In this document: positions 1 to 32,066 of the stretch, one piece after another
Layout of the letters: every line of letters begins with the position of its first letter
Position numbering within the stretch: position 1 is the first letter of the stretch
Source of the DNA: a virus
Taxonomy: Duplodnaviria; Heunggongvirae; Uroviricota; Caudoviricetes
Length of the DNA stretch: 32,066 nucleotides
Direction: 5' to 3' (one strand)
IMG/VR virus record: IMGVR_UViG_2565956714_000003
Program-made: the position numbers and the translations under genes
The notes under the pieces: generated by a model
What the model saw: only the letters and a program-made list of their open reading frames with translations
What the model was told of the DNA's origin: nothing
Databases searched by the model: none

Positions 1-1164
1 TTACGCCTTCTTTATATCCTCCATAATTCCAGAGTGGGACATATTTGGGACATTATCACCAAAAATGTCGTCTATTTTCCTCGCATGCTCTGTCAAATGA
101 TTAGGCGCAAGGTGAGCATACCTACGAACCATTTCTATGGACTCCCATCCGCCCATTTCCTGAAGCACTGATAATGGGACGCCTGACTGAATCAGCCAGC
201 TTGCCCAGGTGTGTCTGAGGTCATGGAAACGGAAATCTTCAATTCCTGCACGACGACAAGCTGATAGCCATGATGTCTTGCTGTCGATGCGCATCTTCCT
301 GACCGCAGGCGTTAATGTTCCATCTGCTCGCTTAGCCGCCTTGGTATGTACAAACACCCATTTGTGATGCTTGCCTATTTGATCACGCAACACTTTACAG
401 GCGGTATCGTTCAGCGCCACACCAATGGCGCGGTTTGATTTGCTCTCTTCTGGATTCACCCAGGCAACTCGTCGCTGCATGTCGATTTGTTGCCATTCCA
501 GATTTATGATGTTCGACTTTCTCAGACCAGTTGCCAGCGCAAACTTGACGACAGATTTCAGTGGTTCGGGGCACTCATCAATAAGGCGTTTTGCTTCCTC
601 CTTTTCCAGCCATCTGACTCGCTTGTTTCTGACCGCTGGTATCTTGATGACAGGCGCTTTTTCCAGCCACTTCCAGTCGCGTTCTGCAGCACGGAGAATG
701 GCCTTTATCATGGCAAGATGCTTTGCCTTTGTCTGAGTTGATACTGGCTTTGGTTCATAAACAGGCGGTTCTTTACCTTTCCTGATGGCGGCCTGAACTT
801 TCTGTTTCCATATTTCTTTCGTCTTTCTGTTATGCATTCTGCTTACAGCAGAGTAAATCTTTGCCTCCGAGATATCTTTAAGCCTTATACCCTCAAAATG
901 TTCAAGCCAGAACTCAATCCGGCTTTTATCTGAATCGAGAGATTTTTTATCAGCTTTTTCCTCAAGCCATCTTAGGCAGGCCTCTTCAAAAGTGACATCA
1001 GGTAAATCCCCTAGCTTTTCTACTCGCCAGAGTTCTGCTTTTCGCTTGTCGTGCAACTCCTGAGCTTGCCGCTTGTCCTTTGTGCCAAGAGATTCCTTAA
1101 TTCGTTTCCCGCCCGGGAGCGAATACGAGGCATACCATATTTCATTTCTGCGGAAGAGTGACAT
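1..1164 (-). CDS. int: Phage integrase, tyrosine recombinase (P22/DLP12 IntD type)
   Basis: 387-aa ORF; C-terminal HDLRHT...RRYAHL catalytic motifs (H-x-x-R, Y); RBS GAGGAAAG before ATG at 1164; stop codon at 1..3. Confidence 0.93.
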
Positions 1165-1391
1165 TTTCTTTCCTCTGTTATGCCATCACCCGCGCTCACC
1201 TGGACAGTATGCAGCGGAGACTGAAGCGCCGCAATGCAGGCTTGCCGTGTTGTGAGGTAAGGAGATTTTGGCTTGGTTGGATCTTTACGTGTTGCCTGTA
1301 GGCGGCCTGTTCGTATCCAGTTGGTGGCGGTTGGTCTGGATATCTTAAGAAACTGACAGGCCTCATCGAGTGTGAGGCTGTATGATTCCAT
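1020..1391 (-). CDS. xis: Excisionase (AlpA/P22 Xis-like HTH protein)
   Basis: ORF starting [31 protein letters not shown] (helix-turn-helix excisionase signature) directly upstream of int; RBS GAGGT; C-terminal part overlaps int start in another frame. Confidence 0.65.
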
Positions 1392-1641
1392 GGTTACCTC
1401 TGCTTTTTGAACGCATGTCACGTAACTTCTTAATGTGTTCTGCCGTTTCGATCTCTTCTGCTATCCGATCTGCATCAGCTTTATTCACAGGTTCAAAGTC
1501 ATGATTAAAGCGGAACATGCTGGCGATACATGTTCTGCCTTTTCGGATGTAGTGAACTTTGTTGTGGGTAGAACGCAGGATTTTGCAGGGAGTGCCGTGG
1601 TGGTCGACGTACCAGGTGTTAGGAAAAATGATTCTGAACAT
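1363..1641 (-). CDS. Hypothetical small phage protein (92 aa)
   Basis: ORF with RBS GAGGTG 5 nt before ATG at 1641; same strand as the int/xis operon; function not recognised. Confidence 0.5.
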   Translation of the reverse strand: MFRIIFPNTWYVDHHGTPCKILRSTHNKVHYIRKGRTCIASMFRFNHDFEPVNKADADRIAEEIETAEHIKKLRDMRSKSRGNHGIIQPHTR

Positions 1642-1688
1642 TTTTACACCTCAGTTGGACGATGTTGAAATTTGCTGCTTTGAGGCCA

Positions 1689-1907
1689 TCACAGTCCCCA
1701 TTGTTTGTTCTTAAGTTCGATCTCCTCCTGGCAACTCGCACAAGTTCGACAACCCTGAACAGCCAGGCGTCTTCGCTCATCTATCGGATCGCCACACTCA
1801 CAACAATGAGTTGCGGATACAGTCTGGTAGTTCAGACGACGCATTTTTATTGCTGTATTGCGCTGTAATTCTTCGATTTCTGATGCTGAATCAATGATGT
1901 CTGCCAT
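1689..1907 (-). CDS. TraR/DksA-family C4 zinc-finger protein (72 aa)
   Basis: Cys pattern C-x2-C-x17-C-x2-C (CECGDPIDERRRLAVQGCRTCASC) in a small ORF typical of phage TraR-like proteins. Confidence 0.75.
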   Translation of the reverse strand: MADIIDSASEIEELQRNTAIKMRRLNYQTVSATHCCECGDPIDERRRLAVQGCRTCASCQEEIELKNKQWGL

Positions 1908-1955
1908 CTTTCATTAATCCCTGAATTGTTGGTTAATACGCTTGAGGGTAAATGC

Positions 1956-1985
1956 GAATAATAAAAAAGGAGCCTGTAGCTCCCT
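1956..1985 (-). terminator. Rho-independent terminator-like hairpin downstream of orf61 on the minus strand
   Basis: Stem GGAGC/GCTCC (1969..1973 / 1979..1983), 5-nt loop, followed on the minus strand by a U-run (plus strand AATAATAAAAAA 1957..1968). Confidence 0.5.
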
Positions 1986-2005
1986 GATGATTTTGCTTTT
2001 CATGT

Positions 2006-2221
2006 TCACCGTTCCTTAAAGACGCCGTTCAACATGCCGATCGCCAGGCTTAAATGAGTCGGTGTGAATCCCATCAGCGTTACCGTTTCGCGGTGCTTCT
2101 TTAGTACGCTACGGCAAATGTCATCGACGTTTTTATCCGGAAAATGCTGTCTGGCTTTTTTGATTTCAGAATTAGCCTGACGGGCAATGCTGCGAAGGGC
2201 GTTTTCTTGCTGAGGTGTCAT
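2006..2221 (-). CDS. Lambda orf61-like hypothetical protein
   Basis: ORF MTPQQENALRSIARQANSEIKK... at the position lambda orf61 holds relative to orf63/orf60a/exo; start assigned to the internal Met at 2221, with an alternative upstream start at 2287. Confidence 0.6.
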   Translation of the reverse strand: MTPQQENALRSIARQANSEIKKARQHFPDKNVDDICRSVLKKHRETVTLMGFTPTHLSLAIGMLNGVFKER

Positions 2222-2297
2222 TGAACAAGCCCCATGTCGGCAAGCATAAGCACACAGAATATGAAGCCCGCTGCCAGAAAAATGCATTCAGTGGTTG

Positions 2298-2489
2298 TCA
2301 TACCTGGTCTCTCTCATCTGCTTCTGCTTTCGCCACCATCATTTCCAGCTTTTGTGAAAGGGATGTGGCTAACGTATGAAATTCTTCGTCTGTTTCTACT
2401 GGTATTGGCACAAACCTGACTCCAATTTGAGCAAGGCTATGTGCCATCTCAATACTCCTTCTTAACTCAACAGGAGATGCTTTGTGCAT
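2298..2489 (-). CDS. Lambda orf63-like protein
   Basis: 63-aa [44 protein letters not shown]..., recognised as lambda orf63. Confidence 0.8.
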   Translation of the reverse strand: MHKASPVELRRSIEMAHSLAQIGVRFVPIPVETDEEFHTLATSLSQKLEMMVAKAEADERDQV

Positions 2490-2650
2490 ACCGCCTCCCG
2501 TTTATTATTTATCTTCTCAGCCAGCCGCTGTGCTTTCAGGGGATTTCTGATAACAGAAAGGCCGGGAAATACCCAGCCTCGCTTTGTAACGGAGTAGACG
2601 AAAGTGATCGCGCCTACCCGGATATTATCGTGAGGATGCGTCATCGCCAT
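2462..2650 (-). CDS. Lambda orf60a-like protein
   Basis: 62-aa [41 protein letters not shown]..., recognised as lambda orf60a; sits immediately downstream of exo, overlapping the exo stop. Confidence 0.75.
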
Positions 2651-3321
2651 TGCTCCCCAAATACAAAACCAATTTCAGCCAGTGCCTCGTCCATTTTTTC
2701 GATGAACTCCGGCACCATCTCGTCAAAACTCGCCATGTACTTTTCATTCCGCTCAATCACGACATAATGCAGGCCTTCACGCTTCATGCGCGGGTCATAG
2801 TTGGCAAAGTACCAGGCATCTTTTCGCGTCACCCACATGCTGTACTGCACCTGGGCCATGTAAGCCGATTTTATTGCCTCGAAACCACCGAGCCGGAATT
2901 TCATGAAATCCCGGGAGGTAAACGGGCATTTCAGTTCAAGGCCGTTGCCGTCACTGCATAAACCATCGGGAGAGCAGGCGGTGCGCATACTTTCGTCGCG
3001 ATAGATGATCGGGGATTCAGTAATATTCACGCCGGAAGTGAATTCAAACAGGGTTCTGGCGTCGTTCTCGTACTGTTTTCCCCAGGCCAGCGCCTTAGCA
3101 TTAACTTCCGGAGCCACACCGGTGCAAACCTCAGCCAGCAGGGTGTGGAAGTAGGACATTTTCATGTCAGGCCACTTCTTTCCTGAGCGGGGCTTTGCTA
3201 TCACGTTGTGAACTTCTGAAGCGGTGATGACGCCGAGCCGTAATTTGTGCCATGCATCATCCCCCTGTTCGACAGCTCTCACGTCGATCCCGGTACGCTG
3301 CAGGATAATGTCCGGTATCAT
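2641..3321 (-). CDS. exo: Lambda exonuclease (Red alpha)
   Basis: 226-aa ORF near-identical to lambda Exo ([54 protein letters not shown]...). Confidence 0.97.
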
Positions 3322-4103
3322 GCTGCCACCTTCTGCTCAGTGGCTTTCTGTTTCAGGAATCCAAGAGCTTTCACTGCTTCGGCCTGTGTCAGTTCTGACG
3401 ATGCGCGAATGTCGCGGCGAAATATCTGGGAACAGAGCGGCAATAAGTCGTCATCCCATGTTTTATCCAGGGCGATCAGCAGAGTGTTAATCTCCTGCAT
3501 GGTTTCATCGTTAACCGGAGTGATGTCGCGTTCTGGCTGACGTTCTGCAGTGTATGCAGTATTTTCGACAATGCGCTCGGCTTCATCCTTGTCATAGATA
3601 CCAGCAAATCCGAAGGCCAGACGGGCACACTGAATCATGGCTTTATGCCGTAACATCCGTTTGGGATGCGACTGCCACGGCCCCGTGATTTCTCTGCCTT
3701 CGCGGGTTTTGAATGGTTCGCGGCGGCATTCATCCATCCATTCGGTAACGCAGATCGGATGATTACGGTCCTTGCGGTAAATCCGGCATGTACAGGATTC
3801 ATTGTCCTGCTCAAAGTCCATGCCATCAAACTGCTGGTTTTCATTGATGATGCGGGACCAGCCATCAACGCCCACCACCGGAACAATGCCGTTCTGCTTA
3901 TCAGGGAAGGCGTAAATTTCTTTCGTCCACGGATTAAGGCCGTACTGGTTGGCGACGATCAGCAATGCGATGAACTGCGCATCGCTGGTATCACCTTTAA
4001 ATGCCGTCTGGCGAAGAGTGGTGATCAGTTCCTGTGGGTCGACAGAATCCATGCCGACACGTTCAGCCAGCTTCCCTGCCAGCGTTGCGAGTGCTGTACT
4101 CAT
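3318..4103 (-). CDS. bet: Lambda Bet (Red beta) single-strand annealing protein
   Basis: 261-aa ORF near-identical to lambda Bet ([38 protein letters not shown]...); ATGA overlap with exo. Confidence 0.97.
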
Positions 4104-4108
4104 CCGTT

Positions 4109-4405
4109 TTATACCTCTGAATCAATATCAACCTGGTGGTGAGCAATGGTTTCAACCATGTACCGGATGTGTTCTGCCATGCGCTCCTGAAACTCAACAT
4201 CGTCATCAAACGCACGGGTAATGGCTTTTTTGCTGGCCCCGTGGCGTTGCAAATGATCGATGCATAGCGATTCAAACAGGTGCTGGGGCAGGCCTTTTTC
4301 AATGTCGTCTGCCAGTTCTGCCTCTTTCTCTTCACGGGCGATCTGCTGGTAGTAACGCGCCCAGCTCTGAGCCTCAAGACGATCCTGAATGTAATAAGCG
4401 TTCAT
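4109..4405 (-). CDS. gam: Lambda Gam (RecBCD inhibitor), 98-aa form
   Basis: [37 protein letters not shown]... matches lambda Gam; RBS CAGGAG; an in-frame stop lies upstream, so only the short form is encoded. Confidence 0.95.
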
Positions 4406-4480
4406 GGCTGAACTCCTGAAAATGGCTGTGAAAATATCGCCCGCGAAATGCCAGGCTGATTAGGAAAACAGGAAAGGGGA

Positions 4481-4687
4481 TTAGCGATTCAGGCCGTTAC
4501 CGCGTCCGTCGAGAAAAACTTCCACGAGCAAATCACGGGTATAAGTGCGCTCGATGCCGCGATGCAGATAAAGCCGTCCGCGTAAATTAGCTGATGCAGT
4601 CCAGGTACCATCTTTGTGTTTGACCAGCATTCCTGGCATGACCGCGCCGCGATTAACGGTCTGCGTTCCGTAATGTTGATGAACCAT
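4481..4687 (-). CDS. Hypothetical early protein (68 aa) at the kil/cIII position of the leftward operon
   Basis: [32 protein letters not shown]... with strong RBS AGGAG 7 nt before ATG at 4687; the ORF track extends it to 4771 (96 aa) with a weaker start. Confidence 0.5.
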
Positions 4688-4959
4688 AAAAACTCCTGCC
4701 CGTAAGCTGGGCTGCTGAACATATAGAGACTTCTGCGCGTATTCAGGCGGTGGATGGCCGCCGGTTGTCATAACTAAGCCGCCTCGTTGAAGCGACTAAG
4801 GTATGAAATGTTGAGTTGATTTCAGCTGGTCACACCGACGTTCACGCGTCCGTTTCACCCCTCGCACTCCCCGAAGCCTGCTGAAATTCAAACTGCGGAT
4901 CTAAGCGGTCATCGCAACGGTGAATCAGGTGGTTGCCGTATCGTTGTGTTGTTGCGATG

Positions 4960-5045
4960 AACTTATTTAAAACTATAGTTGTTTTACCGTCAACAACAAA
5001 AGTTGTTTTATTGGTTGTTTTAGATATAACTGGTTGTATTTAGGA
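4960..5045 (-). promoter_or_regulatory. Candidate OL/pL operator-promoter region for the leftward early operon
   Basis: Cluster of the operator heptamer shared with OR: AACAAC-AAAA-GTTGTT palindrome 4992..5007, TGGTTGT at 5012..5018 and 5031..5037, plus palindrome AACTATAGTT 4971..4980. Confidence 0.5.
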
Positions 5046-5131
5046 TGGATTTATTTTGTGACTTGAATCGCATAGCGATAACTGAAGCGAGGTTATGGTG
5101 GTTTTTTTAACGGTGTGTGTGATGAGGGGAG

Positions 5132-5161
5132 GGCAAAAGAAAACCCGGCACGGTGACCGGG
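5132..5161 (-). terminator. Rho-independent terminator-like hairpin downstream of cI
   Basis: Stem CCCGG/CCGGG (5144..5148 / 5157..5161) with 8-nt loop, followed on the minus strand by UUUUCUUUUG (plus strand CAAAAGAAAA 5134..5143). Confidence 0.5.
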
Positions 5162-5282
5162 ATTCTTACGCCGTTAGGTAAAGATATTATTGCGGTGGCT
5201 TAATATTACTACCTAGAGCAAAGATAGGAATTAGTTCTTTACTGAATGAGCACAATGCCCAGTTGATAATTTTTAATTGGTA

Positions 5283-5972
5283 CTACCCATGCTTCCTATA
5301 TGTCTGCGGCATGCTCCCAATAACCTTACCGAAGATGAACACCCGGTTCATCTCGTCTTTCTCGATCGGGTCCCACGGTGAGTAGCTTTTGTTATCAGAG
5401 ATGACCAGCAGCTTATCCTTCATCATTTGCAGGCGCTTTACATGGGCTGTGTCGTCGTACAGAAACGCATAGATACCATCACCGTCGAAAGATTTAACTG
5501 TGATATCAACGAACAGCAGATCACCTGGTTCGATCGTTCCTGACATGCTGTCACCACGCACGTTAATGATGCGGATATTTTCCGCCTTCCTACCATCGAA
5601 CATATGACGAGCATCGTCAAACGAGTACTCAACCGAGCGTAGAACTTCTACAAACTCACGGTTGATGACTCCCGGCCCAGCACTGACTTCTATATCAAGA
5701 ACGTCAATCTTGAAGTATTTGGAATGGCTGACAGTTGATTGTATTGGTTGCACTGTACTGTCTGACATATTTCCAACGCCAGAAGATAACCATTCTGCGC
5801 GCACACCCAAAGCGTTCGCGATCTCCACGATTTTAGTTGTTTGATTAGCTTTCCCTGTTTCGATTTTCTGAATAGCAGCTTGGCTAACCCCGACCAAATC
5901 CCCAAGCGCCTTTTGTGTAAGGCCTCGCGCTAATCTGGCTTCTTTAAGTCTTTCTGAGAGTGTTGTTTTCAT
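5283..5972 (-). CDS. cI: CI-type prophage repressor (HTH_XRE N-domain, LexA/S24 peptidase-like C-domain)
   Basis: ORF with HTH LTQKALGDLVGVSQAAIQKIETG, an Ala-Gly (SAGPG) candidate autocleavage site, and GDSM...VKRL Ser-Lys dyad motifs; divergent from cro; start assigned to Met at 5972, while the track ORF reads through the operators to 6038. Confidence 0.85.
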   Translation of the reverse strand: MKTTLSERLKEARLARGLTQKALGDLVGVSQAAIQKIETGKANQTTKIVEIANALGVRAEWLSSGVGNMSDSTVQPIQSTVSHSKYFKIDVLDIEVSAGPGVINREFVEVLRSVEYSFDDARHMFDGRKAENIRIINVRGDSMSGTIEPGDLLFVDITVKSFDGDGIYAFLYDDTAHVKRLQMMKDKLLVISDNKSYSPWDPIEKDEMNRVFIFGKVIGSMPQTYRKHG

Positions 5973-6076
5973 AGTCCAAATGTACAACCAAGGTTTTATT
6001 TCATCAAACGAAAATGGTTGTTGACTAAAAACAACCATAGTTTTAATCTTGATTCAAATTAACCACGGAGGTTGTT
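5973..6076. promoter_or_regulatory. OR operator / divergent promoter region between cI and cro
   Basis: Heptamer ACAACCA at 5984..5990 and 6031..6037, TGGTTGT at 6016..6022; perfect inverted repeat ATGGTTGTT-N7-AACAACCAT (6014..6038) overlapping a TTGACT -35-like hexamer (6021..6026) with TTTAAT -10-like hexamer at 6042..6047. Confidence 0.7.
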
Positions 6077-6307
6077 ATGAACCCAGCTATCAAAACAGCG
6101 ATCAATATCGTTGGTTCACAAAAGAAACTGGGCGCTGCTTGCGAAGTTTCACAGCAGGCCGTCTATAAGTGGCTTCACAACAAAGCAAAGGTATCCCCTG
6201 AACATGTCGGCAGCATTGTTACGGCTACTGGTGGAGTAGTGAAGGCATACCAGATTCGCCCGGATCTTCCGAAGTTGTTTCCACACACCGAAAAGAACGC
6301 AGCTTAA
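6077..6307 (+). CDS. cro: Cro-like repressor (YdaS-family small HTH protein)
   Basis: 76-aa ORF divergent from cI; RBS GGAGG; HTH-like segment KKLGAACEVSQQAVYKWL. Confidence 0.8.
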   Translation: MNPAIKTAINIVGSQKKLGAACEVSQQAVYKWLHNKAKVSPEHVGSIVTATGGVVKAYQIRPDLPKLFPHTEKNAA

Positions 6308-6319
6308 ATTTCCATTTCA

Positions 6320-6332
6320 CGCTCTTTAACAA
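6320..6332 (+). promoter_or_regulatory. boxA-like antitermination motif downstream of cro
   Basis: CGCTCTTTAACAA matches the boxA consensus (lambda CGCTCTTA; rrn-type TGCTCTTTAACAA) at the position nutR occupies in lambda; no obvious boxB hairpin follows. Confidence 0.45.
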
Positions 6333-6376
6333 TAAGCAATCAACTTAACAGTCAATTCAAACTAAAGGAGTCAATT

Positions 6377-6916
6377 ATGCAACCACTTACATACCAACAG
6401 ACTAGCGGATTTAGCCCGACTGCGGTGATAAATCGTTCTCAAACAAAACAGGTGCCAGGCCACGAAAAAATCCGTGATGCCGTCCGCGCTTGGTCGGCTG
6501 AAGATAATCAGGATGTCGTTGCCACACTCATTGTGAATGAGTATCGGGAGCAGGGCGGCGGCACCATCGATTTCCCTGATGATGTCAGCCGTGCACGCCA
6601 GAAGCTGTTCCGCTTCCTCGATAACAAATTCGATTCTGAAAAATACCGAAATAACGTGCGTGAACTGACCCCGGCAATTCTGGCGGTACTACCGCTGGAA
6701 TATCGCGGTTACCTGGTTGAGCAGGATAGCTTCATGGCTAGGTTGGCTGAAATGGAAAAGGAACTCAGTGAGGCAAAACAGGCTGTCATTCTCAACGCAC
6801 CACGCCACCAGAAACTGAAGGAAATTAGTGAAGGTATTGTGTCGATGTTTCGTGTGGACCCAGATCTGGCTGGTCCATTGATGGCGATGGTTACTACCAT
6901 GCTGGGGGCGATATGA
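6377..6916 (+). CDS. CII-position regulatory protein, YdaT-like (179 aa)
   Basis: ORF with RBS AAGGAG between cro and O; motifs EYREQGGG and LTPAILAVLPLEYR resemble Rac YdaT as I remember it. Confidence 0.55.
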   Translation: MQPLTYQQTSGFSPTAVINRSQTKQVPGHEKIRDAVRAWSAEDNQDVVATLIVNEYREQGGGTIDFPDDVSRARQKLFRFLDNKFDSEKYRNNVRELTPAILAVLPLEYRGYLVEQDSFMARLAEMEKELSEAKQAVILNAPRHQKLKEISEGIVSMFRVDPDLAGPLMAMVTTMLGAI

Positions 6917-7002
6917 CAGGTTCAGAAATGGCGAAAGCCGGTCTGCTGGAACAGAACCGACTTTCAGGTGCAAATCGTAACACACTCATTGCGGGAGGAA
7001 TT

Positions 7003-7932
7003 ATGGCAAACACTGCTGAGATATTCAATTTTCCAGTGCCGGATGCGGCACAAAAGGAGCCGCGCGTGGCAGATCTCGATGATGGTTATACGCGCATTGC
7101 AAATGAGTTGCTGGAAGCTGTGATGCTGGCCGGATTAACACAGCACCAGCTTCTGGTCTTCCTGGCTGTCATGCGCAAAACATATGGCTTTAATAAAAAA
7201 CTGGATTGGGTGAGCAACGAGCAACTTTCCGAGTTGACCGGGATATTGCCGCACAAGTGTTCTGCTGCAAAAAGTGTTCTGGTAAAGCGTGGGATTTTTA
7301 TTCAGAGCGGGCGGAATATCGGCATTAATAATGTGGTCAGTGAATGGTCAACATTACCCGAATCAGGTAAGAAAAATAAAGTTTACCTGAAAGAGGTAAA
7401 TTTACCTGAATCAGGTAAGAAAAGTTTACCCAAATCAGGTAAAGGCACTTACCCGAATCAGGTAAACACAAAAGACAAACTAACAAAAGACAATATAAAA
7501 CCTTATTCGTCCGAGAATTCTGGCGAATACTCTGACCAGCCAGAAAACGACCTTCCTGTGGTGAAACCGGATGCTGCGATTCAGAGCGGCAGCAAGTGGG
7601 GGACAGCAGAAGACCTGACCGCCGCAGAGTGGATGTTTGACATGGTGAAGACCATCGCGCCATCAGCCAGAAAACCGAATTTTGCAGGGTGGGCTAACGA
7701 TATCCGCCTGATGCGTGAACGTGACGGACGTAACCACCGCGACATGTGCGTGCTGTTCCGCTGGGCATGCCAGGACAACTTCTGGTCCGGTAACGTGCTA
7801 AGTCCGGCCAAACTCCGTGACAAGTGGACCCAACTCGAAATCAACCGTAACAAGCAACAGGCTGGAGTGACAGCCGGAAAATCAAAACTGGACCTGACAA
7901 ACACTGACTGGATTTATGGGGTGGATTTATGA
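7003..7932 (+). CDS. O: Replication initiator O (non-lambda N-terminal iteron-binding domain, lambda-type C-terminal domain)
   Basis: C-terminal ~100 aa near-identical to lambda O (...WMFDMVKTIAPSARKPNFAGWANDIRLMRERDGRNHRDMCVLFRWACQDNFW...); N-terminal half differs from lambda O; RBS GGGAGG before ATG 7003; the track ORF starts upstream at 6913. Confidence 0.9.
   Translation: MANTAEIFNFPVPDAAQKEPRVADLDDGYTRIANELLEAVMLAGLTQHQLLVFLAVMRKTYGFNKKLDWVSNEQLSELTGILPHKCSAAKSVLVKRGIFIQSGRNIGINNVVSEWSTLPESGKKNKVYLKEVNLPESGKKSLPKSGKGTYPNQVNTKDKLTKDNIKPYSSENSGEYSDQPENDLPVVKPDAAIQSGSKWGTAEDLTAAEWMFDMVKTIAPSARKPNFAGWANDIRLMRERDGRNHRDMCVLFRWACQDNFWSGNVLSPAKLRDKWTQLEINRNKQQAGVTAGKSKLDLTNTDWIYGVDL
7354..7465. 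repeat. Replication origin iterons (five ~17-bp repeats) inside the O coding region, followed by an A-rich segment
   Basis: TTACCCGAATCAGGTAA (7354..7370), TTACCTGAAAGAGGTAA (7383..7399), TTACCTGAATCAGGTAA (7402..7418), TTACCCAAATCAGGTAA (7426..7442), TTACCCGAATCAGGTAA (7449..7465); each has an internal TTACC...GGTAA dyad; A-rich stretch 7466..7510. Confidence 0.85.
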
Positions 7933-8630
7933 AAAACATCGCCGCACAAATGGTTAACTTTGACTGTGAGCAGATGCGTCGGATCGCCAACAACATGCCG
8001 GAACAGTACGACGAAAAGCCACAGGTACAGCAGGTAGCGCAGATCATCAACGGTGTGTTCAGCCAGTTACTGGCAACTTTCCCGGCGAGCCTGGCTAACC
8101 GTGACCAGAATGAACTGAACGAAATCCGCCGCCAGTGGGTTCTGGCTTTCCGGGAAAACGGGATCACCACAATGGAACAGGTTAACGCAGGAATGCGCGT
8201 AGCCCGTCGGCAGAATCGACCATTCCTGCCATCACCCGGGCAGTTTGTCGCCTGGTGCCGGGAAGAAGCATCCGTTACCGCCGGGCTGCCAAACGCCAGC
8301 GAGCTGGTTGATATGGTTTACGAGTATTGCCGGAAGCGCGGGCTGTATCCGGATGCAGAGTCTTATCCGTGGAAATCAAACGCGCACTACTGGCTGGTTA
8401 CCAACCTGTATCAGAACATGCGGGCCAATGCGTTGACTGACGCGGAATTACGGCGCAAGGCTGCCGATGAACTGTCCTGTATGACCGCACGAATTAACCG
8501 TGGTGAGGCTATACCTGAACCAGTAAAACAACTTCCTGTCATGGGCGGTAGACCTCTAAATCGTGCACAGACTCTGGCGAAGATCGCAGAAATCAAAGCT
8601 AAGTTTGGGCTGAAAGGAGCAAGGGTATGA
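7929..8630 (+). CDS. P: Replication protein P (DnaB helicase loader)
   Basis: 233-aa ORF near-identical to lambda P (MKNIAAQMVNFDCEQMRRIANNMPEQYDEKPQVQQVAQIINGVFSQLLATFPASLANRDQNE...); ATGA overlap with O. Confidence 0.97.
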   Translation: MKNIAAQMVNFDCEQMRRIANNMPEQYDEKPQVQQVAQIINGVFSQLLATFPASLANRDQNELNEIRRQWVLAFRENGITTMEQVNAGMRVARRQNRPFLPSPGQFVAWCREEASVTAGLPNASELVDMVYEYCRKRGLYPDAESYPWKSNAHYWLVTNLYQNMRANALTDAELRRKAADELSCMTARINRGEAIPEPVKQLPVMGGRPLNRAQTLAKIAEIKAKFGLKGARV

Positions 8631-8929
8631 CGGGCAAAGAGGCAATTATTCATTACCTGGGGACTCATAAGAACTTCTGTGCGCAGGACGTTGCCGCGGT
8701 AACAGGCGCAACCGTAACCAGCATAAATCAGGCTGCGGCTAAAATGGCGCGGGCAGGAATCCTGGTCGTTGATGGTAAGGTCTGGCGAACGGTGTATTAC
8801 CGGTTCGCTACCAGAGAAGAACGGGAAGGAAAGGTGAGCACGAATCTGATTTTTAAGGAGTGTCGCCAGAGTGCCGCGATGAAACGGGTATTGAGGGTAT
8901 ATAAAAGAACATCAATGGGTACACAATGA
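8627..8929 (+). CDS. ren: Ren protein (lambda-like)
   Basis: ORF MTGKEAIIHYLGTHKNFCAQDVAAVTGATVTSINQAAAKMARAGILVVDGKVWRTVYYRFATREEREGK... matches lambda Ren. Confidence 0.9.
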   Translation: MTGKEAIIHYLGTHKNFCAQDVAAVTGATVTSINQAAAKMARAGILVVDGKVWRTVYYRFATREEREGKVSTNLIFKECRQSAAMKRVLRVYKRTSMGTQ

Positions 8930-8996
8930 TGAAACAGGTGAGTTGAGTTCAAACTGTAGTACAATTCTCTCCAGTTTGAACAGGAAAGAATATGCT

Positions 8997-9329
8997 ATGA
9001 ACCCTTATATTTATCTTGGTGGTGCAATACTTGCAGAGGTCATTGGTACAACCTTAATGAAGTTTTCAGAAGGTTTTACACGGTTATGGCCATCTGTTGG
9101 TACAATTATTTGTTATTGTGCATCATTCTGGTTATTAGCTCAGACGCTGGCTTATATTCCTACAGGGATTGCTTATGCTATCTGGTCAGGAGTCGGTATT
9201 GTCCTGATTAGCTTACTGTCATGGGGACTTTTCGTCCAACGGCTGGACCTGCCAGCCATTATAGGCATGATGTTGATTTGTGCCGGTGTGTTGGTTATTA
9301 ATCTATTGTCACGAAGCACACCACATTAA
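8997..9329 (+). CDS. emrE: Small multidrug resistance (SMR) efflux transporter EmrE
   Basis: 110-aa ORF MNPYIYLGGAILAEVIGTTLMKFSEGFTRLWPSVGTIICYCASFWLLAQTLAYIPTGIAYAIWSGVGIVL... recognised as EmrE (four TM helices, conserved membrane Glu in the first helix). Confidence 0.95.
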   Translation: MNPYIYLGGAILAEVIGTTLMKFSEGFTRLWPSVGTIICYCASFWLLAQTLAYIPTGIAYAIWSGVGIVLISLLSWGLFVQRLDLPAIIGMMLICAGVLVINLLSRSTPH

Positions 9330-9359
9330 AAATAATTTGTTTCTAAACTACTAAAATAT

Positions 9360-9400
9360 GGAGGCTCTTATATTTATATGAGCCTCGTTTTATGCTTTTT
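9360..9400 (+). terminator. Rho-independent terminator downstream of emrE
   Basis: Stem GGAGGCTC/GAGCCTC with AT-rich loop, followed by GTTTTATGCTTTTT. Confidence 0.6.
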
Positions 9401-9585
9401 GTTAATGTCTTTATTTTTTTATGTATTCTTTTGTGCTTTCAAGATTATGGCGTAAGAAAATTGCAATACGATTATTGTTGTATATTCAAGATAATGTGAC
9501 CTTAATTGTCTTTTTAAATAAAAATTAAACAAAAATTATATCCCACCACTAATGTTTATAAAAGCATACGTTAGCAGGTGTCACC

Positions 9586-11112
9586 ATGAAAAAAGCCATA
9601 GCATATATGCGATTTTCATCACCAGGTCAGATGTCTGGCGACTCATTAAACCGACAGAGAAGACTTATTGCTGAATGGTTAAAGGTAAATAGTGATTATT
9701 ATCTTGATACCATAACATATGAAGATTTAGGATTAAGTGCATTCAAAGGAAAGCATGCACAATCAGGAGCTTTTTCGGAATTTTTAGATGCTATAGAGCA
9801 TGGTTATATATTGCCAGGAACTACATTGTTAGTTGAAAGTCTGGACAGACTTTCAAGAGAAAAAGTCGGTGAAGCGATTGAACGTCTGAAATTGATTTTG
9901 AATCACGGTATTGATGTTATAACTCTTTGCGACAATACAGTCTATAATATTGACTCTTTGAATGAGCCATATTCATTAATAAAAGCCATACTTATAGCAC
10001 AAAGGGCAAATGAAGAAAGCGAGATAAAGTCAAGTCGGGTTAAATTATCATGGAAGAAAAAACGGCAGGATGCACTGGAATCAGGTACGATTATGACGGC
10101 GTCTTGTCCGAGATGGCTCTCCTTAGATGACAAAAGAACGGCTTTTGTTCCAGACCCCGACAGGGTGAAAACTATTGAGCTAATTTTTAAACTCAGGATG
10201 GAAAGGCGCTCATTGAATGCAATAGCCAAGTATTTAAATGATCATGCTGTAAAGAATTTCTCAGGAAAAGAAAGTGCATGGGGACCTTCTGTAATTGAAA
10301 AATTATTAGCGAATAAAGCTCTGATAGGTATATGCGTACCTTCATATCGTGCAAGAGGGAAAGGAATAAGTGAAATCGCGGGCTATTATCCCAGAGTCAT
10401 ATCAGATGATTTGTTTTACGCTGTACAGGAAATTCGGTTGGCACCTTTTGGTATTAGCAATAGTAGCAAGAATCCTATGCTAATAAATCTACTTCGAACA
10501 GTTATGAAGTGTGAGGCTTGTGGTAATACCATGATTGTTCATGCGGTATCTGGAAGTTTGCATGGCTATTATGTTTGTCCGATGAGAAGATTACATCGAT
10601 GTGACAGGCCATCAATAAAAAGAGATTTGGTTGATTATAATATCATTAATGAATTGCTTTTTAATTGTAGCAAAATTCAACCAGTTGAAAACAAGAAAGA
10701 TGCTAATGAAACTTTAGAGTTAAAAATTATTGAGCTTCAGATGAAAATTAATAATTTAATCGTTGCATTGTCTGTCGCGCCTGAAGTTACCGCTATAGCA
10801 GAGAAAATAAGACTATTAGATAAGGAATTACGAAGGGCTTCGGTATCATTGAAAACTTTGAAGAGTAAAGGTGTAAATTCATTCAGTGATTTTTATGCTA
10901 TTGACTTAACCAGTAAAAATGGACGAGAGTTATGCCGTACACTTGCCTATAAAACATTCGAAAAAATCATAATTAATACGGATAATAAAACCTGTGATAT
11001 CTATTTTATGAATGGCATTGTTTTTAAACACTATCCTTTAATGAAAGTAATATCCGCCCAGCAGGCGATAAGTGCTCTCAAATATATGGTTGATGGTGAG
11101 ATTTATTTCTAA
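9586..11112 (+). CDS. ybcK: Large serine recombinase (resolvase/invertase-type catalytic domain plus recombinase and Cys-rich zinc-ribbon region)
   Basis: 508-aa ORF; N-terminal AIAYMRFSSPGQ matches the serine-recombinase active-site motif Y-x-R-x-S-x3-Q; Cys cluster CEACGN...CPMRRLHRCDRP; gene body AT-rich. Confidence 0.85.
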   Translation: MKKAIAYMRFSSPGQMSGDSLNRQRRLIAEWLKVNSDYYLDTITYEDLGLSAFKGKHAQSGAFSEFLDAIEHGYILPGTTLLVESLDRLSREKVGEAIERLKLILNHGIDVITLCDNTVYNIDSLNEPYSLIKAILIAQRANEESEIKSSRVKLSWKKKRQDALESGTIMTASCPRWLSLDDKRTAFVPDPDRVKTIELIFKLRMERRSLNAIAKYLNDHAVKNFSGKESAWGPSVIEKLLANKALIGICVPSYRARGKGISEIAGYYPRVISDDLFYAVQEIRLAPFGISNSSKNPMLINLLRTVMKCEACGNTMIVHAVSGSLHGYYVCPMRRLHRCDRPSIKRDLVDYNIINELLFNCSKIQPVENKKDANETLELKIIELQMKINNLIVALSVAPEVTAIAEKIRLLDKELRRASVSLKTLKSKGVNSFSDFYAIDLTSKNGRELCRTLAYKTFEKIIINTDNKTCDIYFMNGIVFKHYPLMKVISAQQAISALKYMVDGEIYF

Positions 11113-11310
11113 ATAATGATCTTGGATTTTAAGTTATGCTATGATGATAAAGTGCAAGACAGAATTAATTATCTTTAACGAAACTTAATGGGTAATTACT
11201 TTGTTTGCTCCCACAAGCGAGTTTTGTACGGCTGTATTGGGGTAGTAAATGAGCTATACAATCTTAATCATTTGTTAGGTGAGAACTCTTGGTCGCAGAT
11301 TCAAATACTG

Positions 11311-11360
11311 AAAATACGTGACAAATTATTATGAGCAAAATGGTGTATGTCACGTATTTT
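11311..11360. repeat. 50-bp palindromic element: 13-bp perfect inverted repeats flanking a 24-bp spacer
   Basis: AAAATACGTGACA (11311..11323) and its exact reverse complement TGTCACGTATTTT (11348..11360) in the AT-rich ybcK-ybcL intergenic region. Confidence 0.8.
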
Positions 11361-11575
11361 GAATGGTAGGTTAAAAAATAACACCGACTTTCGTAGGTAT
11401 TACTAATAATAAAGCAGAGTTTTTAATAGTATCAATGTGCTTTGTGTATATTGTGGCAAATAATTGGGTTGGGGGTACAATTGTGATTGCTTTTGCATGA
11501 ACATTGCGCCTTTATGCATAATGAGATAAAGGAATATCAAATAAAATAACGATAGGTCATAACAAAGAGGTTTTT

Positions 11576-12127
11576 ATGAAAACACTTATCGTTTCAACTG
11601 TATTGGCATTCATAACATTTTCTGCGCAGGCTGCAGCATTTCAGGTCACTAGTAATGAAATAAAAACAGGAGAGCAACTTACAACGTCTCATGTCTTTTC
11701 TGGATTTGGGTGTGAAGGTGGTAATACATCGCCCTCATTAACCTGGTCTGGTGTTCCTGAAGGTACCAAAAGCTTTGCCGTAACTGTATATGATCCAGAT
11801 GCACCTACAGGCAGTGGTTGGTGGCATTGGACTGTTGTTAATATTCCAGCAACAGTAACATATTTGCCCGTTGATGCAGGAAGACGTGATGGAACAAAAC
11901 TGCCGACTGGTGCTGTTCAAGGCCGAAATGATTTTGGCTATGCTGGGTTTGGTGGCGCATGTCCTCCTAAAGGAGATAAACCACATCATTACCAGTTTAA
12001 AGTATGGGCTCTAAAAACTGAAAAGATTCCTGTAGATTCTAACTCCAGCGGAGCGTTAGTTGGTTATATGCTTAATGCTAATAAAATCGCAACCGCTGAG
12101 ATAACACCAGTTTATGAGATAAAGTAG
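11576..12127 (+). CDS. ybcL: Periplasmic PEBP/RKIP-family protein (UPF0098)
   Basis: 183-aa ORF with signal peptide MKTLIVSTVLAFITFSAQA and PEBP-like core (YDPDAP...GWWHW...HHYQFKVWAL). Confidence 0.9.
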   Translation: MKTLIVSTVLAFITFSAQAAAFQVTSNEIKTGEQLTTSHVFSGFGCEGGNTSPSLTWSGVPEGTKSFAVTVYDPDAPTGSGWWHWTVVNIPATVTYLPVDAGRRDGTKLPTGAVQGRNDFGYAGFGGACPPKGDKPHHYQFKVWALKTEKIPVDSNSSGALVGYMLNANKIATAEITPVYEIK

Positions 12128-12136
12128 GGTGAGAGT

Positions 12137-12934
12137 ATGCTGGCAAGAGGTAAGACTAACTTAAAGATCGAAGAAATACGGATGCATAAACATCATGAGA
12201 TTCATAGGGTTAAGCCTCTTATGCCAGCTTTGTGTCGTATCCGTCAGGGAAAGAAAGTTATCAATTGGGAGACGCATACTTTAACTGTTGATAATAATCA
12301 AATAATATTATTTCCTTGTAGTTATGAATTTTATATTGAGAATTATCCTGAAGCAGGGCTTTATCTTGCAGAAATGCTTTACTTACCCATTGATTTAATT
12401 GAGAGGTTCCAAAAACTTTATACGGTAACTGATCAAATACGTAACAAAACAAGTTTCTTTTTACCTCAGAATCCTGAGTTAATATATTGTTGGGAGCAAC
12501 TAAAAACATCTGTTTCCCGAGGCTTCTCAACTAAAATTCAGGAGCACTTAGCAATGGGCGTTCTACTTTCGTTAGGAGTGAATCATGTTAATCATTTACT
12601 TTTATCATATAGTAAACAATCATTGATAAGTCGTTGTTATAACCTGCTGCTATCCGAACCCGGCACAAAATGGACAGCAAACAAGGTTGCACGATATCTC
12701 TACATTTCTGTTTCTACATTACATCGCCGTCTAGCAAGCGAGGGGGTAAGTTTCCAAAGTATACTGGACGATGTGAGGTTAAATAATGCGTTGTCTGCTA
12801 TACAAACGACGGTAAAACCTATAAGCGAGATTGCCAGAGAAAATGGTTATAAGTGTCCTTCTCGTTTTACTGAAAGATTTCATAATCGTTTTAATATAAC
12901 ACCAAGAGAGATAAGAAAAGCTTCCAGAGAGTAA
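12137..12934 (+). CDS. ybcM: AraC-family transcriptional regulator
   Basis: 265-aa ORF starting 9 nt after the ybcL stop (operon-like); C-terminal AraC-type HTH region ([21 protein letters not shown]...[18 protein letters not shown]). Confidence 0.85.
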
Positions 12935-12998
12935 AAGTGTTTTAAGAAGGAGCAATTCTATCGATTTTGATTTTGGGAAATCAACACGGCATAATTAT

Positions 12999-13027
12999 GT
13001 CACCGGAGCCTGAACAACTCCGGTGAC
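12999..13027 (+). other. Perfect 10-bp stem-loop between ybcM and ylcH
   Basis: GTCACCGGAG (12999..13008) ... CTCCGGTGAC (13018..13027) with 9-nt loop; no U-run follows. Confidence 0.5.
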
Positions 13028-13050
13028 TTCTGCGCTAAACGGGGACGTTT

Positions 13051-13152
13051 ATGCGCACATACAATCCAACCTCTCTTCTCCATTCACAGATGCAGAAATG
13101 CACCTGCGATATTTTGCATCCAGCGTTTGATCTCTGCGGAGGTGAAGCGTGA
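13051..13152 (+). CDS. ylcH: Small protein YlcH-like (33 aa)
   Basis: Short [36 protein letters not shown] with RBS GGGGA; its stop overlaps the ybcN GTG start region. Confidence 0.55.
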
Positions 13153-13604
13153 ACCTCCCACAAGATGGTATCAAATTGCATCGCGGTAACTTCACCGCTA
13201 TCGGTCGGCAGATCCAGCCTTATCTGGAGAACGGCAAATGCTTTCGCATGGTGCTTAAACCGTGGCGCGAGAGACGCAGTCTTTCCCAGAATGCACTCAG
13301 CCACATGTGGTACAGCGAAATCAGTGAATACCTCATCAGCAGGGGTAAAACGTTCGCCACTCCAGCTTGGGTAAAAGATGCTCTCAAACACACATATCTC
13401 GGTTATGAAACCAAAGACCTGGTTGATGTCGTAACCGGTGATATCACCACTATCCAGTCGTTACGCCATACCTCCGATCTTGATACCGGAGAGATGTATG
13501 TCTTCCTGTGTAAGGTTGAAGCCTGGGCGATGAATATTGGTTGCCATCTGACTATTCCGCAGAGCTGCGAGTTCCAGCAGCTCCGCGACAAGCAGGAGGC
13601 GTAA
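13149..13604 (+). CDS. ybcN: NinB-like recombination protein (YbcN)
   Basis: 151-aa ORF with GTG start preceded by GGAGG; recognised as the NinB/YbcN family. Confidence 0.85.
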
Positions 13605-13774
13605 TGGCTACACCGCTTATTCGTGTCATGAACGGACACATCTACAGAGTACCAAATCGTCGTAAGCGTAAACCTGAGCTGAAGCCATCCGAAATACCAA
13701 CACTGCTCGGGTATACCGCCAGCCTGGTTGATAAAAAATGGTTGCGACTGGCAGCAAGGAGGAGTCATGGCTGA
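13604..13774 (+). CDS. ninE: NinE protein
   Basis: 56-aa [59 protein letters not shown]; TAATG overlap with the ybcN stop. Confidence 0.85.
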   Translation: MATPLIRVMNGHIYRVPNRRKRKPELKPSEIPTLLGYTASLVDKKWLRLAARRSHG

Positions 13775-14057
13775 TTTGAGAAAAGCAGCGCGTGGTCGGG
13801 AATGCCAGGTAAGAATCCCTGGCGTATGTAATGGCAACCCTGAAACGTCTGTACTGGCACATATCCGGCTGACTGGATTGTGCGGCACCGGTACCAAACC
13901 GCCAGACCTGATTGCCACCATTGCATGTTCTGCCTGCCACGACGAAATCGACCGCCGCACACATTTTGTCGATGCTGCATATGCAAAAGAATGCGCGCTG
14001 GAAGGTATGGCGAGAACACAGGTTATCTGGCTGAAAGAGGGGATTATTAAGGCGTGA
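13767..14057 (+). CDS. ybcO: YbcO-like Cys-rich putative nuclease (DUF1364)
   Basis: 96-aa ORF with RBS AAGGAGGAG; Cys/His-rich ([11 protein letters not shown]...CSACHDEID); overlaps the ninE 3' end. Confidence 0.8.
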
Positions 14058-14416
14058 ATACCTACAGCATCACATTACCCTGGCCTCCGAGCAATAATCG
14101 CTATTACCGCCATAATCGCGGGCGCACGCACGTCAGCGCAGAGGGGCAGGCATACCGCGATAACGTCGCCCGAATCATTAAAAACGCAATGCTGGATATC
14201 GGCCTGGCTATGCCTGTGAAAATCCGCATTGAGTGCCACATGCCGGATCGCCGTCGCCGTGACCTGGATAATCTGCAAAAAGCCGCTTTTGACGCACTCA
14301 CTAAAGCAGGTTTCTGGCTGGATGATGCTCAGGTCGTTGATTACCGCGTTGTGAAGATGCCTGTTACCAAAGGTGGGAGGCTGGAACTGACCATCACCGA
14401 AATGGGGAATGAATGA
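14054..14416 (+). CDS. rusA: RusA Holliday-junction resolvase
   Basis: 120-aa [41 protein letters not shown]... recognised as RusA; GTG start overlapping the ybcO stop (GTGA). Confidence 0.93.
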
Positions 14417-14553
14417 TGTTTGAGTTTTATATGGCAGAACGTCTTCGCCACCGCTGGGGGCGTCTGCGCTTATATCGTTTCCCCGGTTCTGTTTTGACCG
14501 ATTACCGAATACTGAAGAATTACGCCAAAACCCTGACAGGAGCAGGAGTATGA
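14413..14553 (+). CDS. ylcG: Small protein YlcG-like (46 aa)
   Basis: [49 protein letters not shown] overlapping the rusA stop. Confidence 0.6.
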
Positions 14554-14638
14554 AGTCAGAGATAACAATCAACTAATACTGTTTCGTTGATTTTTGCTTG
14601 TAATTGGCGTTCTGGTCTGATTTTTGTGGAGTAAGTTG

Positions 14639-15022
14639 ATGCGTGATATTCAGATGGTTCTTGAGCGTTGGGGAGCGTGGGCGGCTAATAATCATGAAGA
14701 TGTGACCTGGTCGTCCATTGCCGCCGGTTTTAAGGGATTAATTACTTCAAAAGTAAAATCTCGCCCGCAATGTTGTGACGATGACGCGATGATTATTTGC
14801 GGGTGCATGGCCCGTCTGAAAAAGAACAACAGCGATTTGCACGATTTATTAGTAGATTATTATGTAGTCGGTATGACATTCATGTCACTGGCAGGTAAGC
14901 ATTGCTGCTCTGATGGTTATATCGGGAAAAGGTTACAGAAGGCTGAGGGCATAATTGAAGGGATGTTAATGGCATTAGATATCCGGTTAGAGATGGATAT
15001 CGTTGTTAATAACTCTAATTAA
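14639..15022 (+). CDS. quuD: Late-gene antiterminator Q (QuuD type)
   Basis: 127-aa [27 protein letters not shown]... with Cys-rich region ([16 protein letters not shown]); RBS GGAG; lies immediately before the late region. Confidence 0.85.
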
Positions 15023-15034
15023 TATGCCAATTGT

Positions 15035-15073
15035 TTACTAAAAATTATTAAAAATGGGGCGTTGAGACGCCCC
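15035..15073 (-). terminator. Candidate rho-independent terminator for the porin gene (minus strand)
   Basis: Hairpin GGGGCG-TTGAGA-CGCCCC (15056..15073) followed on the minus strand by a U-rich run (plus strand CTAAAAATTATTAAAAAT 15038..15055). Confidence 0.5.
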
Positions 15074-15161
15074 CAAAAATAAAGGGTAATATATAACAGA
15101 AGGTTTATATAGTTAGAAGCAAGGTTGTGCTTCTAAAGGAAGTGGCTTGAGGGAGCCACTT

Positions 15162-15203
15162 ATATGTTGGGGAGGCAACGCCTCCCGCAACATATCTTTT
15201 TCG
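15162..15203 (+). terminator. Strong rho-independent terminator on the plus strand downstream of Q (tR'-like candidate)
   Basis: About 15-bp stem ATATGTTGGGGAGGC / GCCTCCC(G)CAACATAT with 3-nt loop, followed by CTTTTTC (15196..15202). Confidence 0.6.
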
Positions 15204-16131
15204 TAATCAGATTAGAACTGGTAAACCAGACCTACAGCAACGATGTCATCAGTGCTTACACCGAGTGCTTTAGTGAAGTCATTTTTGTCAAGCAGGTTGA
15301 TTTTGTAATCAACGAAAGTAGACATATTTTTGTTGAAGTAATAGGTTGCACCTACATCAACATATTTGACTAAGTCCTGATCGCCCCATACTCCAAGATC
15401 TTTACCTTTAGATTGCAGGTAAGCAACGGACGGACGCAGACCGAAATCGAACTGATATTGTGCAACAGCTTCGAAGTTTTGGGCTTTATTAGCAACGAAG
15501 TGATCAGCAAATACAGTCATATTCTGGGTTTCAGAATAGGTAGTGGCCAGGTAAATGTTGTTAGCGTCATATTTCAGACCTGCGGCCCAAACTTCTGCAT
15601 TTTTACCGGAAGCAAATACTTCAGGAAGAACTTTCCCTGCATTAACTTGAGTGTCGGTACGATCAGATTTCGCATAAGTTGCACCGATACCGAATCCTTC
15701 GTATTCATAGGTAGCAGAGAAACCGAAGCCATCACCGTTACCTTCAGTGTAGTTATCGAAATCGCTACGATCGTTTTTGCCTTGGTACTGAGCAGCAAAG
15801 TTCAGACCATCAACCAGACCAAAGAAGTCGTTGTTACGATAGGTTGCAACACCAGTGGTGCGACCAGTCATGAACACATCTGTTTGGGTCCAGGTATCGC
15901 CACCGAATTCTGGCAGAACGTCAGTCCACGCACCGATGTCGTATGCTACACCGTAGTTACGGCCGTAATCGATTGAGCCGTAGTCACCGAATTTCAGGCC
16001 TGCAAATGCAAGACGGGTTTTGTCTTTGGAGGAACCTTGAGATTCAGCGCGGTTGCCTTTGAATTCATATTCCCACTGACCGAAACCAGTCAGTTGATCG
16101 TTGATTTGGGTTTCACCTTTGAAGCCAAGAC

Positions 16132-16140
16132 GGGCATAAG
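16132..16140. repeat. Target-site duplication (left copy) GGGCATAAG
   Basis: Identical 9-mer directly flanks both IS ends (16132..16140 and 17198..17206). Confidence 0.95.
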
Positions 16141-17197
16141 GGCTTTGTTGAATAAATCAGATTTCGGGTAAGTCTCCCCCGTAGCGGGTTGTGTTTTCAG
16201 GCAATACGCACGCTTTCAGGCATACCTGCTTTCGTCATTTTGTTCAGCGCTCGTACCAGGGCCATAGCCTCCGCAACCTGACCATCGTAGTCACGCAGCG
16301 TCAGTGAACCCCCGAACAGCTGTTTTACCCGGTACATCGCCGTTTCCGCTATCGAGCGACGGTTGTAATCTGTTGTCCATTTCCACCGCGCATTACTCCC
16401 GGTCATTCGCTGATTAGCCACTGCACGGTTACGGTCTGCATATTCACCGGGCCAGTAACCCGCACCTTTTCGGGGAGGGATAAGCGCGCTGATTTTCTTA
16501 CGCCGCAGTTCATCGTGACATAGCCGGGTATCGTAAGCGCCATCGGCGGCGGCTGACCTGATTTTCCGGTGGGTTTGCCGGATTAACCCGGGGAAGGCCT
16601 CTGAGTCCGTAACGTTGTTCAGCGACAGGTCAGCGCAGATGATTTCATGTGTTTTACTGTCAACGGCGAGATGCAGCTTACGCCAGATACGGCGGCGTTC
16701 CTGGCCATGCTTTTTGACTTTCCACTCGCCTTCACCGAAGACCTTCAGCCCGGTGGAATCAATTACCAGGTGTGCGATTTCACCCCGGGTGGGCGTTTTG
16801 AAACTGACATTAACCGACTTTGCCCGCCTGCTGACACAGCTGTAATCCGGGCAGCGTAGCGGAACGTTCATCAGAGAAAAAATGGAATCAATAAAGCCCT
16901 GCGCAGCGCGCAGGGTCAGCCTGAATACGCGTTTAATGACCAGCACAGTCGTGATGGCAAGGTCAGAATAGCGCTGAGGTCTGCCTCGTGAAGAAGGTGT
17001 TGCTGACTCATACCAGGCCTGAATAGCTTCATCATCCAGCCAGAAAGTTATGGAGCCACGGTTGATGAGGGCTTTATTGTAGGTGGGCCAGTTGGTGATT
17101 TTGAACTTTTGCTTTGCCACGGAACGGTCTGCGTTGTCGGGAAGATGCGTGATCTGATCCTTCAACTCAGCAAAAGTTCGATTTATTCAACAAAGCC
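16141..17197 (-). mobile_element. IS903/IS102-type insertion sequence (IS5 family), complete, 1057 bp
   Basis: Perfect 18-bp terminal inverted repeats GGCTTTGTTGAATAAATC (16141..16158) and GATTTATTCAACAAAGCC (17180..17197); 9-bp direct target duplication; one transposase ORF. Confidence 0.9.
16197..17165 (-). CDS. IS903-type transposase (DDE)
   Basis: 322-aa ORF filling the IS; start 32 bp inside the right inverted repeat. Confidence 0.85.
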   Translation of the reverse strand: MKDQITHLPDNADRSVAKQKFKITNWPTYNKALINRGSITFWLDDEAIQAWYESATPSSRGRPQRYSDLAITTVLVIKRVFRLTLRAAQGFIDSIFSLMNVPLRCPDYSCVSRRAKSVNVSFKTPTRGEIAHLVIDSTGLKVFGEGEWKVKKHGQERRRIWRKLHLAVDSKTHEIICADLSLNNVTDSEAFPGLIRQTHRKIRSAAADGAYDTRLCHDELRRKKISALIPPRKGAGYWPGEYADRNRAVANQRMTGSNARWKWTTDYNRRSIAETAMYRVKQLFGGSLTLRDYDGQVAEAMALVRALNKMTKAGMPESVRIA

Positions 17198-17206
17198 GGG
17201 CATAAG
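17198..17206. repeat. Target-site duplication (right copy) GGGCATAAG
   Basis: Identical to 16132..16140. Confidence 0.95.
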
Positions 17207-17963
17207 TAGTATCACCATCATCTGCATCATTAGAGGAGAAGTAGTGCTTGGCATTAACTTTCCCGTACAGATCCAGCTTGTTACTGTCTTTATTATAAAT
17301 TTCAGCTGCCTGAGCAGACATCGCCATCAGTACTGATGCAGCTACAGCAGAAATTGCCACTGTTAATTTTTTCATCGTGAGCCCTTTTTTTTGAACTATT
17401 ATTAAAAAATGATGTCACTGCGCGATAAATATTCATCTAATCAATGTGATTATTTCAAGATGTAAGTTTTAGTTTCTCATTTAATTTGTGAAGTAGATCT
17501 CTATTTTTATCTGAACTTTTTCTATCGAAACCTATTTATGGCTCTTATTTGAACAAAAATAAACCTATTAGCTAATTTATATTAATGGTTGTTATTTATG
17601 GAGGTTCTATAATTCGGCAGTTTAATTTAAATCAACTAAAAATAACGTCTGAAATTATTTATTGGTTATTTGTTGAGGTTTTCTTATGTATTTGTGGTGG
17701 TGTTTTGAACACTCGGTAGCATTCTCATAAATATCATTCAGTGGTTTACGTACGTAAAAAATTGGTTATGCTGTTAAGAGTGGTTACTTCGTCACACAGC
17801 TTAAACCCGCCGTCGAGCTGGTTTTTCCATTTTTTGAGTCTCGATATTAGCTGATAACTCAATACCTGAGTTATTCACTGACTCCGAGTCTGTTACGTTT
17901 CTGCTTTTTTGCGATACGTTGTATTCCCTCAATTTACACCCGCTTTGTCTGCGAGGTGGGGTT

Positions 17964-18179
17964 ATGAAATCCATGGATAAGTTAACAACGGGTGTCGCCT
18001 ATGGCACCTCAGCAGGTAGTGCCGGTTACTGGTTTTTACAGCTGCTCGATAAAGTCACGCCCTCACAGTGGGCAGCAATAGGTGTGCTGGGTAGCCTGGT
18101 ATTTGGCCTGCTGACGTACCTGACAAACCTTTATTTCAAGATTAAAGAAGATAAGCGCAAGGCTGCGAGAGGTGAATAA
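17964..18179 (+). CDS. essD: Holin, phage 21 S-type pinholin with dual-start motif
   Basis: 71-aa [74 protein letters not shown]; two in-frame starts (Met1, Met4) as in holin/antiholin pairs; two predicted TM helices. Confidence 0.9.
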
Positions 18180-18676
18180 TGCCTCCATCATTACGAAAAG
18201 CCGTTGCTGCTGCTATTGGTGGCGGAGCAATTGCTATAGCATCAGTGTTAATTACTGGCCCAAGTGGTAACGATGGTCTGGAAGGTGTCAGCTACATACC
18301 ATACAAAGATATTGTTGGTGTATGGACTGTATGTCACGGGCATACAGGAAAAGACATCATGCTCGGTAAAACGTATACCAAAGCAGAATGCAAAGCCCTC
18401 CTGAATAAAGACCTTGCCACGGTCGCCAGACAAATTAACCCGTACATCAAAGTCGATATACCGGAAACAATGCGCGGCGCTCTTTACTCATTCGTTTACA
18501 ACGTGGGTGCTGGCAATTTCAGAACATCGACGCTTCTTCGCAAAATAAACCAGGGCGATATCAAAGGCGCATGTGATCAGCTACGTCGCTGGACATATGC
18601 TGGCGGTAAGCAATGGAAAGGTCTCATGACTCGTCGTGAGATTGAGCGTGAAATCTGTTTGTGGGGTCAGCAATGA
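18179..18676 (+). CDS. rrrD: Endolysin, lysozyme with N-terminal signal-anchor-release (SAR) domain (R21 type)
   Basis: 165-aa ORF; hydrophobic Gly/Ala-rich N-terminus [20 protein letters not shown], then lysozyme-like core; start overlaps the holin stop. Confidence 0.9.
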
Positions 18677-19134
18677 ACAGAGTAACCGCGATTATCTCCG
18701 CTCTGGTTATCTGCATCATCGTCGGCCTGTCATGGGCTGTTAATCATTACCGTGATAACGCCATTACCTACAAAGCCCAGCGCGACAAAAATGCCAGAGA
18801 ACTGAAGCTGGCGAACGCGGCAATTACTGACATGCAGATGCGTCAGCGTGATGTTGCTGCGCTCGATGCAAAATACACGAAGGAGTTAGCTGATGCGAAA
18901 GCTGAAAATGATGCTCTGCGTGATGATGTTGCCGCTGGTCGTCGTCGGTTGCACATCAAAGCAGTCTGTCAGTCAGTGCGTGAAGCCACCACCGCCTCCG
19001 GCGTGGATAATGCAGCCTCCCCCCGACTGGCAGACACCGCTGAACGGGATTATTTCACCCTCAGAGAGAGGCTGATCACTATGCAAAAACAACTGGAAGG
19101 AGCCCAGAAGTATATTAATGAGCAGTGCAGATAG
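18673..19134 (+). CDS. rzpD: Spanin inner-membrane subunit Rz (lambda-like)
   Basis: 153-aa [63 protein letters not shown]... matches lambda Rz; ATGA overlap with the endolysin. Confidence 0.93.
18893..19075 (+). CDS. rzoD: Spanin outer-membrane lipoprotein Rz1, embedded in the +1 frame of Rz
   Basis: 60-aa [27 protein letters not shown]... with lipobox LVVVGC and proline-rich body, entirely inside Rz. Confidence 0.9.
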
Positions 19135-19165
19135 AGCTGCCCATATCGATGGGCAACTCATGCAA

Positions 19166-19459
19166 TTATTGTGAGCAATACACACGCGCTTCCAGCGGAG
19201 TATAAATGCCTAAAGTAATAAAACCGAGCAATCCATTTACGAATGTTTGCTGGGTTTCTGTTTTAACAACATTTTCTGCGCCGCCACAAATTTTGGCTGC
19301 ATCAACAGTTTTCTCCTGTCCAATTCCCGAAACGAAGAAGTGATGGGTGATGGTTTCCTTTGGTGTTACTGCTGTCGGTTTGTTTCCAACAGTAAACGTC
19401 TGTTGAGCACATCCTGTAATAAGCATTGCCAGAGCGGCAGAAAACAACATTTTTTTCAT
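19166..19459 (-). CDS. borD: Bor lipoprotein (serum-resistance moron, lambda-like)
   Basis: 97-aa ORF MKKMLFSAALAMLITGCAQQTFTVGNKPTAVTPKETITHHFFVSGIGQEKTVDAAKICGGAENVVKTETQQTFVNGLLGFITLGIYTPLEARVYCSQ with lipobox LITGC. Confidence 0.93.
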   Translation of the reverse strand: MKKMLFSAALAMLITGCAQQTFTVGNKPTAVTPKETITHHFFVSGIGQEKTVDAAKICGGAENVVKTETQQTFVNGLLGFITLGIYTPLEARVYCSQ

Positions 19460-19818
19460 CTTATTATCCTGCATTGTTAAAAACGGCAGAATCCTATGTG
19501 ACAACAATTAAACGATAGTTAAATGGATTGATGAAAATTAAAACTATATAGGTGGATGCTCAGCCTATTGGAGGAGGGGGGCACTCAGAATCCTGTGGAA
19601 TGAAATAAACCGCTCTTTCTGTCCATTACCCTTTTAGCTGCGCTGTATCGTCGCCGTATTCCCGCATTAACCATGACCGTAGCCCGACGGGGAATTCCTT
19701 CTGCGTGAGTGTGCGGGAATAATCAAAAACGATGCACACCGGGTTTTACTGTGCTGACAGACGCAGGGTTACCCTCATAGTCGCTTTTCCGGTGCGATGG
19801 TGGAAGAAACCGGGATGT

Positions 19819-20013
19819 TTATTCATCATCACTTTGGATTGATGTATATGCTCTCTTTTCTGACGTTAGTCTCCGACGGCAGGCTTCAATGACCCAGGCT
19901 GAGAAATTCCCAGACCCTTTTTGCTCAAGAGCGATGTTAATTTGTTCAATCATTTGGTTAGGAAAGCGGATGTTGCGGGTTGTTGTTCTGCGGGTTCTGT
20001 TCTTAGTTGACAT
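19819..20013 (-). CDS. Small basic protein, possible ribbon-helix-helix DNA-binding fold (DLP12 YlcI/DUF3950-like)
   Basis: 64-aa ORF MSTKNRTRRTTTRNIRFPNQMIEQINIALEQKGSGNFSAWVIEACRRRL...; basic N-terminus and the pattern R-x-I-R-F-P...I are typical of Arc/CopG-like folds. Confidence 0.5.
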   Translation of the reverse strand: MSTKNRTRRTTTRNIRFPNQMIEQINIALEQKGSGNFSAWVIEACRRRLTSEKRAYTSIQSDDE

Positions 20014-20149
20014 GAGGTTGCCCCGTATTCAGTGTTGCTGATTTGTATTGTCTGAAGTTGTTTTTACGTTAAGTTGATGCAGATCAATTAATACGATACC
20101 TGCGTCATAATTGATTATTTGACGTGGTTTGATGGCGTAGATGCACGTT

Positions 20150-20401
20150 GTGATATGTAGATGATAATTATTATCATTTTTCGGGTCCTTTCCGGCGATC
20201 CGACAGGTTACGGGGCGGCGACCTCGCGGGTTTTCGCTATTTATGAAAATTTTCCGGTTTAAGGCGTTTCCGTTCTTCTTCGTCATAACTTAATGTTTTT
20301 ATTTAAAATACCCTCTGAAAAGAAAGGAAACGACAGGTGCTGAAAGCGAGCTTTTTGGCCTCTGTCGTTTCCTTTCTCTGTTTTTGTCCGTGGAATGAAC
20401 A
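20150..20401. promoter_or_regulatory. Lambda-type cos site (cosQ, cosN, cosB); 12-nt cohesive end GGGCGGCGACCT at 20213..20224
   Basis: Sequence ...GATGATAATTATTATCATTTTTCGGGTCCTTTCCGGCGATCCGACAGGTTACG | GGGCGGCGACCTCGCGGGTTTTCGCTATTTATGAAAATTTTCCGG... matches the lambda right-end/left-end junction as I recall it; lies directly upstream of Nu1. Confidence 0.9.
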
Positions 20402-20921
20402 ATGGAAGTCAACAAAAAGCAGCTGGCTGATATTTTCGGTGCGAGTATCCGTACCATTCAGAACTGGCAGGAGCAGGGAATGCCCGTTCTGCGAGGCGGT
20501 GGCAAGGGTAATGAGGTGCTTTATGATTCTGCCGCCGTCATAAAATGGTATGCCGAAAGGGATGCTGAAATTGAGAACGAAAAGCTGCGCCGGGAAGTTG
20601 AAGAACTGCGGCAGGCCAGCGAGACAGATCTCCAGCCAGGGACTATTGAGTACGAACGCCATCGACTTACGCGTGCGCAGGCCGACGCACAGGAGCTGAA
20701 AAATGCCAGAGACTCCGCTGAAGTGGTGGAAACCGCATTCTGTACTTTCGTGCTGTCGCGGATCGCAGGTGAAATTGCCAGTATTCTCGACGGGATCCCC
20801 CTGTCGGTGCAGCGGCGTTTTCCGGAACTGGAAAACCGACATGTTGATTTCCTGAAACGGGATATCATCAAAGCCATGAACAAAGCAGCCGCGCTGGATG
20901 AACTGATACCGGGGTTGCTGA

Positions 20922-20947
<26 letters not shown>
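20402..20947 (+). CDS. nu1: Terminase small subunit Nu1
   Basis: 181-aa ORF MEVNKKQLADIFGASIRTIQNWQEQGMPVLRGGGKGNEVLYDSAAVIKWYAERDAEIENEKLRRE... matches lambda Nu1. Confidence 0.97.
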
Positions 20948-24628
<3,681 letters not shown>

Positions 24629-24648
<20 letters not shown>

Positions 24649-25948
24649 TCTCCCGCATATTGCCAGTATGGCCTTTAATGAGCCGCTGATGCTTGAACCC
24701 GCCTATGCGCGGGTTTTCTTTTGTGCGCTTGCAGGCCAGCTTGGGATCAGCCGCCTGACGGATGCGGTATCCGGCGACAGCCTGACTGCCGGAGAGGCAC
24801 CCGCGGCGCTGGCGTTATCCGTTGATGATGACGGACCACGACAGGCCCGCAGTTATCAGGTCATGAACGGCATCGCCGTGCTGCCGGTGTCCGGCACGCT
24901 GGTCAGCCGGACGCGGGCGCTGCAGCCGTATTCGGGGATGACCGGTTACAACGGCATTATCGCCCGTCTGCAACAGGCTGCCAGCGACCCGATGGTGGAC
25001 GGCATTCTGCTCGATATGGATACGCCAGGCGGGATGGTGGCAGGGGCATTTGACTGCGCTGACATCATCGCCCGTGTGCGTGACATAAAGCCGGTATGGG
25101 CGCTGGCCAATGACATGAACTGCAGCGCAGGTCAGCTGCTTGCCAGTGCCTCCTCCCGGCGTCTGGTCACGCAGACCGCCCGGACAGGCTCCATCGGCGT
25201 CATGATGGCTCACAGTAATTACGGCGCTGCGCTGGAGAAACAGGGCGTGGAAATCACGCTGATTTACAGCGGTAGCCATAAGGTGGATGGCAACCCCTAC
25301 AGCCATCTACCGGATGATGTCCGGGAAACATTGCAGTCCCGGATGGATGCAACCCGCCGGATGTTTGCACAGAAGGTGTCGGCATATACCGGCCTGTCCG
25401 TGCAGGCTGTGCTGGATACCGAGGCTGCAGTGTACAGCGGTCAGGAGGCCATTGATGCCGGACTGGCTGATGAACTTGTTAACAGTACCGATGCGATCAC
25501 CGTCATGCGTGATGCACTGGATGCACGTAAATCCCGTCTCTCAGGAGGGCGAATGACCAAAGAGACTCAATCAACAACTGTTTCAGCCACTGCTTCGCAG
25601 GCTGACGTTACTGGCGTGGTGCAAGCGACGGAGGGCGAGAACGCCAGCGCGGCGCAGCCGGACGTGAACGCGCAGATCACCGCAGCGGTTGCGGCAGAAA
25701 ACAGTCGCATTATGGGGATCCTCAACTGTGAGGAGGCTCACGGACGCGAAGAACAGGCACGCGTGCTGGCCGAAACCCCCGGTATGACCGTGGAAACGGC
25801 CCGCCGCATTCTGGCCGCTGCACCACAGAGTGCACAGGCGCGCAGTGACACTGCGCTGGATCGTCTGATGCAGGGGGCACCGGCACCGCTGGCTGCAGGT
25901 AACCCGGCATCTGATGCCGTTAACGATTTGCTGAACACACCAGTGTAA
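24629..25948 (+). CDS. C: Head maturation protease / scaffold C
   Basis: 439-aa ORF from a GTG start preceded by AGGAGGAG; sequence TAELRNLPHIASMAFNEPLMLEPAYARVFF... matches lambda gpC. Confidence 0.93.
25343..25948 (+). CDS. nu3: Scaffolding protein Nu3 (in-frame internal start within C)
   Basis: ATG at 25343 in the C frame gives MDATRRMFAQKVSAYTGLSVQAVLDTEAAVYSGQEAIDAGLADELV... matching lambda Nu3. Confidence 0.85.
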   Translation: MDATRRMFAQKVSAYTGLSVQAVLDTEAAVYSGQEAIDAGLADELVNSTDAITVMRDALDARKSRLSGGRMTKETQSTTVSATASQADVTGVVQATEGENASAAQPDVNAQITAAVAAENSRIMGILNCEEAHGREEQARVLAETPGMTVETARRILAAAPQSAQARSDTALDRLMQGAPAPLAAGNPASDAVNDLLNTPV

Positions 25949-25957
25949 GGGATGTTT

Positions 25958-26290
25958 ATGACGAGCAAAGAAACCTTTACCCATTACCAGCCGCTGGGCA
26001 ACAGTGACCCGGCTCATACGGCAACCGCGCCCGGCGGATTGAGTGCGAAAGCGCCTGCAATGACCCCGCTGATGCTGGACACCTCCACCCGTAAGCTGGT
26101 TGTGTGGGATGGCACCACCGACGGTGCTGCCGTTGGCATTCTGGCGGTTGCTGCTGACCAGACCAGCACCACGCTGACGTTCTACAAGTCCGGCACGTTC
26201 CGTTATGAGGATGTGCTCTGGCCGGAGGCTGCCAGCGACGAGACGAAAAAACGGACCGCGTTTGCCGGAACGGCAATCAGCATCGTTTAA
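25958..26290 (+). CDS. D: Head decoration protein D
   Basis: 110-aa [46 protein letters not shown]... matches lambda gpD; alternative ATG 6 nt upstream. Confidence 0.95.
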
Positions 26291-26309
26291 CCTTACCCTT
26301 CATCACTAA

Positions 26310-26332
26310 AGGCCGCCTGTGCGGCTTTTTTT
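26310..26332 (+). terminator. Terminator-like hairpin between D and E (possible attenuator)
   Basis: Stem GCCGC/GCGGC (26312..26316 / 26321..26325) with loop CTGT, followed by TTTTTTT (26326..26332). Confidence 0.35.
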
Positions 26333-26345
26333 ACGGGATTTTTTT

Positions 26346-27371
26346 ATGTCGATGTACACAACCGCCCAGCTGCTGGCGGCAAATGAGAAGAAATTTAAGT
26401 TTGATCCGCTGTTTCTGCGTCTCTTTTTCCGTGAGAGCTATCCCTTCACCACGGAGAAAGTCTATCTCTCACAAATTCCGGGACTGGTAAACATGGCGCT
26501 GTACGTTTCGCCGATTGTTTCCGGTGAGGTTATCCGCTCCCGTGGCGGCTCCACCTCTGAATTTACACCGGGATATGTCAAGCCGAAGCATGAGGTGAAT
26601 CCGCAGATGACCCTGCGTCGCCTGCCGGATGAAGATCCACAGAATCTGGCGGACCCGGCTTACCGCCGCCGTCGCATCATCCTGCAGAACATGCGAGACG
26701 AAGAGCTGGCCATTGCTCAGGTCGAAGAGATGCAGGCCGTTTCTGCCGTGCTTAAGGGCAAATACACCATGACCGGTGAAGCCTTCGATCCGGTTGAAGT
26801 GGATATGGGCCGCAGTGTGGCGAACAACATCACGCAGTCCGGCGGTACGGAGTGGAGCAAGCGTGACAAGTCCACGTATGACCCGACCGACGATATCGAA
26901 GCCTACGCGCTGAACGCCAGCGGTGTGGTGAATATCATCGTGTTTGATCCGAAAGGCTGGGCGCTGTTCCGTTCCTTCAAAGCCGTCAAGGAGAAGCTGG
27001 ATACCCGTCGCGGCTCTAATTCCGAGCTGGAGACAGCGGTAAAAGACCTGGGCGAAGCGGTGTCCTATAAGGGGATGTATGGCGATACGGCGATCGTCGT
27101 GTATTCCGGACAGTACGTGGAAAACGACGTCAAAAAGAACTTCCTGCCGGACAACACGATGGTGCTGGGGAACACTCAGGCACGCGGTCTGCGCACCTAT
27201 GGCTGCATTCAGGATGCGGACGCACAGCGCGAAGGTATTAACGCCTCTGCCCGCTACCCGAAAAACTGGGTGACCACCGGCGATCCGGCGCGTGAGTTCA
27301 CCATGATTCAGTCAGCACCGCTGATGCTGCTGGCTGACCCTGATGCGTTCGTGTCCGTACAACTGGCGTAA
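26346..27371 (+). CDS. E: Major capsid protein E
   Basis: 341-aa ORF MSMYTTAQLLAANEKKFKFDPLFLRLFFRESYPFTTEKVYLSQIPGLVNMALYVSPIVSGEVIRSRGG... matches lambda gpE. Confidence 0.97.
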   Translation: MSMYTTAQLLAANEKKFKFDPLFLRLFFRESYPFTTEKVYLSQIPGLVNMALYVSPIVSGEVIRSRGGSTSEFTPGYVKPKHEVNPQMTLRRLPDEDPQNLADPAYRRRRIILQNMRDEELAIAQVEEMQAVSAVLKGKYTMTGEAFDPVEVDMGRSVANNITQSGGTEWSKRDKSTYDPTDDIEAYALNASGVVNIIVFDPKGWALFRSFKAVKEKLDTRRGSNSELETAVKDLGEAVSYKGMYGDTAIVVYSGQYVENDVKKNFLPDNTMVLGNTQARGLRTYGCIQDADAQREGINASARYPKNWVTTGDPAREFTMIQSAPLMLLADPDAFVSVQLA

Positions 27372-27412
27372 TCATGGCCCTTCGGGGCCATTTTCTCTCT
27401 GTGGAGGAGTCC

Positions 27413-27808
27413 ATGACGAAAGATGAACTGATTGCCCGTCTTCAGGTGCTGGGTGAGCAACTGAACCGTGATGTCAGCCTGACGGGGACGAAAGAAGAAC
27501 TGGCACTCCGTGTGGCAGAGCTGGAAGAGGAGCTTGATGACACGGATGACGCTGCTGGTCAGGACACATCTGTCAGCCCGGAAAATGCGCTGACCGGACA
27601 TGAAAATGAGGTTGTATCAGCGCAGCCGGATACCGTGACTGATACGGCTGATCTGGTCACGGTTGTGGCACTGGTGACGCTGCATACTGATGCACTTCAC
27701 GCCACGCGGGATGAGGCTGTGGCATTTGTGCTGCCGGGAACGGCGTTCCGTGTCTCTGCCGGTGTGGCAGCCGAAATGACAGAGCGCGGCCTGGCCAGAA
27801 TGCAATAA
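27413..27808 (+). CDS. FI: DNA-packaging accessory protein FI
   Basis: ORF MTKDELIARLQVLGEQLNRDVSLTGTKEELALRVAELEEELDDTDD... matches lambda gpFI. Confidence 0.93.
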   Translation: MTKDELIARLQVLGEQLNRDVSLTGTKEELALRVAELEEELDDTDDAAGQDTSVSPENALTGHENEVVSAQPDTVTDTADLVTVVALVTLHTDALHATRDEAVAFVLPGTAFRVSAGVAAEMTERGLARMQ

Positions 27809-27819
27809 CGGGAGGCGCT

Positions 27820-28194
27820 GTGGCTGATTTCGATAACCTGTTCGATGCTGCCATTGCCCGCGCCGATGAAACGATACGCGGGTACATGGGAACGTCAGCC
27901 ACCATTACATCCGGTGAGCAGTCCGGCGCAGTGATACGTGGTGTTTTTGATGACCCTGAAAATATCAGCTATGCCGGACAGGGCGTGCGCGTTGAAGGCT
28001 CCAGCCCGTCCCTGTTTGTCCGGACTGATGATGTGCGGCAGCTGCGGCGCGGCGACACGCTGACCATCGGTGAGGAAAACTTCTGGATAGACCGGGTTTC
28101 GCCGGATGATGGCGGAAGCTGTCATCTCTGGCTTGGGCGGGGCGTACCGCCTGCCGTTAACCGTCGCCGCTGGAAGGGGGATGTATGGCCATAA
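27820..28194 (+). CDS. FII: Head-tail connector protein FII
   Basis: ORF MADFDNLFDAAIARADETIRGYMGTSATITSGEQSGAVIRGVFDDPENISYAGQGVRVEGSSP... matches lambda gpFII. Confidence 0.93.
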   Translation: MADFDNLFDAAIARADETIRGYMGTSATITSGEQSGAVIRGVFDDPENISYAGQGVRVEGSSPSLFVRTDDVRQLRRGDTLTIGEENFWIDRVSPDDGGSCHLWLGRGVPPAVNRRRWKGDVWP

Positions 28195-28763
28195 AAGGTC
28201 TTGAGCAGGCCGTTGAAAACCTCAGCCGTATCAGCAGAACGGCGGTGCCTGGTGCCGCCGCAATGGCCATTAACCGCGTTGCTTCATCCGCGATATCGCA
28301 GTCGGCGTCACAGGTTGCCCGTGAGACAAAGGTACGCCGGAAACTGGTAAAGGAAAGGGCCAGGCTGAAAAGGGCCACGGTCAAAAATCCGCAGGCCAGA
28401 ATCAAGGTTAACCGGGGGGATTTGCCCGTAATCAGGCTGGGTAACGCGCGGATTGTCCTGTCCCGACGCAGGCGTCGTAAAAAGGGGCAGCGTTCAGCCC
28501 TGAAAGGTGGCGGCAGCGTGCTTGTGGTGGGAAACCGTCGTATTCCCGGCGCGTTTATTCAGCAACTGAAAAATGGCCGCTGGCATGTCATGCAGCGTGT
28601 GGCCGGGAAAAACCGTTACCCCATTGATGTGGTGAAAATCCCGATGGCGGTGCCGCTGACCACGGCGTTTAAACAGAATATTGAGCGGATACGGCGTGAG
28701 CGTCTTCCGAAAGAGCTGGGCTATGCGCTGCAGCATCAACTGAGGATGGTAATAAAGCGATGA
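28185..28763 (+). CDS. Z: Tail assembly protein Z
   Basis: 192-aa ORF MAIKGLEQAVENLSRISRTAVPGAAAMAINRVASSAISQSASQVARETKV... matches lambda gpZ. Confidence 0.93.
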   Translation: MAIKGLEQAVENLSRISRTAVPGAAAMAINRVASSAISQSASQVARETKVRRKLVKERARLKRATVKNPQARIKVNRGDLPVIRLGNARIVLSRRRRRKKGQRSALKGGGSVLVVGNRRIPGAFIQQLKNGRWHVMQRVAGKNRYPIDVVKIPMAVPLTTAFKQNIERIRRERLPKELGYALQHQLRMVIKR

Positions 28764-29155
28764 AACATACTGAACTCCGTGCAGCCGTACTGGATGCACT
28801 GGAGAAGCATGACACCGGGGCGACGTTTTTTGATGGTCGCCCCGCTGTTTTTGATGAGGCGGATTTTCCGGCAGTTGCCGTTTATCTCACCGGCGCTGAA
28901 TACACGGGCGAAGAGCTGGACAGCGATACCTGGCAGGCGGAACTGCATATCGAAGTTTTCCTGCCTGCTCAGGTGCCGGATTCAGAGCTGGATGCGTGGA
29001 TGGAGTCCCGGATTTATCCGGTGATGAGCGATATCCCGGCACTGTCAGATTTGATCACCAGTATGGTGGCCAGTGGCTATGACTACCGGCGCGACGATGA
29101 TGCGGGCCTGTGGAGTTCTGCCGATCTGACTTATGTCATTACCTATGAAATGTGA
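28760..29155 (+). CDS. U: Tail tube terminator protein U
   Basis: 131-aa [70 protein letters not shown]... matches lambda gpU. Confidence 0.95.
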
Positions 29156-29162
29156 GGACGAT

Positions 29163-29903
29163 ATGCCTGTACCAAATCCAGCAATACCGGTGAAAGGTGC
29201 CGGAACCACCCTGTGGGTTTATAACGGGAGCGGCGACCCTTATGCGAACCCGCTTTCAGACGTTGACTGGTCGCGTCTGGCTAAAGTTAAAGACCTGACG
29301 CCCGGCGAACTGACCGCTGAGTCCTATGACGACAGTTATCTCGATGATGAAGATGCGGACTGGACCGCGACCGGGCAGGGGCAGAAATCCGCCGGAGATA
29401 CCAGCTTCACGCTGGCGTGGATGCCCGGAGAGCAGGGGCAGCAGGCGCTGCTGGCGTGGTTTAATGAAGGTGATACCCGTGCCTATAAAATCCGCTTCCC
29501 GAACGGCACGGTCGATGTGTTCCGTGGCTGGGTCAGCAGTATCGGTAAGGCGGTGACGGCGAAGGAAGTGATCACCCGTACGGTGAAGGTCACCAATGTG
29601 GGCCGTCCGTCAATGGCAGAAGATCGCAGTACGGTGACGGCGGCAACCGGTATGACTGTGACGCCTGCCAGCTCCTCGGTGGTGAAAGGGCAGAGCACCA
29701 CGCTGACCGTGGCATTCCAGCCGGAGGGCGCAACTGACAAGAGCTTCCGTGCGGTGTCAGCGGATAAAACAAAAGCCACCGTGTCGGTCAGTGGTATGAC
29801 CATCACCGTGAAAGGCGTTGCTGCAGGTAAGGTCAACATTCCGGTTGTATCCGGTAATGGTGAACTTGCTGCGGTTGCAGAAATCACTGTCACCGACAGT
29901 TAA
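29163..29903 (+). CDS. V: Major tail tube protein V
   Basis: 246-aa [76 protein letters not shown]... matches lambda gpV. Confidence 0.95.
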
Positions 29904-29918
29904 TCCGGAGAGTCAGCG

Positions 29919-30341
29919 ATGTTCCTGAAAACCGAATCATTTGAACATAACGGCGTGACCGTCACGCTTTCTGAACTGTCAGCCCTGCAGCGTATTGAGC
30001 ATCTCGCCCTGATGAAACGGCAGGCAGAACAGGCGGAGTCAGACAGCAACCGGAAGTTTACTGTGGAAGACGCCATCAGAACCGGCGCGTTTCTGGTGGC
30101 GATGTCCCTGTGGCATAACCATCCGCAGAAGACGCAGATGCCGTCCATGAATGAAGCCGTTAAACAGATTGAGCAGGAAGTGCTTACCACCTGGCCTACG
30201 GAGGCAATTTCTCATGCTGAAAACGTGGTGTACCGGCTGTCCGGTATGTCTGAGTTTGTGGTGAATAATGCCCCTGAACAGACAGAGGACGCCGGGCCCG
30301 CAGAGCCTGTTTCTGCGGGAAAGTGTTCGACGGTGAGCTGA
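29919..30341 (+). CDS. G: Tail assembly chaperone G
   Basis: 140-aa ORF MFLKTESFEHNGVTVTLSELSALQRIEHLALMKRQAEQAESDSNRKFTVEDAIRTGAFLVAMSLWHNHPQKTQ... matches lambda gpG. Confidence 0.95.
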   Translation: MFLKTESFEHNGVTVTLSELSALQRIEHLALMKRQAEQAESDSNRKFTVEDAIRTGAFLVAMSLWHNHPQKTQMPSMNEAVKQIEQEVLTTWPTEAISHAENVVYRLSGMSEFVVNNAPEQTEDAGPAEPVSAGKCSTVS

Positions 30342-30757
30342 GTTTTGCCCTGAAACTGGCGCGTGAGATGGGGCGACCCGACTGGCGTGCCATGCTTGCC
30401 GGGATGTCATCCACGGAGTATGCCGACTGGCACCGCTTTTACAGTACCCATTATTTTCATGATGTTCTGCTGGATATGCACTTTTCCGGGCTGACGTACA
30501 CCGTGCTCAGCCTGTTTTTCAGCGATCCGGATATGCATCCGCTGGATTTCAGTCTGCTGAACCGGCGCGAGGCTGACGAAGAGCCTGAAGATGATGTGCT
30601 GATGCAGAAAGCGGCAGGGCTTGCCGGAGGTGTCCGCTTTGGCCCGGACGGGAATGAAGTTATCCCTGCTTCCCCGGATGTGGCGGACATGACGGAGGAT
30701 GACGTAATGCTGATGACAGTATCAGAAGGGATCGCAGGAGGAGTCCGGTATGGCTGA
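29919..30757 (+). CDS. T: Tail assembly chaperone G-T fusion made by programmed -1 ribosomal frameshift
   Basis: Slippery heptamer G GGA AAG (30317..30323) near the G 3' end; the -1 frame continues open to 30757 and encodes lambda gpT-like sequence (...MFDGELSFALKLAREMGRPDWRAMLAGMSSTEYADWHRFY...). Confidence 0.85.
30317..30323 (+). promoter_or_regulatory. Programmed -1 frameshift slippery sequence GGGAAAG
   Basis: Heptamer in the zero-frame context G_GGA_AAG at the G/T junction. Confidence 0.85.
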
Positions 30758-32066
30758 ACCGGTAGGCGATCTGGTCGTTGATTTGAGTCTGGATGCGGCC
30801 AGATTTGACGAGCAGATGGCCAGAGTCAGGCGTCATTTTTCCGGTACGGAAAGTGATGCGAAAAAAACAGCGGCAGTCGTTGAACAGTCGCTGAGCCGGC
30901 AGGCGCTGGCTGCACAGAAAGCGGGGATTTCCGTCGGGCAGTATAAAGCCGCCATGCGTATGCTGCCTGCACAGTTCACCGACGTGGCCACGCAGCTTGC
31001 AGGCGGGCAAAGTCCGTGGCTGATCCTGCTGCAACAGGGTGGTCAGGTTAAGGACTCCTTCGGCGGGATGATCCCCATGTTCAGGGGGCTTGCCGGTGCG
31101 ATCACCCTGCCGATGGTGGGGGCCACCTCGCTGGCGGTGGCGACCGGTGCGCTGGCGTATGCCTGGTATCAGGGCAACTCAACCCTGTCCGATTTCAACA
31201 AAACGCTGGTCCTTTCCGGCAATCAGGCGGGGCTGACGGCAGATCGTATGCTGGTCCTGTCCAGAGCCGGGCAGGCGGCAGGGCTGACGTTTAACCAGAC
31301 CAGCGAGTCACTCAGCGCACTGGTTAAGGCGGGGGTAAGCGGTGAGGCTCAGATTGCGTCCATCAGCCAGAGTGTGGCGCGTTTCTCCTCTGCATCCGGC
31401 GTGGAGGTGGACAAGGTCGCTGAAGCCTTCGGGAAGCTGACCACAGACCCGACGTCGGGGCTGACGGCGATGGCACGCCAGTTCCATAACGTGACGGCGG
31501 AGCAGATTGCGTATGTTGCTCAGTTGCAGCGTTCCGGCGATGAAGCCGGGGCATTGCAGGCGGCGAACGAGGCCGCAACGAAAGGGTTTGATGACCAGAC
31601 CCGCCGCCTGAAAGAGAACATGGGCACGCTGGAGACCTGGGCAGACAGGACAGCACGGGCATTCAAATCCATGTGGGATTCGGTGCTGGATATTGGTCGC
31701 CCGGACACTGCCCAGGGAATGCTGGAGAAAGCAGAAAAGGCTTTTGATGAGGCGGACAAAAAATGGCAGTGGTATCAGAGCCGAAGCCACCGGCGCGGTA
31801 AAACCTCAGCATTTCTTGCCAATCTCCGGGGAGCATGGGAGGACAGAGCGAATGCGCAACTTGGGCTTTCAGCCGCCACGTTGCAGGCTGATCTTGAAAA
31901 GGCCAGAGAGATGGCAGCAAAGGACTGGGCCGAGTCTGAGGCATCACGGCTGAAATATACCGAAGAGGCGCAGAAGGCTTACGAACGCCTGCAGACGCCG
32001 CTGGAGAAATATACCGCCCGTCAGGAAGAACTGAACAAGGCACTGAAAGACGGGAAAATCCTGCAG
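30750..32066 (+). CDS. H: Tail tape-measure protein H, 5' part only (truncated by window end)
   Basis: ATG at 30750 overlapping the T end; open in frame through the last base of the window; begins MAEPVGDLVVDLSLDAARFDEQMARVRRHFSGTESDAKKTAAVVEQSLSRQALAAQKAG... matching lambda gpH. Confidence 0.93.
   Translation, partial: MAEPVGDLVVDLSLDAARFDEQMARVRRHFSGTESDAKKTAAVVEQSLSRQALAAQKAGISVGQYKAAMRMLPAQFTDVATQLAGGQSPWLILLQQGGQVKDSFGGMIPMFRGLAGAITLPMVGATSLAVATGALAYAWYQGNSTLSDFNKTLVLSGNQAGLTADRMLVLSRAGQAAGLTFNQTSESLSALVKAGVSGEAQIASISQSVARFSSASGVEVDKVAEAFGKLTTDPTSGLTAMARQFHNVTAEQIAYVAQLQRSGDEAGALQAANEAATKGFDDQTRRLKENMGTLETWADRTARAFKSMWDSVLDIGRPDTAQGMLEKAEKAFDEADKKWQWYQSRSHRRGKTSAFLANLRGAWEDRANAQLGLSAATLQADLEKAREMAAKDWAESEASRLKYTEEAQKAYERLQTPLEKYTARQEELNKALKDGKILQ

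Follow-up and report, generated by a model that had tools for sequence, protein, structure and literature searches.

TraR-like proteins of phages, plasmids and their hosts

A characterised relative of the gene analysed here is orf73 of phage lambda, whose product turns down the transcription of ribosome genes while the phage grows. Purified lambda Orf73 competes with DksA for the E. coli RNA polymerase (RNAP) and inhibits two promoters, rpsT P2 and rrnB P1; for the latter the IC50 is near 50 nM, and, as with TraR, ppGpp is not required (Gopalkrishnan et al. 2022, mBio, PMC9239242). Most of the activity is lost in the D3N or D6N variants. Induced lambda Orf73 complements a dksA-null strain on minimal medium, and expression of the protein from pL slows the growth of the host. 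In the induced phage, pL drives the gene at 5-20 min, and when lysogens carrying either an in-frame deletion of orf73 or the D3A/D6A substitutions are treated with mitomycin C, the phage yield is 3-4 fold lower. Those lytic promoters of lambda that were tested were unaffected by the protein, and host promoters are activated weakly if at all, a property for which the extra cysteines of Orf73 are a possible cause; the promoters that TraR activates are not activated by lambda Orf73 (all from PMC9239242).

Two other members of the superfamily serve as references. TraR of the F plasmid (PDB 5W1S, 6N57/6N58) is encoded in the tra operon, and in the cryo-EM complexes of TraR the N-terminal helix lies in the secondary channel of RNAP with its acidic tip near the active site, the zinc globule rests on the rim helices and beta' Si3, and the C-terminal helix touches beta Si1; this is the basis of the mechanism proposed below. 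DksA of E. coli (PDB 1TJL) occupies the same RNAP site as lambda Orf73; it is a protein of 151 aa with the tip borne by a coiled coil, and it is fully active only with ppGpp. Among phages, P2 Orf82, VHML Orf8, VP882 Orf61 and X. bovienii Gp34 bind RNAP and complement a dksA-null strain (PMC9239242).

We have analysed a stretch of 32,066 nucleotides (hereafter the window) that contains the left arm, the immunity region and the head and tail genes of a lambdoid phage. Positions 1..4500 are 99.6-99.8% identical to the Escherichia phages Turner and PhiR34_1, and from about position 1412 onward the window is 97-98% identical to lambda-like phages.

A TraR-like gene in the left arm

The frame at 1689..1907 is a real gene and not a chance ORF. 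Its 72-aa product, MADIIDSASEIEELQRNTAIKMRRLNYQTVSATHCCECGDPIDERRRLAVQGCRTCASCQEEIELKNKQWGL, matches the Pfam family PF01258 (prokaryotic DksA/TraR C4 zinc finger) with 37.3 bits (E 2.8e-9), above the curated cut-off of 24.9 bits, and phrog_54 ('DksA-like zinc-finger protein') matches residues 1-70 with an E-value of 3.6e-26. The NCBIfam model of the TraR family, TIGR02419, aligns over the full length with 53.9 bits (E 2e-14), narrowly below its curated cut-off of 59.7 bits. When the PDB was searched, the F-plasmid TraR chains 5w1s_M and 6n57_M matched residues 1-69, and the best E-value was that of E. coli YbiI (2kgo), in a match to the finger region only. A single-sequence AlphaFold2 model reached a pLDDT of 58, too low to serve in a fold search, with low-confidence helices at residues 5-29 and 57-70; for lambda Orf73 a confident TraR-like model (pLDDT 93) has been published (PMC8614690). 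A second TraR-like gene, such as the one found in 933W, was looked for across the window, and only one such motif was present.

The identity with lambda Orf73 is 87% (62 of 71 residues), and the Shigella phage SfI protein is 100% identical to that of the window. Compared with lambda, the codon differences comprise 11 synonymous and nine non-synonymous changes, and synonymous changes are in excess in the comparisons with lambda, Stx2-86 and phage 75/02 Stx. The non-synonymous differences from lambda are confined to the linker (positions 27, 29 and 30), position 49 and the C-terminal tail, which accounts for five of the nine (EEIELKNKQWGL in the window against EDLELISKQRGSK).

The functional motifs were examined in an alignment of ten sequences: the window protein, lambda Orf73, six other phage homologs (from Stx2-86, Shigella phage 75/02 Stx, and Salmonella P22-like, Klebsiella, P2-like Yersinia and Pseudomonas phages), F TraR and the part of E. 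coli DksA from the tip to the end, whose sequence was confirmed to be identical to 1TJL. Eight residues are invariant (D6, A8, C35, C38, R46, C56, C59 and E64), and R47 and G39 are nearly so. The protein starts MADIIDSA and thus has the complete acidic tip D3-x-x-D6-x-A8, including D3, equivalent to D3/D6/A8 of TraR and D71/D74/A76 of DksA. The zinc finger reads C35-x2-C38-x17-C56-x2-C59, R46/R47 are the equivalents of R48/R49 of TraR, and E64 is the conserved acidic residue of the C-terminal helix. As in lambda Orf73, there are two extra cysteines, C36 and C53 (TraR positions 38 and 55), and the stretch E44-R45-R46-R47-L48 forms an ExxRL motif where TraR has ExxRK. The window protein aligns with TraR from end to end (72 against about 73 aa); its alignment with DksA begins only at the tip, and an 11-column gap stands where DksA has the second helix of its coiled coil.

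The family assignment made in the first-pass annotation, a 72-aa C4 zinc-finger protein of the TraR/DksA type, is thus upheld by PF01258, phrog_54, the TraR chains and the motif alignment. That annotation had also named alignment with TraR and DksA as a test, next to complementation of a dksA mutant, and the lack of the aspartate-containing tip as what would refute it; the tip is there, and the claim stands.

Comparison with the described systems

On identity, synteny and the six-cysteine signature, the protein belongs to the ortholog group of lambda Orf73. It shares with it the DxxDxA tip, the six cysteines, the ExxRL motif and the length class; its gene is likewise placed after orf60a, orf63 and orf61 and is preceded by an identical hairpin. 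The differences are the nine substitutions and a length one residue shorter, a different downstream neighbour (ea22/ea8.5 in lambda, a DUF4222 gene in the window) and the state of orf61, which is frameshifted in lambda and intact here.

The likeness to F-plasmid TraR extends over the full length and includes D3, D6 and A8 of the N-terminal helix, the same C4 spacing, the equivalents of R48/R49 and the Glu of the C-terminal helix. Identity is, however, only about 30%, the window protein has two cysteines more, and its gene is part of a phage early-left operon and not of a tra operon. With DksA it has in common the zinc finger and the DxxDxA acidic tip; in the window protein one N-terminal helix replaces the coiled coil of DksA, and the ortholog from lambda is active in the absence of ppGpp. 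Judged by its sequence, it is not DksA proper, because both the coiled coil and the N-terminal region are absent. P2 Orf82, VHML Orf8, VP882 Orf61 and X. bovienii Gp34 are of the same family as the window protein. P2 Orf82 and the other phage TraR homologs differ in their lower identity, their genomic context and a higher IC50 on E. coli RNAP; the homolog of the P2-like Yersinia phage has 42% identity to the window protein.

Gene order around orf73

The features of the region are collected in Table 1. The minus-strand order int-xis-...-orf73-orf61-orf63-orf60a-exo-bet-gam is as in lambda, and lambda ea22 and ea8.5 are absent from the window. The gene had initially been placed between orf61 and the excisionase; orf61 is indeed its neighbour on one side, but on the other the DUF4222 gene intervenes before the excisionase-like ORF. 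This last ORF shares 145 nt with int, and the near-identical records NC_049954 and PV340559 do not annotate it. The hairpin inside orf60a is probably lambda tL3; pKD46 (lambda 31088-33241) carries tL3 after exo. The same hairpin is the predicted terminator t1 of PMC4195576.

Table 1 Position of the left-arm features and of cI in the window
Feature	Position	Strand	Remarks
Tyrosine integrase (int)	1..1164	minus	387 aa
Excisionase-like ORF (xis)	1020..1391	minus	123 aa; HTH_17; phrog_2907 full length
DUF4222 gene	1363..1641	minus	92 aa; next gene downstream of orf73, where lambda has ea22/ea8.5
orf73 (very probable ortholog of lambda orf73)	1689..1907	minus	ATG to TGA, 72 codons; encodes the TraR-like protein
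31-codon ORF (predicted)	1914..2009	minus	GTG start and orf61 stop overlap (GTGA; in lambda, ATGA)
t2 hairpin, intrinsic-terminator-like	1957..1985	minus	stem-loop 1985..1967, tail 1966..1957
orf61 homolog	2006..2221	minus	intact; 71 aa from MTPQQ, 93 aa if started at ATG 2287
orf63 homolog (DUF1382)	2298..2489	minus	
orf60a homolog (DUF1317)	2462..2650	minus	contains the t1 hairpin
t1 hairpin	2558..2580	minus	9 pairs, 6 G-C; strongest terminator-like hairpin of the region, inside orf60a
exo	2641..3321	minus	
bet	3318..4103	minus	
gam	4109..4405	minus	
cI	5283..6038		

The orf61 difference comes down to a single base. The run at window positions 2156..2161 is A6, against A7 in the lambda reference, and the additional base splits the lambda gene into a truncated orf61 and a 60-codon frame that is left unannotated; that lambda Orf61 is truncated had already been noted (PMC8614690).

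The hairpin upstream of orf73

A terminator-like hairpin at 1956..1985 had been proposed to set the gene apart from those upstream. The hairpin is real, its exact limits are given in Table 1, and it lies between orf61 and orf73. On the coding strand the stem-loop reads AGGGAGCT-ACA-GGCTCCTT, followed by the tail TTTTATTATT; it is located 20 nt past the orf61 stop and 49 nt ahead of the orf73 ATG, and is the central element when the surrounding 66 nt are folded to minimum free energy (-16 kcal/mol, z = -2.5). Compared letter by letter, it is base for base the predicted terminator t2 of Bloch et al. (2014, PLoS One, PMC4195576), AAAATCATCAGGGAGCT ACA GGCTCCTTTTTTATTATT, with -8.3 kcal/mol and the same in lambda and Phi24B. 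The hairpin is identical in lambda (30663..30691) and in Stx2-86, and its core is invariant in 8/8 phages. The whole orf61-orf73 junction containing it is 98% identical to lambda and Stx2-86. It occurs in 179 phage records, always with 95% identity or more and with a stem core that never varies. Because the junction is nearly identical in all of these records, neither covariation nor conservation can be used as an argument for or against t2.

In lambda and Phi24B a weak promoter, p1, that overlaps t2 has been predicted by BPROM (-35 TCATCA, -10 TTTTATTAT), and the genes after t2 behave differently in the two phages: their mRNA is lower in lambda, and in Phi24B the mRNA of orf73 and ea22 is above that of the upstream genes, especially after induction with H2O2 (PMC4195576). 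A consensus scan of the minus strand between t2 and the orf73 ATG (at least 9/12 matches) gave no sigma-70-like site. The hairpin alone is no proof that the gene has its own regulation; separate regulation of orf73, a possibility already raised in PMC4195576, stays a hypothesis.

The 31-codon ORF between orf61 and orf73 includes the whole t2 hairpin, and only 6 nt separate its stop from the orf73 ATG; it has no match in PHROG. Ribosome profiling, cited in PMC8614690, assigned a 31-aa peptide, orf2313, to the corresponding part of lambda, and the ORF of the window is probably the same as orf2313. One could imagine that orf73 is gated by translation and not by a promoter, with ribosomes from orf61 restarting on the 31-codon ORF, covering t2 and so reducing termination, and finally re-initiating at orf73. 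Such gating would explain why mRNA drops after t2 in lambda, in which orf61 is frameshifted, and not in Phi24B, in which it is intact; t2 and p1 are identical in the two phages despite the difference in mRNA, which was left unexplained in PMC4195576. We nevertheless consider gating improbable, because in phage AU6Stx1 a one-base deletion in the T tract frameshifts the 31-codon ORF.

The interval between gam and cI

The interval from gam to cI (window positions 4406..5282) shows no gene for an N-like antiterminator. All that it has is an ORF at 4481..4771 for a KilR-like FtsZ inhibitor, plus a leader some 190 nt long. Searches against Rfam yielded no match in the whole window at gathering thresholds, and none at E-values up to 1 in 1600..5300. 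An HK022-type put RNA in the pL leader was tried as an N-free route of read-through and discarded, the leader having no similarity to that of HK022. An arginine-rich 31-codon ORF at 4796..4891, tried as a minimal N, starts with TTG, has stops just upstream and is unsupported. Phage 3W has the same layout between gam and cI, also without an N-type gene.

Function and expression of the orf73 product

We consider it very likely that 1689..1907 is the ortholog of lambda orf73, of the TraR branch, and that its product acts by binding RNAP in the following way; nothing in the sequence speaks against it. The 72-aa protein would bind the host RNAP without binding DNA. Its N-terminal helix would enter the secondary channel and place D3 and D6 of the DxxDxA tip near the active site, while the zinc-bound globule would sit on the channel rim (rim helices) and the beta' Si3 insertion through R46/R47, and the C-terminal helix would contact beta Si1. 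Host resources would thereby be diverted to phage production. Once the phage is induced or infects a cell, the gene would be expressed with the rest of the leftward early operon, and transcription from pL would meet a terminator-like hairpin twice on its way, at t1 within orf60a and at t2 immediately ahead of orf73. Since the two proteins are 87% identical and all the residues named above are conserved, we infer that the window protein works like lambda Orf73, binding RNAP and inhibiting promoters; transcription from pL is likewise expected for the window gene by analogy. Its potency could differ from that of lambda Orf73, because five of the substitutions fall in the tail, the part said to touch beta Si1. 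The earlier proposal of binding in the RNAP secondary channel and of a reprogrammed host transcription agrees well with the experiments on lambda Orf73, complementation of dksA included (PMC9239242). The target, host transcription, can be kept; the setting would be lytic growth and not the resting prophage, because in lambda it is induction or infection that brings on expression of the gene from pL.

Other readings of the gene concern either what the protein binds or when it is made. As a zinc ribbon of the DksA/TraR superfamily it might have a role away from RNAP, resembling YbiI or blocking the initiation of host replication directly; YbiI gives the best PDB E-value, and earlier work tied the cluster orf73-ea22-ea8.5-orf55 to inhibition of host replication initiation. 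The match to YbiI, however, leaves uncovered the DxxDxA tip that the full-length match to TraR includes, purified lambda Orf73 acts directly on RNAP with an effect that is mostly lost in D3N/D6N, and dnaA mRNA is hardly affected (PMC9239242), so that we regard a role of this kind as very improbable. Regarding expression, the gene might be read from its own promoter, the predicted p1, independently of pL and possibly in the lysogen or under oxidative stress, in which case a resting prophage would tune host transcription. The p1 prediction was made in lambda and Phi24B at identical sequence, to which the window is also identical, and the excess of Phi24B orf73 and ea22 mRNA over that of the upstream genes after H2O2 (PMC4195576) points in the same direction. 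Yet the p1 hexamers are poor and their spacing is odd, the consensus scan gave no sigma-70-like site on the minus strand, and in lambda orf73 is transcribed from pL 5-20 min post-induction and its phenotype tracks pL induction (PMC9239242). A promoter of its own is accordingly unlikely, if the least unlikely of the alternatives.

The opposite possibility is that the gene is not read at all. With no N homolog between gam and cI and two terminator-like hairpins upstream of orf73, transcripts from pL would end at t1 or t2 and orf73 would be silent cargo, its reading frame kept only through recent acquisition of the block from exo to xis; in 179 phage records the identity of the block is 95-100%, and its conservation carries little weight. 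Against this, the ORF is intact and has the excess of synonymous changes towards lambda, Stx2-86 and phage 75/02 Stx, the essential xis and int lie downstream and need the same read-through or a promoter of their own, t2 is weak (-8.3 kcal/mol, PMC4195576), and near-identical phages have been isolated viable. We give silent cargo hardly any credit, and an RNAP inhibitor expressed early from pL is the reading that we prefer.

Immunity region and cargo genes

Elsewhere in the window, a perfect 9-bp inverted repeat, ATGGTTGT-N7-ACAACCAT, is located at 6014..6038, at the cI start between cI and cro, and repeats of the ACAAC/GTTGT type are found left of cI at about 4965..5040. Both are likely to be operators, of an immunity type differing from that of lambda. 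The nin region (about 9000..16300) carries, by identity to PhiR34_1, cargo of the DLP12 type that includes an SMR-family transporter, ybcK, ybcL, ybcM, ybcN, ybcO, rusA and ylcG. By the same comparison, an OmpD/NmpC-like porin follows Q on the opposite strand.

Distribution and significance

The gene is already known as to its family, its mechanism, the phenotype of its ortholog, the upstream hairpin and its routine annotation, and in E. coli genomes PGAP names it 'TraR/DksA family transcriptional regulator'. Annotation of phage records is more uneven. In the lambda reference NC_001416 nothing is annotated between ea22 and orf61, where a 73-codon ORF at complement 30392..30613 is lambda orf73, and in PV340559 the gene is labelled hypothetical. 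That some reference phage records omit orf73 is a reminder of this annotation gap. Relatives of the protein are found in 513 phage records, and orf73 DNA is present, at roughly 90% identity or more, in 3299 of the 5426 complete E. coli genomes (about 61%). Most E. coli genomes would thus carry at least one prophage copy of a ppGpp-independent inhibitor of rRNA transcription.

Follow-up and report, generated by a model that had tools for sequence, protein, structure and literature searches.

The window, by which we mean the whole stretch of 32,066 nucleotides of DNA analyzed here, carries a lambdoid E. coli prophage whose early-left arm lies on the minus strand. The gene order in this left arm comprises an integrase (1-1164), exo (2641-3321), bet (3318-4103) and gam (4109-4405, minus strand; Pfam Gam, E 5.8e-64), the last of these being the next gene downstream of the open reading frame (ORF) that is the subject of this work. 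In its long form, which includes an upstream ATG, this ORF occupies 4481-4771 on the minus strand, between gam and the repressor gene, and a gene-free stretch of 510 bp separates it from the latter. The repressor (5283-5972, minus strand) is of the CI type, with an HTH domain (HTH_3, E 6.5e-13) and an S24 peptidase domain (Peptidase_S24, E 1.5e-18). Its longest ORF would start at 6038 and PGAP places the start at 5972; the short start is more likely because the longer form would add 22 codons that overlap with the OR palindrome (6014-6038). The plus strand then encodes a YdaS-type Cro (6077-6307) and a YdaT-type CII-like protein (6377-6916), followed by O and P, and a Q-type antiterminator is located at 14624-15022. 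Genes for N, cIII, ral and sieB are absent from the window prophage. Between ren and the nin-region genes lie an SMR/QacE-like gene for a small multidrug transporter (8943-9329, plus strand; PHROG 1395, E 9e-57) and a large serine recombinase of 508 aa (9586-11112, plus strand; PHROG 95, E 4e-120), which look like cargo or an inserted element within the prophage.

At 4965-5043, the sequence repeats the OR/pR region (6003-6046) in inverted orientation (19 nt at 95% and 23 nt at 74% complementarity) and holds the arrangement TTGACG-17-TTAAAT, with the -35 element at 4993-4988 and the -10 element at 4970-4965. For these two reasons, it is read here as the putative pL promoter of the minus strand with its OL operators; a simple consensus promoter scan gave no call at this place. 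Upstream of it, at 5144-5161 on the minus strand, an intrinsic terminator follows the repressor gene, consisting of the terminator-like sequence CCCGGTCACCGTGCCGGG and then a T run. No other minus-strand ORF of at least 40 aa occurs between the studied ORF and the putative pL. The preliminary description had presented the ORF as the first gene immediately downstream of pL; it is indeed the first cistron in the leftward operon, without however following the promoter immediately, as an untranslated leader of about 270 nt lies between them. The interval separating the repressor gene from pL is a hot spot for cargo. Phage PhiR47_2 carries the GevT/GevA toxin-antitoxin pair there (L002 3769-5197) and other relatives have unrelated genes in this interval, while the pL leader and the downstream gene are conserved up to approximately position 5241 of the window.

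Direct reading of the ORF confirmed the features first described for it: an ATG at 4771 that would give 96 aa, an internal ATG at 4687 that gives 68 aa, a common TAA stop at 4483-4481, and an AGGAG Shine-Dalgarno sequence (4693-4697, minus strand) separated by a 5-nt TTTTT spacer from ATG 4687. The description of the gene as unassigned and without recognizable similarity has to be revised, since searches of the databases revealed clear homology to the KilR protein of the Rac prophage, an outcome that the preliminary description had itself named as refuting it. The 68-aa protein matched PHROG 294, "Kil protein for bacterial septation inhibition" (E 1.6e-38 / 1.7e-37), the same family that is matched by KilR of E. 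coli K-12 (E 7.5e-35). BLASTP aligned it with K-12 KilR, the single characterized member, at 36% identity over 61 aa (E 3e-12), in an alignment that pairs Met29 of the long ORF with KilR Met1. Profile comparison and structure prediction, both of which the preliminary description had named as ways of examining the ORF, were both applied: hhalign aligned the profile of the target subfamily with the KilR-containing profile over the full length at 99.9% probability (E 9.7e-34), and the AlphaFold2 model is discussed below. The NCBIfam subfamily model NF008465 (PRK11354, "FtsZ inhibitor protein") was also matched (E 3.6e-17), and because its score of 62.1 bits falls below the curated cut-off of 92, the protein is classified, by its sequence, as a member of a sister subfamily of K-12 KilR and not as an equivalog. 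A Pfam-A search of the ORF gave no match; homologues carry the newer accession PF27398.

The gene is far from rare. Many E. coli chromosomes contain DNA with 100% identity to 4400-5300; there, PGAP/RefSeq annotates exactly the 68-aa coding sequence as WP_000233577.1, "phage encoded cell division inhibitor protein", and at least 80% of this 901-bp stretch is present in 1,986 of 5,426 complete E. coli genomes. Several isolated phages also carry it under the annotation of Kil or FtsZ inhibitor, including 4A7 and Perceval (100%), HK225 and mEp237 (84-85%), and HK639 (38%). The family as a whole is small and mainly enterobacterial (clustering at 50% leaves 80 representatives in a set of 1.84 billion proteins), and in the window, in HK639 and at many other loci the gene is directly upstream of gam-type genes. 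On this homology, the gene is a KilR-family cell-division inhibitor, hereafter kil, that was already known and annotated in RefSeq. The literature searched yielded no experiment on the target subfamily. Altogether, the explanation that we consider very probable is that the locus contains the kil gene of a lambdoid E. coli prophage, made from ATG 4687, KilR-family in kind and, by homology, directed at FtsZ.

The resemblance to Rac KilR (YdaD, from the cryptic prophage of E. coli K-12) extends beyond sequence. The two proteins have similar sizes (68 aa for the target and 73 aa for KilR) and start at the same position, and both genes are located in an early-left region near recombination genes, downstream of an untranslated leader. 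AlphaFold2, supplied with an alignment of 22 sequences, predicted six beta strands for the target (pLDDT 83.1, pTM 0.67), with lower confidence at residues 1-10 and 61-68. This predicted all-beta fold with loose ends matches the AlphaFold3 model of KilR, described as beta-rich with unstructured N- and C-termini (PMC12482147), both being predictions. Structural searches gave few further clues: Foldseek against the PDB returned no match at E of 0.001 or lower, its top hits being weak, eIF5A-like small beta domains with E of about 1, and a sequence profile search of the PDB with the protein gave no match. The best structural match in BFVD was an uncharacterized 73-aa protein of a Pantoea phage (TM 0.74), which is probably a homologue. 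None of these searches (PDB, BFVD and profile) provided a structural analogue or solved structure hinting at a mode of target binding. The differences from KilR include neighborhood and tail. While the target lies directly between pL and the gam-bet-exo genes of a lambda-like module, the Rac gene is accompanied by ydaE/racC/recET, the kilS sRNA and sieB, and a comparison with the Rac kilS sRNA region gave no similarity. The conserved core is kept up to V-F-L (family motif V-F/Y-L), after which the target ends in DGRGNGLNR and KilR in GRDGLPVKAESW. The Gly-rich target tail of 9 residues is therefore 3 residues shorter than the 12 of KilR, lacks its Pro and its terminal Glu-Ser-Trp, and is the least conserved part of the protein.

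Experimental work on KilR suggests how the target might act. KilR disrupts Z-rings at low levels and MreB localization at high levels, and its toxicity and growth defect are eased by overproduction of FtsZ but not of MreBCD (PMC12482147). The C-terminal 12 residues are essential, and removal of the last 3 leaves toxicity and filamentation in place while abolishing the effect on MreB and cell rounding (PMC12482147). By analogy, the short C-terminal tail of the target probably carries the activity; since this tail is 3 residues shorter than that of KilR, and since KilR without its last 3 residues loses only the MreB/rounding effect, the target may inhibit division alone, with no effect on MreB. 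In the lysogen, the S24-type CI repressor would hold pL off. Upon induction of the prophage, putatively under SOS control, pL would be derepressed and transcription would proceed through the leader of about 270 nt, so that Kil would be the first protein made from the kil-gam-bet-exo operon. Kil would then bind or perturb FtsZ, as expected from its homology with Rac KilR, blocking Z-ring assembly and causing transient filamentation. An FtsZ-directed division block is expected on induction because of the KilR homology and the retained core, and any effect on MreB is uncertain. The inhibition of host division suggested in the preliminary description is, from the same homology, probably right.

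A homologue of KilR could nevertheless have shifted in function, aiming at MreB alone or at another divisome protein, or serving mainly in some other capacity, for instance as a signal detected by a host defense system. The identity of only 36%, the score below the curated cut-off and the divergent C-terminal tail lend some substance to this idea, as do the two targets of KilR itself (PMC12482147) and the case, reported in 2026, of T7 Gp0.4, another phage FtsZ-binding protein, which is sensed through FtsZ by the defense protein CapRel (PMC13423816). However, conservation with KilR spans the entire core, the gene is under strong purifying selection, its counterparts in KilR-type and HK639-type phages have the same place in the operon, and its sequence gives no sign of another activity, which makes a shift of this kind unlikely. 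There is next to no likelihood that the protein belongs with, or works like, the lambda Kil/cIII group, inhibiting FtsZ in a ZipA-dependent manner or controlling the FtsH protease. The comparison with lambda kil/cIII in the preliminary description was sound as to the slot, which in the pL operon is the one just before gam; it holds no further, as the likeness to lambda Kil is positional only. Both lambda Kil (47 aa) and KilR act on FtsZ (PMC12482147), and filamentation on induction would be the expected phenotype in either case. Yet no BLASTP alignment to lambda Kil was obtained even at E 100, and lambda Kil belongs to PHROGs 3924/2461/2055 and not to 294. Furthermore, KilR-type toxicity is ZipA-independent, persisting in the ftsA* delta-zipA background that resists lambda Kil (PMC12482147), and lambda Kil is reported as a helical peptide with a predicted helix-turn-helix (PMC11762379), whereas the target is predicted to be all-beta.

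The remaining alternative concerns the product itself, and holds that the real protein is the 96-aa form from ATG 4771, with the 28-codon in-frame extension (4688-4771, minus strand) contributing a functional domain at the N-terminus of the Kil core. In the window and in 35 near-identical E. coli variants, the frame from ATG 4771 runs uninterrupted into that of kil. The long form is reported by some gene callers, and 10 nt before ATG 4771 there is a GAGG, in the loop and 3' arm of a conserved RNA hairpin (hairpin 1, described below). An N-terminal extension might also be tolerated, as KilR with an N-terminal mCherry fusion still produces its morphological phenotypes (PMC12482147). Comparison between lineages nonetheless makes the long product distinctly improbable. 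An ATG in alignment with 4687 is kept, together with a purine-rich RBS (GGAG, GAGG or GGGG at the same distance from the ATG in orthologous loci), in 25 loci from 25 species and about 15 enterobacterial genera; these loci were found through the protein, and in one of them (L026) the tblastn match begins at residue 5 with the ATG 9 nt upstream. In-frame stops occur 6-15 nt before the conserved ATG in four loci from four species (L008, L010, L024 and L027), and the N-terminal extensions proposed by gene callers are unrelated in sequence between lineages. In six more-diverged variants with kil directly downstream, the upstream ORF is out of frame or ends early (27-39 aa, or 93 aa when frameshifted) and kil is intact. 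KilR and most homologues measure 66-73 aa and start at the aligned Met, most homologues having 66-68 aa. Within the 68-codon frame, the median dN/dS was 0.118 over 219 pairs, indicating strong purifying selection, with the caveat that dS is largely saturated; by its sequence, the ORF is conserved far more than chance would allow. On these grounds of start and RBS conservation, upstream stops, unrelated extensions, selection and the broken upstream frame in diverged variants, comparative sequence evidence identifies ATG 4687 as the true start of kil (4481-4687, minus strand; 68 aa plus stop), in agreement with the PHROG, hhalign and PGAP assignments. The upstream start given in the first description was not upheld: the extension is not conserved and is judged non-coding, and ATG 4771 sits inside the conserved leader RNA, making the 96-aa start an artefact of an embedded ATG. 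Deposited coding sequences and database proteins for this gene are often wrong, being in another frame or extended too far, as in phage Turner (L003 2090-2371), annotated as 93 aa in another frame, and PhiR47_2 (L002 3082-3468), annotated as 128 aa. A 77-aa ORF in an alternative frame (4489-4722) explains the Turner annotation and some frameshifted database proteins (P0038, P0044 and P0049). Faulty entries also include frameshift chimeras, in which parts of the leader ORF and of the alternative frame are fused to the Kil C-terminus.

The leader that precedes kil contains a conserved RNA module (4744-4811, minus strand; 90.9 bits with covariance model R2) formed by CAUACCU, hairpin 1, the linker AGUUAUGAC and hairpin 2. 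Hairpin 1 (4777-4797, minus strand) pairs AGUCGC with GCGGCU around the loop UUCAACGAG, and hairpin 2 (4746-4762, minus strand) pairs GGCGG with CCGCC around CCAUCCA; the conserved loops of the two are UUCAnnGAG and CYAUCCA. In the window, the linker between them reads UAGUUAUGACAACC, and the module is followed by GCGCAGAAGUC, a third hairpin and the RBS. Hairpin 3 (4698-4712, minus strand; GCCC/AGCUUAC/GGGC), recognized by eye, abuts the RBS and is replaced at the same place in other lineages, again by eye, by GCGC...GCGC or GCC...GGC. In a comparison of 23 distinct variants, each of the 6 pairs in hairpin 1 shows substitutions on both sides, the proportion of paired cells is 93.5% compared with 29-55% when the 3' partner is slid, and none of 500 shuffles reached the observed covariation. 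The structure is assigned to the leftward transcript because of U-G pairs. Hairpin 2 is invariant in the set selected by pattern, which is uninformative either way; divergent copies, detected with the model and not with the pattern, retain it in the form GCGG-CUAUCCA-CCGC. The folding energy of the whole leader was no different from that of shuffles (z = -0.33).

The module is widespread. A DNA pattern search located it in at least 120 IMG/VR viral contigs, and BLAST of the leader against kil-bearing genomes showed the segment to be 82-97% identical in other genera, where it stands before different first genes. Model R2 detected a single copy in the window, none in the pR operon, where a second would be expected for nut or put elements, and further copies in 9 genomes from other genera as well as in HK225, directly upstream of Kil, and in HK639. 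Rfam searches of 4300-6400 and of seven related loci returned nothing relevant, neither the module nor the other leader hairpins being represented. A leader peptide, MTTGGHPPP, with a polyproline stall was considered as the main constraint, as 16- and 21-codon versions recur, and was rejected. The set selected by pattern is biased for this region; in divergent copies, hairpin 1, AGUUAU and hairpin 2 are preserved and this peptide is not, and one of these copies has no AUG. Because the hairpins are kept while the peptide or AUG is lost, the constraint on the module is, from these sequences, on the RNA and not on a leader peptide. As regards function, the module may counter Rho or cause pausing, affect RNA processing or stability, or bind a protein. 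Hairpin 2 does not look like an intrinsic terminator in the window, because no U-run follows it. In the record of HK639, two annotated "terminator" features (L152 3183-3278) overlap the module match (L152 3203-3269), and the second of them (3250-3278) covers hairpin 2.

Upstream of the module, the first 140 nt or so of the putative pL transcript (4819-4960, minus strand) contain two hairpins, and this region is about 80% conserved in a Scandinavium locus (L030:256-350). The 5'-proximal hairpin (4909-4960, minus strand) has perfect 10-nt arms and is C-rich, G-poor and partly conserved in the Scandinavium leader, while the large hairpin (4819-4887, minus strand) has 11-nt arms and lies in a region conserved there. 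The put RNA of HK022 and HK639 is a processive antiterminator found in the pL leader of N-less lambdoid phages. The window prophage likewise lacks N, and many sister loci with the same module have a genuine HK022-type putL upstream of it, that of HK639 being annotated in its record; at this place the window has the two hairpins, which the Scandinavium prophage shares in part. The 69-nt hairpin (4887-4819) was considered as a put element of the HK022 type, since by eye part of it looks like put stem II. This was rejected with a covariance model (R1) built from 13 put sequences, which scored the positive control, HK639 putL, at 97.7 bits and found no match in the window leader, in the identical E. 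coli loci or in HK225; elsewhere in the window, its scattered matches reached at most 9.4 bits with E of at least 0.5. The conserved module, present in a single copy per phage, is a different element from put.

The absence of an N-type arginine-rich motif reported in the preliminary description was borne out for both the 68- and the 96-aa products. The only Arg-rich ORF in the leader, a TTG-start frame of 31 aa (RLRGVRGVKRTRERR; 4796-4891, minus strand), overlaps the large leader hairpin. It was rejected as a gene or mini-N, as a stop codon interrupts the homologous Scandinavium leader, and by this comparison it is probably neither. A boxA-like sequence, CGCTCTTTAACAA, close to the rrn/nut boxA consensus, occurs in this N-less prophage only after cro (6320-6332, plus strand), with no boxB-like hairpin after it. 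A 13-nt motif, AATCAACTYAACA, occurs both in the pR transcript (6338-6350) and, at 4821-4809, in the pL leader.

The kil gene itself adds little, since it is a further instance of a division inhibitor that is common in prophages. The naturally short tail of its subfamily could serve as a natural variant with which to separate the effect on FtsZ from that on MreB. What merits a further look at this locus is the leader RNA element and not the ORF: we tentatively propose, as a possibility falling somewhat short of an even chance, that it is a previously undescribed, widely conserved structured RNA situated before the first early-left gene of many N-less lambdoid phages, and that it may control kil and the recombination genes.

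Follow-up and report, generated by a model that had tools for sequence, protein, structure and literature searches.

The repressor/Cro control region of a common E. coli lambda-like phage without the N antiterminator, with a probable relic of nutR

How does a lambda-like phage express its delayed-early genes when it has no N antiterminator? The question is raised by the immunity region of a 32,066-nucleotide phage sequence, the whole of which was analysed and is called here the window. An earlier note, made from the sequence alone, had described a lambdoid immunity region with operators other than those of lambda, with a boxA-like motif after cro and without N, rex or cIII, and had left three alternatives: N-type antitermination absent or defective, with dependence on readthrough, antitermination by a put-like RNA, or a factor that had escaped recognition. 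What we have found is the repressor/Cro control region of an E. coli lambda-like phage that is very common and viable and lacks the N antiterminator. Because the phage is common and viable, and has lost N while apparently keeping half of the N-binding site, we regard the region as an ordinary variant, though one that has been little studied, and see in it no new kind of system. The account that we favour, and which taken as a whole we consider reasonably probable, is that of an intact-type DLP12-like lambdoid with the architecture of HK639, CP-933P and Rac (cI, YdaS-Cro, YdaT-CII), in which the early control region has neither N/nut nor put antitermination, the delayed-early genes would be reached by ordinary readthrough and the boxA would be a remnant. 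Among the three alternatives the first fits best, in the form of plain readthrough without N-type antitermination; the put-like RNA fell to a negative covariance search, and the idea of a defective system to the viability of phage PhiR34_1.

Table 1. Features of the control region (positions in the window; a dot means that no strand is assigned)
Feature	Position	Strand	Remarks and basis
kil, FtsZ-inhibitor family, 68 aa from ATG 4687	4481-4687	-	First gene of leftward operon; NCBIfam PRK11354, PHROG 294 'Kil'
Conserved leader cassette, 3' 125 nt of pL leader	4688-4812	-	Long hairpin 4805->4769, two further hairpins and a uORF
TAG codon, CAG in most relatives	4796-4798	-	Interrupts ORF from GTG 4858 into kil (125 aa, N-terminus MKRTRERR)
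pL leader, 5' part	4813-4957	-	No boxA, boxB or put; after about 30 nt G-rich and only in close relatives
Inferred pL	4965-4993	-	-35 TTGACG 4993-4988, 17-nt spacer, -10 TTAAAT 4970-4965; read from sequence
Predicted OL	4969-5037	.	Operators 4969-4982 (1 mismatch) and 4993-5006 (perfect ACAACAAAAGTTGT)
OL half-sites GGTTGT	5012-5018 and 5031-5037	.	Motif match
Intrinsic terminator after cI	5144-5161	-	No gene between terminator and OL; rexAB slot in lambda
cI repressor, 229 aa	5283-5972	-	HTH_3 + Peptidase_S24 (Pfam)
Inferred pRM	-35 6007-6002, -10 TACATT 5984-5979	-	Analogy with lambda and 434
Predicted OR	5984-6075	.	14-bp operators 5984-5997, 6008-6021, 6031-6044, 6062-6075
Inferred pR	-35 TTGACT 6021-6026, -10 TAATCT 6044-6049	+	Analogy with lambda and 434
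cro, YdaS/P22-Cro type, 76 aa	6077-6307	+	YdaS_toxin/P22_Cro match; YdaS_toxin 4.1e-17 (Pfam)
boxA CGCTCTTTAACAA	6320-6332	+	Exact; on pR transcript, 45 nt upstream of ydaT-like start codon (ATG 6377)
TTAACAG, scar of 12-bp deletion between TTAACAG repeats	6345-6351	+	Alignment and folds
YdaT-type CII analogue, 179 aa	6377-6916	+	Overlaps start of gene O; YdaT_toxin 9.5e-30 (Pfam), PHROG 163

The assignment to this phage type agrees with the gene families. The two divergent genes encode a repressor with helix-turn-helix and S24 domains and a small Cro, as in the lambdoid cI/Cro bistable switch, and after pR the proteins matching the Pfam families YdaS_toxin and YdaT_toxin stand in tandem, both scoring above the curated cut-offs. 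In CP-933P and Rac, YdaS acts as Cro and YdaT as a CII analogue (PMC8630535, PMC9986795). Both also resemble the window in having a leaderless cI, repeats at OR and OL and cargo in the rex slot, but the CP-933P operator consists of GTTTAGTAA repeats, and CP-933P and Rac are defective whereas the window type is viable. The YdaT of the window was too divergent for a sequence match in the PDB and, because it lies so far from the solved structures, the CP-933P specificity cannot be transferred to it; the operator TTGATT-N6-AATCAA was in fact rejected for the cro-ydaT spacer, where it had no match with two or fewer mismatches. HK639 (NC_016158) shares with the window the gene order, a cI of 229 residues (44% identical), the YdaS-type cro (62%) and YdaT-type cII (52%), the lack of N, the kil-gam-recT genes downstream and a leader cassette upstream of the left-operon genes. 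Its operators have the same 14-bp layout, with the sequence ATAAC-N4-GTTAT. Unlike the window, it carries a putL-like RNA about 70 nt after pL and intrinsic terminators before the cassette, and has no boxA after cro.

It could be argued that the prophage is defective, the loss of N and boxB having crippled delayed-early expression in a region that is now decaying. The degenerate nutR would agree with this, and DLP12 of K-12, the classic relative, is a defective prophage. We find this barely credible, as the complete 44.6-kb phage PhiR34_1, which forms plaques and was propagated on K-12 (MG1655), is 99.5% identical to the window over 4400-7000 and has the same boxB-deleted allele; the leader is common to fifteen other isolated phages and every ORF of the region is intact. 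The region itself is common to 16 isolated phages, and among 5426 complete E. coli genomes the immunity region is present in 1519 and the pL leader in 2314, so about a quarter to two fifths of these genomes carry the module. Its N-less, put-less status should be useful for predicting prophage inducibility, immunity groups and transcription maps. Moreover, it shows in nature a lambdoid lineage that has given up N, and the half-decayed nutR is direct evidence of the loss.

The operators had been described as clusters of the heptamer TGGTTGT, and this was borne out, with five of its eight copies in the window lying inside two stretches of about 60 bp that flank cI. The shorter motifs GGTTGT and GTTGTT occur 6 and 8 times in 262 bp, where 0.16 and 0.25 copies are expected. 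Together with the gene families, the heptamer clusters uphold the reading as a lambdoid immunity region with a non-lambda operator set. Both palindromes claimed in the earlier note could be read directly, ATGGTTGTT-N7-AACAACCAT at 6014-6038, over the TTGACT at 6021-6026, and AACAAC-AAAA-GTTGTT at 4992-5007. However, the former, of 25 bp, would not be an operator in itself, being composed of the right half of the site at 6008-6021 and the left half of that at 6031-6044. The predicted operators make most sense as 14-bp ACAAC-N4-GTTGT sites, which follow the ACAA-N6-TTGT pattern of 434; ACAACNNNNGTTGT with at most one mismatch has five matches in the 32 kb, all within OL and OR (one perfect, four with one mismatch). 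In OR, the sites lie, from left to right, over the pRM -10, abutting the pRM -35, within the pR spacer and over the cro Shine-Dalgarno sequence. According to this layout, cI and Cro would act on these operators over pR, pRM and pL in an arrangement like that of lambda and 434, although we infer operator occupancy and promoter positions from the sequence. The pRM -10 ends 6 nt ahead of the cI ATG, and the cI mRNA is probably leaderless. The pL and pR promoters share about 40 bp; the pL layout is identical in Klebsiella phage L331, and in Klebsiella phage ST101-KPC2phi6.1 the operator arms are conserved and the centres vary.

The sites had been considered not to be of the 434 kind, and here the earlier note did not hold: the 434 operator consensus is the 14-bp ACAA-N6-TTGT, and among solved structures the cI N-domain comes closest to the 434 repressor (the best match in the PDB, E 4.5e-9) and 434 Cro. 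Even so, the immunity is probably distinct from that of 434 because the recognition helix differs (VSQAAIQKI against TTQQSIEQL in 434, with A and K at the equivalents of Q29 and Q33). The window departs from 434 also in operator position 5, which is always C, in the site spacing of 23-24 bp and in a Cro that is of the YdaS and not of the 434-Cro type.

Neither N, Nun, rexAB nor cIII was found in the window. The absence of N, rex and cIII, as previously proposed, was confirmed by PHROG, Pfam and NCBIfam scans and by tblastn: the early ORFs gave no match to N families, and lambda N, P22 gp24, phi80 N and HK022 Nun used as queries returned only noise. The complete PhiR34_1 has no annotated N either. 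There is no nutL, since the pL leader contains neither boxA nor boxB, its best boxA-like 12-mer having four mismatches. Antitermination by put RNA depends on the zinc-binding domain of the RNA polymerase beta' subunit, and the rpoC Y75N change blocks growth of phages that use it. We looked for put with a covariance model (R1) built from 23 put sequences, which scored the controls HK022 putL, HK022 putR and HK639 putL at 98, 66.7 and 90.7 bits. Neither leader scored for put of the HK022/HK639 type, in the window or in four relatives, the best match in the window (E 0.54) being outside the leaders, and put RNA antitermination was rejected on this basis. Furthermore, Rfam had no match in the whole window at gathering thresholds, and only noise over 4600-5000 at permissive E-values. 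The folds of the whole leader (z -0.53) and of the cro-ydaT spacer (z +0.39) were no better than those of shuffled sequences, and the 69-nt spacer forms no hairpin.

The boxA after cro, by contrast with these absent elements, is present as claimed and exact, and CGCTCTTTAACAA is the sole match with fewer than two mismatches in the window. The published consensus GYTCTTTAANA (PMC5725501) also has a single match, at 6321-6331, which lies within 50 nt of a start codon, the distance criterion applied to suhB-type sites in that paper. This 11-mer is not rare by itself (0.22 expected per window), but a chance origin seems unlikely because the match extends to an exact 13-mer and falls in the short cro-cII spacer. 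A boxA just after cro on the pR transcript is the arrangement of the nutR sites of lambda, P22 and 21, from which the window differs in lacking an N gene and nutL and in having lost boxB through the 12-bp deletion. Two minor alleles (L157 and L171) contain, 18 nt downstream of boxA, a boxB-like hairpin GACUG-AUUAA-CAGUC, whose 5-bp stem, pentaloop and distance preserve the lambda, P22 and 21 nut architecture, and which aligns column for column with the boxB-like hairpins of loci L228 and L341; in the window allele the deletion removed one arm of it. Among the loci fetched, 27 are deleted and 2 have the intact hairpin. These comparisons, which go beyond the earlier note, indicate that the boxA is one half of a once complete nutR site, a relic left over from an N-using ancestor after deletion of the boxB arm.

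Could this orphan boxA work without N? It might load NusB/NusE, together with NusA, NusG and SuhB, on RNA polymerase as in rrn, making pR transcription Rho-resistant through the long, moron-rich nin region, or Nus binding might, as in the suhB case, tune ydaT translation or Rho termination from a site 45 nt ahead of the start codon, in which case the lysis-lysogeny choice would be coupled to the growth state. The site resembles the rrn and suhB boxA in its exact consensus match with no boxB or N alongside, it lies on the transcribed strand at the suhB-like distance from the ydaT ATG, and it survives in the majority allele despite the loss of boxB. Moreover, a divergent allele keeps a consensus-compatible boxA, GTTCTTTAACA, with changes at about 7 other places in the 70-nt spacer, which, with the exact consensus, is mild evidence for continued selection. 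However, the alleles are very close, so that survival could simply mean a recent origin, and the pL leader contains none. Sister phages with an identical ydaT-O-P arrangement do without boxA; among them the heteroimmune 4A7 agrees with the window in its leader and in cII-O-P, and this argues that boxA is dispensable for the operon. A survey of 52 diverse ydaT loci, from different species, gave an upstream boxA in just 2, each followed by a hairpin at the boxB position and so resembling a complete nut site, and boxA as a general trait of ydaT-type operons was accordingly rejected. Phage context and comparative data point to a nutR origin, unlike in rrn and suhB. We therefore regard a functional orphan boxA as rather unlikely, although the motif may still bind NusB/NusE.

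Returning to readthrough, pR transcripts would run from cro through the degenerate nutR, with boxA intact and the boxB arm deleted, and meet no terminator hairpin on the way into ydaT-O-P, and pL transcripts would pass the 270-nt leader straight into kil-gam-bet-exo. No terminator-like sites were found on the minus strand over 4957-4688, Rho-dependent terminators being outside what the tools used can predict. The intrinsic terminator that phi80- and HK639-like phages have before the cassette is missing in the window, and relatives carry GGCGGGTTTTTT or AGCGGCTTTTTT directly before the cassette. Because there is no terminator in either leader path, N/nut and put are absent and the phage type is viable, delayed-early expression most likely needs no phage antiterminator and would proceed by plain readthrough. 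Farther on, a good intrinsic terminator follows emrE on the plus strand (about 9362-9400), between pR and Q, and the interval from exo to xis/int has terminators on the minus strand (2580-2558 and 1985-1967), so that some readthrough device or internal promoters are still needed; none was identified. In relatives, the slot between the cI terminator and OL holds differing cargo genes.

The first 30 nt or so of the pL transcript resemble in local alignment the pL 5' ends of phi80, HK639 and L228, and phi80 (JX871397) has in addition a homologous cassette with kil downstream. However, where phi80 has a nutL boxA, an annotated N and tL1A, the window has about 110 nt of unrelated G-rich sequence, and the leader as a decayed phi80 N gene was rejected, as there is no significant similarity beyond those first nucleotides. 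The earlier statement that the leader holds no ORF of N-like size or of arginine-rich composition stands in that no N was found, but not for composition, since a 31-codon ORF at 4796-4891(-) reads ...RGVKRTRERR.... In most relatives it runs on in frame into kil, giving 125-136 residues, and the ORF starting at GTG 4858, of which the window would carry an amber-mutant allele, could conceivably encode a cryptic N-like protein, given the likeness of its N-terminus to the TRRRERR of lambda N. Several phages have it annotated as a long 'Kil', a GGGGAG Shine-Dalgarno sequence lies 8 nt upstream, and synonymous changes are mildly enriched in its frame, with 15 to 16 non-synonymous ones (7:24 and 12:17 in the other two frames). 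Nevertheless, we consider this highly improbable. The TAG allele is carried by five isolated, plaque-forming phages, which suggests that the mini-ORF is dispensable, and R->W and R->C variants occur inside the arginine-rich motif. The part downstream of 4812 is a nucleotide-invariant cassette with no wobble variation, common to unrelated downstream genes; neither leader has a matching boxB, the protein shows no similarity to any N family, and RefSeq annotates nothing there. An arginine-rich mini-ORF or N-Kil fusion was accordingly rejected as the main reading. Kil itself has a strong Shine-Dalgarno sequence, AGGAG, 5 nt upstream of its start, and in the long ORF the alignment with PRK11354 starts at residue 58.

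The 3' part of the pL leader is a widespread cassette, with homologues of 75-92% identity in many lambdoid contigs and no matching Rfam family. The base of its long hairpin pairs CAUA with UAUG and would so sequester the AUG (4771-4769) of a uORF, MTTGGHPPP, which in the window is fused in frame to kil and whose frame is retained through indels among the homologues. A second hairpin, GGCGG/CCAUCCA/CCGCC, stands at 4762-4746, and a third just before the kil Shine-Dalgarno sequence. The long hairpin covaries: five pairs in the cassette are changed on both sides, and pairing is kept in 98.7% of cells, against 87.7% in shuffles (0/500) and 30-53% in slid controls. Literature searches on the uORF peptide and on phi80 tL1 gave nothing usable.

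Finally, the leader RNA might be an antiterminator of a new kind, other than put, or a switch through which translation is coupled with termination by Rho, residing in the 5' 145 nt or in the hairpin/uORF cassette; as a switch, ribosomes stalled on MTTGGHPPP would block Rho loading. Against plain readthrough it can be said that conservation of the leader extends across immunity types and begins where the transcript does (in the heteroimmune 4A7, at the inferred start), as expected of a functional RNA and in as many genomes as counted above. The strong covariation and the in-frame uORF also favour such a role, and in phi80 the cassette takes up the tL1 region, for which the annotation gives a Rho-dependent terminator, tL1B. 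On the other hand, the 5' part has no structural signal (z +0.33 against shuffles), and O157-type relatives have another sequence in place of its first 35 nt. Nothing comparable exists in the pR operon, and phages bearing put or N have the cassette on the downstream side of an intrinsic terminator, so that it accompanies true antiterminators and does not replace them. We therefore hold a role of this RNA in antitermination or in such a switch to be very unlikely. A broader proposal, that the early operons swapped protein- and put-based antitermination for host-only devices, with the orphan boxA loading the Nus complex on pR transcripts without N and the pL cassette acting as an undescribed translation-controlled Rho-termination or attenuation switch common to many lambdoid left operons, including those of phi80 and HK639, is in our opinion also unlikely. 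Two questions are nonetheless raised, namely the activity of a consensus boxA on phage transcription without N and the role of the widespread hairpin/uORF cassette, neither of which overturns current understanding. In phi80 the cassette comes directly after N and tL1A, and in HK639 part of it is annotated as 'terminator'.

The window is an intact version of a DLP12-type lambdoid prophage, in which gam is followed by a small kil, a divergent repressor/cro pair, O, P, ren, emrE, ybcK to ybcO and rusA, with a Q-like antiterminator and then lysis and head genes of lambda type downstream of rusA. Over positions 4400-7000 the DNA matches that of Escherichia phage PhiR34_1 at 99.5% identity; the PhiR34_1 genome is complete (44.6 kb), and its host is given as K-12 MG1655. 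The region is common to 15 more isolated phages at 94-99% identity; isolated phages with it include IdasGreatGrand, Turner, 4A7 (genus Bievrevirus), Lambda_4C10 and Perceval. Of 5426 complete E. coli genomes, 1519 carry the cI-cro block (coverage at least 80%) and 2314 the pL leader. The immunity region is a new, uncharacterised representative of an already known type of immunity module.

The pairing of a LexA-type repressor with a YdaS-type cro, claimed in the earlier note, is confirmed by the family matches of both proteins (see table), and the following gene belongs to a family whose role as a CII analogue has been shown in CP-933P (PMC9986795, PMC8630535). The clusters of TGGTTGT described around cI are also real, as five of the eight copies in the window adjoin this gene, and a stretch of 262 bp holds six GGTTGT where 0.16 would be expected. 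Allowing one mismatch, ACAACNNNNGTTGT has five matches in the whole window, all of them within OL or OR, and the operator sites are spaced 23-24 bp apart. Both palindromes and the TTGACT hexamer were read directly where the earlier note had placed them; however, the 25-bp palindrome (6014-6038) is better read as the right half of the 6008-6021 site plus the left half of the 6031-6044 site than as an operator of its own. The same arms recur in Klebsiella phage ST101-KPC2phi6.1 (cro 74% identical) with a different central four bases, the pattern predicted if each 14-mer is one binding unit. Sites of the form ATAAC-N4-GTTAT are laid out in the same way in HK639.

The operator of phage 434 is ACAA-N6-TTGT, and among solved structures the cI N-domain is closest to 434 repressor (E 4.5e-9) and 434 Cro. 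Judged from these sequences, the operator specificity is non-lambda, as had been proposed, but 434-like in form, contrary to the other half of that proposal. The recognition helix differs from that of 434, which suggests a separate immunity. Given promoters placed by analogy, the sites would be positioned like lambda OR3, OR2, OR1 and OL1, OL2, and cI would be leaderless because its ATG coincides with the predicted pRM start. Between the pR -10 and the cro SD lies TTGATTCAAATTAACCAC (6049-6066), with two mismatches to the CP-933P YdaT operator.

Features of the window and of related loci (promoters inferred by analogy, operator sites from a pattern search)
Feature	Position	Strand	Remark
Integrase	1-1164	-	
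exo, bet, gam	2641-4405	-	
Conserved cassette	4812-4688	-	last 125 nt of leader
Cassette elsewhere	L328 (phi80) 2501-2640; L330 (HK639) 1480-1610; L327 (ENT1) 2500-2620		
CAUCG(A/C)AAC...CGAU 5' hairpin	4925-4957	-	also L004 ~1115-1145; L328 1775-1800; L228 5730-5760
ACAACNNNNGTTGT sites, start	4969, 4993 (perfect), 5984, 6031, 6062		at most one mismatch
ACAACNNNNGTTGT site, start	6008		two mismatches
pL	TTGACG 4993-4988, N17, TTAAAT 4970-4965		
pRM	TTGATG 6007-6002, N17, TACATT 5984-5979		
pR	-35 TTGACT 6021-6026, N17, -10 TAATCT		
cI repressor	5283-5972	-	229 aa; HTH_3, Peptidase_S24
cro	6077-6307		YdaS_toxin/P22_Cro
Gene after cro	6377-6916		YdaT_toxin
GCCGC-YTAAYNN-GCGGC hairpin	L126 (4A7) 1740-1770; L331 4255-4285; L328 2481-2503		also most of L332-L386, just 5' of ydaT

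The absence of N, rexAB and cIII was upheld: family scans of the early ORFs of the window gave none of these nor Nun, and tblastn with lambda N, P22 gp24, phi80 N and HK022 Nun gave no N/Nun homologue. An ORF from GTG 4858 that starts MKRTRERR, and in most relatives continues into kil, is unlikely to be a hidden N, given a TAG at 4798-4796 in the window and five isolated phages, Arg to Trp and Arg to Cys variants inside the motif and the lack of an N family match. Beyond the terminator after cI (5161-5144, minus strand) the rex slot is empty. The interval from the cI stop and terminator to OL (5060-5283) is likewise empty in PhiR34_1. Same-cI relatives carry there GevT/GevA, HipA/HipD, a lipoprotein or an ASCH-domain protein with a ~350-aa ORF, and one Klebsiella phage has RexAB; the slot appears to be a hot spot for cargo or defence.

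HK639, the closest studied relative (cI 44%, cro 62% and cII 52% identical), has no N and carries an annotated putL-like RNA. A covariance model built from put sequences of HK022, HK639 and viral contigs recovers HK022 putL (98 bits) and putR (66.7) and HK639 putL (90.7). Neither leader of the window matches it, and nor do PhiR34_1, IdasGreatGrand, PhiR26_1 and 4A7, which excludes the put-like antitermination considered earlier. Shuffled sequences fold as well as the pL leader and the cro-cII spacer do, and Rfam has no match in the window. Conservation with heteroimmune phages sets in near 4957, the inferred start of pL transcription; the first ~30 nt of the leader are similar to the beginnings of the pL transcripts of phi80, HK639 and L228 (another ydaT-type locus), and a G-rich stretch of ~110 nt that is confined to close relatives follows. 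These four transcripts share a similar 5' hairpin, beyond which the sequence differs (put, nutL or neither).

The boxA-like motif reported after cro is present, as CGCTCTTTAACAA has an exact match at 6320-6332 and conforms to the published consensus GYTCTTTAANA (PMC5725501). Among loci with the ydaT gene of the window, the cro-ydaT spacer has two forms, one with boxA, as here, and one with a different cro and only a short GC hairpin, as in 4A7. In two minor alleles that have boxA (L157, L171), 12 extra bases complete a 5-bp stem and pentaloop, GACUG-AUUAA/AUGAA-CAGUC, 18 nt 3' of boxA, which aligns with the post-boxA hairpins GGCUGA-AUUA-UCAGCC and GGCUGA-GUAA-UCAGCC of ydaT-type loci L228 and L341. 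A clean deletion between two copies of TTAACAG sets the window allele apart from these minor alleles, which makes its boxA half of a former nutR. As the phages whose alleles keep boxB share the N-less leader of the window, a boxA of any kind is found in only 2 of 52 ydaT loci taken across species and the pL leader has none, we favour a relic. Nevertheless, a perfect consensus 45 nt upstream of the ydaT start could retain some Nus-dependent function, of rrn or suhB type. In most ydaT-type loci a recurrent hairpin without T-run, GCCGC-YTAAYNN-GCGGC, overlaps the stop codon of cro; with a T-run, it is the tL1A terminator after phi80 N.

The leader ends before kil in a cassette with divergent homologues in many lambdoid contigs, Enterobacter phage ENT1, HK225, phi80 and HK639; it is widespread in lambdoid left operons, where the gene after it varies. 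It opens with a long hairpin in which CAUA and UAUG pair at the base, sequestering an AUG, followed by an invariant GGCGG/CCAUCCA/CCGCC hairpin and another before the SD of the next gene. The long hairpin shows compensatory changes at five pairs, and 98.7% of its cells are paired; the corresponding values are 87.7% for shuffles (0/500) and 30-53% with slid partners. The sequestered AUG starts a short polyproline uORF (MTTGGHPPP), whose frame and ...EVLY stop are retained despite several indels; in the window it is fused in frame to kil. The cassette lies directly 3' of N and tL1A in phi80, and part of it carries a terminator annotation in HK639; these phages have an intrinsic terminator immediately in front of it, as is usual for the cassette, whereas the window lacks that terminator. 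It has no Rfam family, and a text search of the literature found no description. A reasonable guess, no more, is that it would exert translation-dependent control over Rho termination or over the translation of what follows.

Most likely, cI and Cro would run a switch of lambda/434 style and, on derepression, transcripts from pL would reach the recombination genes and those from pR the replication genes with no early terminator on the way and no phage antiterminator involved. The earlier interpretation was right in part: it is borne out on the absence of N, its put-like alternative is excluded and its operator register was off, boxA being probably a relic. There are two intrinsic terminators between exo and int, and a good one after the emrE moron (9362-9400, plus strand; GGAGGCTC...GAGCCTC and a T-run) inside the pR-to-Q path of this N-less phage; they may be passed through leakiness, internal promoters, Nus factors at boxA or something not recognised. 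A perfect TTGATTTTGGGAAATCAA (TTGATT-N6-AATCAA, the operator reported for CP-933P YdaT) is found at 12967-12984 between ybcM and ybcN, with ~0.004 expected by chance, and overlaps the promoter-like hexamers TTGATT-17-CATAAT (plus strand) and TTGATT-18-TAGAAT (minus strand). It could be a promoter controlled by the CII analogue, upstream of the ninB-to-Q block and downstream of the emrE terminator.

Follow-up and report, generated by a model that had tools for sequence, protein, structure and literature searches.

The two adjacent genes at positions 6077-6916 of the 32,066-nt viral sequence analyzed here (the whole of which we refer to as the window) encode a Cro and a CII, i.e., a pair of ordinary lysis/lysogeny regulators that is mislabeled as “toxin YdaS/YdaT” in databases. 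Taking the identity of the locus together with the complete model of CII and its promoter presented below, we are confident that these genes are the cro and cII of a DLP12/phi80-like lambdoid prophage that is intact and corresponds essentially to Escherichia phage PhiR34_1. The regulatory reading of YdaS/YdaT pairs as Cro and CII is already known, while the in silico prediction of a CII-dependent promoter is new. The predictions of a binding site, an adjacent promoter, and a second target could settle how YdaT-type CII, a widely distributed alternative to lambda CII, works.

The cro and cII genes within a lambdoid immunity region

The gene order in the window, cI(S24)-OR-cro-cII-O-P-ren with a matching pL/OL, constitutes a complete lambdoid immunity region (Table 1), which is carried by 2226 of the 5426 complete E. 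coli genomes. A preliminary description of the sequence had placed the pair between a cI-type repressor and O, and it was indeed flanked by an S24/HTH repressor gene on the left and by O, P, and ren on the right. These are the positions that cro and cII hold in inducible phages. As is characteristic of YdaT-family genes, cII follows a cro-like gene, precedes the replication genes, and is divergent from the repressor gene. The repressor probably starts at M23, at position 5972. For O, the likely start is the ATG at 7003, i.e., M31 of an open reading frame that opens at 6913; this ATG follows a GGAGGA, and the alignment with phi80 gene 15, HK225, and mEp237 begins there.

Table 1. Features of the immunity region and the nin region, with window coordinates.
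Feature	Position	Strand or direction	Basis and details
cI-type prophage repressor	5283..6038	-	Pfam Peptidase_S24 67 bits, HTH_3 49 bits; PHROG 4 “transcriptional repressor” match from residue 23
OR region	5960..6076		Repeated AACAACC/GGTTGTT operator half-sites (repeats D1, I2, I3) and predicted pR
Predicted pR	-35 TTGACT 6021-6026; 17-nt spacer; -10 TAATCT 6044-6049	rightward	Inferred, read from the sequence
cro, YdaS-family helix-turn-helix regulator, 76 aa	6077..6307	+	Pfam YdaS_toxin 62.2 bits (cut-off 30); PHROG 35 “transcriptional repressor”
cII, YdaT-family protein of phi80 type, 179 aa	6377..6916	+	Pfam YdaT_toxin; PHROG 163; identity to phi80 CII; AlphaFold2/Foldseek
Predicted -10 hexamer TAGTCT of leftward CII-dependent, pRE-like promoter	6399..6404	-	TAnnnT spacing to the box
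Predicted CII (YdaT-type) box GTGATAAATCGTTCTCAA	6425..6442		Inside cII codons 17-22
Putative oop-like antisense RNA unit, cII-O gap	6925..7028	-	Promoter-like TTGAAT-17-CATAAT 7028..7000; hairpin 6933-6965
O-type replication initiator	7003..7932	+	Matches to PHROG 277 (from residue 31) and Pfam Phage_rep_O (from residue 51)
Perfect YdaT-box dyad TTGATTTTGGGAAATCAA (TTGATT-N6-AATCAA), candidate second CII operator	12967..12984		Sole match in the window with 0 mismatches

The first gene, which the preliminary description had considered YdaS-like, clearly belongs to the YdaS/Cro family (Pfam PF15943): It matches the profile well above the cut-off and is the first gene of a rightward operon beside operators, starting 28 nt past the predicted pR -10 with a Shine-Dalgarno sequence, ACGGAGG, upstream. 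Its product is 30% identical to Rac YdaS over 63 aa (BLASTP, E = 1e-8), and its top sequence match among solved structures is a Cro protein (3bd1). Like Cro of the window, Rac YdaS and the P22/Xylella-type Cro proteins are small, all-helical HTH proteins encoded first in a rightward operon, although Rac YdaS is longer (98 aa). The half-sites in OR, which include a perfect dyad GGTTGTT-N7-AACAACC at 6016-6036, are candidate operators for Cro or the repressor. The promoter/operator block of pR is repeated at pL (about 4965-5045), where pL/OL and pR/OR share GTTGAC..AAACAAC.ATAGTTTTAA.

The second gene is preceded by AAGGAG 7 nt upstream of its start. Its product fits Pfam YdaT_toxin (PF06254) over profile positions 1-90 of 92 with 103.4 bits (cut-off 21), better than Rac YdaT itself (44.7 bits, positions 6-66), and matches PHROG 163, “CII-like transcriptional activator,” over its full length (E = 1.4e-67). 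The motifs that had first suggested a YdaT protein, EYREQGGG and LTPAILAVLP, are present and aligned to EYLRQGGG and LIPAILAILP of Rac YdaT, to which the protein is 36% identical over 96 aa (BLASTP, E = 2e-13); for both genes, the similarity to the Rac counterpart was thus well above chance. By sequence comparison, however, the nearest known relative is CII of phi80, which was named on genetic grounds, and not Rac YdaT. Phi80 CII is 66% identical across residues 1-179, and the HK225 and HK639 cII proteins reach 52% over the full length. The isolated E. coli phages IdasGreatGrand and PhiR5_1 carry the protein with 100% identity under the name “cII” or “CII-like activator.” GenBank phage records already carry this exact 179-aa protein as cII, and NCBIfam holds no model for it. 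There was no match to Pfam Phage_CII at E ≤ 0.01; CII of the window would work like lambda CII and yet stand outside the lambda CII family.

Homology and context indicate that CII combines a POU-like HTH domain with helical oligomerization helices and is of the same kind as phi80 CII. The AlphaFold2 model (mean pLDDT 78) contains helices at residues 29-43, 45-58, 70-81, 88-104, 107-113, and 119-138, and two more. A Foldseek search of the PDB with this model returned 3c4r and 8bt1 at the top (probability 1.0, target-normalized TM-score 0.67-0.71) and all others at E > 1, and the same two solved YdaT structures were matched at the sequence level; against the BFVD viral models, Foldseek gave no meaningful match. 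In the recognition helix, QKLFRFLD in the window versus QKIFRWLD among the CP-933P and Rac-type YdaT proteins, R79 is invariant in a 29-sequence alignment and aligns with the Arg of QKIFRWLD and IYHRWL (Arg60 in CP-933P and R57 in Rac).

The C-terminal extension that the preliminary description had reported relative to the 140-aa Rac protein turned out to be only part of the length difference. Residues 29-122 align with residues 5-98 of Rac YdaT, so the extra length comprises about 15 aa at the C-terminal end but about 24 (to 26) aa at the N-terminal end, corresponding to two additional C-terminal helices and a disordered 26-aa leader. A length of 179-181 aa is normal for the phi80-CII subfamily.

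An oop-like antisense RNA may be transcribed between cII and O. The putative unit joins a promoter-like element from a promoter scan to a hairpin of -24.1 kcal/mol (z = -2.5), and it aligns in position with the annotated M3 RNA of phi80, “homolog of lambda oop.” Rfam scans of the window for oop- and nut-like RNAs yielded nothing at the gathering threshold nor at E ≤ 1.

A predicted CII box and leftward promoter inside cII

Our model for the switch is as follows. After infection or induction, pR would transcribe cro-cII-O-P. CII, probably as a tetramer, would then bind GTGATA-N6-TCTCAA within codons 17-22 of its own gene and, centered at about -41.5, would activate a weak leftward promoter with TAGTCT as its -10 and a predicted start at about 6392. 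The resulting transcript, antisense through cro and into cI, would establish repression as the lambda pRE transcript does. The N-terminal leader, which Rac YdaT lacks, would be the part of the reading frame that reads across this promoter. Since the box and the -10 both lie inside cII, they would travel with cII when alleles of cro or cI are swapped.

According to published work, the target of YdaT proteins is TTGATT-N6-AATCAA, and the reverse promoter that they activate points toward the repressor gene (PMC9986795, PMC8630535, PMC11879457). The box in the window keeps the TGAT...TCAA core and has 4 mismatches out of 12 to the CP-933P consensus. Across 64 family loci, the position +49 from the cII ATG showed a mean of 3.8 mismatches to TTGATT-N6-AATCAA, versus 9.05 ± 0.65 elsewhere (z of about -8), and a PWM built without the window picked this very box as its best match in the window. 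The box survives amino acid changes, for example as ATGATTTACCAGAATCGC in HK225 and as TTGATTTTTGAAAATCAG in another family locus (L041), and the rare Ile codon ATA is nearly universal within it among the family loci. In-frame indels move the box to +43 in one locus (L062) and to +55 in another (L056), while its spacing to the -10 remains unchanged.

Of the 54 unique loci, 53 have a TAnnnT hexamer exactly 20 nt to the left of the box, whereas other offsets average 0.65 such loci. Thirteen different hexamers are used, and codons 8-10 differ in amino acid. The same 20-nt spacing is present at the Rac box defined by footprinting, where the hexamer is TATGAT (NC_000913, about 1420651-1420656), and in phages of Citrobacter, Aeromonas, Klebsiella, and Actinobacillus. 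A promoter directly beside the box, with the box centered at about -41.5, is accordingly predicted throughout the family, including Rac. In reporter assays, leftward promoters responded to YdaT by increased activity in both Rac (29-fold) and CP-933P, but the published placements differ from ours: For Rac, the activated promoter (PracR4) was placed about 190 bp from the box, and for CP-933P, the box was described as covering the transcription start. The literature that we searched, with the 1988 phi80 papers lying outside it, describes no phi80 pRE, CII binding site, or nin dyad, and it contains no experiment on the 179-aa protein or on sites bound by phi80 CII.

Identity at synonymous codon positions is 0.6-1.0 in codons 2-10 of cII, against about 0.45 gene-wide, and in phages 4C10 and PhiR68_2 a recombination junction falls precisely at the cII ATG. 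Translation-initiation constraints or recent recombination may also keep the 5′ end of a gene conserved. A rival explanation is that the conserved first ~70 nt of cII reflect constraints on translation initiation or on the mRNA, or a recombination linker, with the CII target located elsewhere. In its favor, synonymous-site conservation is also strong in codons 2-7 (ATGCAnTCACTTnCnTATCAACA), which lie downstream of the predicted start and have no part in the promoter model, and lambdoid mosaic junctions often fall at conserved gene ends. We nevertheless consider this explanation unlikely, as the conserved pattern matches the experimentally defined 12-nt dyad at a single fixed offset, is maintained through differing amino acids and the above indels at constant spacing to the -10, and recurs at the Rac box in an intergenic position or over the start codon.

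The preliminary description had suggested looking for a CII-dependent promoter upstream of cI or int. The predicted leftward promoter in cII points toward cI. Upstream of int, the family PWM gave no convincing match for a CII site of the pI kind, nor did it for a paQ-like site in Q.

Two other candidates were set aside. A minus-strand direct repeat, TTGACT-N6-TTGATT (6338-6355), with a third TTGACT at 6369-6376, resembles a lambda-like CII site but occurs at chance level (2 versus 0.76 expected); these repeats belong to the cro module, since the cro-cII spacer is unrelated in phages that share the cII allele. The other candidate, a YdaT box with 2 mismatches that spans the predicted pR start (6049-6066), is likewise at chance level window-wide (7 matches versus 2.3 expected) and absent from the top family-PWM matches; we retain it as a weak lead only.

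A candidate second CII site in the nin region

The perfect nin-region dyad lies over the -35 (TTGATT) of a rightward promoter that is itself conserved (-10 CATAAT, 12990-12995); downstream of this promoter, a conserved hairpin (12999-13027) is followed by ylcH and ybcN. In six phages, the half-sites of this dyad are invariant while the spacer is free. Among 121 instances in IMG/VR, 104 have TTGATT plus AATCAA, AATCAT, or TATCAA, with 37 different spacers. In phi80, the sole site with ≤2 mismatches sits at the homologous place. Where the cII type upstream of a dyad could be determined, 36 of 38 carriers were of the phi80 type, an association that may reflect common phage lineage rather than function, and one contig with a lambda cII also had the box.

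The dyad is probably a further target of CII, at a position typical of a repressor. A more elaborate version, which we put forward only tentatively, is that it constitutes a second high-affinity YdaT-type CII operator 3-6.5 kb downstream of cII in these phages, such that CII would activate cI through the weak box within its own gene, directly shut the promoter that feeds ninB...Q, and perhaps loop the two boxes together. With its two DNA-binding faces, the YdaT tetramer could bridge both boxes, forming a loop around the replication genes. If so, repression by CII at the nin promoter would do the job of the lambda antisense promoter paQ, and two-site binding would answer the puzzle raised by the CP-933P structure paper, where a single strong site is known for a two-faced tetramer. 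The E. coli K-12 chromosome carries a copy of the conserved perfect nin box; on the same premise, Rac YdaT is predicted to bind DLP12 at 572,284 in E. coli K-12.

The position of this site also lends itself to a different overall reading, in which CII is chiefly a repressor that binds over promoters, such as that of the nin region or at a site near pR, to shut rightward transcription, with any effect on cI being indirect. The strongest site in the window does overlap a -35 and spacer, the Rac YdaT footprints cover both the -35 and -10 of PydaST, the CP-933P structure paper terms YdaT a repressor, and the 2-mismatch site (6049-6066) lies across the -10 and start predicted for pR. We judge this reading to be improbable, however. 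The arrangement of box, 20 nt, and TAnnnT is kept in nearly all loci and across the whole YdaT family, which fits an activator bound at -41.5, and leftward activation by YdaT was seen in the Rac and CP-933P reporters; the 6049 site, moreover, lacks support from the family PWM. CII as an activator of the leftward promoter, with the nin dyad as a probable additional target, remains the reading that we prefer.

Relation to known systems and to the toxin labels

The closest counterparts are found in the phi80 group. CII proteins of phi80 (JX871397 PHI80_49), mEp237, HK225, and HK639 are, like CII of the window, 179-181 aa long and encoded between Cro-like and O-like genes, and phi80-type loci share with the window the +49 box, the -10 hexamer, the nin-region dyad with its CATAAT and hairpin, and an oop-like RNA downstream (M3 in phi80). 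They differ in that cI, cro, and the operators are of different specificity, in a GC hairpin in the cro-cII spacer that the window lacks, and, for phi80, in the presence of an N gene; in the window, the first gene past pL is kil.

YdaT of CP-933P (PDB 8bt1) and of Rac (K-12 b1358; homolog PDB 3c4r) have the fold, the type of dyad, the box-TAnnnT spacing, and the immunity-region position in common with CII of the window, but are only 27-36% identical to it. They have no counterpart of the final C-terminal helix or helices predicted here (143-178), and they also lack the 26-aa leader, so their box is intergenic or over the start codon.

Lambda CII is a functional analog, namely a tetrameric HTH activator encoded after cro with an oop antisense RNA downstream, but it is unrelated in sequence. 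At lambda pRE, the activator site and the promoter lie within the first cII codons and point back through cro to cI. The lambda CII site is a direct repeat, TTGC-N6-TTGC, flanking the -35, in contrast to the inverted repeat of YdaT-type proteins, and lambda has a pI-type site, whereas none was found near int in the window.

The YdaS/YdaT pair here is not a toxin-antitoxin system. The idea of such a module (or of a toxin-repressor module), in which the small HTH protein would curb growth inhibition by the 179-aa protein as the toxin, draws on the Pfam names “Bacterial toxin YdaS” and “Bacterial toxin ydaT,” from the PGAP name “toxin YdaT domain-containing protein,” and from the toxicity of Rac YdaS and YdaT upon ectopic expression (PMC5700377, PMC5700373). 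We regard it as very improbable, given that the label is the output of a prediction algorithm and not an experimentally confirmed property (PMC5917428; PMC8630535), that no toxin-antitoxin behavior has been reported, and that the CII fold is a DNA-binding, POU-like HTH rather than an enzymatic or target-poisoning one, with YdaT regulators as its only structural relatives. The two genes are, furthermore, exchanged independently rather than inherited together: The same cII allele (97% identical) occurs behind a Cro that is just 48% identical, with the break at the cII ATG, and other, distant YdaT-type genes stand behind plain HTH_3 Cro proteins that score below the YdaS model. Their location at the cro and cII positions of inducible phages points in the same direction. 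The preliminary description had accurately given this history, i.e., a toxin-antitoxin annotation that later gave way to functional analogs of Cro and CII, as argued by Jobling (PMC5917428) and demonstrated in experiments on CP-933P (PMC8630535) and Rac (PMC11879457). Thousands of E. coli genomes nonetheless label a phage CII as “toxin YdaT domain-containing protein,” an annotation that should be read with caution.

Identity of the YdaS/YdaT pair

The span 6077-6916 singled out in the preliminary description runs exactly from the start of the 76-aa ORF (cro) to the stop of the 179-aa ORF (cII). The likeness to Rac YdaS and YdaT proposed there was borne out: the 76-aa protein matched the Pfam YdaS_toxin profile with 62.2 bits (cut-off 30) and the 179-aa protein the YdaT_toxin profile with 103.4 bits (cut-off 21), and pairwise BLASTP alignments with the K-12 Rac proteins were significant (YdaS, 30% identity over 63 aa, E 1e-8; YdaT, 36% over 96 aa, E 2e-13). 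The motifs by which YdaT had been recognized are the best-conserved stretches of the Rac YdaT alignment. Sequence matches of the 179-aa protein in the PDB were solely the two solved YdaT structures, and its AlphaFold2 model (mean pLDDT 78) recovered the same two entries (probability 1.0, TM-score about 0.7), every further match in the fold search having E > 1.

Judged by sequence, the closest relatives of this protein are not Rac YdaT but proteins that phage workers have named CII. It is 100% identical to the "cII" or "CII-like transcriptional activator" of phages PhiR5_1 and IdasGreatGrand, 95-99% identical to proteins of a dozen further isolated E. coli phages, 66% identical over all 179 residues to CII of phi80 and mEp237, and 52% identical to cII of HK225 and HK639; PHROG 163, "CII-like transcriptional activator", matches it end to end. 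Together with the DNA-binding fold and the literature, this identity supports the regulatory, Cro/CII reading of the pair, whose placement is also as described, with an S24/HTH_3 repressor at its left and O, P and ren at its right.

The history of the pair as outlined in the preliminary description likewise agrees with the published record. The toxin-antitoxin label stems from a prediction tool. The case for Cro/CII was made by Casjens and Jobling (PMC5917428); Jurenas et al. showed that role for the CP-933P pair and pointed out the homology with phi80 CII (PMC8630535). We reject the toxin-antitoxin interpretation because the modeled protein folds like a DNA-binding regulator, because cro and cII recombine independently (phages 4C10 and PhiR68_2 carry the window cII allele behind a different spacer and a different Cro, 48% identical), because other YdaT-type genes sit behind Cro proteins of another HTH family, because the genes take the places of cro and cII in phages able to form plaques and lysogens, and because the experimental literature refuses that model (PMC5917428, PMC8630535). 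The pair is known biology carried under a misleading database name.

The C-terminal extension that had been noted relative to Rac YdaT is only part of the length difference. Two extra helices (143-160 and 162-178) do follow helix 119-138 in the AlphaFold2 model, where the latter corresponds to the YdaT oligomerisation helix, but Rac residues 5-98 align with CII residues 29-122, and therefore most of the extra length (about 24 of 39 residues) is N-terminal. Residues 1-26 are disordered in the model. An alignment of 29 sequences shows conservation at both ends, and of the 120 best database matches nearly all have a length of 178-182 aa. The Pfam YdaT profile scores the long proteins (window CII, phi80 CII) at 99-103 bits over positions 1-90 of 92, and Rac YdaT at 44.7 bits over positions 6-66. 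By these sequence comparisons, the long form is typical for the family and Rac YdaT is a short outlier.

Features of the cro-cII region and the nin promoter in window coordinates
Feature	Position	Strand	Remark
Divergent repressor	left of cro		HTH_3 and Peptidase_S24 domains
cro ORF, 76 aa	6077-6307	+	good ribosome-binding site
cII ORF, 179 aa	6377-6916	+	good ribosome-binding site
Predicted CII box, GTGATAAATCGTTCTCAA	6425-6442		inside cII; +49 dyad
Leftward promoter-like site, TTGAAT-17-CATAAT	within 6913-7028		cII-O gap region
Stable hairpin	6933-6965		in cII-O gap
cII-O gap			86 bp remaining if O starts at 7003
O, P, ren	right of cII		
Conserved hairpin, GTCACCGGAG-cctgaacaa-CTCCGGTGAC	within 12967-13027		after nin promoter

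Predicted CII box and leftward promoter

A 2023 paper reported the structure of CP-933P YdaT together with its site, TTGATT-N6-AATCAA (PMC9986795). For Rac YdaT, binding to ATGATT-N6-AATCAA, spanning the start codon of its own gene, and activation of a reverse promoter directed at racR were demonstrated in 2025 (PMC11879457). With this experimentally defined box we scanned 68 loci taken from enterobacterial genomes, and in addition phi80, HK225 and mEp237, at fixed distances from the start codon. Mismatches averaged 3.8 at nucleotide +49, as compared to 9.05 (sd 0.65) over all other offsets between -400 and +560. The dyad at +49, roughly YTGAKn-N6-nWATCAw, occupies codons 17-22 of cII, within the disordered leader. 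It is kept despite changes in the peptide, with ATGATAAATCGCnnTCAA encoding MINRAQ, ATGATTTACCAGAATCGC encoding MIYQNR and TTGATTTTTGAAAATCAG encoding LIFENQ, and the rare ATA codon is used within it almost universally. This probably marks a family-wide CII box inside the N-terminal leader, a location that is new and computational. Three A(A/G)TCAA repeats in the cro-cII spacer (6338-6376), including two exact AGTCAATT copies 19 nt apart, are likewise similar to YdaT half-sites, but they are specific to this cro module and are absent in phages sharing the cII allele.

Exactly 20 nt past the box, on the strand opposite cII, 53 of 54 unique loci carry a TAnnnT hexamer, against an average of 0.65 of 54 at other offsets. 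Among the loci 13 different hexamers occur, and codons 8-10 vary in amino acid. Synonymous-site conservation is 0.6-1.0 in codons 2-10, versus about 0.45 in the rest of the gene. If TAnnnT is a -10 element, the box would be centered at -41.5, where class II activators classically bind, and the transcript, beginning near 6392, would cross cro leftward in the direction of cI. In Rac, the experimentally footprinted box TTGATTTTCATGAATCAT lies 20 nt from TATGAT, matching the layout of the phi80-type family. A spacing of 20 nt also occurs in a Citrobacter phage (TATTAT), an Aeromonas phage (TAACAT) and Klebsiella Kp4865-4 (TATGAT), and one of 21 nt in Klebsiella Kp4882-1 and an Actinobacillus phage. 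In 4C10 and PhiR68_2 homology breaks exactly at the cII ATG, so that box and -10 always move together with cII.

This layout resembles that of lambda pRE, the leftward CII-dependent promoter, whose TTGC-N6-TTGC site lies in codons 4-8 of cII. It differs from published placements: PracR4, the YdaT-activated promoter of Rac, was put about 190 bp from the box, whereas our predicted promoter adjoins it, and the published CP-933P box covers the transcription start. What we propose as new, from computation, is an adjacent -10 at class II distance, common to Rac; the predicted leftward promoter is directly testable.

The Rac TATGAT is a near-consensus -10 on the racR-ward strand (2152-2195 of the collected K-12 Rac locus, from the ydaS 3' end to the ydaT start). 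Synonymous sites are also conserved in cII codons 2-7 (6378-6400; family consensus ATGCAnTCACTTnCnTATCAACA), downstream of the predicted pRE-like start, and in the window both ATC triplets of this consensus are replaced by ACC.

A conserved dyad in the nin region

The sole perfect TTGATT-N6-AATCAA in the 32-kb window lies at 12967-12984, between ybcM and ylcH-ybcN. Its left half-site is the -35 of a promoter (17-nt spacer, -10 CATAAT) for which the phage 82 record X92588 already has a putative annotation; in the hairpin that follows, the loop is invariant and the stem varies between phages by compensatory changes. A comparison of six phages shows no variation in either half-site, free variation in the six spacer bases and an unrelated left flank; in IMG/VR, 104 of 121 occurrences combine TTGATT with AATCAA, AATCAT or TATCAA, with 37 different spacers. 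The sole site in the 46 kb of phi80 with at most two mismatches is at the homologous place (JX871397 38718-38809), and K-12 DLP12 keeps an identical box (NC_000913 572284-572301) although its own cII is lost. This conserved perfect box is a new, computational observation. From its match to the published YdaT site, we infer that CII would bind here, and the centering at about -26.5 suggests repression. Where typable, the upstream cII was phi80-type in 36 of 38 cases, as it was in 19 of 19 complete phage records having the segment, an association that shared lineage could also explain.

The surrounding prophage and gene starts

The window comprises a lambdoid prophage of DLP12 type, full-length and with a complete immunity region. 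The inducible Escherichia phage PhiR34_1 shares its int-to-head gene order and is 99.7% identical over the immunity region, and pL/OL and pR/OR carry one common promoter-operator block, GTTGAC..AAACAAC.ATAGTTTTAA. K-12 DLP12, by comparison, is a remnant that has undergone deletion and carries an IS3 interruption, whereas the window represents an intact, ancestor-like state with cI-cro-cII-O-P present. The 1.8-kb immunity segment occurs in 2226 of 5426 complete E. coli genomes (at least 80% coverage in 1504 of these), where RefSeq names the cII gene "toxin YdaT domain-containing protein".

In the interval 4481-5283, no N-like antiterminator gene separates the recombination genes from pL (about 4965-5045); a Kil-like ORF (PHROG 294) is the first after pL. 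The cI transcript ends just upstream of pL at a strong intrinsic terminator (5161-5144, minus strand). The cI ORF, listed as 251 aa from 6038, opens within the operator palindrome, and this long form is annotated in several phage records; translation probably begins at M23 (5972), since family matches start at residue 23. Similarly, the O annotation (6913) is probably 30 codons too long: the start is most likely 7003, preceded by GGAGGA, because this is where the alignment to phi80 gene 15 starts, as do the family profile matches. At the position equivalent to the cII-O gap, phi80 has an annotated oop homologue, M3 RNA. A cargo block (8943-12934: emrE, ylcJ, recombinase-family ybcK, ybcL and AraC-type ybcM) is inserted after ren, ahead of the nin region, an arrangement shared with K-12 DLP12.

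Follow-up and report, generated by a model that had tools for sequence, protein, structure and literature searches.

The window, a stretch of viral DNA of 32,066 nt, carries on its plus strand a replication initiator gene, O, at 7003..7932. The assignment rests on an open reading frame of 309 aa, on alignment with lambda O and on a full-length match to the Pfam model Phage_rep_O (PF04492; E=7.5e-34, 116.6 bits against a cutoff of 28.7). The Phage_rep_O match delimits an N-terminal origin-binding domain at residues 21-115, counted from ATG 7003 (7063..7347, plus strand), and alignment with lambda O delimits a lambda-type C-terminal domain, presumed to interact with P, at residues 171-309 (7513..7929, plus strand). 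The O stop codon is overlapped (ATGA) by the gene for the helicase loader P (7929..8630, plus strand; Pfam Phage_lambda_P, PF06992, E=8e-62), which is followed by ren (8627..8929, plus strand), an open reading frame that is the counterpart of ren in related phages and whose homology to lambda ends at about 8885. P is identical to lambda P at 227 of 233 residues, as expected from the initial annotation, which had described P as essentially that of lambda. On the other side of O, Pfam matches identified an S24/HTH repressor gene (5283-6038, minus strand), a YdaS/Cro-like gene in the position of cro (6077-6307) and a YdaT-family gene in the position of cII (6377-6916). The genes in the cro and cII positions (6077-6916) are YdaS-like and YdaT-like, members of what Pfam terms 'toxin' families; in this they match the Rac prophage, and they are not lambda cro and cII. 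The 179-aa YdaT-like protein is labelled 'CII-like activator' in database annotations.

Two starts are available for translation of O. The frame is open from 6913 to 7932 (339 aa in the ORF list), and the ATG at 6913 overlaps the TGA of the upstream gene. Translation from this codon, coupled to the YdaT-like stop through the ATGA overlap, would give a 339-aa protein with a 30-residue N-terminal extension, and it is this long form that is annotated in phage Turner and in E. coli DETEC-P1056. The orthologue in E. coli H10 was assigned by PGAP to the equivalent of 7003 in a 930-nt form; hence, annotators disagree on the O start. Against the long form, homology to lambda O is found only from 7003 on and begins exactly at the Met encoded there (MANTAEIFNF compared to MTNTAKILNF in lambda). 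A Shine-Dalgarno sequence, GGGAGG, is located at 6993-6998 ahead of this codon, and the segment comprising both elements, GGAGnnATTATG, is kept in lambda and in Klebsiella phage GZ7. In addition, the frame is closed in GZ7 by a stop nine codons 5' of the homologous ATG, and the substitutions in 6913-7002 among E. coli relatives, read directly at a small number of sites, are mostly non-synonymous in the O frame. Together these comparisons indicate that O probably starts at the conserved ATG 7003, and that the in-frame extension on its 5' side (6913..7002, plus strand) is probably an untranslated stretch separating the YdaT-like gene from O; the 339-aa form appears improbable. The suggestion that the extension to 6913 is not used and that a good ribosome-binding site precedes ATG 7003 is therefore supported by the GZ7 stop, by the Shine-Dalgarno sequence and ATG shared with lambda and GZ7, and by the PGAP start in H10. 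For annotation, O should be given as starting at 7003 (309 aa) rather than at 6913.

A promoter-like site, TTGAAT-17-CATAAT, lies over the O start on the minus strand (7000..7028), in alignment with lambda and at the position of the lambda oop promoter pO; we regard it as a candidate only. Leftward of this site, we observed a 15-bp hairpin at 6932-6966 that lacks a proper U-tract (95-nt fold of -26.2 kcal/mol, z=-2.4). Among relatives, the hairpin has one stem substitution that preserves pairing (G-U to A-U) and two loop substitutions. In an Rfam scan of the whole window no family reached the gathering score, so that there is no curated oop-like RNA, and a terminator scan of 6600-7700 found none, which leaves a canonically terminated oop-like transcript unsupported.

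The coding sequence of O contains five copies of a 17-bp dyad with the motif TTACC-N7-GGTAA: iteron 1 (TTACCCGAATCAGGTAA, 7354..7370), an extra copy relative to lambda; iteron 2 (TTACCTGAAAGAGGTAA, 7383..7399), which is aligned to lambda iteron 1; iteron 3 (TTACCTGAATCAGGTAA, 7402..7418), a perfect dyad, with 16 of the 17 positions self-complementary, as many as an odd length permits; iteron 4 (TTACCCAAATCAGGTAA, 7426..7442); and iteron 5 (TTACCCGAATCAGGTAA, 7449..7465). The motif search at up to one mismatch returned exactly five sites in the window, where shuffled sequences are expected to give 0.57 and none of 100 shuffles reached five. When the 17-bp consensus was allowed up to three mismatches, no site beyond these five was found anywhere in the 32 kb. 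The start-to-start spacing is 29/19/24/23 bp, compared to 20/24/23 for the lambda iterons, and iterons 2-5 align column by column with lambda iterons 1-4. The array is followed by an A-rich block at 7466..7503 (26% G+C, 63% A), the presumed unwinding region, which contains two copies of a 15-bp direct repeat, ACAAAAGACAA, and then by an inverted repeat, TATTCGTCCGA / TCTGGCGAATA, round an EcoRI site (7504..7529), which is near-identical to the one on the right side of ori-lambda. With iterons, A-rich block and inverted repeat all in place, the anatomy of a lambda-type origin is complete, and the interval 7354-7529 could be annotated as a rep_origin. The number and positions of the five iterons (7354..7465, TTACC-N7-GGTAA core) that had been proposed by the initial annotation were confirmed by the motif search, as was the A-rich stretch after them. 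Not all five sites need be used, given that the centre of iteron 2 is off consensus and that the first copy in GZ7 is degenerate.

Because the iterons lie within a reading frame, they might be mere peptide repeats in a flexible linker of O, with the origin elsewhere or absent. The repeats do encode the series LPESGKK / LPESGKK / LPKSGK, an LPESGK-like repeat. The AlphaFold2 single-sequence model of O has no secondary structure at residues ~96-201, with a mean pLDDT of 41 for the model, which is too low for it to be used or counted; the O sequence had no match in the PDB, even at E=1. A peptide repeat, however, does not need units that are dyad-symmetric in DNA. Comparison of the window with GZ7 bears directly on this point: of the 85 iteron positions 7 differ, against 11 of the 27 spacer positions (Fisher p=2.6e-4), and within the TTACC/GGTAA arms the count falls to 1 of 50, while the N-domain DNA alongside is 78% identical. 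The arms have been kept far better than either the spacers or the adjoining coding DNA, which suggests that selection acts on the DNA sites as such. As judged from this alignment, iteron conservation tracks the DNA dyads and not the reading frame. Moreover, the site and spacing are as in the mapped iterons of lambda, and the P22 origin is annotated at the homologous place, and a mere peptide repeat is accordingly very improbable.

Comparison with lambda revealed a gene composed of segments with sharply different similarity. Residues 1-115 of O are 49% identical to lambda O, the iteron-encoded residues 116-155 form an unrelated segment (17% identical), and residues 171-309 are identical at 135 of 139 positions (97%). 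The DNA is 40-70% identical to lambda as far as about 7465; identity rises over 7466-7500, going from about 55% to 95% across the A-rich block, and then stays at about 95% until about 8885 in the 3' end of ren. This profile places the junction between lambda and non-lambda DNA at approximately 7466-7500, inside the A-rich block. A core of ~30 bp in this block, ACACAAAAGACA...ACAAAAGA (7466-7497), is common to lambda, P22, HK544 and GZ7, while the flanks of these origins are mutually unrelated. Since this core is the sole stretch common to all of these origins and sits at the joint, the A-rich block probably serves as a homology patch for module exchange.

The reality of the module boundary is supported by GZ7, whose O protein has counterparts in phages 6 LV-2017, RCIP0098 and KO-TP1. 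The N-domain of GZ7 (residues 1-115) is 83.5% identical to that of the window, and its origin has four exact TTACC-N7-GGTAA iterons plus the degenerate first copy, spaced as in the window, followed by the start of the A-rich block. In contrast, the C-domain of GZ7 is unrelated, and a DnaC-type helicase loader is encoded in place of P; the divergence of GZ7 from the window sets in within a few bases of the lambda junction. Across the same residues, the window N-domain is 65% identical to P22 gp18, ~49% to HK544 O and 40% to phi80, and it is 49% identical to phages 21 and 434, whose N-domains are of the lambda type. On this sequence evidence, the O gene reads as a mosaic in which two modules can be exchanged: the N-domain with the iterons, and the C-domain with the helicase loader, here of the lambda type. 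The former would set the origin specificity, here TTACC-N7-GGTAA and not the TCCCTC-N5-GAGGGA of lambda, and we infer that the specificity has changed with the interaction with P retained.

These results refine the initial annotation, which had viewed O as a chimera of a foreign N-terminal half and a lambda-like C-terminal third, swapped at the O linker. That the N-domain and iterons are unlike those of lambda is borne out by the 49% identity and the different iteron type; at this identity, however, the N-half is a homologue that differs from its lambda counterpart and not an unrelated, foreign domain. The C-domain is indeed of the lambda type, but it extends over residues 171-309, ~45% of the protein. 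The boundary does separate the iteron array from the C-domain, although crossing over is placed in the conserved A-rich block and not in a generic linker. Finally, the term 'chimeric' holds only relative to lambda as the reference. The arrangement is shared by a whole clade and hence does not reflect a recent event in the window.

To place the allele among known phages and bacteria, we compared it with a phage collection and with complete E. coli genomes. The O-P stretch (1,718 nt) has a full-length match in 15 phage records at 96.7-98.1% identity; the N-half with the iterons is 100% identical in PhiR26_1 and at least 95% identical in 16 records. Phages with the same allele include PhiR26_1, Turner, IdasGreatGrand, 4A7, Lambda_4C10, 1W, 3W and Perceval, and the allele is also present in E. 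coli prophages of the DLP12 family; the neighbours in these relatives are identical in kind, with a YdaT-like gene on the 5' side and ren, emrE and ybcK on the 3' side, and apart from small polymorphisms and one variant with a 15-bp deletion they do not differ from the window. At a coverage threshold of at least 80%, the segment 7003-7520 was found in 2,297 of 5,426 complete E. coli genomes (~40-42%), nearly all at 95% identity or more, compared to 1,325 of 5,426 for the equivalent lambda segment. The arrangement of the window is commoner in E. coli than that of lambda, and the commonest lambda-family origin among E. coli genomes is of a type other than lambda's own. The allele is already known from public phage and bacterial records, where it is annotated as O; carried by sequenced phages and by ~40% of the complete E. 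coli genomes, it is real but ordinary.

Two variants were observed among the relatives. In DETEC-P1056, at approximately 2965 of its locus (equivalent to 7468-7482 of the window), an in-frame 15-bp deletion has removed one copy of ACAAAAGACAA from the A-rich block. This deletion resembles the lambda mutations ori:95 and ori:96, which are in-frame deletions of 12 and 15 bp in the same region (PMC6022878), and the origin of the DETEC-P1056 prophage may be weakened by it. In phage D2 (OM475427; 1501-2522 of the compared locus), O is annotated as two CDSs. The first ~246 nt of this gene are of the window type (99.6%), after which the sequence switches, in the middle of the N-domain, to the lambda type with lambda iterons. 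Either the D2 gene is a recombinant that was joined within the DNA-binding domain and is also frameshifted, or the record reflects an artefact of assembly.

The genomic context of the module is that of a DLP12-family prophage. In H10, such a prophage is located beside a tRNA-Arg gene and contains intD ... repressor, YdaS-like, YdaT-like, O, P, ren, emrE and ybcK, followed further on by ybcN, ninE, ybcO, rusA, quuD, porin, essD and rrrD. The window has the same cargo. At 8943-12934 and 15212-17165 it carries, between ren and the nin genes, emrE (SMR efflux), the serine recombinase gene ybcK and genes for a PEBP-family protein and an AraC-family regulator, as well as a porin gene (nmpC position) that is interrupted by a DDE transposase (IS). 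The cargo and the cut porin gene follow the DLP12 pattern; O, P and the head genes are still present here. A SIR2-family gene is found between kil and the repressor in H10 (8600-10201 of its locus) and after P in DETEC-P1056 (4273 onward of its locus), and neither of these two positions is occupied by such a gene in the window; it may be mobile defence cargo.

This context raises the possibility that the module is a decayed, inert relic in a cryptic prophage, as in DLP12 of E. coli K-12, a view to which the IS-interrupted porin gene and the defects seen in relatives (a frameshifted ren in H10 and the A-rich block deletion in DETEC-P1056) could be taken to contribute. In the window, however, O, P and ren are all intact frames, the N-half and iterons are identical to those of PhiR26_1, and the O-P stretch is 97-98% identical to that of isolated phages. 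The presence of the same module in the isolated phages Turner, 4A7, PhiR26_1 and Perceval indicates that it supports phage growth, and we consider it very unlikely that the module is a relic.

The nin region of the window is 96.9% identical to a fragment of phage 82 (X92588). Phage 82 has its own origin specificity, and its O works with lambda P; these traits would fit the identification of the window origin as ori82, which we offer as a lead and not as a test. The phage collection contains X92588, which covers the nin region, and no phage 82 match to the iteron region was found there. Literature searches for text on the phage 82 origin, which had the 1979-81 ori papers outside their reach, gave nothing usable. 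Likewise, the TTACC-N7-GGTAA iteron sequence was found printed nowhere in the literature searched, a body that excludes those classical papers, and a lambdoid paper on Chi hotspots makes no mention of this origin type.

Taken together, the results suggest, with a probability of roughly 0.9, that O with its internal origin, followed by P and ren, forms the replication module of a lambdoid (DLP12/82-like) prophage, and that this module is a mosaic and widespread sequenced allele with lambda-like function. In lambda-type origins the iterons are bound by dimers of O (PMC6022878, PMC7466680), and in the two-domain model of lambda O the C-domain recruits P (PMC6022878). By homology to lambda, O dimers would bind the five 17-bp dyad iterons through the N-terminal Phage_rep_O domain, and the resulting O-iteron nucleoprotein complex would strain and open the adjoining A-rich block at 7466-7503. 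The O C-terminal domain, 97% identical to that of lambda, would then recruit P-DnaB, after which host factors are predicted to take over. A more speculative proposal, which we regard as unlikely, is that the TTACC-N7-GGTAA origin represents a biochemically uncharacterised specificity class, and that resident prophage copies cross-react with incoming phages of the same type by titrating O or by being fired. The presence of this origin on DLP12-like prophages in ~42% of complete E. coli genomes is what makes such cross-reaction conceivable, and, if it occurred, it would affect the outcomes of superinfection and recombination between prophage and phage. Beyond correct annotation, the importance of the locus is otherwise slight. 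The region does provide a clean natural example of modular lambdoid initiators, in which a specificity module and a loader-matching module are joined at a conserved A-rich patch.

Relative to known systems, the locus is closest in overall plan to lambda, with which it shares the O-P-ren order, an origin inside O, 17-bp dyad iterons at almost the same intervals, the A-rich block, the inverted repeat, and a C-domain and P that are each 97% identical. As in the lambda O-P pairing, the C-domain is homologous to lambda O residues ~160-299 and an adjacent P overlaps the O stop. The differences reside in the five TTACC-N7-GGTAA iterons, compared to four of TCCCTC-N5-GAGGGA in lambda, and in the N-domain with its 49% identity; by iterons and N-domain the window falls outside the ori-lambda specificity class of lambda, 434, 21 and the Stx phages. 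P22 gene 18 and its origin resemble the window in the N-domain, in TTACC/GGTAA-like iteron arms and in the same A-rich block, but differ in arm spacing and in the C-domain, and gp18 works with a different partner, the DnaB-type helicase gp12. Since the window C-domain does not align with that of P22 and its partner is P, it does not belong to the gene 18 / gene 12 module. P22 gp18 and HK544 O have related N-domains and their own iterons, and combine these with a third type of C-domain and a DnaB-type helicase. The Stx phages 933W and P27 have a lambda-type O-P module with six iterons, a number other than four adding residues to O (PMC7466680), and in Stx phages carrying six iterons good binding is confined to four of them (PMC7466680). 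Their iterons and N-domains are nevertheless of the lambda type, whereas the window differs in the specificity type itself. The lambda-82 and lambda-phi80 hybrids of the O protein (Furth and Yates 1978, cited in PMC6022878) provide a precedent for the arrangement. According to that secondary account, the N-half of O determines origin specificity, the C-half determines specificity for P, and crossovers inside O are viable. On the same account, the exchange of O halves among lambdoid phages has been part of classical genetics since 1978; those hybrids were made in the laboratory, whereas the arrangement described here is natural and widespread.

Follow-up and report, generated by a model that had tools for sequence, protein, structure and literature searches.

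Genes and features between ren and ybcN

The window, a 32,066-nt stretch of DNA, carries a lambda-like prophage, and the interval between ren and ybcN, with its flanks and the prophage integrase gene, contains the following features.

1..1164, minus strand: intD, prophage tyrosine integrase (window position 1 aligns to L004 9259)
8627..8929, plus strand: ren, left flank (ORF; 'protein ren' or 'exclusion protein Ren' in matching records)
8997..9329, plus strand: emrE, SMR multidrug efflux gene (Pfam Multi_Drug_Res, E 3e-34; PHROG 'moron, QacE')
9338..9585, plus strand: AT-rich ybcK leader (GC 0.31-0.33; Rho/NusG-dependent terminator reported in PMC4150792)
9361..9401, plus strand: intrinsic-terminator-like hairpin and U tract 3' of emrE (RNA fold)
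9379..9528, plus strand: ylcJ, small frameshifted ORF (comparison with phage PhiR34_1)
9586..11112, plus strand: ybcK, intact large serine recombinase, 508 aa (three Pfam domains)
11122..11433, plus strand: segment C, non-coding joint of 312 nt (only in islands with both ybcK and ybcLM)
11311..11360, no strand: inverted repeat with perfect 13-nt arms and 24-nt spacer (repeat search; earlier candidate recombination site)
11474..11508, no strand: approximate YbcM binding site (K-12 ChIP-exo coordinates mapped to the window)
11576..12127, plus strand: ybcL, periplasmic PEBP-family protein (Pfam PBP, E 3e-42; PDB 1FUX)
12137..12934, plus strand: ybcM, AraC-type regulator (Pfam HTH_18, E 1e-16; HTH_AraC, E 1e-6)
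12967..13148, plus strand: segment E, conserved nin-gene entry (promoter-like site, hairpin, 33-aa ORF)
13149..13604, plus strand: ybcN, first nin-region gene, right flank (ORF; annotated 'DNA base-flipping protein YbcN')

Judged from its sequence, the island is the already-named emrE–ybcK–ybcL–ybcM cluster of a DLP12-type lambda-like prophage. YbcK and YbcL each match their E. coli K-12 MG1655 counterparts at 100% identity, so the genes are known ones and the prophage, at argU, is an intact DLP12-like element. The DLP12 cryptic prophage of K-12 has the same gene order (ren–emrE–ylcJ–ybcK–ybcL–ybcM–ybcN) and the same attachment context, with intD adjoining argU, and differs at 3 residues of EmrE and 2 of YbcM. 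In contrast to the cryptic DLP12, the prophage in the window is full-length, has its head and tail genes and is a near-identical match to the infectious phage PhiR34_1; its ren is intact, whereas K-12 ren has IS3 inside, its ylcJ is frameshifted and its porin gene carries an insertion sequence of about 1.06 kb (16141-17197). DLP12 integrates through IntD at argU. The tyrosine integrase that the first-pass annotation, made from the bare sequence, had attributed to the prophage is this intD, since L004 9259 falls within the coding sequence annotated intD in strain A8, which neighbours tRNA-Arg, and argU adjoins in matching genomes.

The GC content of the ren–ybcN interval (8930-13148; about 4.2 kb) is 0.367, compared with 0.506 for O-P-ren and 0.517 for ybcN..rusA (about 0.37 in the island versus about 0.51 in the flanks), and GC3 is 0.25-0.35 in emrE, ybcK, ybcL and ybcM versus 0.48-0.59 in adjacent phage genes. 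This clear break in GC and codon usage supports a compositionally foreign origin for the DNA, and together with the gene content it confirms the AT-rich cargo between ren and the nin genes that had been proposed at first sight. That proposal placed the island at 9330-12960 (GC 0.356), with a size of 3.6 kb; the AT-rich interval is real, but it measures 4.2 kb and emrE lies outside that start. Alignment puts the ends at the ren stop and at the promoter/hairpin segment before ybcN. No repeats or att-like symmetry were found at 8929 and 12967 or at the joints 9337/9338 and 11433/11434.

Segment A (8930-9337) contains emrE. The stem 9361-9386 downstream is followed by GUUUUAUGCUUUUUG (dG -13.8 kcal/mol, z -3.5), so emrE does have a terminator of its own as first suggested; a consensus terminator scan did not list this hairpin. 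The earlier gene list (emrE, ybcK, ybcL, ybcM) was right in what it named, but it left out the frameshifted ylcJ between emrE and ybcK, a 49-aa ORF which is intact in PhiR34_1, has its first ~12 codons out of frame in the window and is annotated pseudo in strain A8.

YbcK had been called a large serine recombinase from the motif YMRFSSPGQ, and Pfam, family alignment, profile, structure model and Foldseek all agree with this. The expected three domains are present (Resolvase, E 5.5e-19; Recombinase, E 2e-14; Zn_ribbon_recom, E 8e-8), and the motif covers residues 7-15, with the nucleophile S11 in an invariant column. In the family alignment, which spans members at 30-60% identity, R9, S11, Q15, D87, R88 and R91 are invariant (24 members) and the zinc-ribbon cysteines C309, C312, C331 and C339 are at least 90% conserved. 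A profile match to SPbeta SprA aligns through the coiled-coil region of SprA, the AF2 model shows the coiled coil as a helical hairpin (370-397/402-427), and the best Foldseek matches are full-length serine integrases (SprA, PhiC31, Bxb1). Moreover, YbcK is classed with integrases in PHROG 95. The untranslated region 5' of ybcK was reported to hold a Rho-dependent terminator; K-12 ybcK is silenced by Rho/NusG and de-repressed in rho and nusG mutants (PMC4150792).

PDB 1FUX matches YbcL at residues 20-183 (E 1.6e-112), a start which fits a cleaved signal peptide, and with the PBP domain this sustains the call of a signal-peptide PEBP protein. The ybcM gene begins after a 9-nt gap 3' of ybcL and its C-terminal HTH matches cover residues 185-261, in agreement with the predicted operon and AraC-type regulator; 'Operon ybcLM', its autoregulation and an oxidative-stress phenotype were reported (PMC8464067). 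The supplement of that paper gives a YbcM ChIP-exo site at 570015-570048 (S/N 357; nearest gene ybcL), which would map to about 11474-11508 if window 11575 equals 570116 in the K-12-derived record. A role in neutrophil behaviour had also been raised for YbcL. Literature on YbcL and neutrophil migration does exist, but according to a review (PMC4810123) migration is not suppressed by the variants of laboratory and commensal strains, and the YbcL of the window is the K-12 form. PADLOC gave no match for Ren, EmrE, YbcK, YbcL, YbcM or a 48-aa ORF.

In segment E, a consensus scan found a promoter-like site (TTGATT-17-CATAAT, 12967-12995), RNA folding found a 10-bp hairpin (12999-13027; dG -18.3, z -4.7), and the 33-aa ORF (13051-13152) overlaps the ybcN start and is annotated as a small CDS in matching records.

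Distribution of the modules and the joint between ybcK and ybcL

Module counts were taken over 5,426 genomes. The emrE-ylcJ-ybcK block occurs in about 1,399 of them; its left context never varies, and the median copy number per genome is one. The full island is found in 668-675 genomes, ybcK without ybcLM in about 700, and emrE-ybcLM without ybcK in about 2,560 (90-91% identity). This ybcK-less locus sits between fliE and yedK; its segment A matches at 92%, and the emrE terminator hairpin, which is part of segment B, is missing. Since 100 nt from the 3' end of quuD and the region upstream of nmpC are also left in it, the locus is a decayed DLP12-like prophage, without ybcK, nin genes and Q, in which emrE, ybcL and ybcM evolve under purifying selection (dN/dS 0.05-0.10). 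In the chromosomal remnant L001, homology to the window begins at 8920, approximately at the ren stop, and the ybcK-less junction consists of 17 unrelated nt.

The slot 3' of ybcK has at least 9 cargo states across 86 loci, including ybcLM, BstA (E 4e-121) and an alpha/beta hydrolase; the cargo of L170 is the only alternative one matched by PADLOC, as BstA. Cassettes end at stop codons, and no shared repeat was seen at their junctions. Segment E is common to all island variants, the chromosomal remnant included, with the promoter motifs kept and the spacers diverged along with each cassette. Other related prophages have unrelated small genes between ren and ybcN instead. The early view of the ren-to-nin interval as an accessory and defence hot spot is thus well founded, and the GC/GC3 shift, the slot variants, the emrE terminator and the YbcM-bound promoter region are all features of a moron/accessory hot spot.

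One observation fits less easily with a stack of separate modules: a recombinase under selection stands directly 5' of the hypervariable slot, which could mean a role in the variability.

The first-pass annotation had suggested that the island is a once-independent integrative element nested in the prophage. In that case YbcK would have inserted the whole island, or the 2.1-kb ybcK segment (9338-11433), which could still excise. YbcK is indeed intact and under selection, the ybcK segment is exactly what the chromosomal emrE-ybcLM locus lacks, and in Pantoea a 1.8-kb recombinase-gene-only unit occurs at 94% identity in two different contexts. However, recombinase and cargo travel apart in the counts given above, the ends and joints are without repeats, and E. 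coli ybcK stays in its one context. The 'empty' chromosomal site belongs to a prophage remnant that has undergone deletion, relatives that lack the island have other genes in its place and offer no clean empty site, and ybcLM never occurs without segment C in the lineage of at least 95% identity. A 33-nt ssrA 3' duplication, 105 nt from a YbcK relative (L019), was read as more typical of tyrosine-integrase islands and is not decisive. A nested element is therefore improbable.

Segment C is seen only within the full island (675 genomes, or 668 in a separate search, and phages PhiR34_1, PhiR68_2 and PhiR70_1) and is missing both from phages that have ybcK but not ybcLM and from the emrE-ybcLM locus of the chromosome. 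It contains the palindrome 11311-11360, which had been put forward as a candidate recombination site. The palindrome itself is real, as 13-nt arms were reached in 0 of 200 Markov simulations, but the partner that such a site calls for is lacking, with no second copy of the half-site in the 32-kb window. Its RNA fold (dG -18.9, z -3.5) suggests that it is possibly an RNA hairpin or a terminator. As an operator for YbcM it was rejected, since the position given by ChIP-exo falls about 115 nt downstream of it.

The 50-bp palindrome also roughly resembles in size and outer-repeat geometry what we take to be the arrangement of a serine-integrase attP, a likeness that sits awkwardly with a plain stack of modules.

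A DNA-inversion or excision switch had been offered as the other reading of the island. Spelled out, YbcK would act on the palindrome and a second site, flipping or deleting DNA and so controlling ybcLM or the nin genes. The unusual statistics of the palindrome and its position between ybcK and ybcL speak for such a switch. Nevertheless, the site is alone and is absent from all ybcK-bearing phages without ybcLM, and both the promoter of ybcLM and the site bound by YbcM are farther downstream, in sequence common to the palindrome-less chromosomal copy. Segment C is all-or-nothing: the best full-island match is a single collinear piece, the only two-piece matches seen have an IS3 insertion, and no inverted or split form was found among the full-island matches examined. 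We consider a switch extremely improbable. Both the nested element and the switch are unsupported because no flanking att-like repeats, no palindrome partner and no rearranged alleles were seen.

YbcK as a probable orphan recombinase

Selection on ybcK is evident from comparison of its copies. All of those compared (6 of 6) are intact, and a dN/dS of 0.05-0.13 at dS up to 0.17 indicates that the gene is under strong purifying selection. It is present in the infectious phages PhiR34_1, Turner, 4A7 and 1W. In the window, ybcK lies inside the prophage, some 9.6 kb away from its intD end; the gene is always placed between emrE and the slot before ybcN, and in E. coli genomes it does not stand beside attP or attL/attR at an element end. 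The best reading of YbcK is that of an orphan recombinase retained by phages. A functionless fossil of a former integrase would account for the lack of an identifiable YbcK site and for the silencing in K-12, but it is disfavoured and very improbable given the intact copies, the low dN/dS, the invariant catalytic residues and the conserved zinc-ribbon cysteines.

In other genera of Enterobacterales, YbcK relatives also occupy cargo positions of prophages. Some are 3' of a tail-fibre assembly gene at the prophage end, some being the last gene there, and others lie between replication genes and Q or in a conjugative-type region. The surroundings of the tail-fibre-linked relatives showed neither inverted repeats nor duplicated fibre segments. 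Across contexts, homology is confined to the ORF with 40-220 nt on its upstream side and at most about 75 nt on its downstream side. These short extents and diverse contexts would suit a self-mobile minimal element, that is, a family of IS-like recombinase-gene units colonising the cargo regions of prophages and conjugative elements, and at four loci diverged adjacent-gene repeats flank the recombinase segment. On the other hand, the regions upstream of the family genes show no conserved end motif or terminal repeat, neither flank has a common inverted repeat, the context in E. coli is single and fixed, and mosaic joints of gene size are nothing unusual among lambdoid phages. A self-mobile unit is thus unlikely.

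The diverged direct repeats of an adjacent gene which bracket the recombinase segment (L012, L025, L047 and L049) deserve mention as a feature that a stack of modules would not lead one to expect. Only that of L025 is accounted for, by recombination between phages, since L030 carries this block but not the repeat.

In some genera, YbcK relatives could be true integrases of their own prophages, which would likewise speak against the reading as a stack of modules. For E. coli we tentatively consider YbcK as an auxiliary phage recombinase, namely a second integrase/excisionase or an inter-element recombinase with sites outside the island, for example to insert the phage at another attB or to recombine with competitors or with prophages already resident in the host. 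This would refine the module stack set out below and is not a competitor to it. The retention of ybcK in infectious phages and its loss from the host-domesticated remnant, the purifying selection, the grouping in PHROG 95 and the relatives at prophage ends all point this way. Moreover, ybcK belongs to the early-right operon and follows a Rho-dependent terminator, so it would be expressed under antitermination. This role is possible rather than probable, as in none of the E. coli prophages seen does ybcK adjoin host DNA, the analysis found neither an att site nor a directionality factor, and PADLOC gave no match. Recombination directionality factors do not form a single sequence family.

A probable stack of modules and its likeness to known systems

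In summary, we consider that the ren–ybcN interval is a stack of separately acquired AT-rich morons in a recombination hot spot and not a single element, with a probability of about three in four, and a part of this reading is that the island is not moved by YbcK. The first module is emrE with its own terminator, and the second ylcJ and ybcK, the intact large serine recombinase behind its Rho-terminated leader. The third is the variable slot, here filled by the 312-nt joint and the ybcLM operon, which is probably autoregulated by YbcM and whose PEBP protein is probably exported to the periplasm; the fourth is the conserved promoter/hairpin segment leading to the nin genes. Related phages may swap these modules through recombination in the conserved flanks, whether homologous or illegitimate, with breaks at gene ends. 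Prophage integration would proceed via IntD at argU. The ybcK gene behaves as one that phages retain, being kept under purifying selection in infectious phages and lost from the decayed emrE-ybcLM remnant. Since no YbcK substrate was found, it may act in trans on a site outside the island, most likely at the stage of phage development at which antitermination allows read-through.

With the phage large serine integrases (SPbeta SprA, PhiC31 Int, Bxb1 Int and TP901-1 Int), YbcK shares the domain order of catalytic domain, long helix, recombinase domain and zinc ribbon with an inserted coiled coil, as well as the nucleophile Ser and the Arg residues, although identity is only 14-19%. Unlike those integrases, ybcK lies in the interior of a prophage with a tyrosine integrase of its own, has no identified attP/attB, attL/attR or directionality factor, and belongs to a family that recurs in cargo positions. 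Several YbcK relatives directly follow a tail-fibre assembly gene, a position like that of the Gin, Pin and Cin invertases next to tail-fibre genes, but the latter are small serine recombinases.

As in integrons, a recombinase gene stands directly 5' of a slot with many alternative cassettes. However, YbcK is a serine and not a tyrosine recombinase, each slot holds one cassette, and no attI/attC-like repeats are seen at the slot cassette ends; the graded divergence of the slot flanks is expected from homologous exchange, unlike integron capture. The arrangement is also like that of moron and defence hot spots of temperate phages, such as those of BstA-carrying prophages, in which unrelated AT-rich genes alternate at one conserved-gene interval: one variant here is BstA itself, and several genes have their own promoter or terminator. 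In contrast to hot-spot defence cargo, ybcLM matched no known defence system in PADLOC, and the stack differs from such hot spots in holding a recombinase that is constant, not variable.

Gene content and composition of the island

The window is an intact lambdoid prophage of the DLP12 type. It can be aligned over its whole length with the prophage adjoining tRNA-Arg (argU) in E. coli strain A8, and the infectious phage PhiR34_1 has the same organisation. Between ren (8627-8929) and ybcN (13149-13604) lies an AT-rich gap of 4,219 bp (the island), with a GC content of 0.367 versus 0.506 in O-P-ren and 0.517 from ybcN to rusA. GC3 is 0.25-0.35 in the island and 0.48-0.59 outside, and the compositional shift relative to flanking phage DNA claimed in the first-pass annotation is thus seen in both measures. 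The relevant features are as follows.

1-1164, minus strand: intD, the first gene of the window
8997-9329: emrE, SMR family
9361-9401: hairpin and U tract after emrE
9379-9528: ylcJ, frameshifted
9586-11112: ybcK, 508 aa, with Resolvase, Recombinase and Zn_ribbon_recom domains
11576-12127: ybcL, PEBP family
12137-12934: ybcM, AraC-type HTH, 9 nt from ybcL

The emrE, ybcK, ybcL and ybcM ORFs are those listed in the first reading, to which the frameshifted ylcJ is added. The island is confirmed as an observation, and its genes are already known, because YbcK and YbcL are 100% identical to their counterparts in K-12 MG1655. The match of YbcL to PDB 1FUX begins at residue 20. No match was found by an Rfam scan of 8500-13500 or by PADLOC in the island proteins.

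YbcM binds upstream of ybcL and ybcM (ybcLM), and loss of ybcM function in a mutant increases sensitivity to H2O2 (PMC8464067). YbcL from uropathogenic strains suppresses neutrophil migration, while laboratory and commensal variants do not (PMC4810123). The window encodes the K-12 variant.

Elsewhere in the prophage, four direct repeats of about 22 nt (TTACCCGAATCAGGTAAGAAAA) within replication gene O (7354-7470) look like lambda-type origin iterons, and near where the packaging genes begin there is an inverted repeat (20321-20377) whose 25-nt arms are 84% complementary and separated by 7 nt. An insertion sequence of about 1.06 kb (16141-17197), missing in strain A8 and PhiR34_1, interrupts the nmpC/ompD-like porin gene of the prophage in its 5' part. 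The ends of this element are imperfect inverted repeats of 33 nt that start with GGCTTTGTTGAATAAATC, its transposase ORF (322 aa) lies on the minus strand, and it presumably resembles the IS903/IS102 type.

Mosaic structure and the chromosomal remnant

When compared with 5,426 complete genomes of E. coli, the interval falls into five segments.

Segments of the ren-ybcN interval and their distribution
A; 8930-9337; emrE; in prophages, and at a chromosomal locus with 92% identity
B; 9338-11121; terminator, ylcJ, ybcK; confined to lambdoid phages and prophages, at 95-100% identity
C; 11122-11433; non-coding; restricted to DNA having ybcK as well as ybcLM (675 genomes, three phages)
D; 11434-12966; ybcLM; also at the chromosomal locus, with 90.6% identity
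E; 12967-13148; promoter-like site, hairpin, 33-aa ORF; in every variant

The emrE-ylcJ-ybcK block is found in about 1,399 of the 5,426 genomes with a median of one copy and a constant left context, and ybcLM accompanies it in about half. Infectious phages keep ybcK, with ybcLM optional. Judged from these distributions, the island is a mosaic and not one unit. The best explanation is a stack of morons exchanged independently, in which YbcK is an orphan serine recombinase retained by phages.

In about 2,560 of the 5,426 genomes, emrE-ybcLM lies between fliE and yedK with no ybcK, outside any intact prophage, so that nearly half of the surveyed E. coli genomes hold emrE and ybcLM in a decayed remnant. 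Its homology to the window runs from the ren stop to the ybcN start codon, beyond which follow 100 nt from the 3' end of quuD and then the nmpC 5' and upstream region. The retention of quuD and nmpC sequence at this locus shows that the remnant is a patchwork left by a heavily deleted DLP12-like prophage. The nin genes, Q, the porin gene and ybcK are lost, and where ybcK was deleted the junction has 17 unrelated nt and no repeat. In contrast, emrE, ybcL and ybcM are kept (dN/dS 0.05-0.10). Since ybcK is kept by infectious phages but lost from the remnant, the pattern suggests that ybcK is of use to the phage, and emrE with ybcLM to the host. The map of the segments shows the recombinase and the "host-interaction" genes as separable modules. 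An example of the remnant is found in the chromosome of E. coli GPEC617 (L001, 8001-10640), which matches window positions 8920-9337, 11434-13151, 14924-15024 and 17335-17699 and adjoins an IS200/IS605 element.

Segment E, a conserved entry ahead of ybcN, is retained even in the remnant, where ybcN is lost. In its promoter-like TTGATT-17-CATAAT, AATCAA completes a small palindrome with the -35 hexamer. The stretch 12967-13152 also contains a GC-rich hairpin of 10 bp (dG -18.3) and an ORF of 33 aa, which shares 4 nt with the start of ybcN.

YbcK, its candidate site and the cargo slot

YbcK is a complete large serine recombinase. In a family alignment of 24 members, R9, S11, Q15, D87, R88 and R91 are invariant, and the four cysteines of the zinc ribbon are at least 90% conserved. 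The second recombinase noticed in the first reading is borne out, with all three domains present and catalytic S11 invariant. A PDB search with the single YbcK sequence gave no match; the family profile matches SPbeta SprA and the catalytic domain of TP901-1, SprA being reached by the profile only. The AlphaFold model (mean pLDDT 80) is ordered as catalytic domain, long helix, recombinase domain, zinc ribbon, coiled-coil hairpin and small C-terminal domain, and its top structural matches are the full-length serine integrases from SPbeta, PhiC31 and Bxb1. The gene is intact in all six E. coli phage and prophage copies compared, with dN/dS of 0.05-0.13 (dS at most 0.17), therefore YbcK is under selection. 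In previous studies, a Rho/NusG-dependent terminator was located in the ybcK leader, with ybcK de-repressed in rho and nusG mutants (PMC4150792), Hfq binding at the ybcK region was found to depend on polyphosphate (PMC10954037), and over-expression of ybcK raised sabinene tolerance (PMC7181518).

The first-pass annotation had read this recombinase as a sign that the island is a nested integrative element or an inversion/excision switch, with 11311-11360 as the candidate YbcK site. This stretch is a palindrome whose perfect 13-nt arms are separated by 24 nt; it is statistically unusual (matched in none of 200 simulations) and can fold as an RNA hairpin. However, no partner for it was found anywhere in the 32-kb window, and it is absent from every ybcK phage without ybcLM. 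The lack of a partner speaks against a switch, as does segment C, which was found only within the full island. Within the lineage of at least 95% identity, ybcLM never occurs without segment C, so that no sign of natural excision of the ybcK segment was seen. Neither the island nor the ybcK segment is bracketed by direct or inverted repeats. Together with the mosaic distribution, this argues against a nested element, and an action of YbcK on the island is unsupported by the sequence evidence. The palindrome was also considered as a YbcM operator, which is ruled out: the K-12 ChIP-exo site (570015-570048) maps to about 11474-11508, in DNA common to the chromosomal copy that lacks the palindrome.

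The slot between the ybcK stop and segment E was surveyed in 86 loci (80 from IMG/VR and six others), and nine cargo states were found, one of which is ybcLM. The eight others share a stretch of at least ~66 nt that directly follows the ybcK stop, and most have a P22_AR_C remnant of about 420 nt in common before they diverge. Among their cargos are an alpha/beta hydrolase, a 260-aa protein rich in Cys, several small unknown proteins and, in 3 of the 86 loci, the abortive-infection defence protein BstA (for example IMG/VR locus L170, 12146-13090; PADLOC E 4e-121), which occupies the slot equivalent to 11113-12966 of the window. In other related prophages, unrelated small genes fill the whole ren-ybcN interval. 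The slot is a cargo and defence hot spot, in agreement with the role proposed earlier for the ren-nin interval. The pattern is what would be expected for homologous or illegitimate exchange in conserved flanks, not for site-specific cassette capture, because the cassettes end at stop codons, the spacers diverge cassette by cassette around conserved segment E promoter motifs (TTGATT..AATCAA..CATAAT), and no common repeat is found at the junctions compared.

Relatives of YbcK and wider reading

Relatives of YbcK (505-523 aa, 41-61% identity) occur throughout Enterobacterales; an IMG/VR scan of complete phage genomes for distant relatives gave E. coli copies only. Reading 8-10 kb of flank revealed three contexts. 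In Atlantibacter, Yersinia, Erwinia, Ewingella and Pantoea, the gene is the last one after a tail-fibre assembly gene, at a prophage end adjoining host genes (in Yersinia, a second prophage). In Pantoea dispersa, Atlantibacter-like phages and Candidatus Pantoea alvi, it lies between the replication genes and Q of lambdoid prophages. The third context is other mobile DNA. Both phage positions are classical cargo positions, and no invertible tail-fibre segments were found near the relatives at prophage ends. Some relatives may be true integrases of their prophages. Copies with 78-94% nucleotide identity in different contexts have in common only the ORF, 40-220 nt upstream and at most about 75 nt downstream; the upstream alignment contains no conserved motif, and neither flank has a common inverted repeat.

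In Kluyvera ascorbata (L019), a 33-nt copy of the ssrA 3' end (9680-9712) lies 105 nt downstream of the relative and is followed by native ssrA-downstream sequence, marking the far junction of an ssrA-inserted island; ARAGORN found no full tmRNA at this locus. Such a duplicate is more typical of tyrosine-integrase islands, which is not decisive.

Several local arrangements were also recorded. In about one third of the non-E. coli contexts (L019, L025, L026/L027, L031, L032/L033, L034), umuD/umuC or dinI directly adjoins the recombinase gene, which may merely reflect a shared cargo neighbourhood. In an Atlantibacter-like lambdoid phage (L025), the replication-to-Q interval also holds a SIR2_2 gene (3755-5695), and an orphan 5' DUF1367 fragment of 60 codons precedes the recombinase, with a full copy downstream (repeat pair 7652-7851 and 10633-10831). 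This split gene was rejected as an insertion signature, the copies being only 85% identical in DNA and the same recombinase block in L030 having no repeat; the fragment is a scar of phage-phage recombination. In Citrobacter koseri (L012), the relative lies between an intact 555-aa protein (6145-7812; only a faint Shufflon_N match) and a fragmented second copy (10651-11573) with a type IV pilin N-methylation motif; TraD, MobA and a 7-nt tandem repeat (TTGTTTC) upstream of the recombinase are found in the same region. In L047 (9281-9657 and 12216-12592; replication gene P) and L049 (9273-9519 and 16149-16394), the recombinase segment lies between diverged direct repeats of a neighbouring gene, with 76-84% identity.

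A wider reading is that YbcK and its relatives form an undescribed class of phage-carried "orphan" large serine recombinases, early-expressed accessory genes that would give prophages already having a tyrosine integrase a second site-specific recombination system, used for alternative integration or for capture and exchange of the hypervariable downstream slot. Taken as a whole, we consider this improbable, at roughly one chance in ten. If a substrate of YbcK were shown, a conserved recombinase of the best-studied bacterium would be explained, and a new serine integrase active in enterobacteria might be supplied. Compared with what is known, the first pass correctly read an accessory cluster that had been annotated before, and no new entity is added because the island genes are textbook K-12 y-genes; what is new is the map of the modules and their distribution.

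Follow-up and report, generated by a model that had tools for sequence, protein, structure and literature searches.

The 189-bp spacer between the Q antiterminator gene and the converging porin gene of this lambdoid prophage is best explained as the 3' flank of the porin insert, carrying two one-way terminators that face in opposite directions, while the late promoter would lie elsewhere, at 17745-17772; we give this reading a probability of roughly 0.75. The window, i.e., the whole stretch of DNA that was analyzed, measures 32,066 nucleotides. The genes around the junction are organized as follows:

14054-14416: rusA.
Listed between rusA and Q: a ylcG-like ORF.
14639..15022, plus strand: Q antiterminator gene, 127 aa, QuuD-type, Q21 family (Pfam PF06530, E = 3.5e-53).
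15212..17375, minus strand: porin gene of the lc/nmpC type (Pfam Porin_1, comparison with the intact allele, annotation of relatives).
About 16141-17192: IS903-like element inside the porin gene (Pfam DDE transposase, comparison with the intact allele).
17964..18179, plus strand: holin gene of the phage 21 S type (Pfam PF04971, annotation of the 434B relative), the first late gene.

The spacer is delimited by the stop codon of Q (15020-15022) and that of the porin gene (15212-15214, minus strand), whose start codon is located at 17375 on the same strand. Over 201 bp, it matches the lc record of phage PA-2 (J02580) and the DLP12 segment of phage 434B (OL657227) at 100% identity. About 30 further sequenced phages carry a spacer with 93-98% identity, flanked by Q and the porin gene in every one. 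The order Q, spacer, leftward porin, holin is that of the PA-2 lc region and of the nmpC region of the K-12 prophage DLP12 (qsr'), and the public records of PA-2 and DLP12 present the spacer without any annotated terminator or promoter. The porin gene itself is broken differently: here, by the IS903-like element, about 235 bp from the start codon; in K-12, by IS5 after codon 346. The element at about 16141-17192 also belongs to the IS5 family, as an insertion differing from the K-12 IS5. Of the complete E. coli genomes, just two contained a place with a query coverage of at least 80%, with identities of 97% and 90%. E. coli strains such as SE11 and ECO2947 lack the IS and are otherwise 99.9-100% identical to the query.

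Judged from gene order and homology, the spacer is evidently the 3' border of an inserted lc/nmpC porin gene, a "moron" placed between Q and Q's promoter. Morons, a term of Hendrix and colleagues, are reportedly additional genes that bring their own promoter and terminator and lie between conserved genes of a phage. In the present case, elements that are nearly adjacent in related phages (34-55 bp apart in the Stx type) are separated by about 1650 bp in the porin type. The porin block has a G+C content below that of the neighboring phage genes, and lc is expressed in lysogens. CRP sites are annotated upstream of lc in J02580. As in phage morons, a leftward gene of lower G+C with its own regulatory flank and terminator thus sits between elements that adjoin each other in relatives; unlike them, the porin insert would also bring a second terminator, facing the early operon of the phage. 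A parallel is offered by PhiR40_1, in which Q is followed by a plus-strand terminator-like hairpin, a leftward inserted gene and then the late promoter cassette described below.

The spacer is highly structured. Folding of the plus strand gives a minimum free energy of -65.5 kcal/mol (z = -6.2), and that of the minus strand -67.2 kcal/mol (z = -9.2); on either strand, none of 200 shuffles was as good. Three hairpins had been described in these 190 bp by an earlier note; the hairpins are real, but their count is four, the additional ones being those at 15113-15136 and 15141-15160:

15056-15073 (15040..15073 with the tail), minus strand: hairpin 1, 7 bp, -12.5 kcal/mol.
15113-15136: hairpin 2, 8-9 bp, -9.7 kcal/mol, U-run on neither strand.
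15141-15160: hairpin 3, 8 bp, -11.5 kcal/mol, U-run on neither strand.
15162-15195 (15162..15202 with the tail), plus strand: hairpin 4, 15 bp with a bulged G15187, -20.8 kcal/mol.

Hairpin 1 is followed by a U-rich tail (ATTTTTAATAATTTTT) on the minus strand only. It lies about 140 nt beyond the porin stop codon, in the same orientation, and the terminator scan also picked it. Because its U-run is confined to the minus strand, it is likely the intrinsic terminator of the porin mRNA, as had been proposed. Hairpin 4 is located 140 nt beyond the Q stop codon, again in the same orientation, and is followed by CTTTTTC (15196-15202) on the plus strand only, so that it would stop transcripts leaving Q. 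The terminator scan overlooked it because the stem rule of the scan permits no bulge. The G+C-rich stem and the one-sided T-run support its assignment as a plus-strand intrinsic terminator, which would close the transcription unit of Q immediately ahead of the antisense porin gene; the earlier suggestion that only an antiterminated polymerase passes this point fits the same features. However, the T-run is short (five T) and in many natural variants is reduced to TTTT followed by A; termination may therefore be partial.

The combination that defines an intrinsic terminator, a G+C-rich stem-loop followed by a U-run, is found at hairpin 1 on the minus strand and at hairpin 4 on the plus strand. 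At hairpins 2 and 3, such a U-run was looked for on both strands and is absent. Furthermore, none of the hairpins has the A-run upstream and the U-run downstream that would make it a bidirectional terminator, each U-run being one-stranded. Bidirectional terminators at convergent gene pairs of E. coli have been described by full-length RNA profiling. As in those pairs, the 3' ends of two converging genes are found here within one short spacer; in place of a single two-way hairpin, however, two one-way terminators would stand at its far ends. The 69-aa ORF1 of the PA-2 record (15164-15373), whose start falls within hairpin 4 and whose course is antisense to the porin gene, was rejected as spurious: it is intact in 29 of 81 loci, is cut to 12 aa in 45, and is probably not a gene. 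In K-12, whose spacer is identical, a strong terminator added in the nmpC/quuD spacer changed nothing, from which the authors of that study concluded that one or more intrinsic terminators already lie within it (PMC11677980).

The junction could work as follows. The porin insert, oriented leftward, would have landed between Q and Q's own late promoter. The porin mRNA, made from the minus strand, would run through hairpins 4, 3 and 2 and end at hairpin 1, about 30 nt short of entering Q in antisense. Rightward Q transcripts, which belong to the early right operon, would pass hairpins 1, 2 and 3 and end at hairpin 4, about 10 nt short of an antisense entry into the porin gene. Since each terminator stands at the end of the spacer that is farther from its gene, the 3' untranslated regions of the two mRNAs would share an overlap of about 150 nt. 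In the lysogen, the pair would insulate an expressed porin gene and a silent Q gene from each other, and during lytic growth, hairpin 4 would presumably be passed by antiterminated polymerase arriving from the early operon. Hairpins 2 and 3 may stabilize the 3' ends. Late transcription would begin at the cassette, with a start near 17779 and a small terminator-like hairpin directly after it. With the promoter beside the holin gene, the late transcript need not cross the porin gene or the IS.

Natural variation in the spacer is limited: 25 distinct variants are 97% identical per column and, for this reason, contain no informative covariation. After four error-prone rows had been dropped, two of the 18 variable columns were found within the 76 paired columns (binomial P = 0.008). 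The other 16 lie at unpaired positions, among them the loop of hairpin 1 and both the loop and the bulge of hairpin 4. This is modest evidence that the stems are under constraint. The stem of hairpin 1 shows one singleton change among the 25 variants, and its loop occurs as GAGA, GAAA or GCAA. Hairpin 2 has lost one stem pair (A-U to A-C) in 9 of the 25.

Four stable hairpins with conserved stems in 190 bp are more than two terminators need. Besides terminating, the spacer might yield a stable, structured small RNA or an RNase III substrate that couples the expression of porin and Q. Three forms can be envisaged: a fragment of the porin 3'UTR of about 165 nt, on the minus strand, could persist; a plus-strand RNA of about 105 nt, containing hairpins 2-4, could arise from the weak promoter-like match TTGAGA(15062)-17-GGTAAT inside hairpin 1 or from processing of the Q mRNA; or the two overlapping 3' ends could together make up an RNase III substrate. 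There is a precedent in StxS and in the 6S RNA of lambda, both of which come from lambdoid late-control regions (PMC7547250). However, the -35-like hexamer of the plus-strand form coincides with the loop of hairpin 1, which varies, and the -10-like GGTAAT has no A at the key position 2. Moreover, hairpin 2 would be impaired by the broken pair in more than a third of the variants, covariation is absent from the alignment, an Rfam search of 13500-19000 (E <= 1) matched no family, and a literature search for an RNA of the quuD-nmpC spacer found no report. A small RNA or RNase III substrate of this kind is unlikely. A role beyond the two terminators for complementary 3' ends of the porin and Q mRNAs, over about 150 nt, or for a small RNA of 100-170 nt, is rated as quite unlikely. 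If true, such an overlap or small RNA would let the lysogen-expressed porin dampen stray Q, or would act in trans, and would represent a new prophage-maintenance RNA, in spirit like the lambda antisense RNAs or StxS.

The hairpins could also be sequence debris without a transcriptional function, for instance scars of recombination or the remains of a repeat element that borders the insert. Hairpins 2 and 3, lacking a U-run, would fit this idea, as would the position of the spacer in the recombination hot spot that separates Q from the cassette. This is very unlikely, given the conservation of the stems relative to the loops and the canonical, correctly oriented tails of hairpins 1 and 4 at the ends of converging genes. 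In addition, a scan with one genome per species found the hairpin 4 sequence in E. coli only, apart from one match in a Rhodospirillum MAG and one in a 442-bp Streptomyces contig; it is therefore not a dispersed repeat.

The location of the late promoter is best approached through the Q protein. The close relatives of the Q of the window are the Q proteins of Stx phages; among characterized systems, the nearest is 933W/Sp5, with a Q that is 78% identical. It belongs to the Q21 Pfam family, yet it is distant from the structurally solved Q21, and it is unrelated in sequence to lambda Q. In 933W/Sp5, the late control cassette consists of Q, pR', the StxS RNA and tR'. When the Sp5 region from Q to tR' was compared with the window, 63 of 83 positions (76%, E = 4e-12) were identical at 17744-17826, and nothing in the spacer matched. 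The 83 bp common to both phages comprise the promoter and a hairpin:

17744..17826, plus strand: homolog of the mapped 933W/Sp5 late promoter cassette, 83 bp, 185 bp upstream of the holin gene.
17745-17750, plus strand: putative -35 element TTTACG, by homology.
17767-17772, plus strand: putative -10 element TATGCT, by homology.
Near A17779, plus strand: predicted late start, by homology to the Sp5 start.
About 17803-17824 (with the T-run, about +25 to +58), plus strand: tR'-like hairpin with a T-run, weakened here by a G-to-T change.

The primary late start of Sp5 was mapped by dRNA-seq at 258 nt upstream of the 3' end of tR' (PMC7547250, Sy et al. 2020). On the Sakai sequence, this position falls at about 745 of the corresponding locus (L007), 6-7 nt beyond TATCAT, which is itself preceded by TTTACG at a distance of 16 bp. 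The sole other significant Sp5 match in the window is a 26-bp hairpin look-alike in a late gene, at 24695-24720. This sequence (GAACCCGCCTATGCGCGGGTTTTCTT) is 92% identical to the hairpin following the Sp5 late promoter and lies within a long ORF of the late region (24494-25948) encoding ...EPAYARVFF...; the likeness is probably a coincidence.

Several differences separate the two phages. In Sp5, the cassette abuts Q and contains the Q stop codon; in the window, the porin gene intervenes, and the distance from Q is 2.7 kb, or 1.65 kb if the IS is discounted. Sp5 has no counterpart of the spacer, and the window lacks the 3' part of StxS with its terminator. The left end of the cassette was considered as a relic of a longer Q gene and rejected, as only the last four to five codons resemble the tail of Sp5 Q; the more cautious description is that the reading frame of Sp5 Q extends into the cassette. 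A further arrangement is seen in phage 1H12, whose Q is 87.5% identical: downstream of it (positions 1880-2010 of locus L004) are a promoter-like TTGCTG-17-TAATGT and a TAGAAT element, then a terminator-bearing segment with homology to the 3' part of the StxS small RNA, and finally a leftward lipocalin gene. This segment may give rise to an independently transcribed StxS-like RNA.

Linkage of the cassette to this Q family was followed across viral contigs. The 80 loci with a 100%-identical Q all have the order spacer, porin, porin promoter region and cassette, as far as the contig reaches; four of them are cut by the contig end and so lack the distal parts. Scanning for the cassette pattern yielded 119 further loci; in these, the cassette is preceded by a Q of the same family whenever the contig extends more than about 1.6 kb upstream. 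The distance from Q to the cassette falls into classes: 34-55 bp in the Stx type, where the two are adjacent, 512-1080 bp with other inserts, 1600-1670 bp with the porin, and 3031 bp. At least four insert classes thus occur in this stretch in viral contigs, namely none, 0.5-1.1 kb, the 1.65-kb porin and 3 kb. On the other side, the Q proteins diverge directly after a conserved LEMD motif near residue 122. This divergence and the distance classes together mark the stretch from Q codon ~122 to the cassette -35 element (about 15005-15022 to 17744) as what is evidently a recurrent insertion site.

Conservation of the cassette extends over four different genomic contexts, among which its hairpin has undergone a compensatory change, and the cassette is invariant in 18 natural variants of the region upstream of the holin gene, the flanks of which vary. 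Its hexamers (TTTACG/TATGCT) match the consensus at just 8 of 12 positions, so that the assignment rests on homology and on the linkage to the Q family, not on consensus. Most likely, then, the Q-dependent late promoter is at 17745-17772 and not in the spacer. The hairpin of the cassette was not called by the terminator scan of the window; it has a free energy of -12 kcal/mol in most variants and of -5.8 kcal/mol in the window. The G-to-T change at 17818 is shared by the window, PA-2 and about a fifth of the relatives, and it might raise Q-independent read-through into the lysis genes.

The cassette would follow the general logic of lambda, in which Q is succeeded by a constitutive promoter, then by an early pause, and the lysis genes come after a terminator (bioRxiv 10.1101/651190). 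This logic, that of lambda pR'/6S RNA/tR' and of the Q21 loading site, would apply to 17744-17826 and not to the spacer. A likeness between the start region of the cassette (AACGATGGGTTAATTCG) and the pause region of lambda pR' (AAGAGTGGTTACTTCG) is suggestive but was not retained, as the -10-like element would straddle the predicted start.

The earlier note had suggested that pR' could lie in the spacer itself, with hairpin 4 as a tR'-like element and a late transcript traveling about 2.7 kb antisense to the porin gene and through the IS before reaching the holin gene:

15024..15051, plus strand: formerly proposed promoter ATGCCA-16-TATTAA, 4/6 + 4/6 = 8/12, a chance match.

Most lambdoid phages do have pR' directly after Q (PMC7547250; bioRxiv 10.1101/651190), a plus-strand terminator stands about 140 nt downstream of the proposed start, and an A-rich, -10-like AAAAAT is present at 15075-15080, within the would-be early transcribed region. 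However, matches as good as this candidate occur in the window about 4.9 times per kb per strand, or about once per 200 bp, and a stricter promoter scan called no plus-strand promoter in the spacer. The -10 element, given as 15047-15052, actually occupies 15046-15051, which leaves 16 bp to ATGCCA, and it lacks the final T of a -10 hexamer; the -35 element is polymorphic, with T to C at 15025 in relatives. Consensus scanning alone fails to separate this candidate from the cassette, both scoring 8/12. What separates them is that the spacer is unlike the late promoter of phages whose Q is 78-88% identical, that the conserved homolog of this promoter is at 17744-17826, and that unrelated inserts separate the cassette from Q in other lineages too. 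A late promoter in the spacer is thus highly improbable: hairpin 4 would stay as a terminator, its reading as the tR' of the late promoter being unsupported, and the long antisense passage would not be required, since the promoter homolog adjoins the holin gene.

The start predicted from the cassette falls within 17376-17963, the interval in which the earlier note had expected a late start if its own proposal were wrong. The same interval contains essDp, the published lysis promoter of DLP12, which is of the RpoE type (PMC7918800). From the primers and the stated range of -121 to +650, this promoter was placed at about 17424-17440, in a reconstruction for which the printed reverse primer does not match the genome exactly (PMC7918800). 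Its TGAACT is found at 17392-17397, and the whole element, at about 17392-17440, precedes the cassette by about 350 bp. Both essDp and the cassette are contained in the reporter fragments of that study (17303 to about 18090; PMC7918800). Given this published promoter ahead of the cassette, the map proposed here for transcription of the porin-holin spacer is provisional.

The terminator pair as such is ordinary; it borders a porin insert that has long been known, and its DNA is the same as that of PA-2 and of the K-12 prophage DLP12. The use of the present analysis is a corrected map of a widespread prophage module, in which the promoter of Q would lie behind the insert, beside the lysis genes. 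This map suggests that the published promoter fragments of the DLP12 lysis cassette contain the Q-linked cassette, and the response of these fragments to Q could be explained in this way. The interval that separates Q from its promoter would, moreover, be a recurrent landing site for extra genes.

Follow-up and report, generated by a model that had tools for sequence, protein, structure and literature searches.

What interrupted the porin gene between the late antiterminator and the lysis genes of this Escherichia coli prophage, how recently, and with what consequences for the porin, for the RNA made from its 3' UTR and for late transcription? We addressed this question in a 32,066-nucleotide stretch of viral DNA (hereafter, the window), which reads as a full-length DLP12-family lambdoid E. 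coli prophage at argU. Positions 1-16140 align with ZF8-1 over their full length at 99.4% identity. The intD gene of ZF8-1 abuts a tRNA-Arg gene, and we read the argU site from this match, the tRNA itself falling just outside the window. ZF8-1 carries the annotated DLP12 set (emrE, ybcK-L-M-N, ninE, ybcO, rusA, ylcG, quuD, nmpC, essD, rrrD, rzpD and bor), and the gene order in the window is that of DLP12 in K-12 (intD … emrE-ybcK-ybcL-ybcM … rusA-ylcG-quuD-nmpC-essD-rrrD-rzpD-bor). By contrast with the K-12 DLP12, which is a 21-kb remnant, the prophage in the window retains early-left, immunity, replication and structural genes. The quuD product is the QuuD protein WP_001204791.1 of genomes that have the porin gene uninterrupted, and is related to Q21 of PDB 6P18/6JNX (E = 7.6e-7); the lysis cassette (17964-19134) is annotated likewise in identical DNA of E. 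coli RM9387. Features of the region are listed in Table 1.

Table 1. Features of the interrupted porin locus and its surroundings, in window coordinates.
Feature	Position	Strand	Basis or remark
quuD, Q-type late antiterminator, 127 aa	14639-15022	+	Pfam Phage_antitermQ, 178.8 bits
Porin 3' UTR, ipeX region (boundaries inferred)	15047-15211	minus	Hairpin cluster ending in intrinsic terminator
nmpC distal part, codon 58 to stop, including left duplication copy	15212-16140	minus	Without promoter and signal peptide
Target-site duplication, left copy, GGGCATAAG	16132-16140
IS903B (IS5 family, IS903 group), complete, 1057 bp	16141-17197	minus	Perfect inverted repeats; 100% identity to plasmid copies
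IS903B terminal inverted repeats, GGCTTTGTTGAATAAATC	16141-16158 and 17180-17197		18/18 match
IS903B transposase gene	16197-17165	minus (porin strand)	Uninterrupted ORF, Pfam, NCBIfam
nmpC proximal part, signal peptide and 37 mature residues	17187-17375	minus
Target-site duplication, right copy, GGGCATAAG	17198-17206		nmpC nt 170-178, codons 57-60
AT-rich spacer, 28-32% GC	17376-17963		Porin promoter PnmpC leftwards, essD regulatory region rightwards
essD, P21-type holin	17964-18179	+	Pfam Phage_holin_2_1
rrrD, lysozyme	18179-18676	+	Pfam Phage_lysozyme
rzpD/rzoD, spanins	18673-19134 and 18893-19075	+	Pfam Phage_lysis

We re-derived the anatomy of the interrupting element. The sequence GGCTTTGTTGAATAAATC has a single copy on the + strand, at 16141, and a single reverse complement, at 17180, which delimits an IS of 1057 bp. 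The inverted repeats match at all 18 positions and diverge beyond them, and a separate repeat search recovered the same pair. The 9-mer GGGCATAAG occurs twice in the whole window, with both copies abutting IS ends at a spacing of 1066 (1057 + 9); the chance that a given 9-mer recurs at exactly the opposite junction is ~4e-6. The transposase ORF has no internal stops and encodes 322 aa from a TTG at 17165, or 307 aa from a GTG at 17120. Its product matches Pfam DDE_Tnp_1_5 and DDE_Tnp_1 over their full length and NCBIfam transpos_IS5_2 with 357 bits (cut-off 140), and it has D121, D193 and E259 (307-aa numbering), which we take to be the IS903 catalytic triad. Hence, the original prediction of a complete IS903-type element of this length, with perfect 18-bp inverted repeats, an intact transposase ORF and a perfect 9-bp flanking duplication, stood up to re-inspection in each part, and could be narrowed to IS903B by 100% identity over 1057 bp to many enterobacterial plasmid copies annotated as 'IS5-like element IS903B family transposase'. 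At least 99% identity to the IS was found in 2325 nucleotide records, and many strains carry IS903B in multiple copies. The IS903B insertion in cirA of Klebsiella pneumoniae is likewise flanked by a 9-bp duplication (PMC13618097).

We identify the interrupted gene, by its sequence, as that of an NmpC/Lc/OmpD-type general porin, the orthologue of K-12 nmpC. Joining 15212-16140 to 17207-17375, i.e. removing the IS and one copy of the duplication, gave a 1098-nt ORF (365 aa and a stop) with no other frameshifts or stops on translation, as had been predicted, and placed the insertion in codons 57-60, with the duplication corresponding to nt 170-178 of the gene. The restored porin matches the 16-strand porin domain Porin_1 from end to end (1-337/337, 522 bits), has a signal peptide as judged by eye, ends in …LVYQF with the terminal Phe, and agrees with K-12 NmpC (IS5 removed) at 363/365 aa, with 98.1% nucleotide identity. 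The flanking genes, quuD and essD, are the same as in K-12. In the interrupted allele, the proximal frame runs 11 nt into the IS (…YARLC) and meets a TGA (17187-17189), so that the truncated product has 62 aa. Exact copies of this peptide were recovered solely from the source assembly and from a single Logan contig. A 219-aa Porin_1 fragment is called as a gene within the distal part. Because the insertion leaves only the 62-aa N-terminal stub, together with a distal fragment that lacks both promoter and signal peptide, we classify the allele as a porin null and the gene as a pseudogene in the source strain, which is predicted to have no NmpC in its outer membrane.

We next compared the locus with uninterrupted alleles. 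Removal of the IS and one duplication copy from window positions 14600-18700 gave a 3035-bp empty-site reconstruction, in which 16116-16140 is joined to 17207-17221 in the 40-mer CCTTTGAAGCCAAGACGGGCATAAGTAGTATCACCATCAT. The reconstruction is an exact substring of RM9387, and at least 25 more complete genomes contain it at 100% identity, each with the 3035-bp span and the intact porin WP_000737266.1. Since the restored sequence equals the empty-site alleles of RM9387 and other genomes, the insertion appears both clean and recent. This bears out the original impression of a recent event. We consider it highly likely that IS903B recently jumped into codons 57-60 of the lysogenic-conversion porin gene nmpC of a full-length DLP12-family prophage, antisense between Q and the holin genes, generating the 9-bp duplication, with the consequences set out below. 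No evidence speaks against the core of this reading. The mutation is clean but ordinary, being of a kind already known for nmpC.

The insertion is one more independent IS knock-out of nmpC; it involves a third type of IS and a site different from the earlier ones, and leaves current understanding unchanged. In K-12 DLP12, nmpC::IS5 (b0553/insH2) affects the same gene in the same prophage family, at the same position between quuD and essD, and the porin is silent owing to an IS5-family element on the porin strand. However, the K-12 element is IS5, with 1195 bp and a 4-bp duplication as opposed to the 1057 bp and 9-bp duplication of IS903B, and it is located 58 nt from the 3' end of the gene rather than in codons 57-60, in agreement with the earlier suggestion that the two inactivations are independent. 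Independent porin-strand hits in a lambdoid Q-S porin were also found in E. coli TUM1881 (IS903B) and E. coli B (IS1A). They differ from the insertion described here in that the duplication in TUM1881 reads ATTCTGGGT and corresponds to window positions 15521-15529, with an IS that differs at 4 nt and a prophage that has another lysis module, and in that the IS1A of E. coli B lies mid-gene. The same element, with a 9-bp duplication, led to loss of outer-membrane or surface functions in K. pneumoniae cirA::IS903B (PMC13618097) and wbaZ::IS903B (PMC9769513), whereas the insertion in the window hits an accessory porin of an E. coli prophage. The repeated knock-outs support the notion that nmpC, as an accessory porin, is often dispensable or costly.

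Persistence of the allele could instead reflect fixation by selection for porin loss rather than drift, through resistance to porin-specific phages or colicins, or through lower antibiotic permeability in a strain with IS903B-bearing resistance plasmids. Independent hits in nmpC by IS5 (K-12), IS1A (E. coli B) and IS903B at another site (TUM1881) are consistent with such selection, as are reports that NmpC expression heightens colicin and phage sensitivity (PMC11677980) and the well-documented IS903B knock-outs under phage or drug selection in Klebsiella (PMC9769513, PMC13618097). By contrast, nmpC alleles at ≥95% identity are present in ~1600 of 5426 genomes, with the porin intact in most natural carriers; the disrupted examples listed belong mostly to the K-12 laboratory lineage, together with one E. 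coli B strain, and the allele in the window was found in one assembly (E. coli draft GCA_000457305.1) and one read set (SRR785531). We therefore regard fixation by selection as doubtful. Selection concerns the reason for which the allele persists, and is compatible with a recent IS903B transposition into nmpC.

The recent IS903B insertion would also affect ipeX, whose sequence belongs to the porin mRNA, transcribed from the porin promoter (PMC12197685). The Lc porin gene of phage PA-2 is, by description, a similar module, in which an RNA from the 3' UTR reduces OmpC of the host (PMC12197685, PMC10690425); the module in the window differs in being interrupted. The 189 nt that separate the stop codons of quuD and nmpC are all identical to K-12. 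RNAfold predicted four hairpins in succession for the ipeX region, and an intrinsic terminator on the minus strand (stem at 15056-15073 followed by a U run) lies ~165 nt past the porin stop codon, the published ipeX being 167 nt (PMC12197685). Neither an Rfam search of the whole window at gathering thresholds nor scans of 14900-18000 and 4650-5350 with relaxed E-values yielded a meaningful hit; Rfam apparently has no family for ipeX. Normally, processing of the porin mRNA would release ipeX from its 3' UTR, and because 1 kb of IS now separates the ipeX region from the porin promoter, the ipeX arm of lysogenic conversion is likely to be lost or much reduced in the source strain, probably with no ipeX-mediated lowering of OmpC/OmpF.

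PnmpC itself is known from K-12 work (PMC11677980), and its placement within the AT-rich spacer is approximate here. The spacer is identical to that of the intact-porin allele of RM9387, and ~90% identical overall to that of K-12, with the 90 bp beside the porin ATG nearly identical. A consensus scan for sigma-70 promoters called no site for the porin promoter and none for a late promoter close to Q, and the promoter positions are therefore taken from the literature and from inspection by eye. Since the transposase gene shares the porin strand, with its start ~20 nt beyond the stop of the truncated porin frame, transcripts from the porin promoter should enter it. Read-through from the porin promoter into IS5 has been shown experimentally for K-12 nmpC (PMC11677980), and the window offers a natural second test case for the published idea that the nmpC promoter drives a nested transposase gene. 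Such read-through could raise the activity of the cis-acting IS903B copy; a measurable effect on IS903B is conceivable, and we propose it only tentatively. On its sense strand, the transposase gene contains a GC-rich hairpin that is followed by CTTTATTGAT (16897-16915). This hairpin could attenuate read-through, weakening both promoter-driven transposase expression and whatever ipeX synthesis is left. In IS elements, the start of the transposase gene is often shielded from outside transcripts. The IS insertions at the nmpC locus, five out of five, are on the porin strand (IS5 in K-12, IS1A in E. coli B, IS903B in TUM1881, IS1A in GF47, and the insertion in the window), and the shared orientation could reflect a general mechanistic or selective bias rather than chance. 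We consider it unlikely that nmpC serves as a recurrent IS 'launch pad', with the CRP-activated porin promoter making this IS903B the dominant, environmentally regulated donor copy in the source strain, a role that has been demonstrated for the IS5 in K-12 nmpC. The launch-pad proposal takes in the position of IS903B, on the porin strand and only ~180 nt into the porin gene.

The original prediction placed the IS between Q and the lysis genes, where we also find it, and suggested that it may be polar on late transcription, which we judge unlikely. If the IS were strongly polar on Q-dependent late transcription, the prophage would no longer lyse its host or express its morphogenetic genes efficiently. 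IS elements are classically polar. In addition to lying between quuD and essD, the IS contains a weak terminator-like site on the + strand (16543-16556), and the Q-adjacent intergenic region resembles a pR'-leader-tR' unit, both of which favor polarity. The DNA of the ipeX region is, on the + strand, the Q-proximal leader, in which a long hairpin at 15162-15195 is followed by a T run (tR'-like); a candidate Q-proximal promoter (TTGAGA, 19-nt spacer, TAATAT; ~15062-15092) was recognized by eye only and is the one left uncalled by the consensus scan. The porin gene, a candidate moron, is on the strand opposite to the late operon, with an AT-rich region upstream and a terminator-like site after its 3' UTR. 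However, the plaque-forming phage 434B has the DLP12 Q-nmpC::IS5-S-R-Rz module, with the 1.2-kb IS5 in the same gene and orientation, although the element in this precedent is IS5 and not IS903B; the viability of 434B also indicates that the porin is dispensable for the phage. Similarly, the related viable phages Turner, PhiR26_1, mEp332 and ev099 have an antisense porin gene between Q and S, and already transcribe through ~2.2 kb of untranslated antisense porin DNA. Moreover, the Q protein is of the Q21 type, a family linked to terminator resistance; Q21-type factors render RNA polymerase terminator-resistant. Lastly, the regulatory region of the DLP12 lysis operon is known from K-12 work to lie directly upstream of essD (PMC7918800), so the IS would be outside the lysis transcription unit. 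Strong polarity is thus very unlikely, and we are fairly confident that IS903B has no strong polar effect on late or lysis gene expression. Late and lysis transcription would start at a point downstream of the IS, in the regulatory region next to essD; alternatively, it would start at a Q-proximal promoter, with Q-modified, terminator-resistant RNA polymerase crossing the IS.

An assembly artefact, in which a repeated IS was misplaced in the scaffold while the actual genome has an uninterrupted porin gene, is exceedingly improbable and was rejected. Although the source sequence is a draft scaffold and IS903B is multicopy in many strains, both junctions map to a single position in the gene, flanked by the 9-bp duplication expected for IS903, which a misjoin would not create, and an independent Logan assembly of SRR785531 continues from the start of the porin gene for 32 nt into the element. 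The IS junction was found in 0/5426 complete E. coli genomes (megablast with a 120-bp junction query), and an exact-pattern scan for the left junction gave no match in GTDB representative genomes or JGI metagenome contigs. In K-12, nmpC(p+) revertants have arisen through loss of IS5, a precedent on which none of our conclusions rests. Reversion of the IS903B insertion is reasonable in principle, but would require precise excision between the 9-bp repeats, a rare event that depends on the host.

The window contains a single plus-strand copy of the 18-mer GGCTTTGTTGAATAAATC and a single reverse-complement copy, which together bound an element exactly 1057 bp long. The terminal inverted repeats are identical at 18 of 18 positions and diverge beyond, and were recovered independently by an inverted-repeat scan (repeat I1). 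The 9-mer GGGCATAAG occurs only twice in the 32-kb window, abutting both ends of the element, with a spacing in a direct-repeat scan (repeat D4) of 1066, equal to 1057 + 9. Over its full length, the element is 100% identical to many plasmid copies from Escherichia, Enterobacter and Yersinia, annotated as "IS5-like element IS903B family transposase"; copies with at least 99% identity are present in >2300 plasmid records. The transposase has full-length DDE_Tnp_1_5 and DDE_Tnp_1 domains, and scores 357 bits against NCBIfam transpos_IS5_2 (cut-off 140 bits). In 307-aa numbering, positions 121, 193 and 259 carry D, D and E, in keeping with the IS903 catalytic triad (D121, D193, E259). The insertion signature of IS903B is a 9-bp target duplication (PMC13618097). 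Based on the plasmid identity, the domains, the triad and the 9-bp duplication, we infer that the element is a complete and presumably active IS903B, in agreement with the original prediction of an IS903-type element with perfect ends, a perfect duplication and an intact transposase gene. On the sense strand of the transposase gene, a GC-rich 8-bp stem-loop is followed by CTTTATTGAT; this terminator-like site might attenuate read-through or transcription of the transposase gene.

The insertion duplicated nucleotides 170–178 (codons 57–60) of nmpC, the prophage porin gene, as had been predicted. Joining the two porin segments, without the IS and one copy of the duplication, restores a 1098-nt ORF of 365 aa with no additional interruption. 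The product of this restored ORF is a complete general porin (Pfam Porin_1, 1–337 of 337, 522 bits) that matches K-12 NmpC, reconstructed without IS5, at 363 of 365 residues (98.1% nucleotide identity). The proximal product of the split gene is a 62-aa stub consisting of the signal peptide, 37 mature residues and Leu-Cys from the IS end, and the distal fragment has neither a promoter nor a signal peptide; judged from its sequence, production of functional porin from this allele would be impossible. Host-mediated precise excision between the perfect 9-bp repeats could in principle occur, as a rare event; for IS5 in E. coli, such excision was reportedly documented by Zhang, Yen and Saier in 2010.

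The alignment with intact nmpC genes suggested alongside the original prediction used an empty-site query of 3035 bp (window 14600–18700 minus the IS and one duplication copy). This sequence occurs unchanged in E. coli RM9387, and at least 25 other complete genomes carry it at 100% identity over exactly 3035 bp, with the porin annotated as intact (WP_000737266.1). Because the flanks lack substitutions, the duplication is perfect and the IS is identical to circulating plasmid copies, the data point to an insertion that is recent relative to sequence divergence, as anticipated. Alleles of the nmpC type (≥95% identity) are present in ~1600 of 5426 complete E. coli genomes and are mostly intact outside laboratory K-12 and B lineages. 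The porin-IS junction was found in 0 of 5426 complete E. coli genomes, and in none of the GTDB representative genomes or JGI metagenome contigs. An exact match to the 62-aa truncated porin pinpoints NCBI draft assembly GCA_000457305.1 as the source of the window; the match is on scaffold KE705258.1, which contains a 12,189-bp stretch identical to window 11187–23375. A contig in the independent Logan assembly of SRR785531 spans the porin start to 32 nt inside the IS, ruling out a scaffolding error as the source of the junction and indicating that the junction is real.

Several other IS insertions are present at the nmpC locus (see table). The predicted independence from the K-12 IS5 event is borne out by the different element and site, and the window allele is thus a new, independent member of this known series. 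As an event it is ordinary, being the textbook insertion of a very common IS into a gene well known for its inactivation by IS elements, in a public draft genome. In all five insertions (window, TUM1881, K-12, E. coli B and GF47) the transposase gene is on the porin strand, consistent with an orientation bias; n = 5 is too small for significance, and this is only a hint. The IS1A site in GF47 and GF50 falls in the ipeX and Q-proximal leader region, and in GF47 the insertion might detach ipeX or a Q-proximal late promoter from its normal surroundings.

Coordinates of features in the window and of IS insertions at other nmpC loci
Feature	Coordinates	Strand	Description
IS903B element	16141-17197		
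Terminal inverted repeats	16141-16158; 17180-17197	plus; minus	
Target duplication	16132-16140; 17198-17206		
Transposase ORF	16197-17165	minus	single long uninterrupted ORF; 322 aa from TTG, 307 aa from GTG at 17120
Terminator-like site	16897-16915	minus	
Porin segments	15212-16140; 17207-17375	minus	
Stop codon of porin stub	17187-17189	minus	TGA
quuD stop to nmpC stop	15023-15211		
Hairpin region matching ipeX	15047-15211	minus	
Candidate Q-proximal promoter	~15062-15092		TTGAGA, 19-nt spacer, TAATAT
Long hairpin and T run	15162-15201		
DLP12 cargo block	8943-12934		emrE, ylcJ, ybcK (recombinase), ybcL, ybcM
ORF-poor region	4772-5282		~500 bp
CI-like repressor gene	5283-6038	minus	
kil-like gene	4481-4687	minus	
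bor/iss-type gene	19166-19459	minus	
K-12 IS5	L007 (K-12 locus) 692-1886		58 nt 5' of nmpC stop codon
E. coli B IS1A	L011 (E. coli B locus) 1711-2408		nmpC mid-gene
TUM1881 IS903B	L001 (TUM1881 locus) 4921-5977		4 nt differences; porin 97% identical
TUM1881 target duplication	corresponds to window 15521-15529		ATTCTGGGT
GF47/GF50 IS1A	L010 (GF47 locus) 622-1319		quuD-nmpC intergenic region; porin ORF intact

According to Onstead et al. (2024; PMC11677980), the IS5 that lies within K-12 nmpC in the orientation of the gene is the main transposing copy because its transposase gene is transcribed from the porin promoter, PnmpC. In the window, the IS903B transposase gene also runs on the porin strand, beginning ~20 nt past the stop of the truncated porin frame. 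Identity to K-12 is almost complete over the 90 bp preceding the porin ATG, making the same read-through from PnmpC plausible, subject to two caveats: the sense-strand hairpin, and possible shielding of the IS903B transposase start from outside transcripts. We consider it rather unlikely that nmpC is a promoter-equipped launch pad for same-strand insertions, with the window copy as the strain's master IS903B; if true, this would be of modest interest.

The original prediction also raised the possibility that the IS is polar on late transcription, which we judge unlikely from four comparisons. First, the complete phage genome OL657227 ("Mutant Escherichia phage 434 isolate 434B"), with the K-12 DLP12 module as its Q-to-lysis region, carries IS5 after nmpC codon 346, indicating that lytic growth is compatible with an IS in this gene in this orientation. 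Second, an antisense porin lies between Q and S in the viable phages Turner, PhiR26_1, mEp332 and ev099, so late transcription, if it has a Q-adjacent start, already traverses >2 kb of untranslated DNA. Third, the prophage Q protein is of the Q21 type, and RNA polymerase loaded with a Q21-type factor resists terminators. Fourth, the regulatory region of the K-12 lysis operon is directly 5' of essD, with control by a Q-like factor, RpoE and Hha (PMC7918800); if an essD-proximal promoter is operative, the IS would be outside the lysis transcription unit. By eye, we noted a candidate Q-proximal promoter, which a consensus promoter scan did not call, with a long hairpin and T run on its 3' side. 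Relative to K-12, the nmpC-essD spacer has a 16-nt insertion and a C-to-A change (~17902–17917 and 17806–17821), the latter weakening a plus-strand GC hairpin and T run just 5' of essD. Both also occur in RM9387, where the porin is intact, and are therefore unrelated to the IS.

The interval between the quuD and nmpC stop codons is identical to K-12 (189/189 bp). On the porin strand, it includes four hairpins followed by an intrinsic terminator ~165 nt past the porin stop, a region that matches published ipeX in size and position. ipeX, which has no Rfam entry, is a 167-nt RNA of DLP12 and PA-2 that is transcribed from the porin promoter and lowers OmpC (PMC12197685). Since ~1 kb of IS now separates that promoter from ipeX, the other half of lysogenic conversion has probably been abolished or strongly diminished.

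The porin is flanked by DLP12 genes: rusA, ylcG and quuD, whose product (Pfam Phage_antitermQ) is related to Q21 of PDB 6P18, on one side, and essD (P21-type holin), rrrD, rzpD/rzoD and bor on the other. Over its left 16 kb, the window is 99.4% identical to E. coli ZF8-1, whose prophage starts with intD adjoining tRNA-Arg and includes the DLP12 cargo genes emrE, ybcK, ybcL and ybcM; the right 15 kb contain terminase, portal, capsid and tail genes. The window is thus a full-length relative of DLP12, which in K-12 is a remnant. Around the cargo block are int, exo/bet/gam, repressor, O/P, Q, lysis, terminase, portal, capsid and tail genes, and the window looks like an ancestor-type, full-length form of DLP12. 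An ORF-poor region separates the CI-like repressor gene from the kil-like gene, and in it we found no N-like ORF of at least 35 aa on the leftward strand and no match in a permissive Rfam scan. A second lysogenic-conversion gene of the prophage, an intact bor/iss-type lipoprotein gene (Pfam Lambda_Bor), lies 3' of the lysis cassette.
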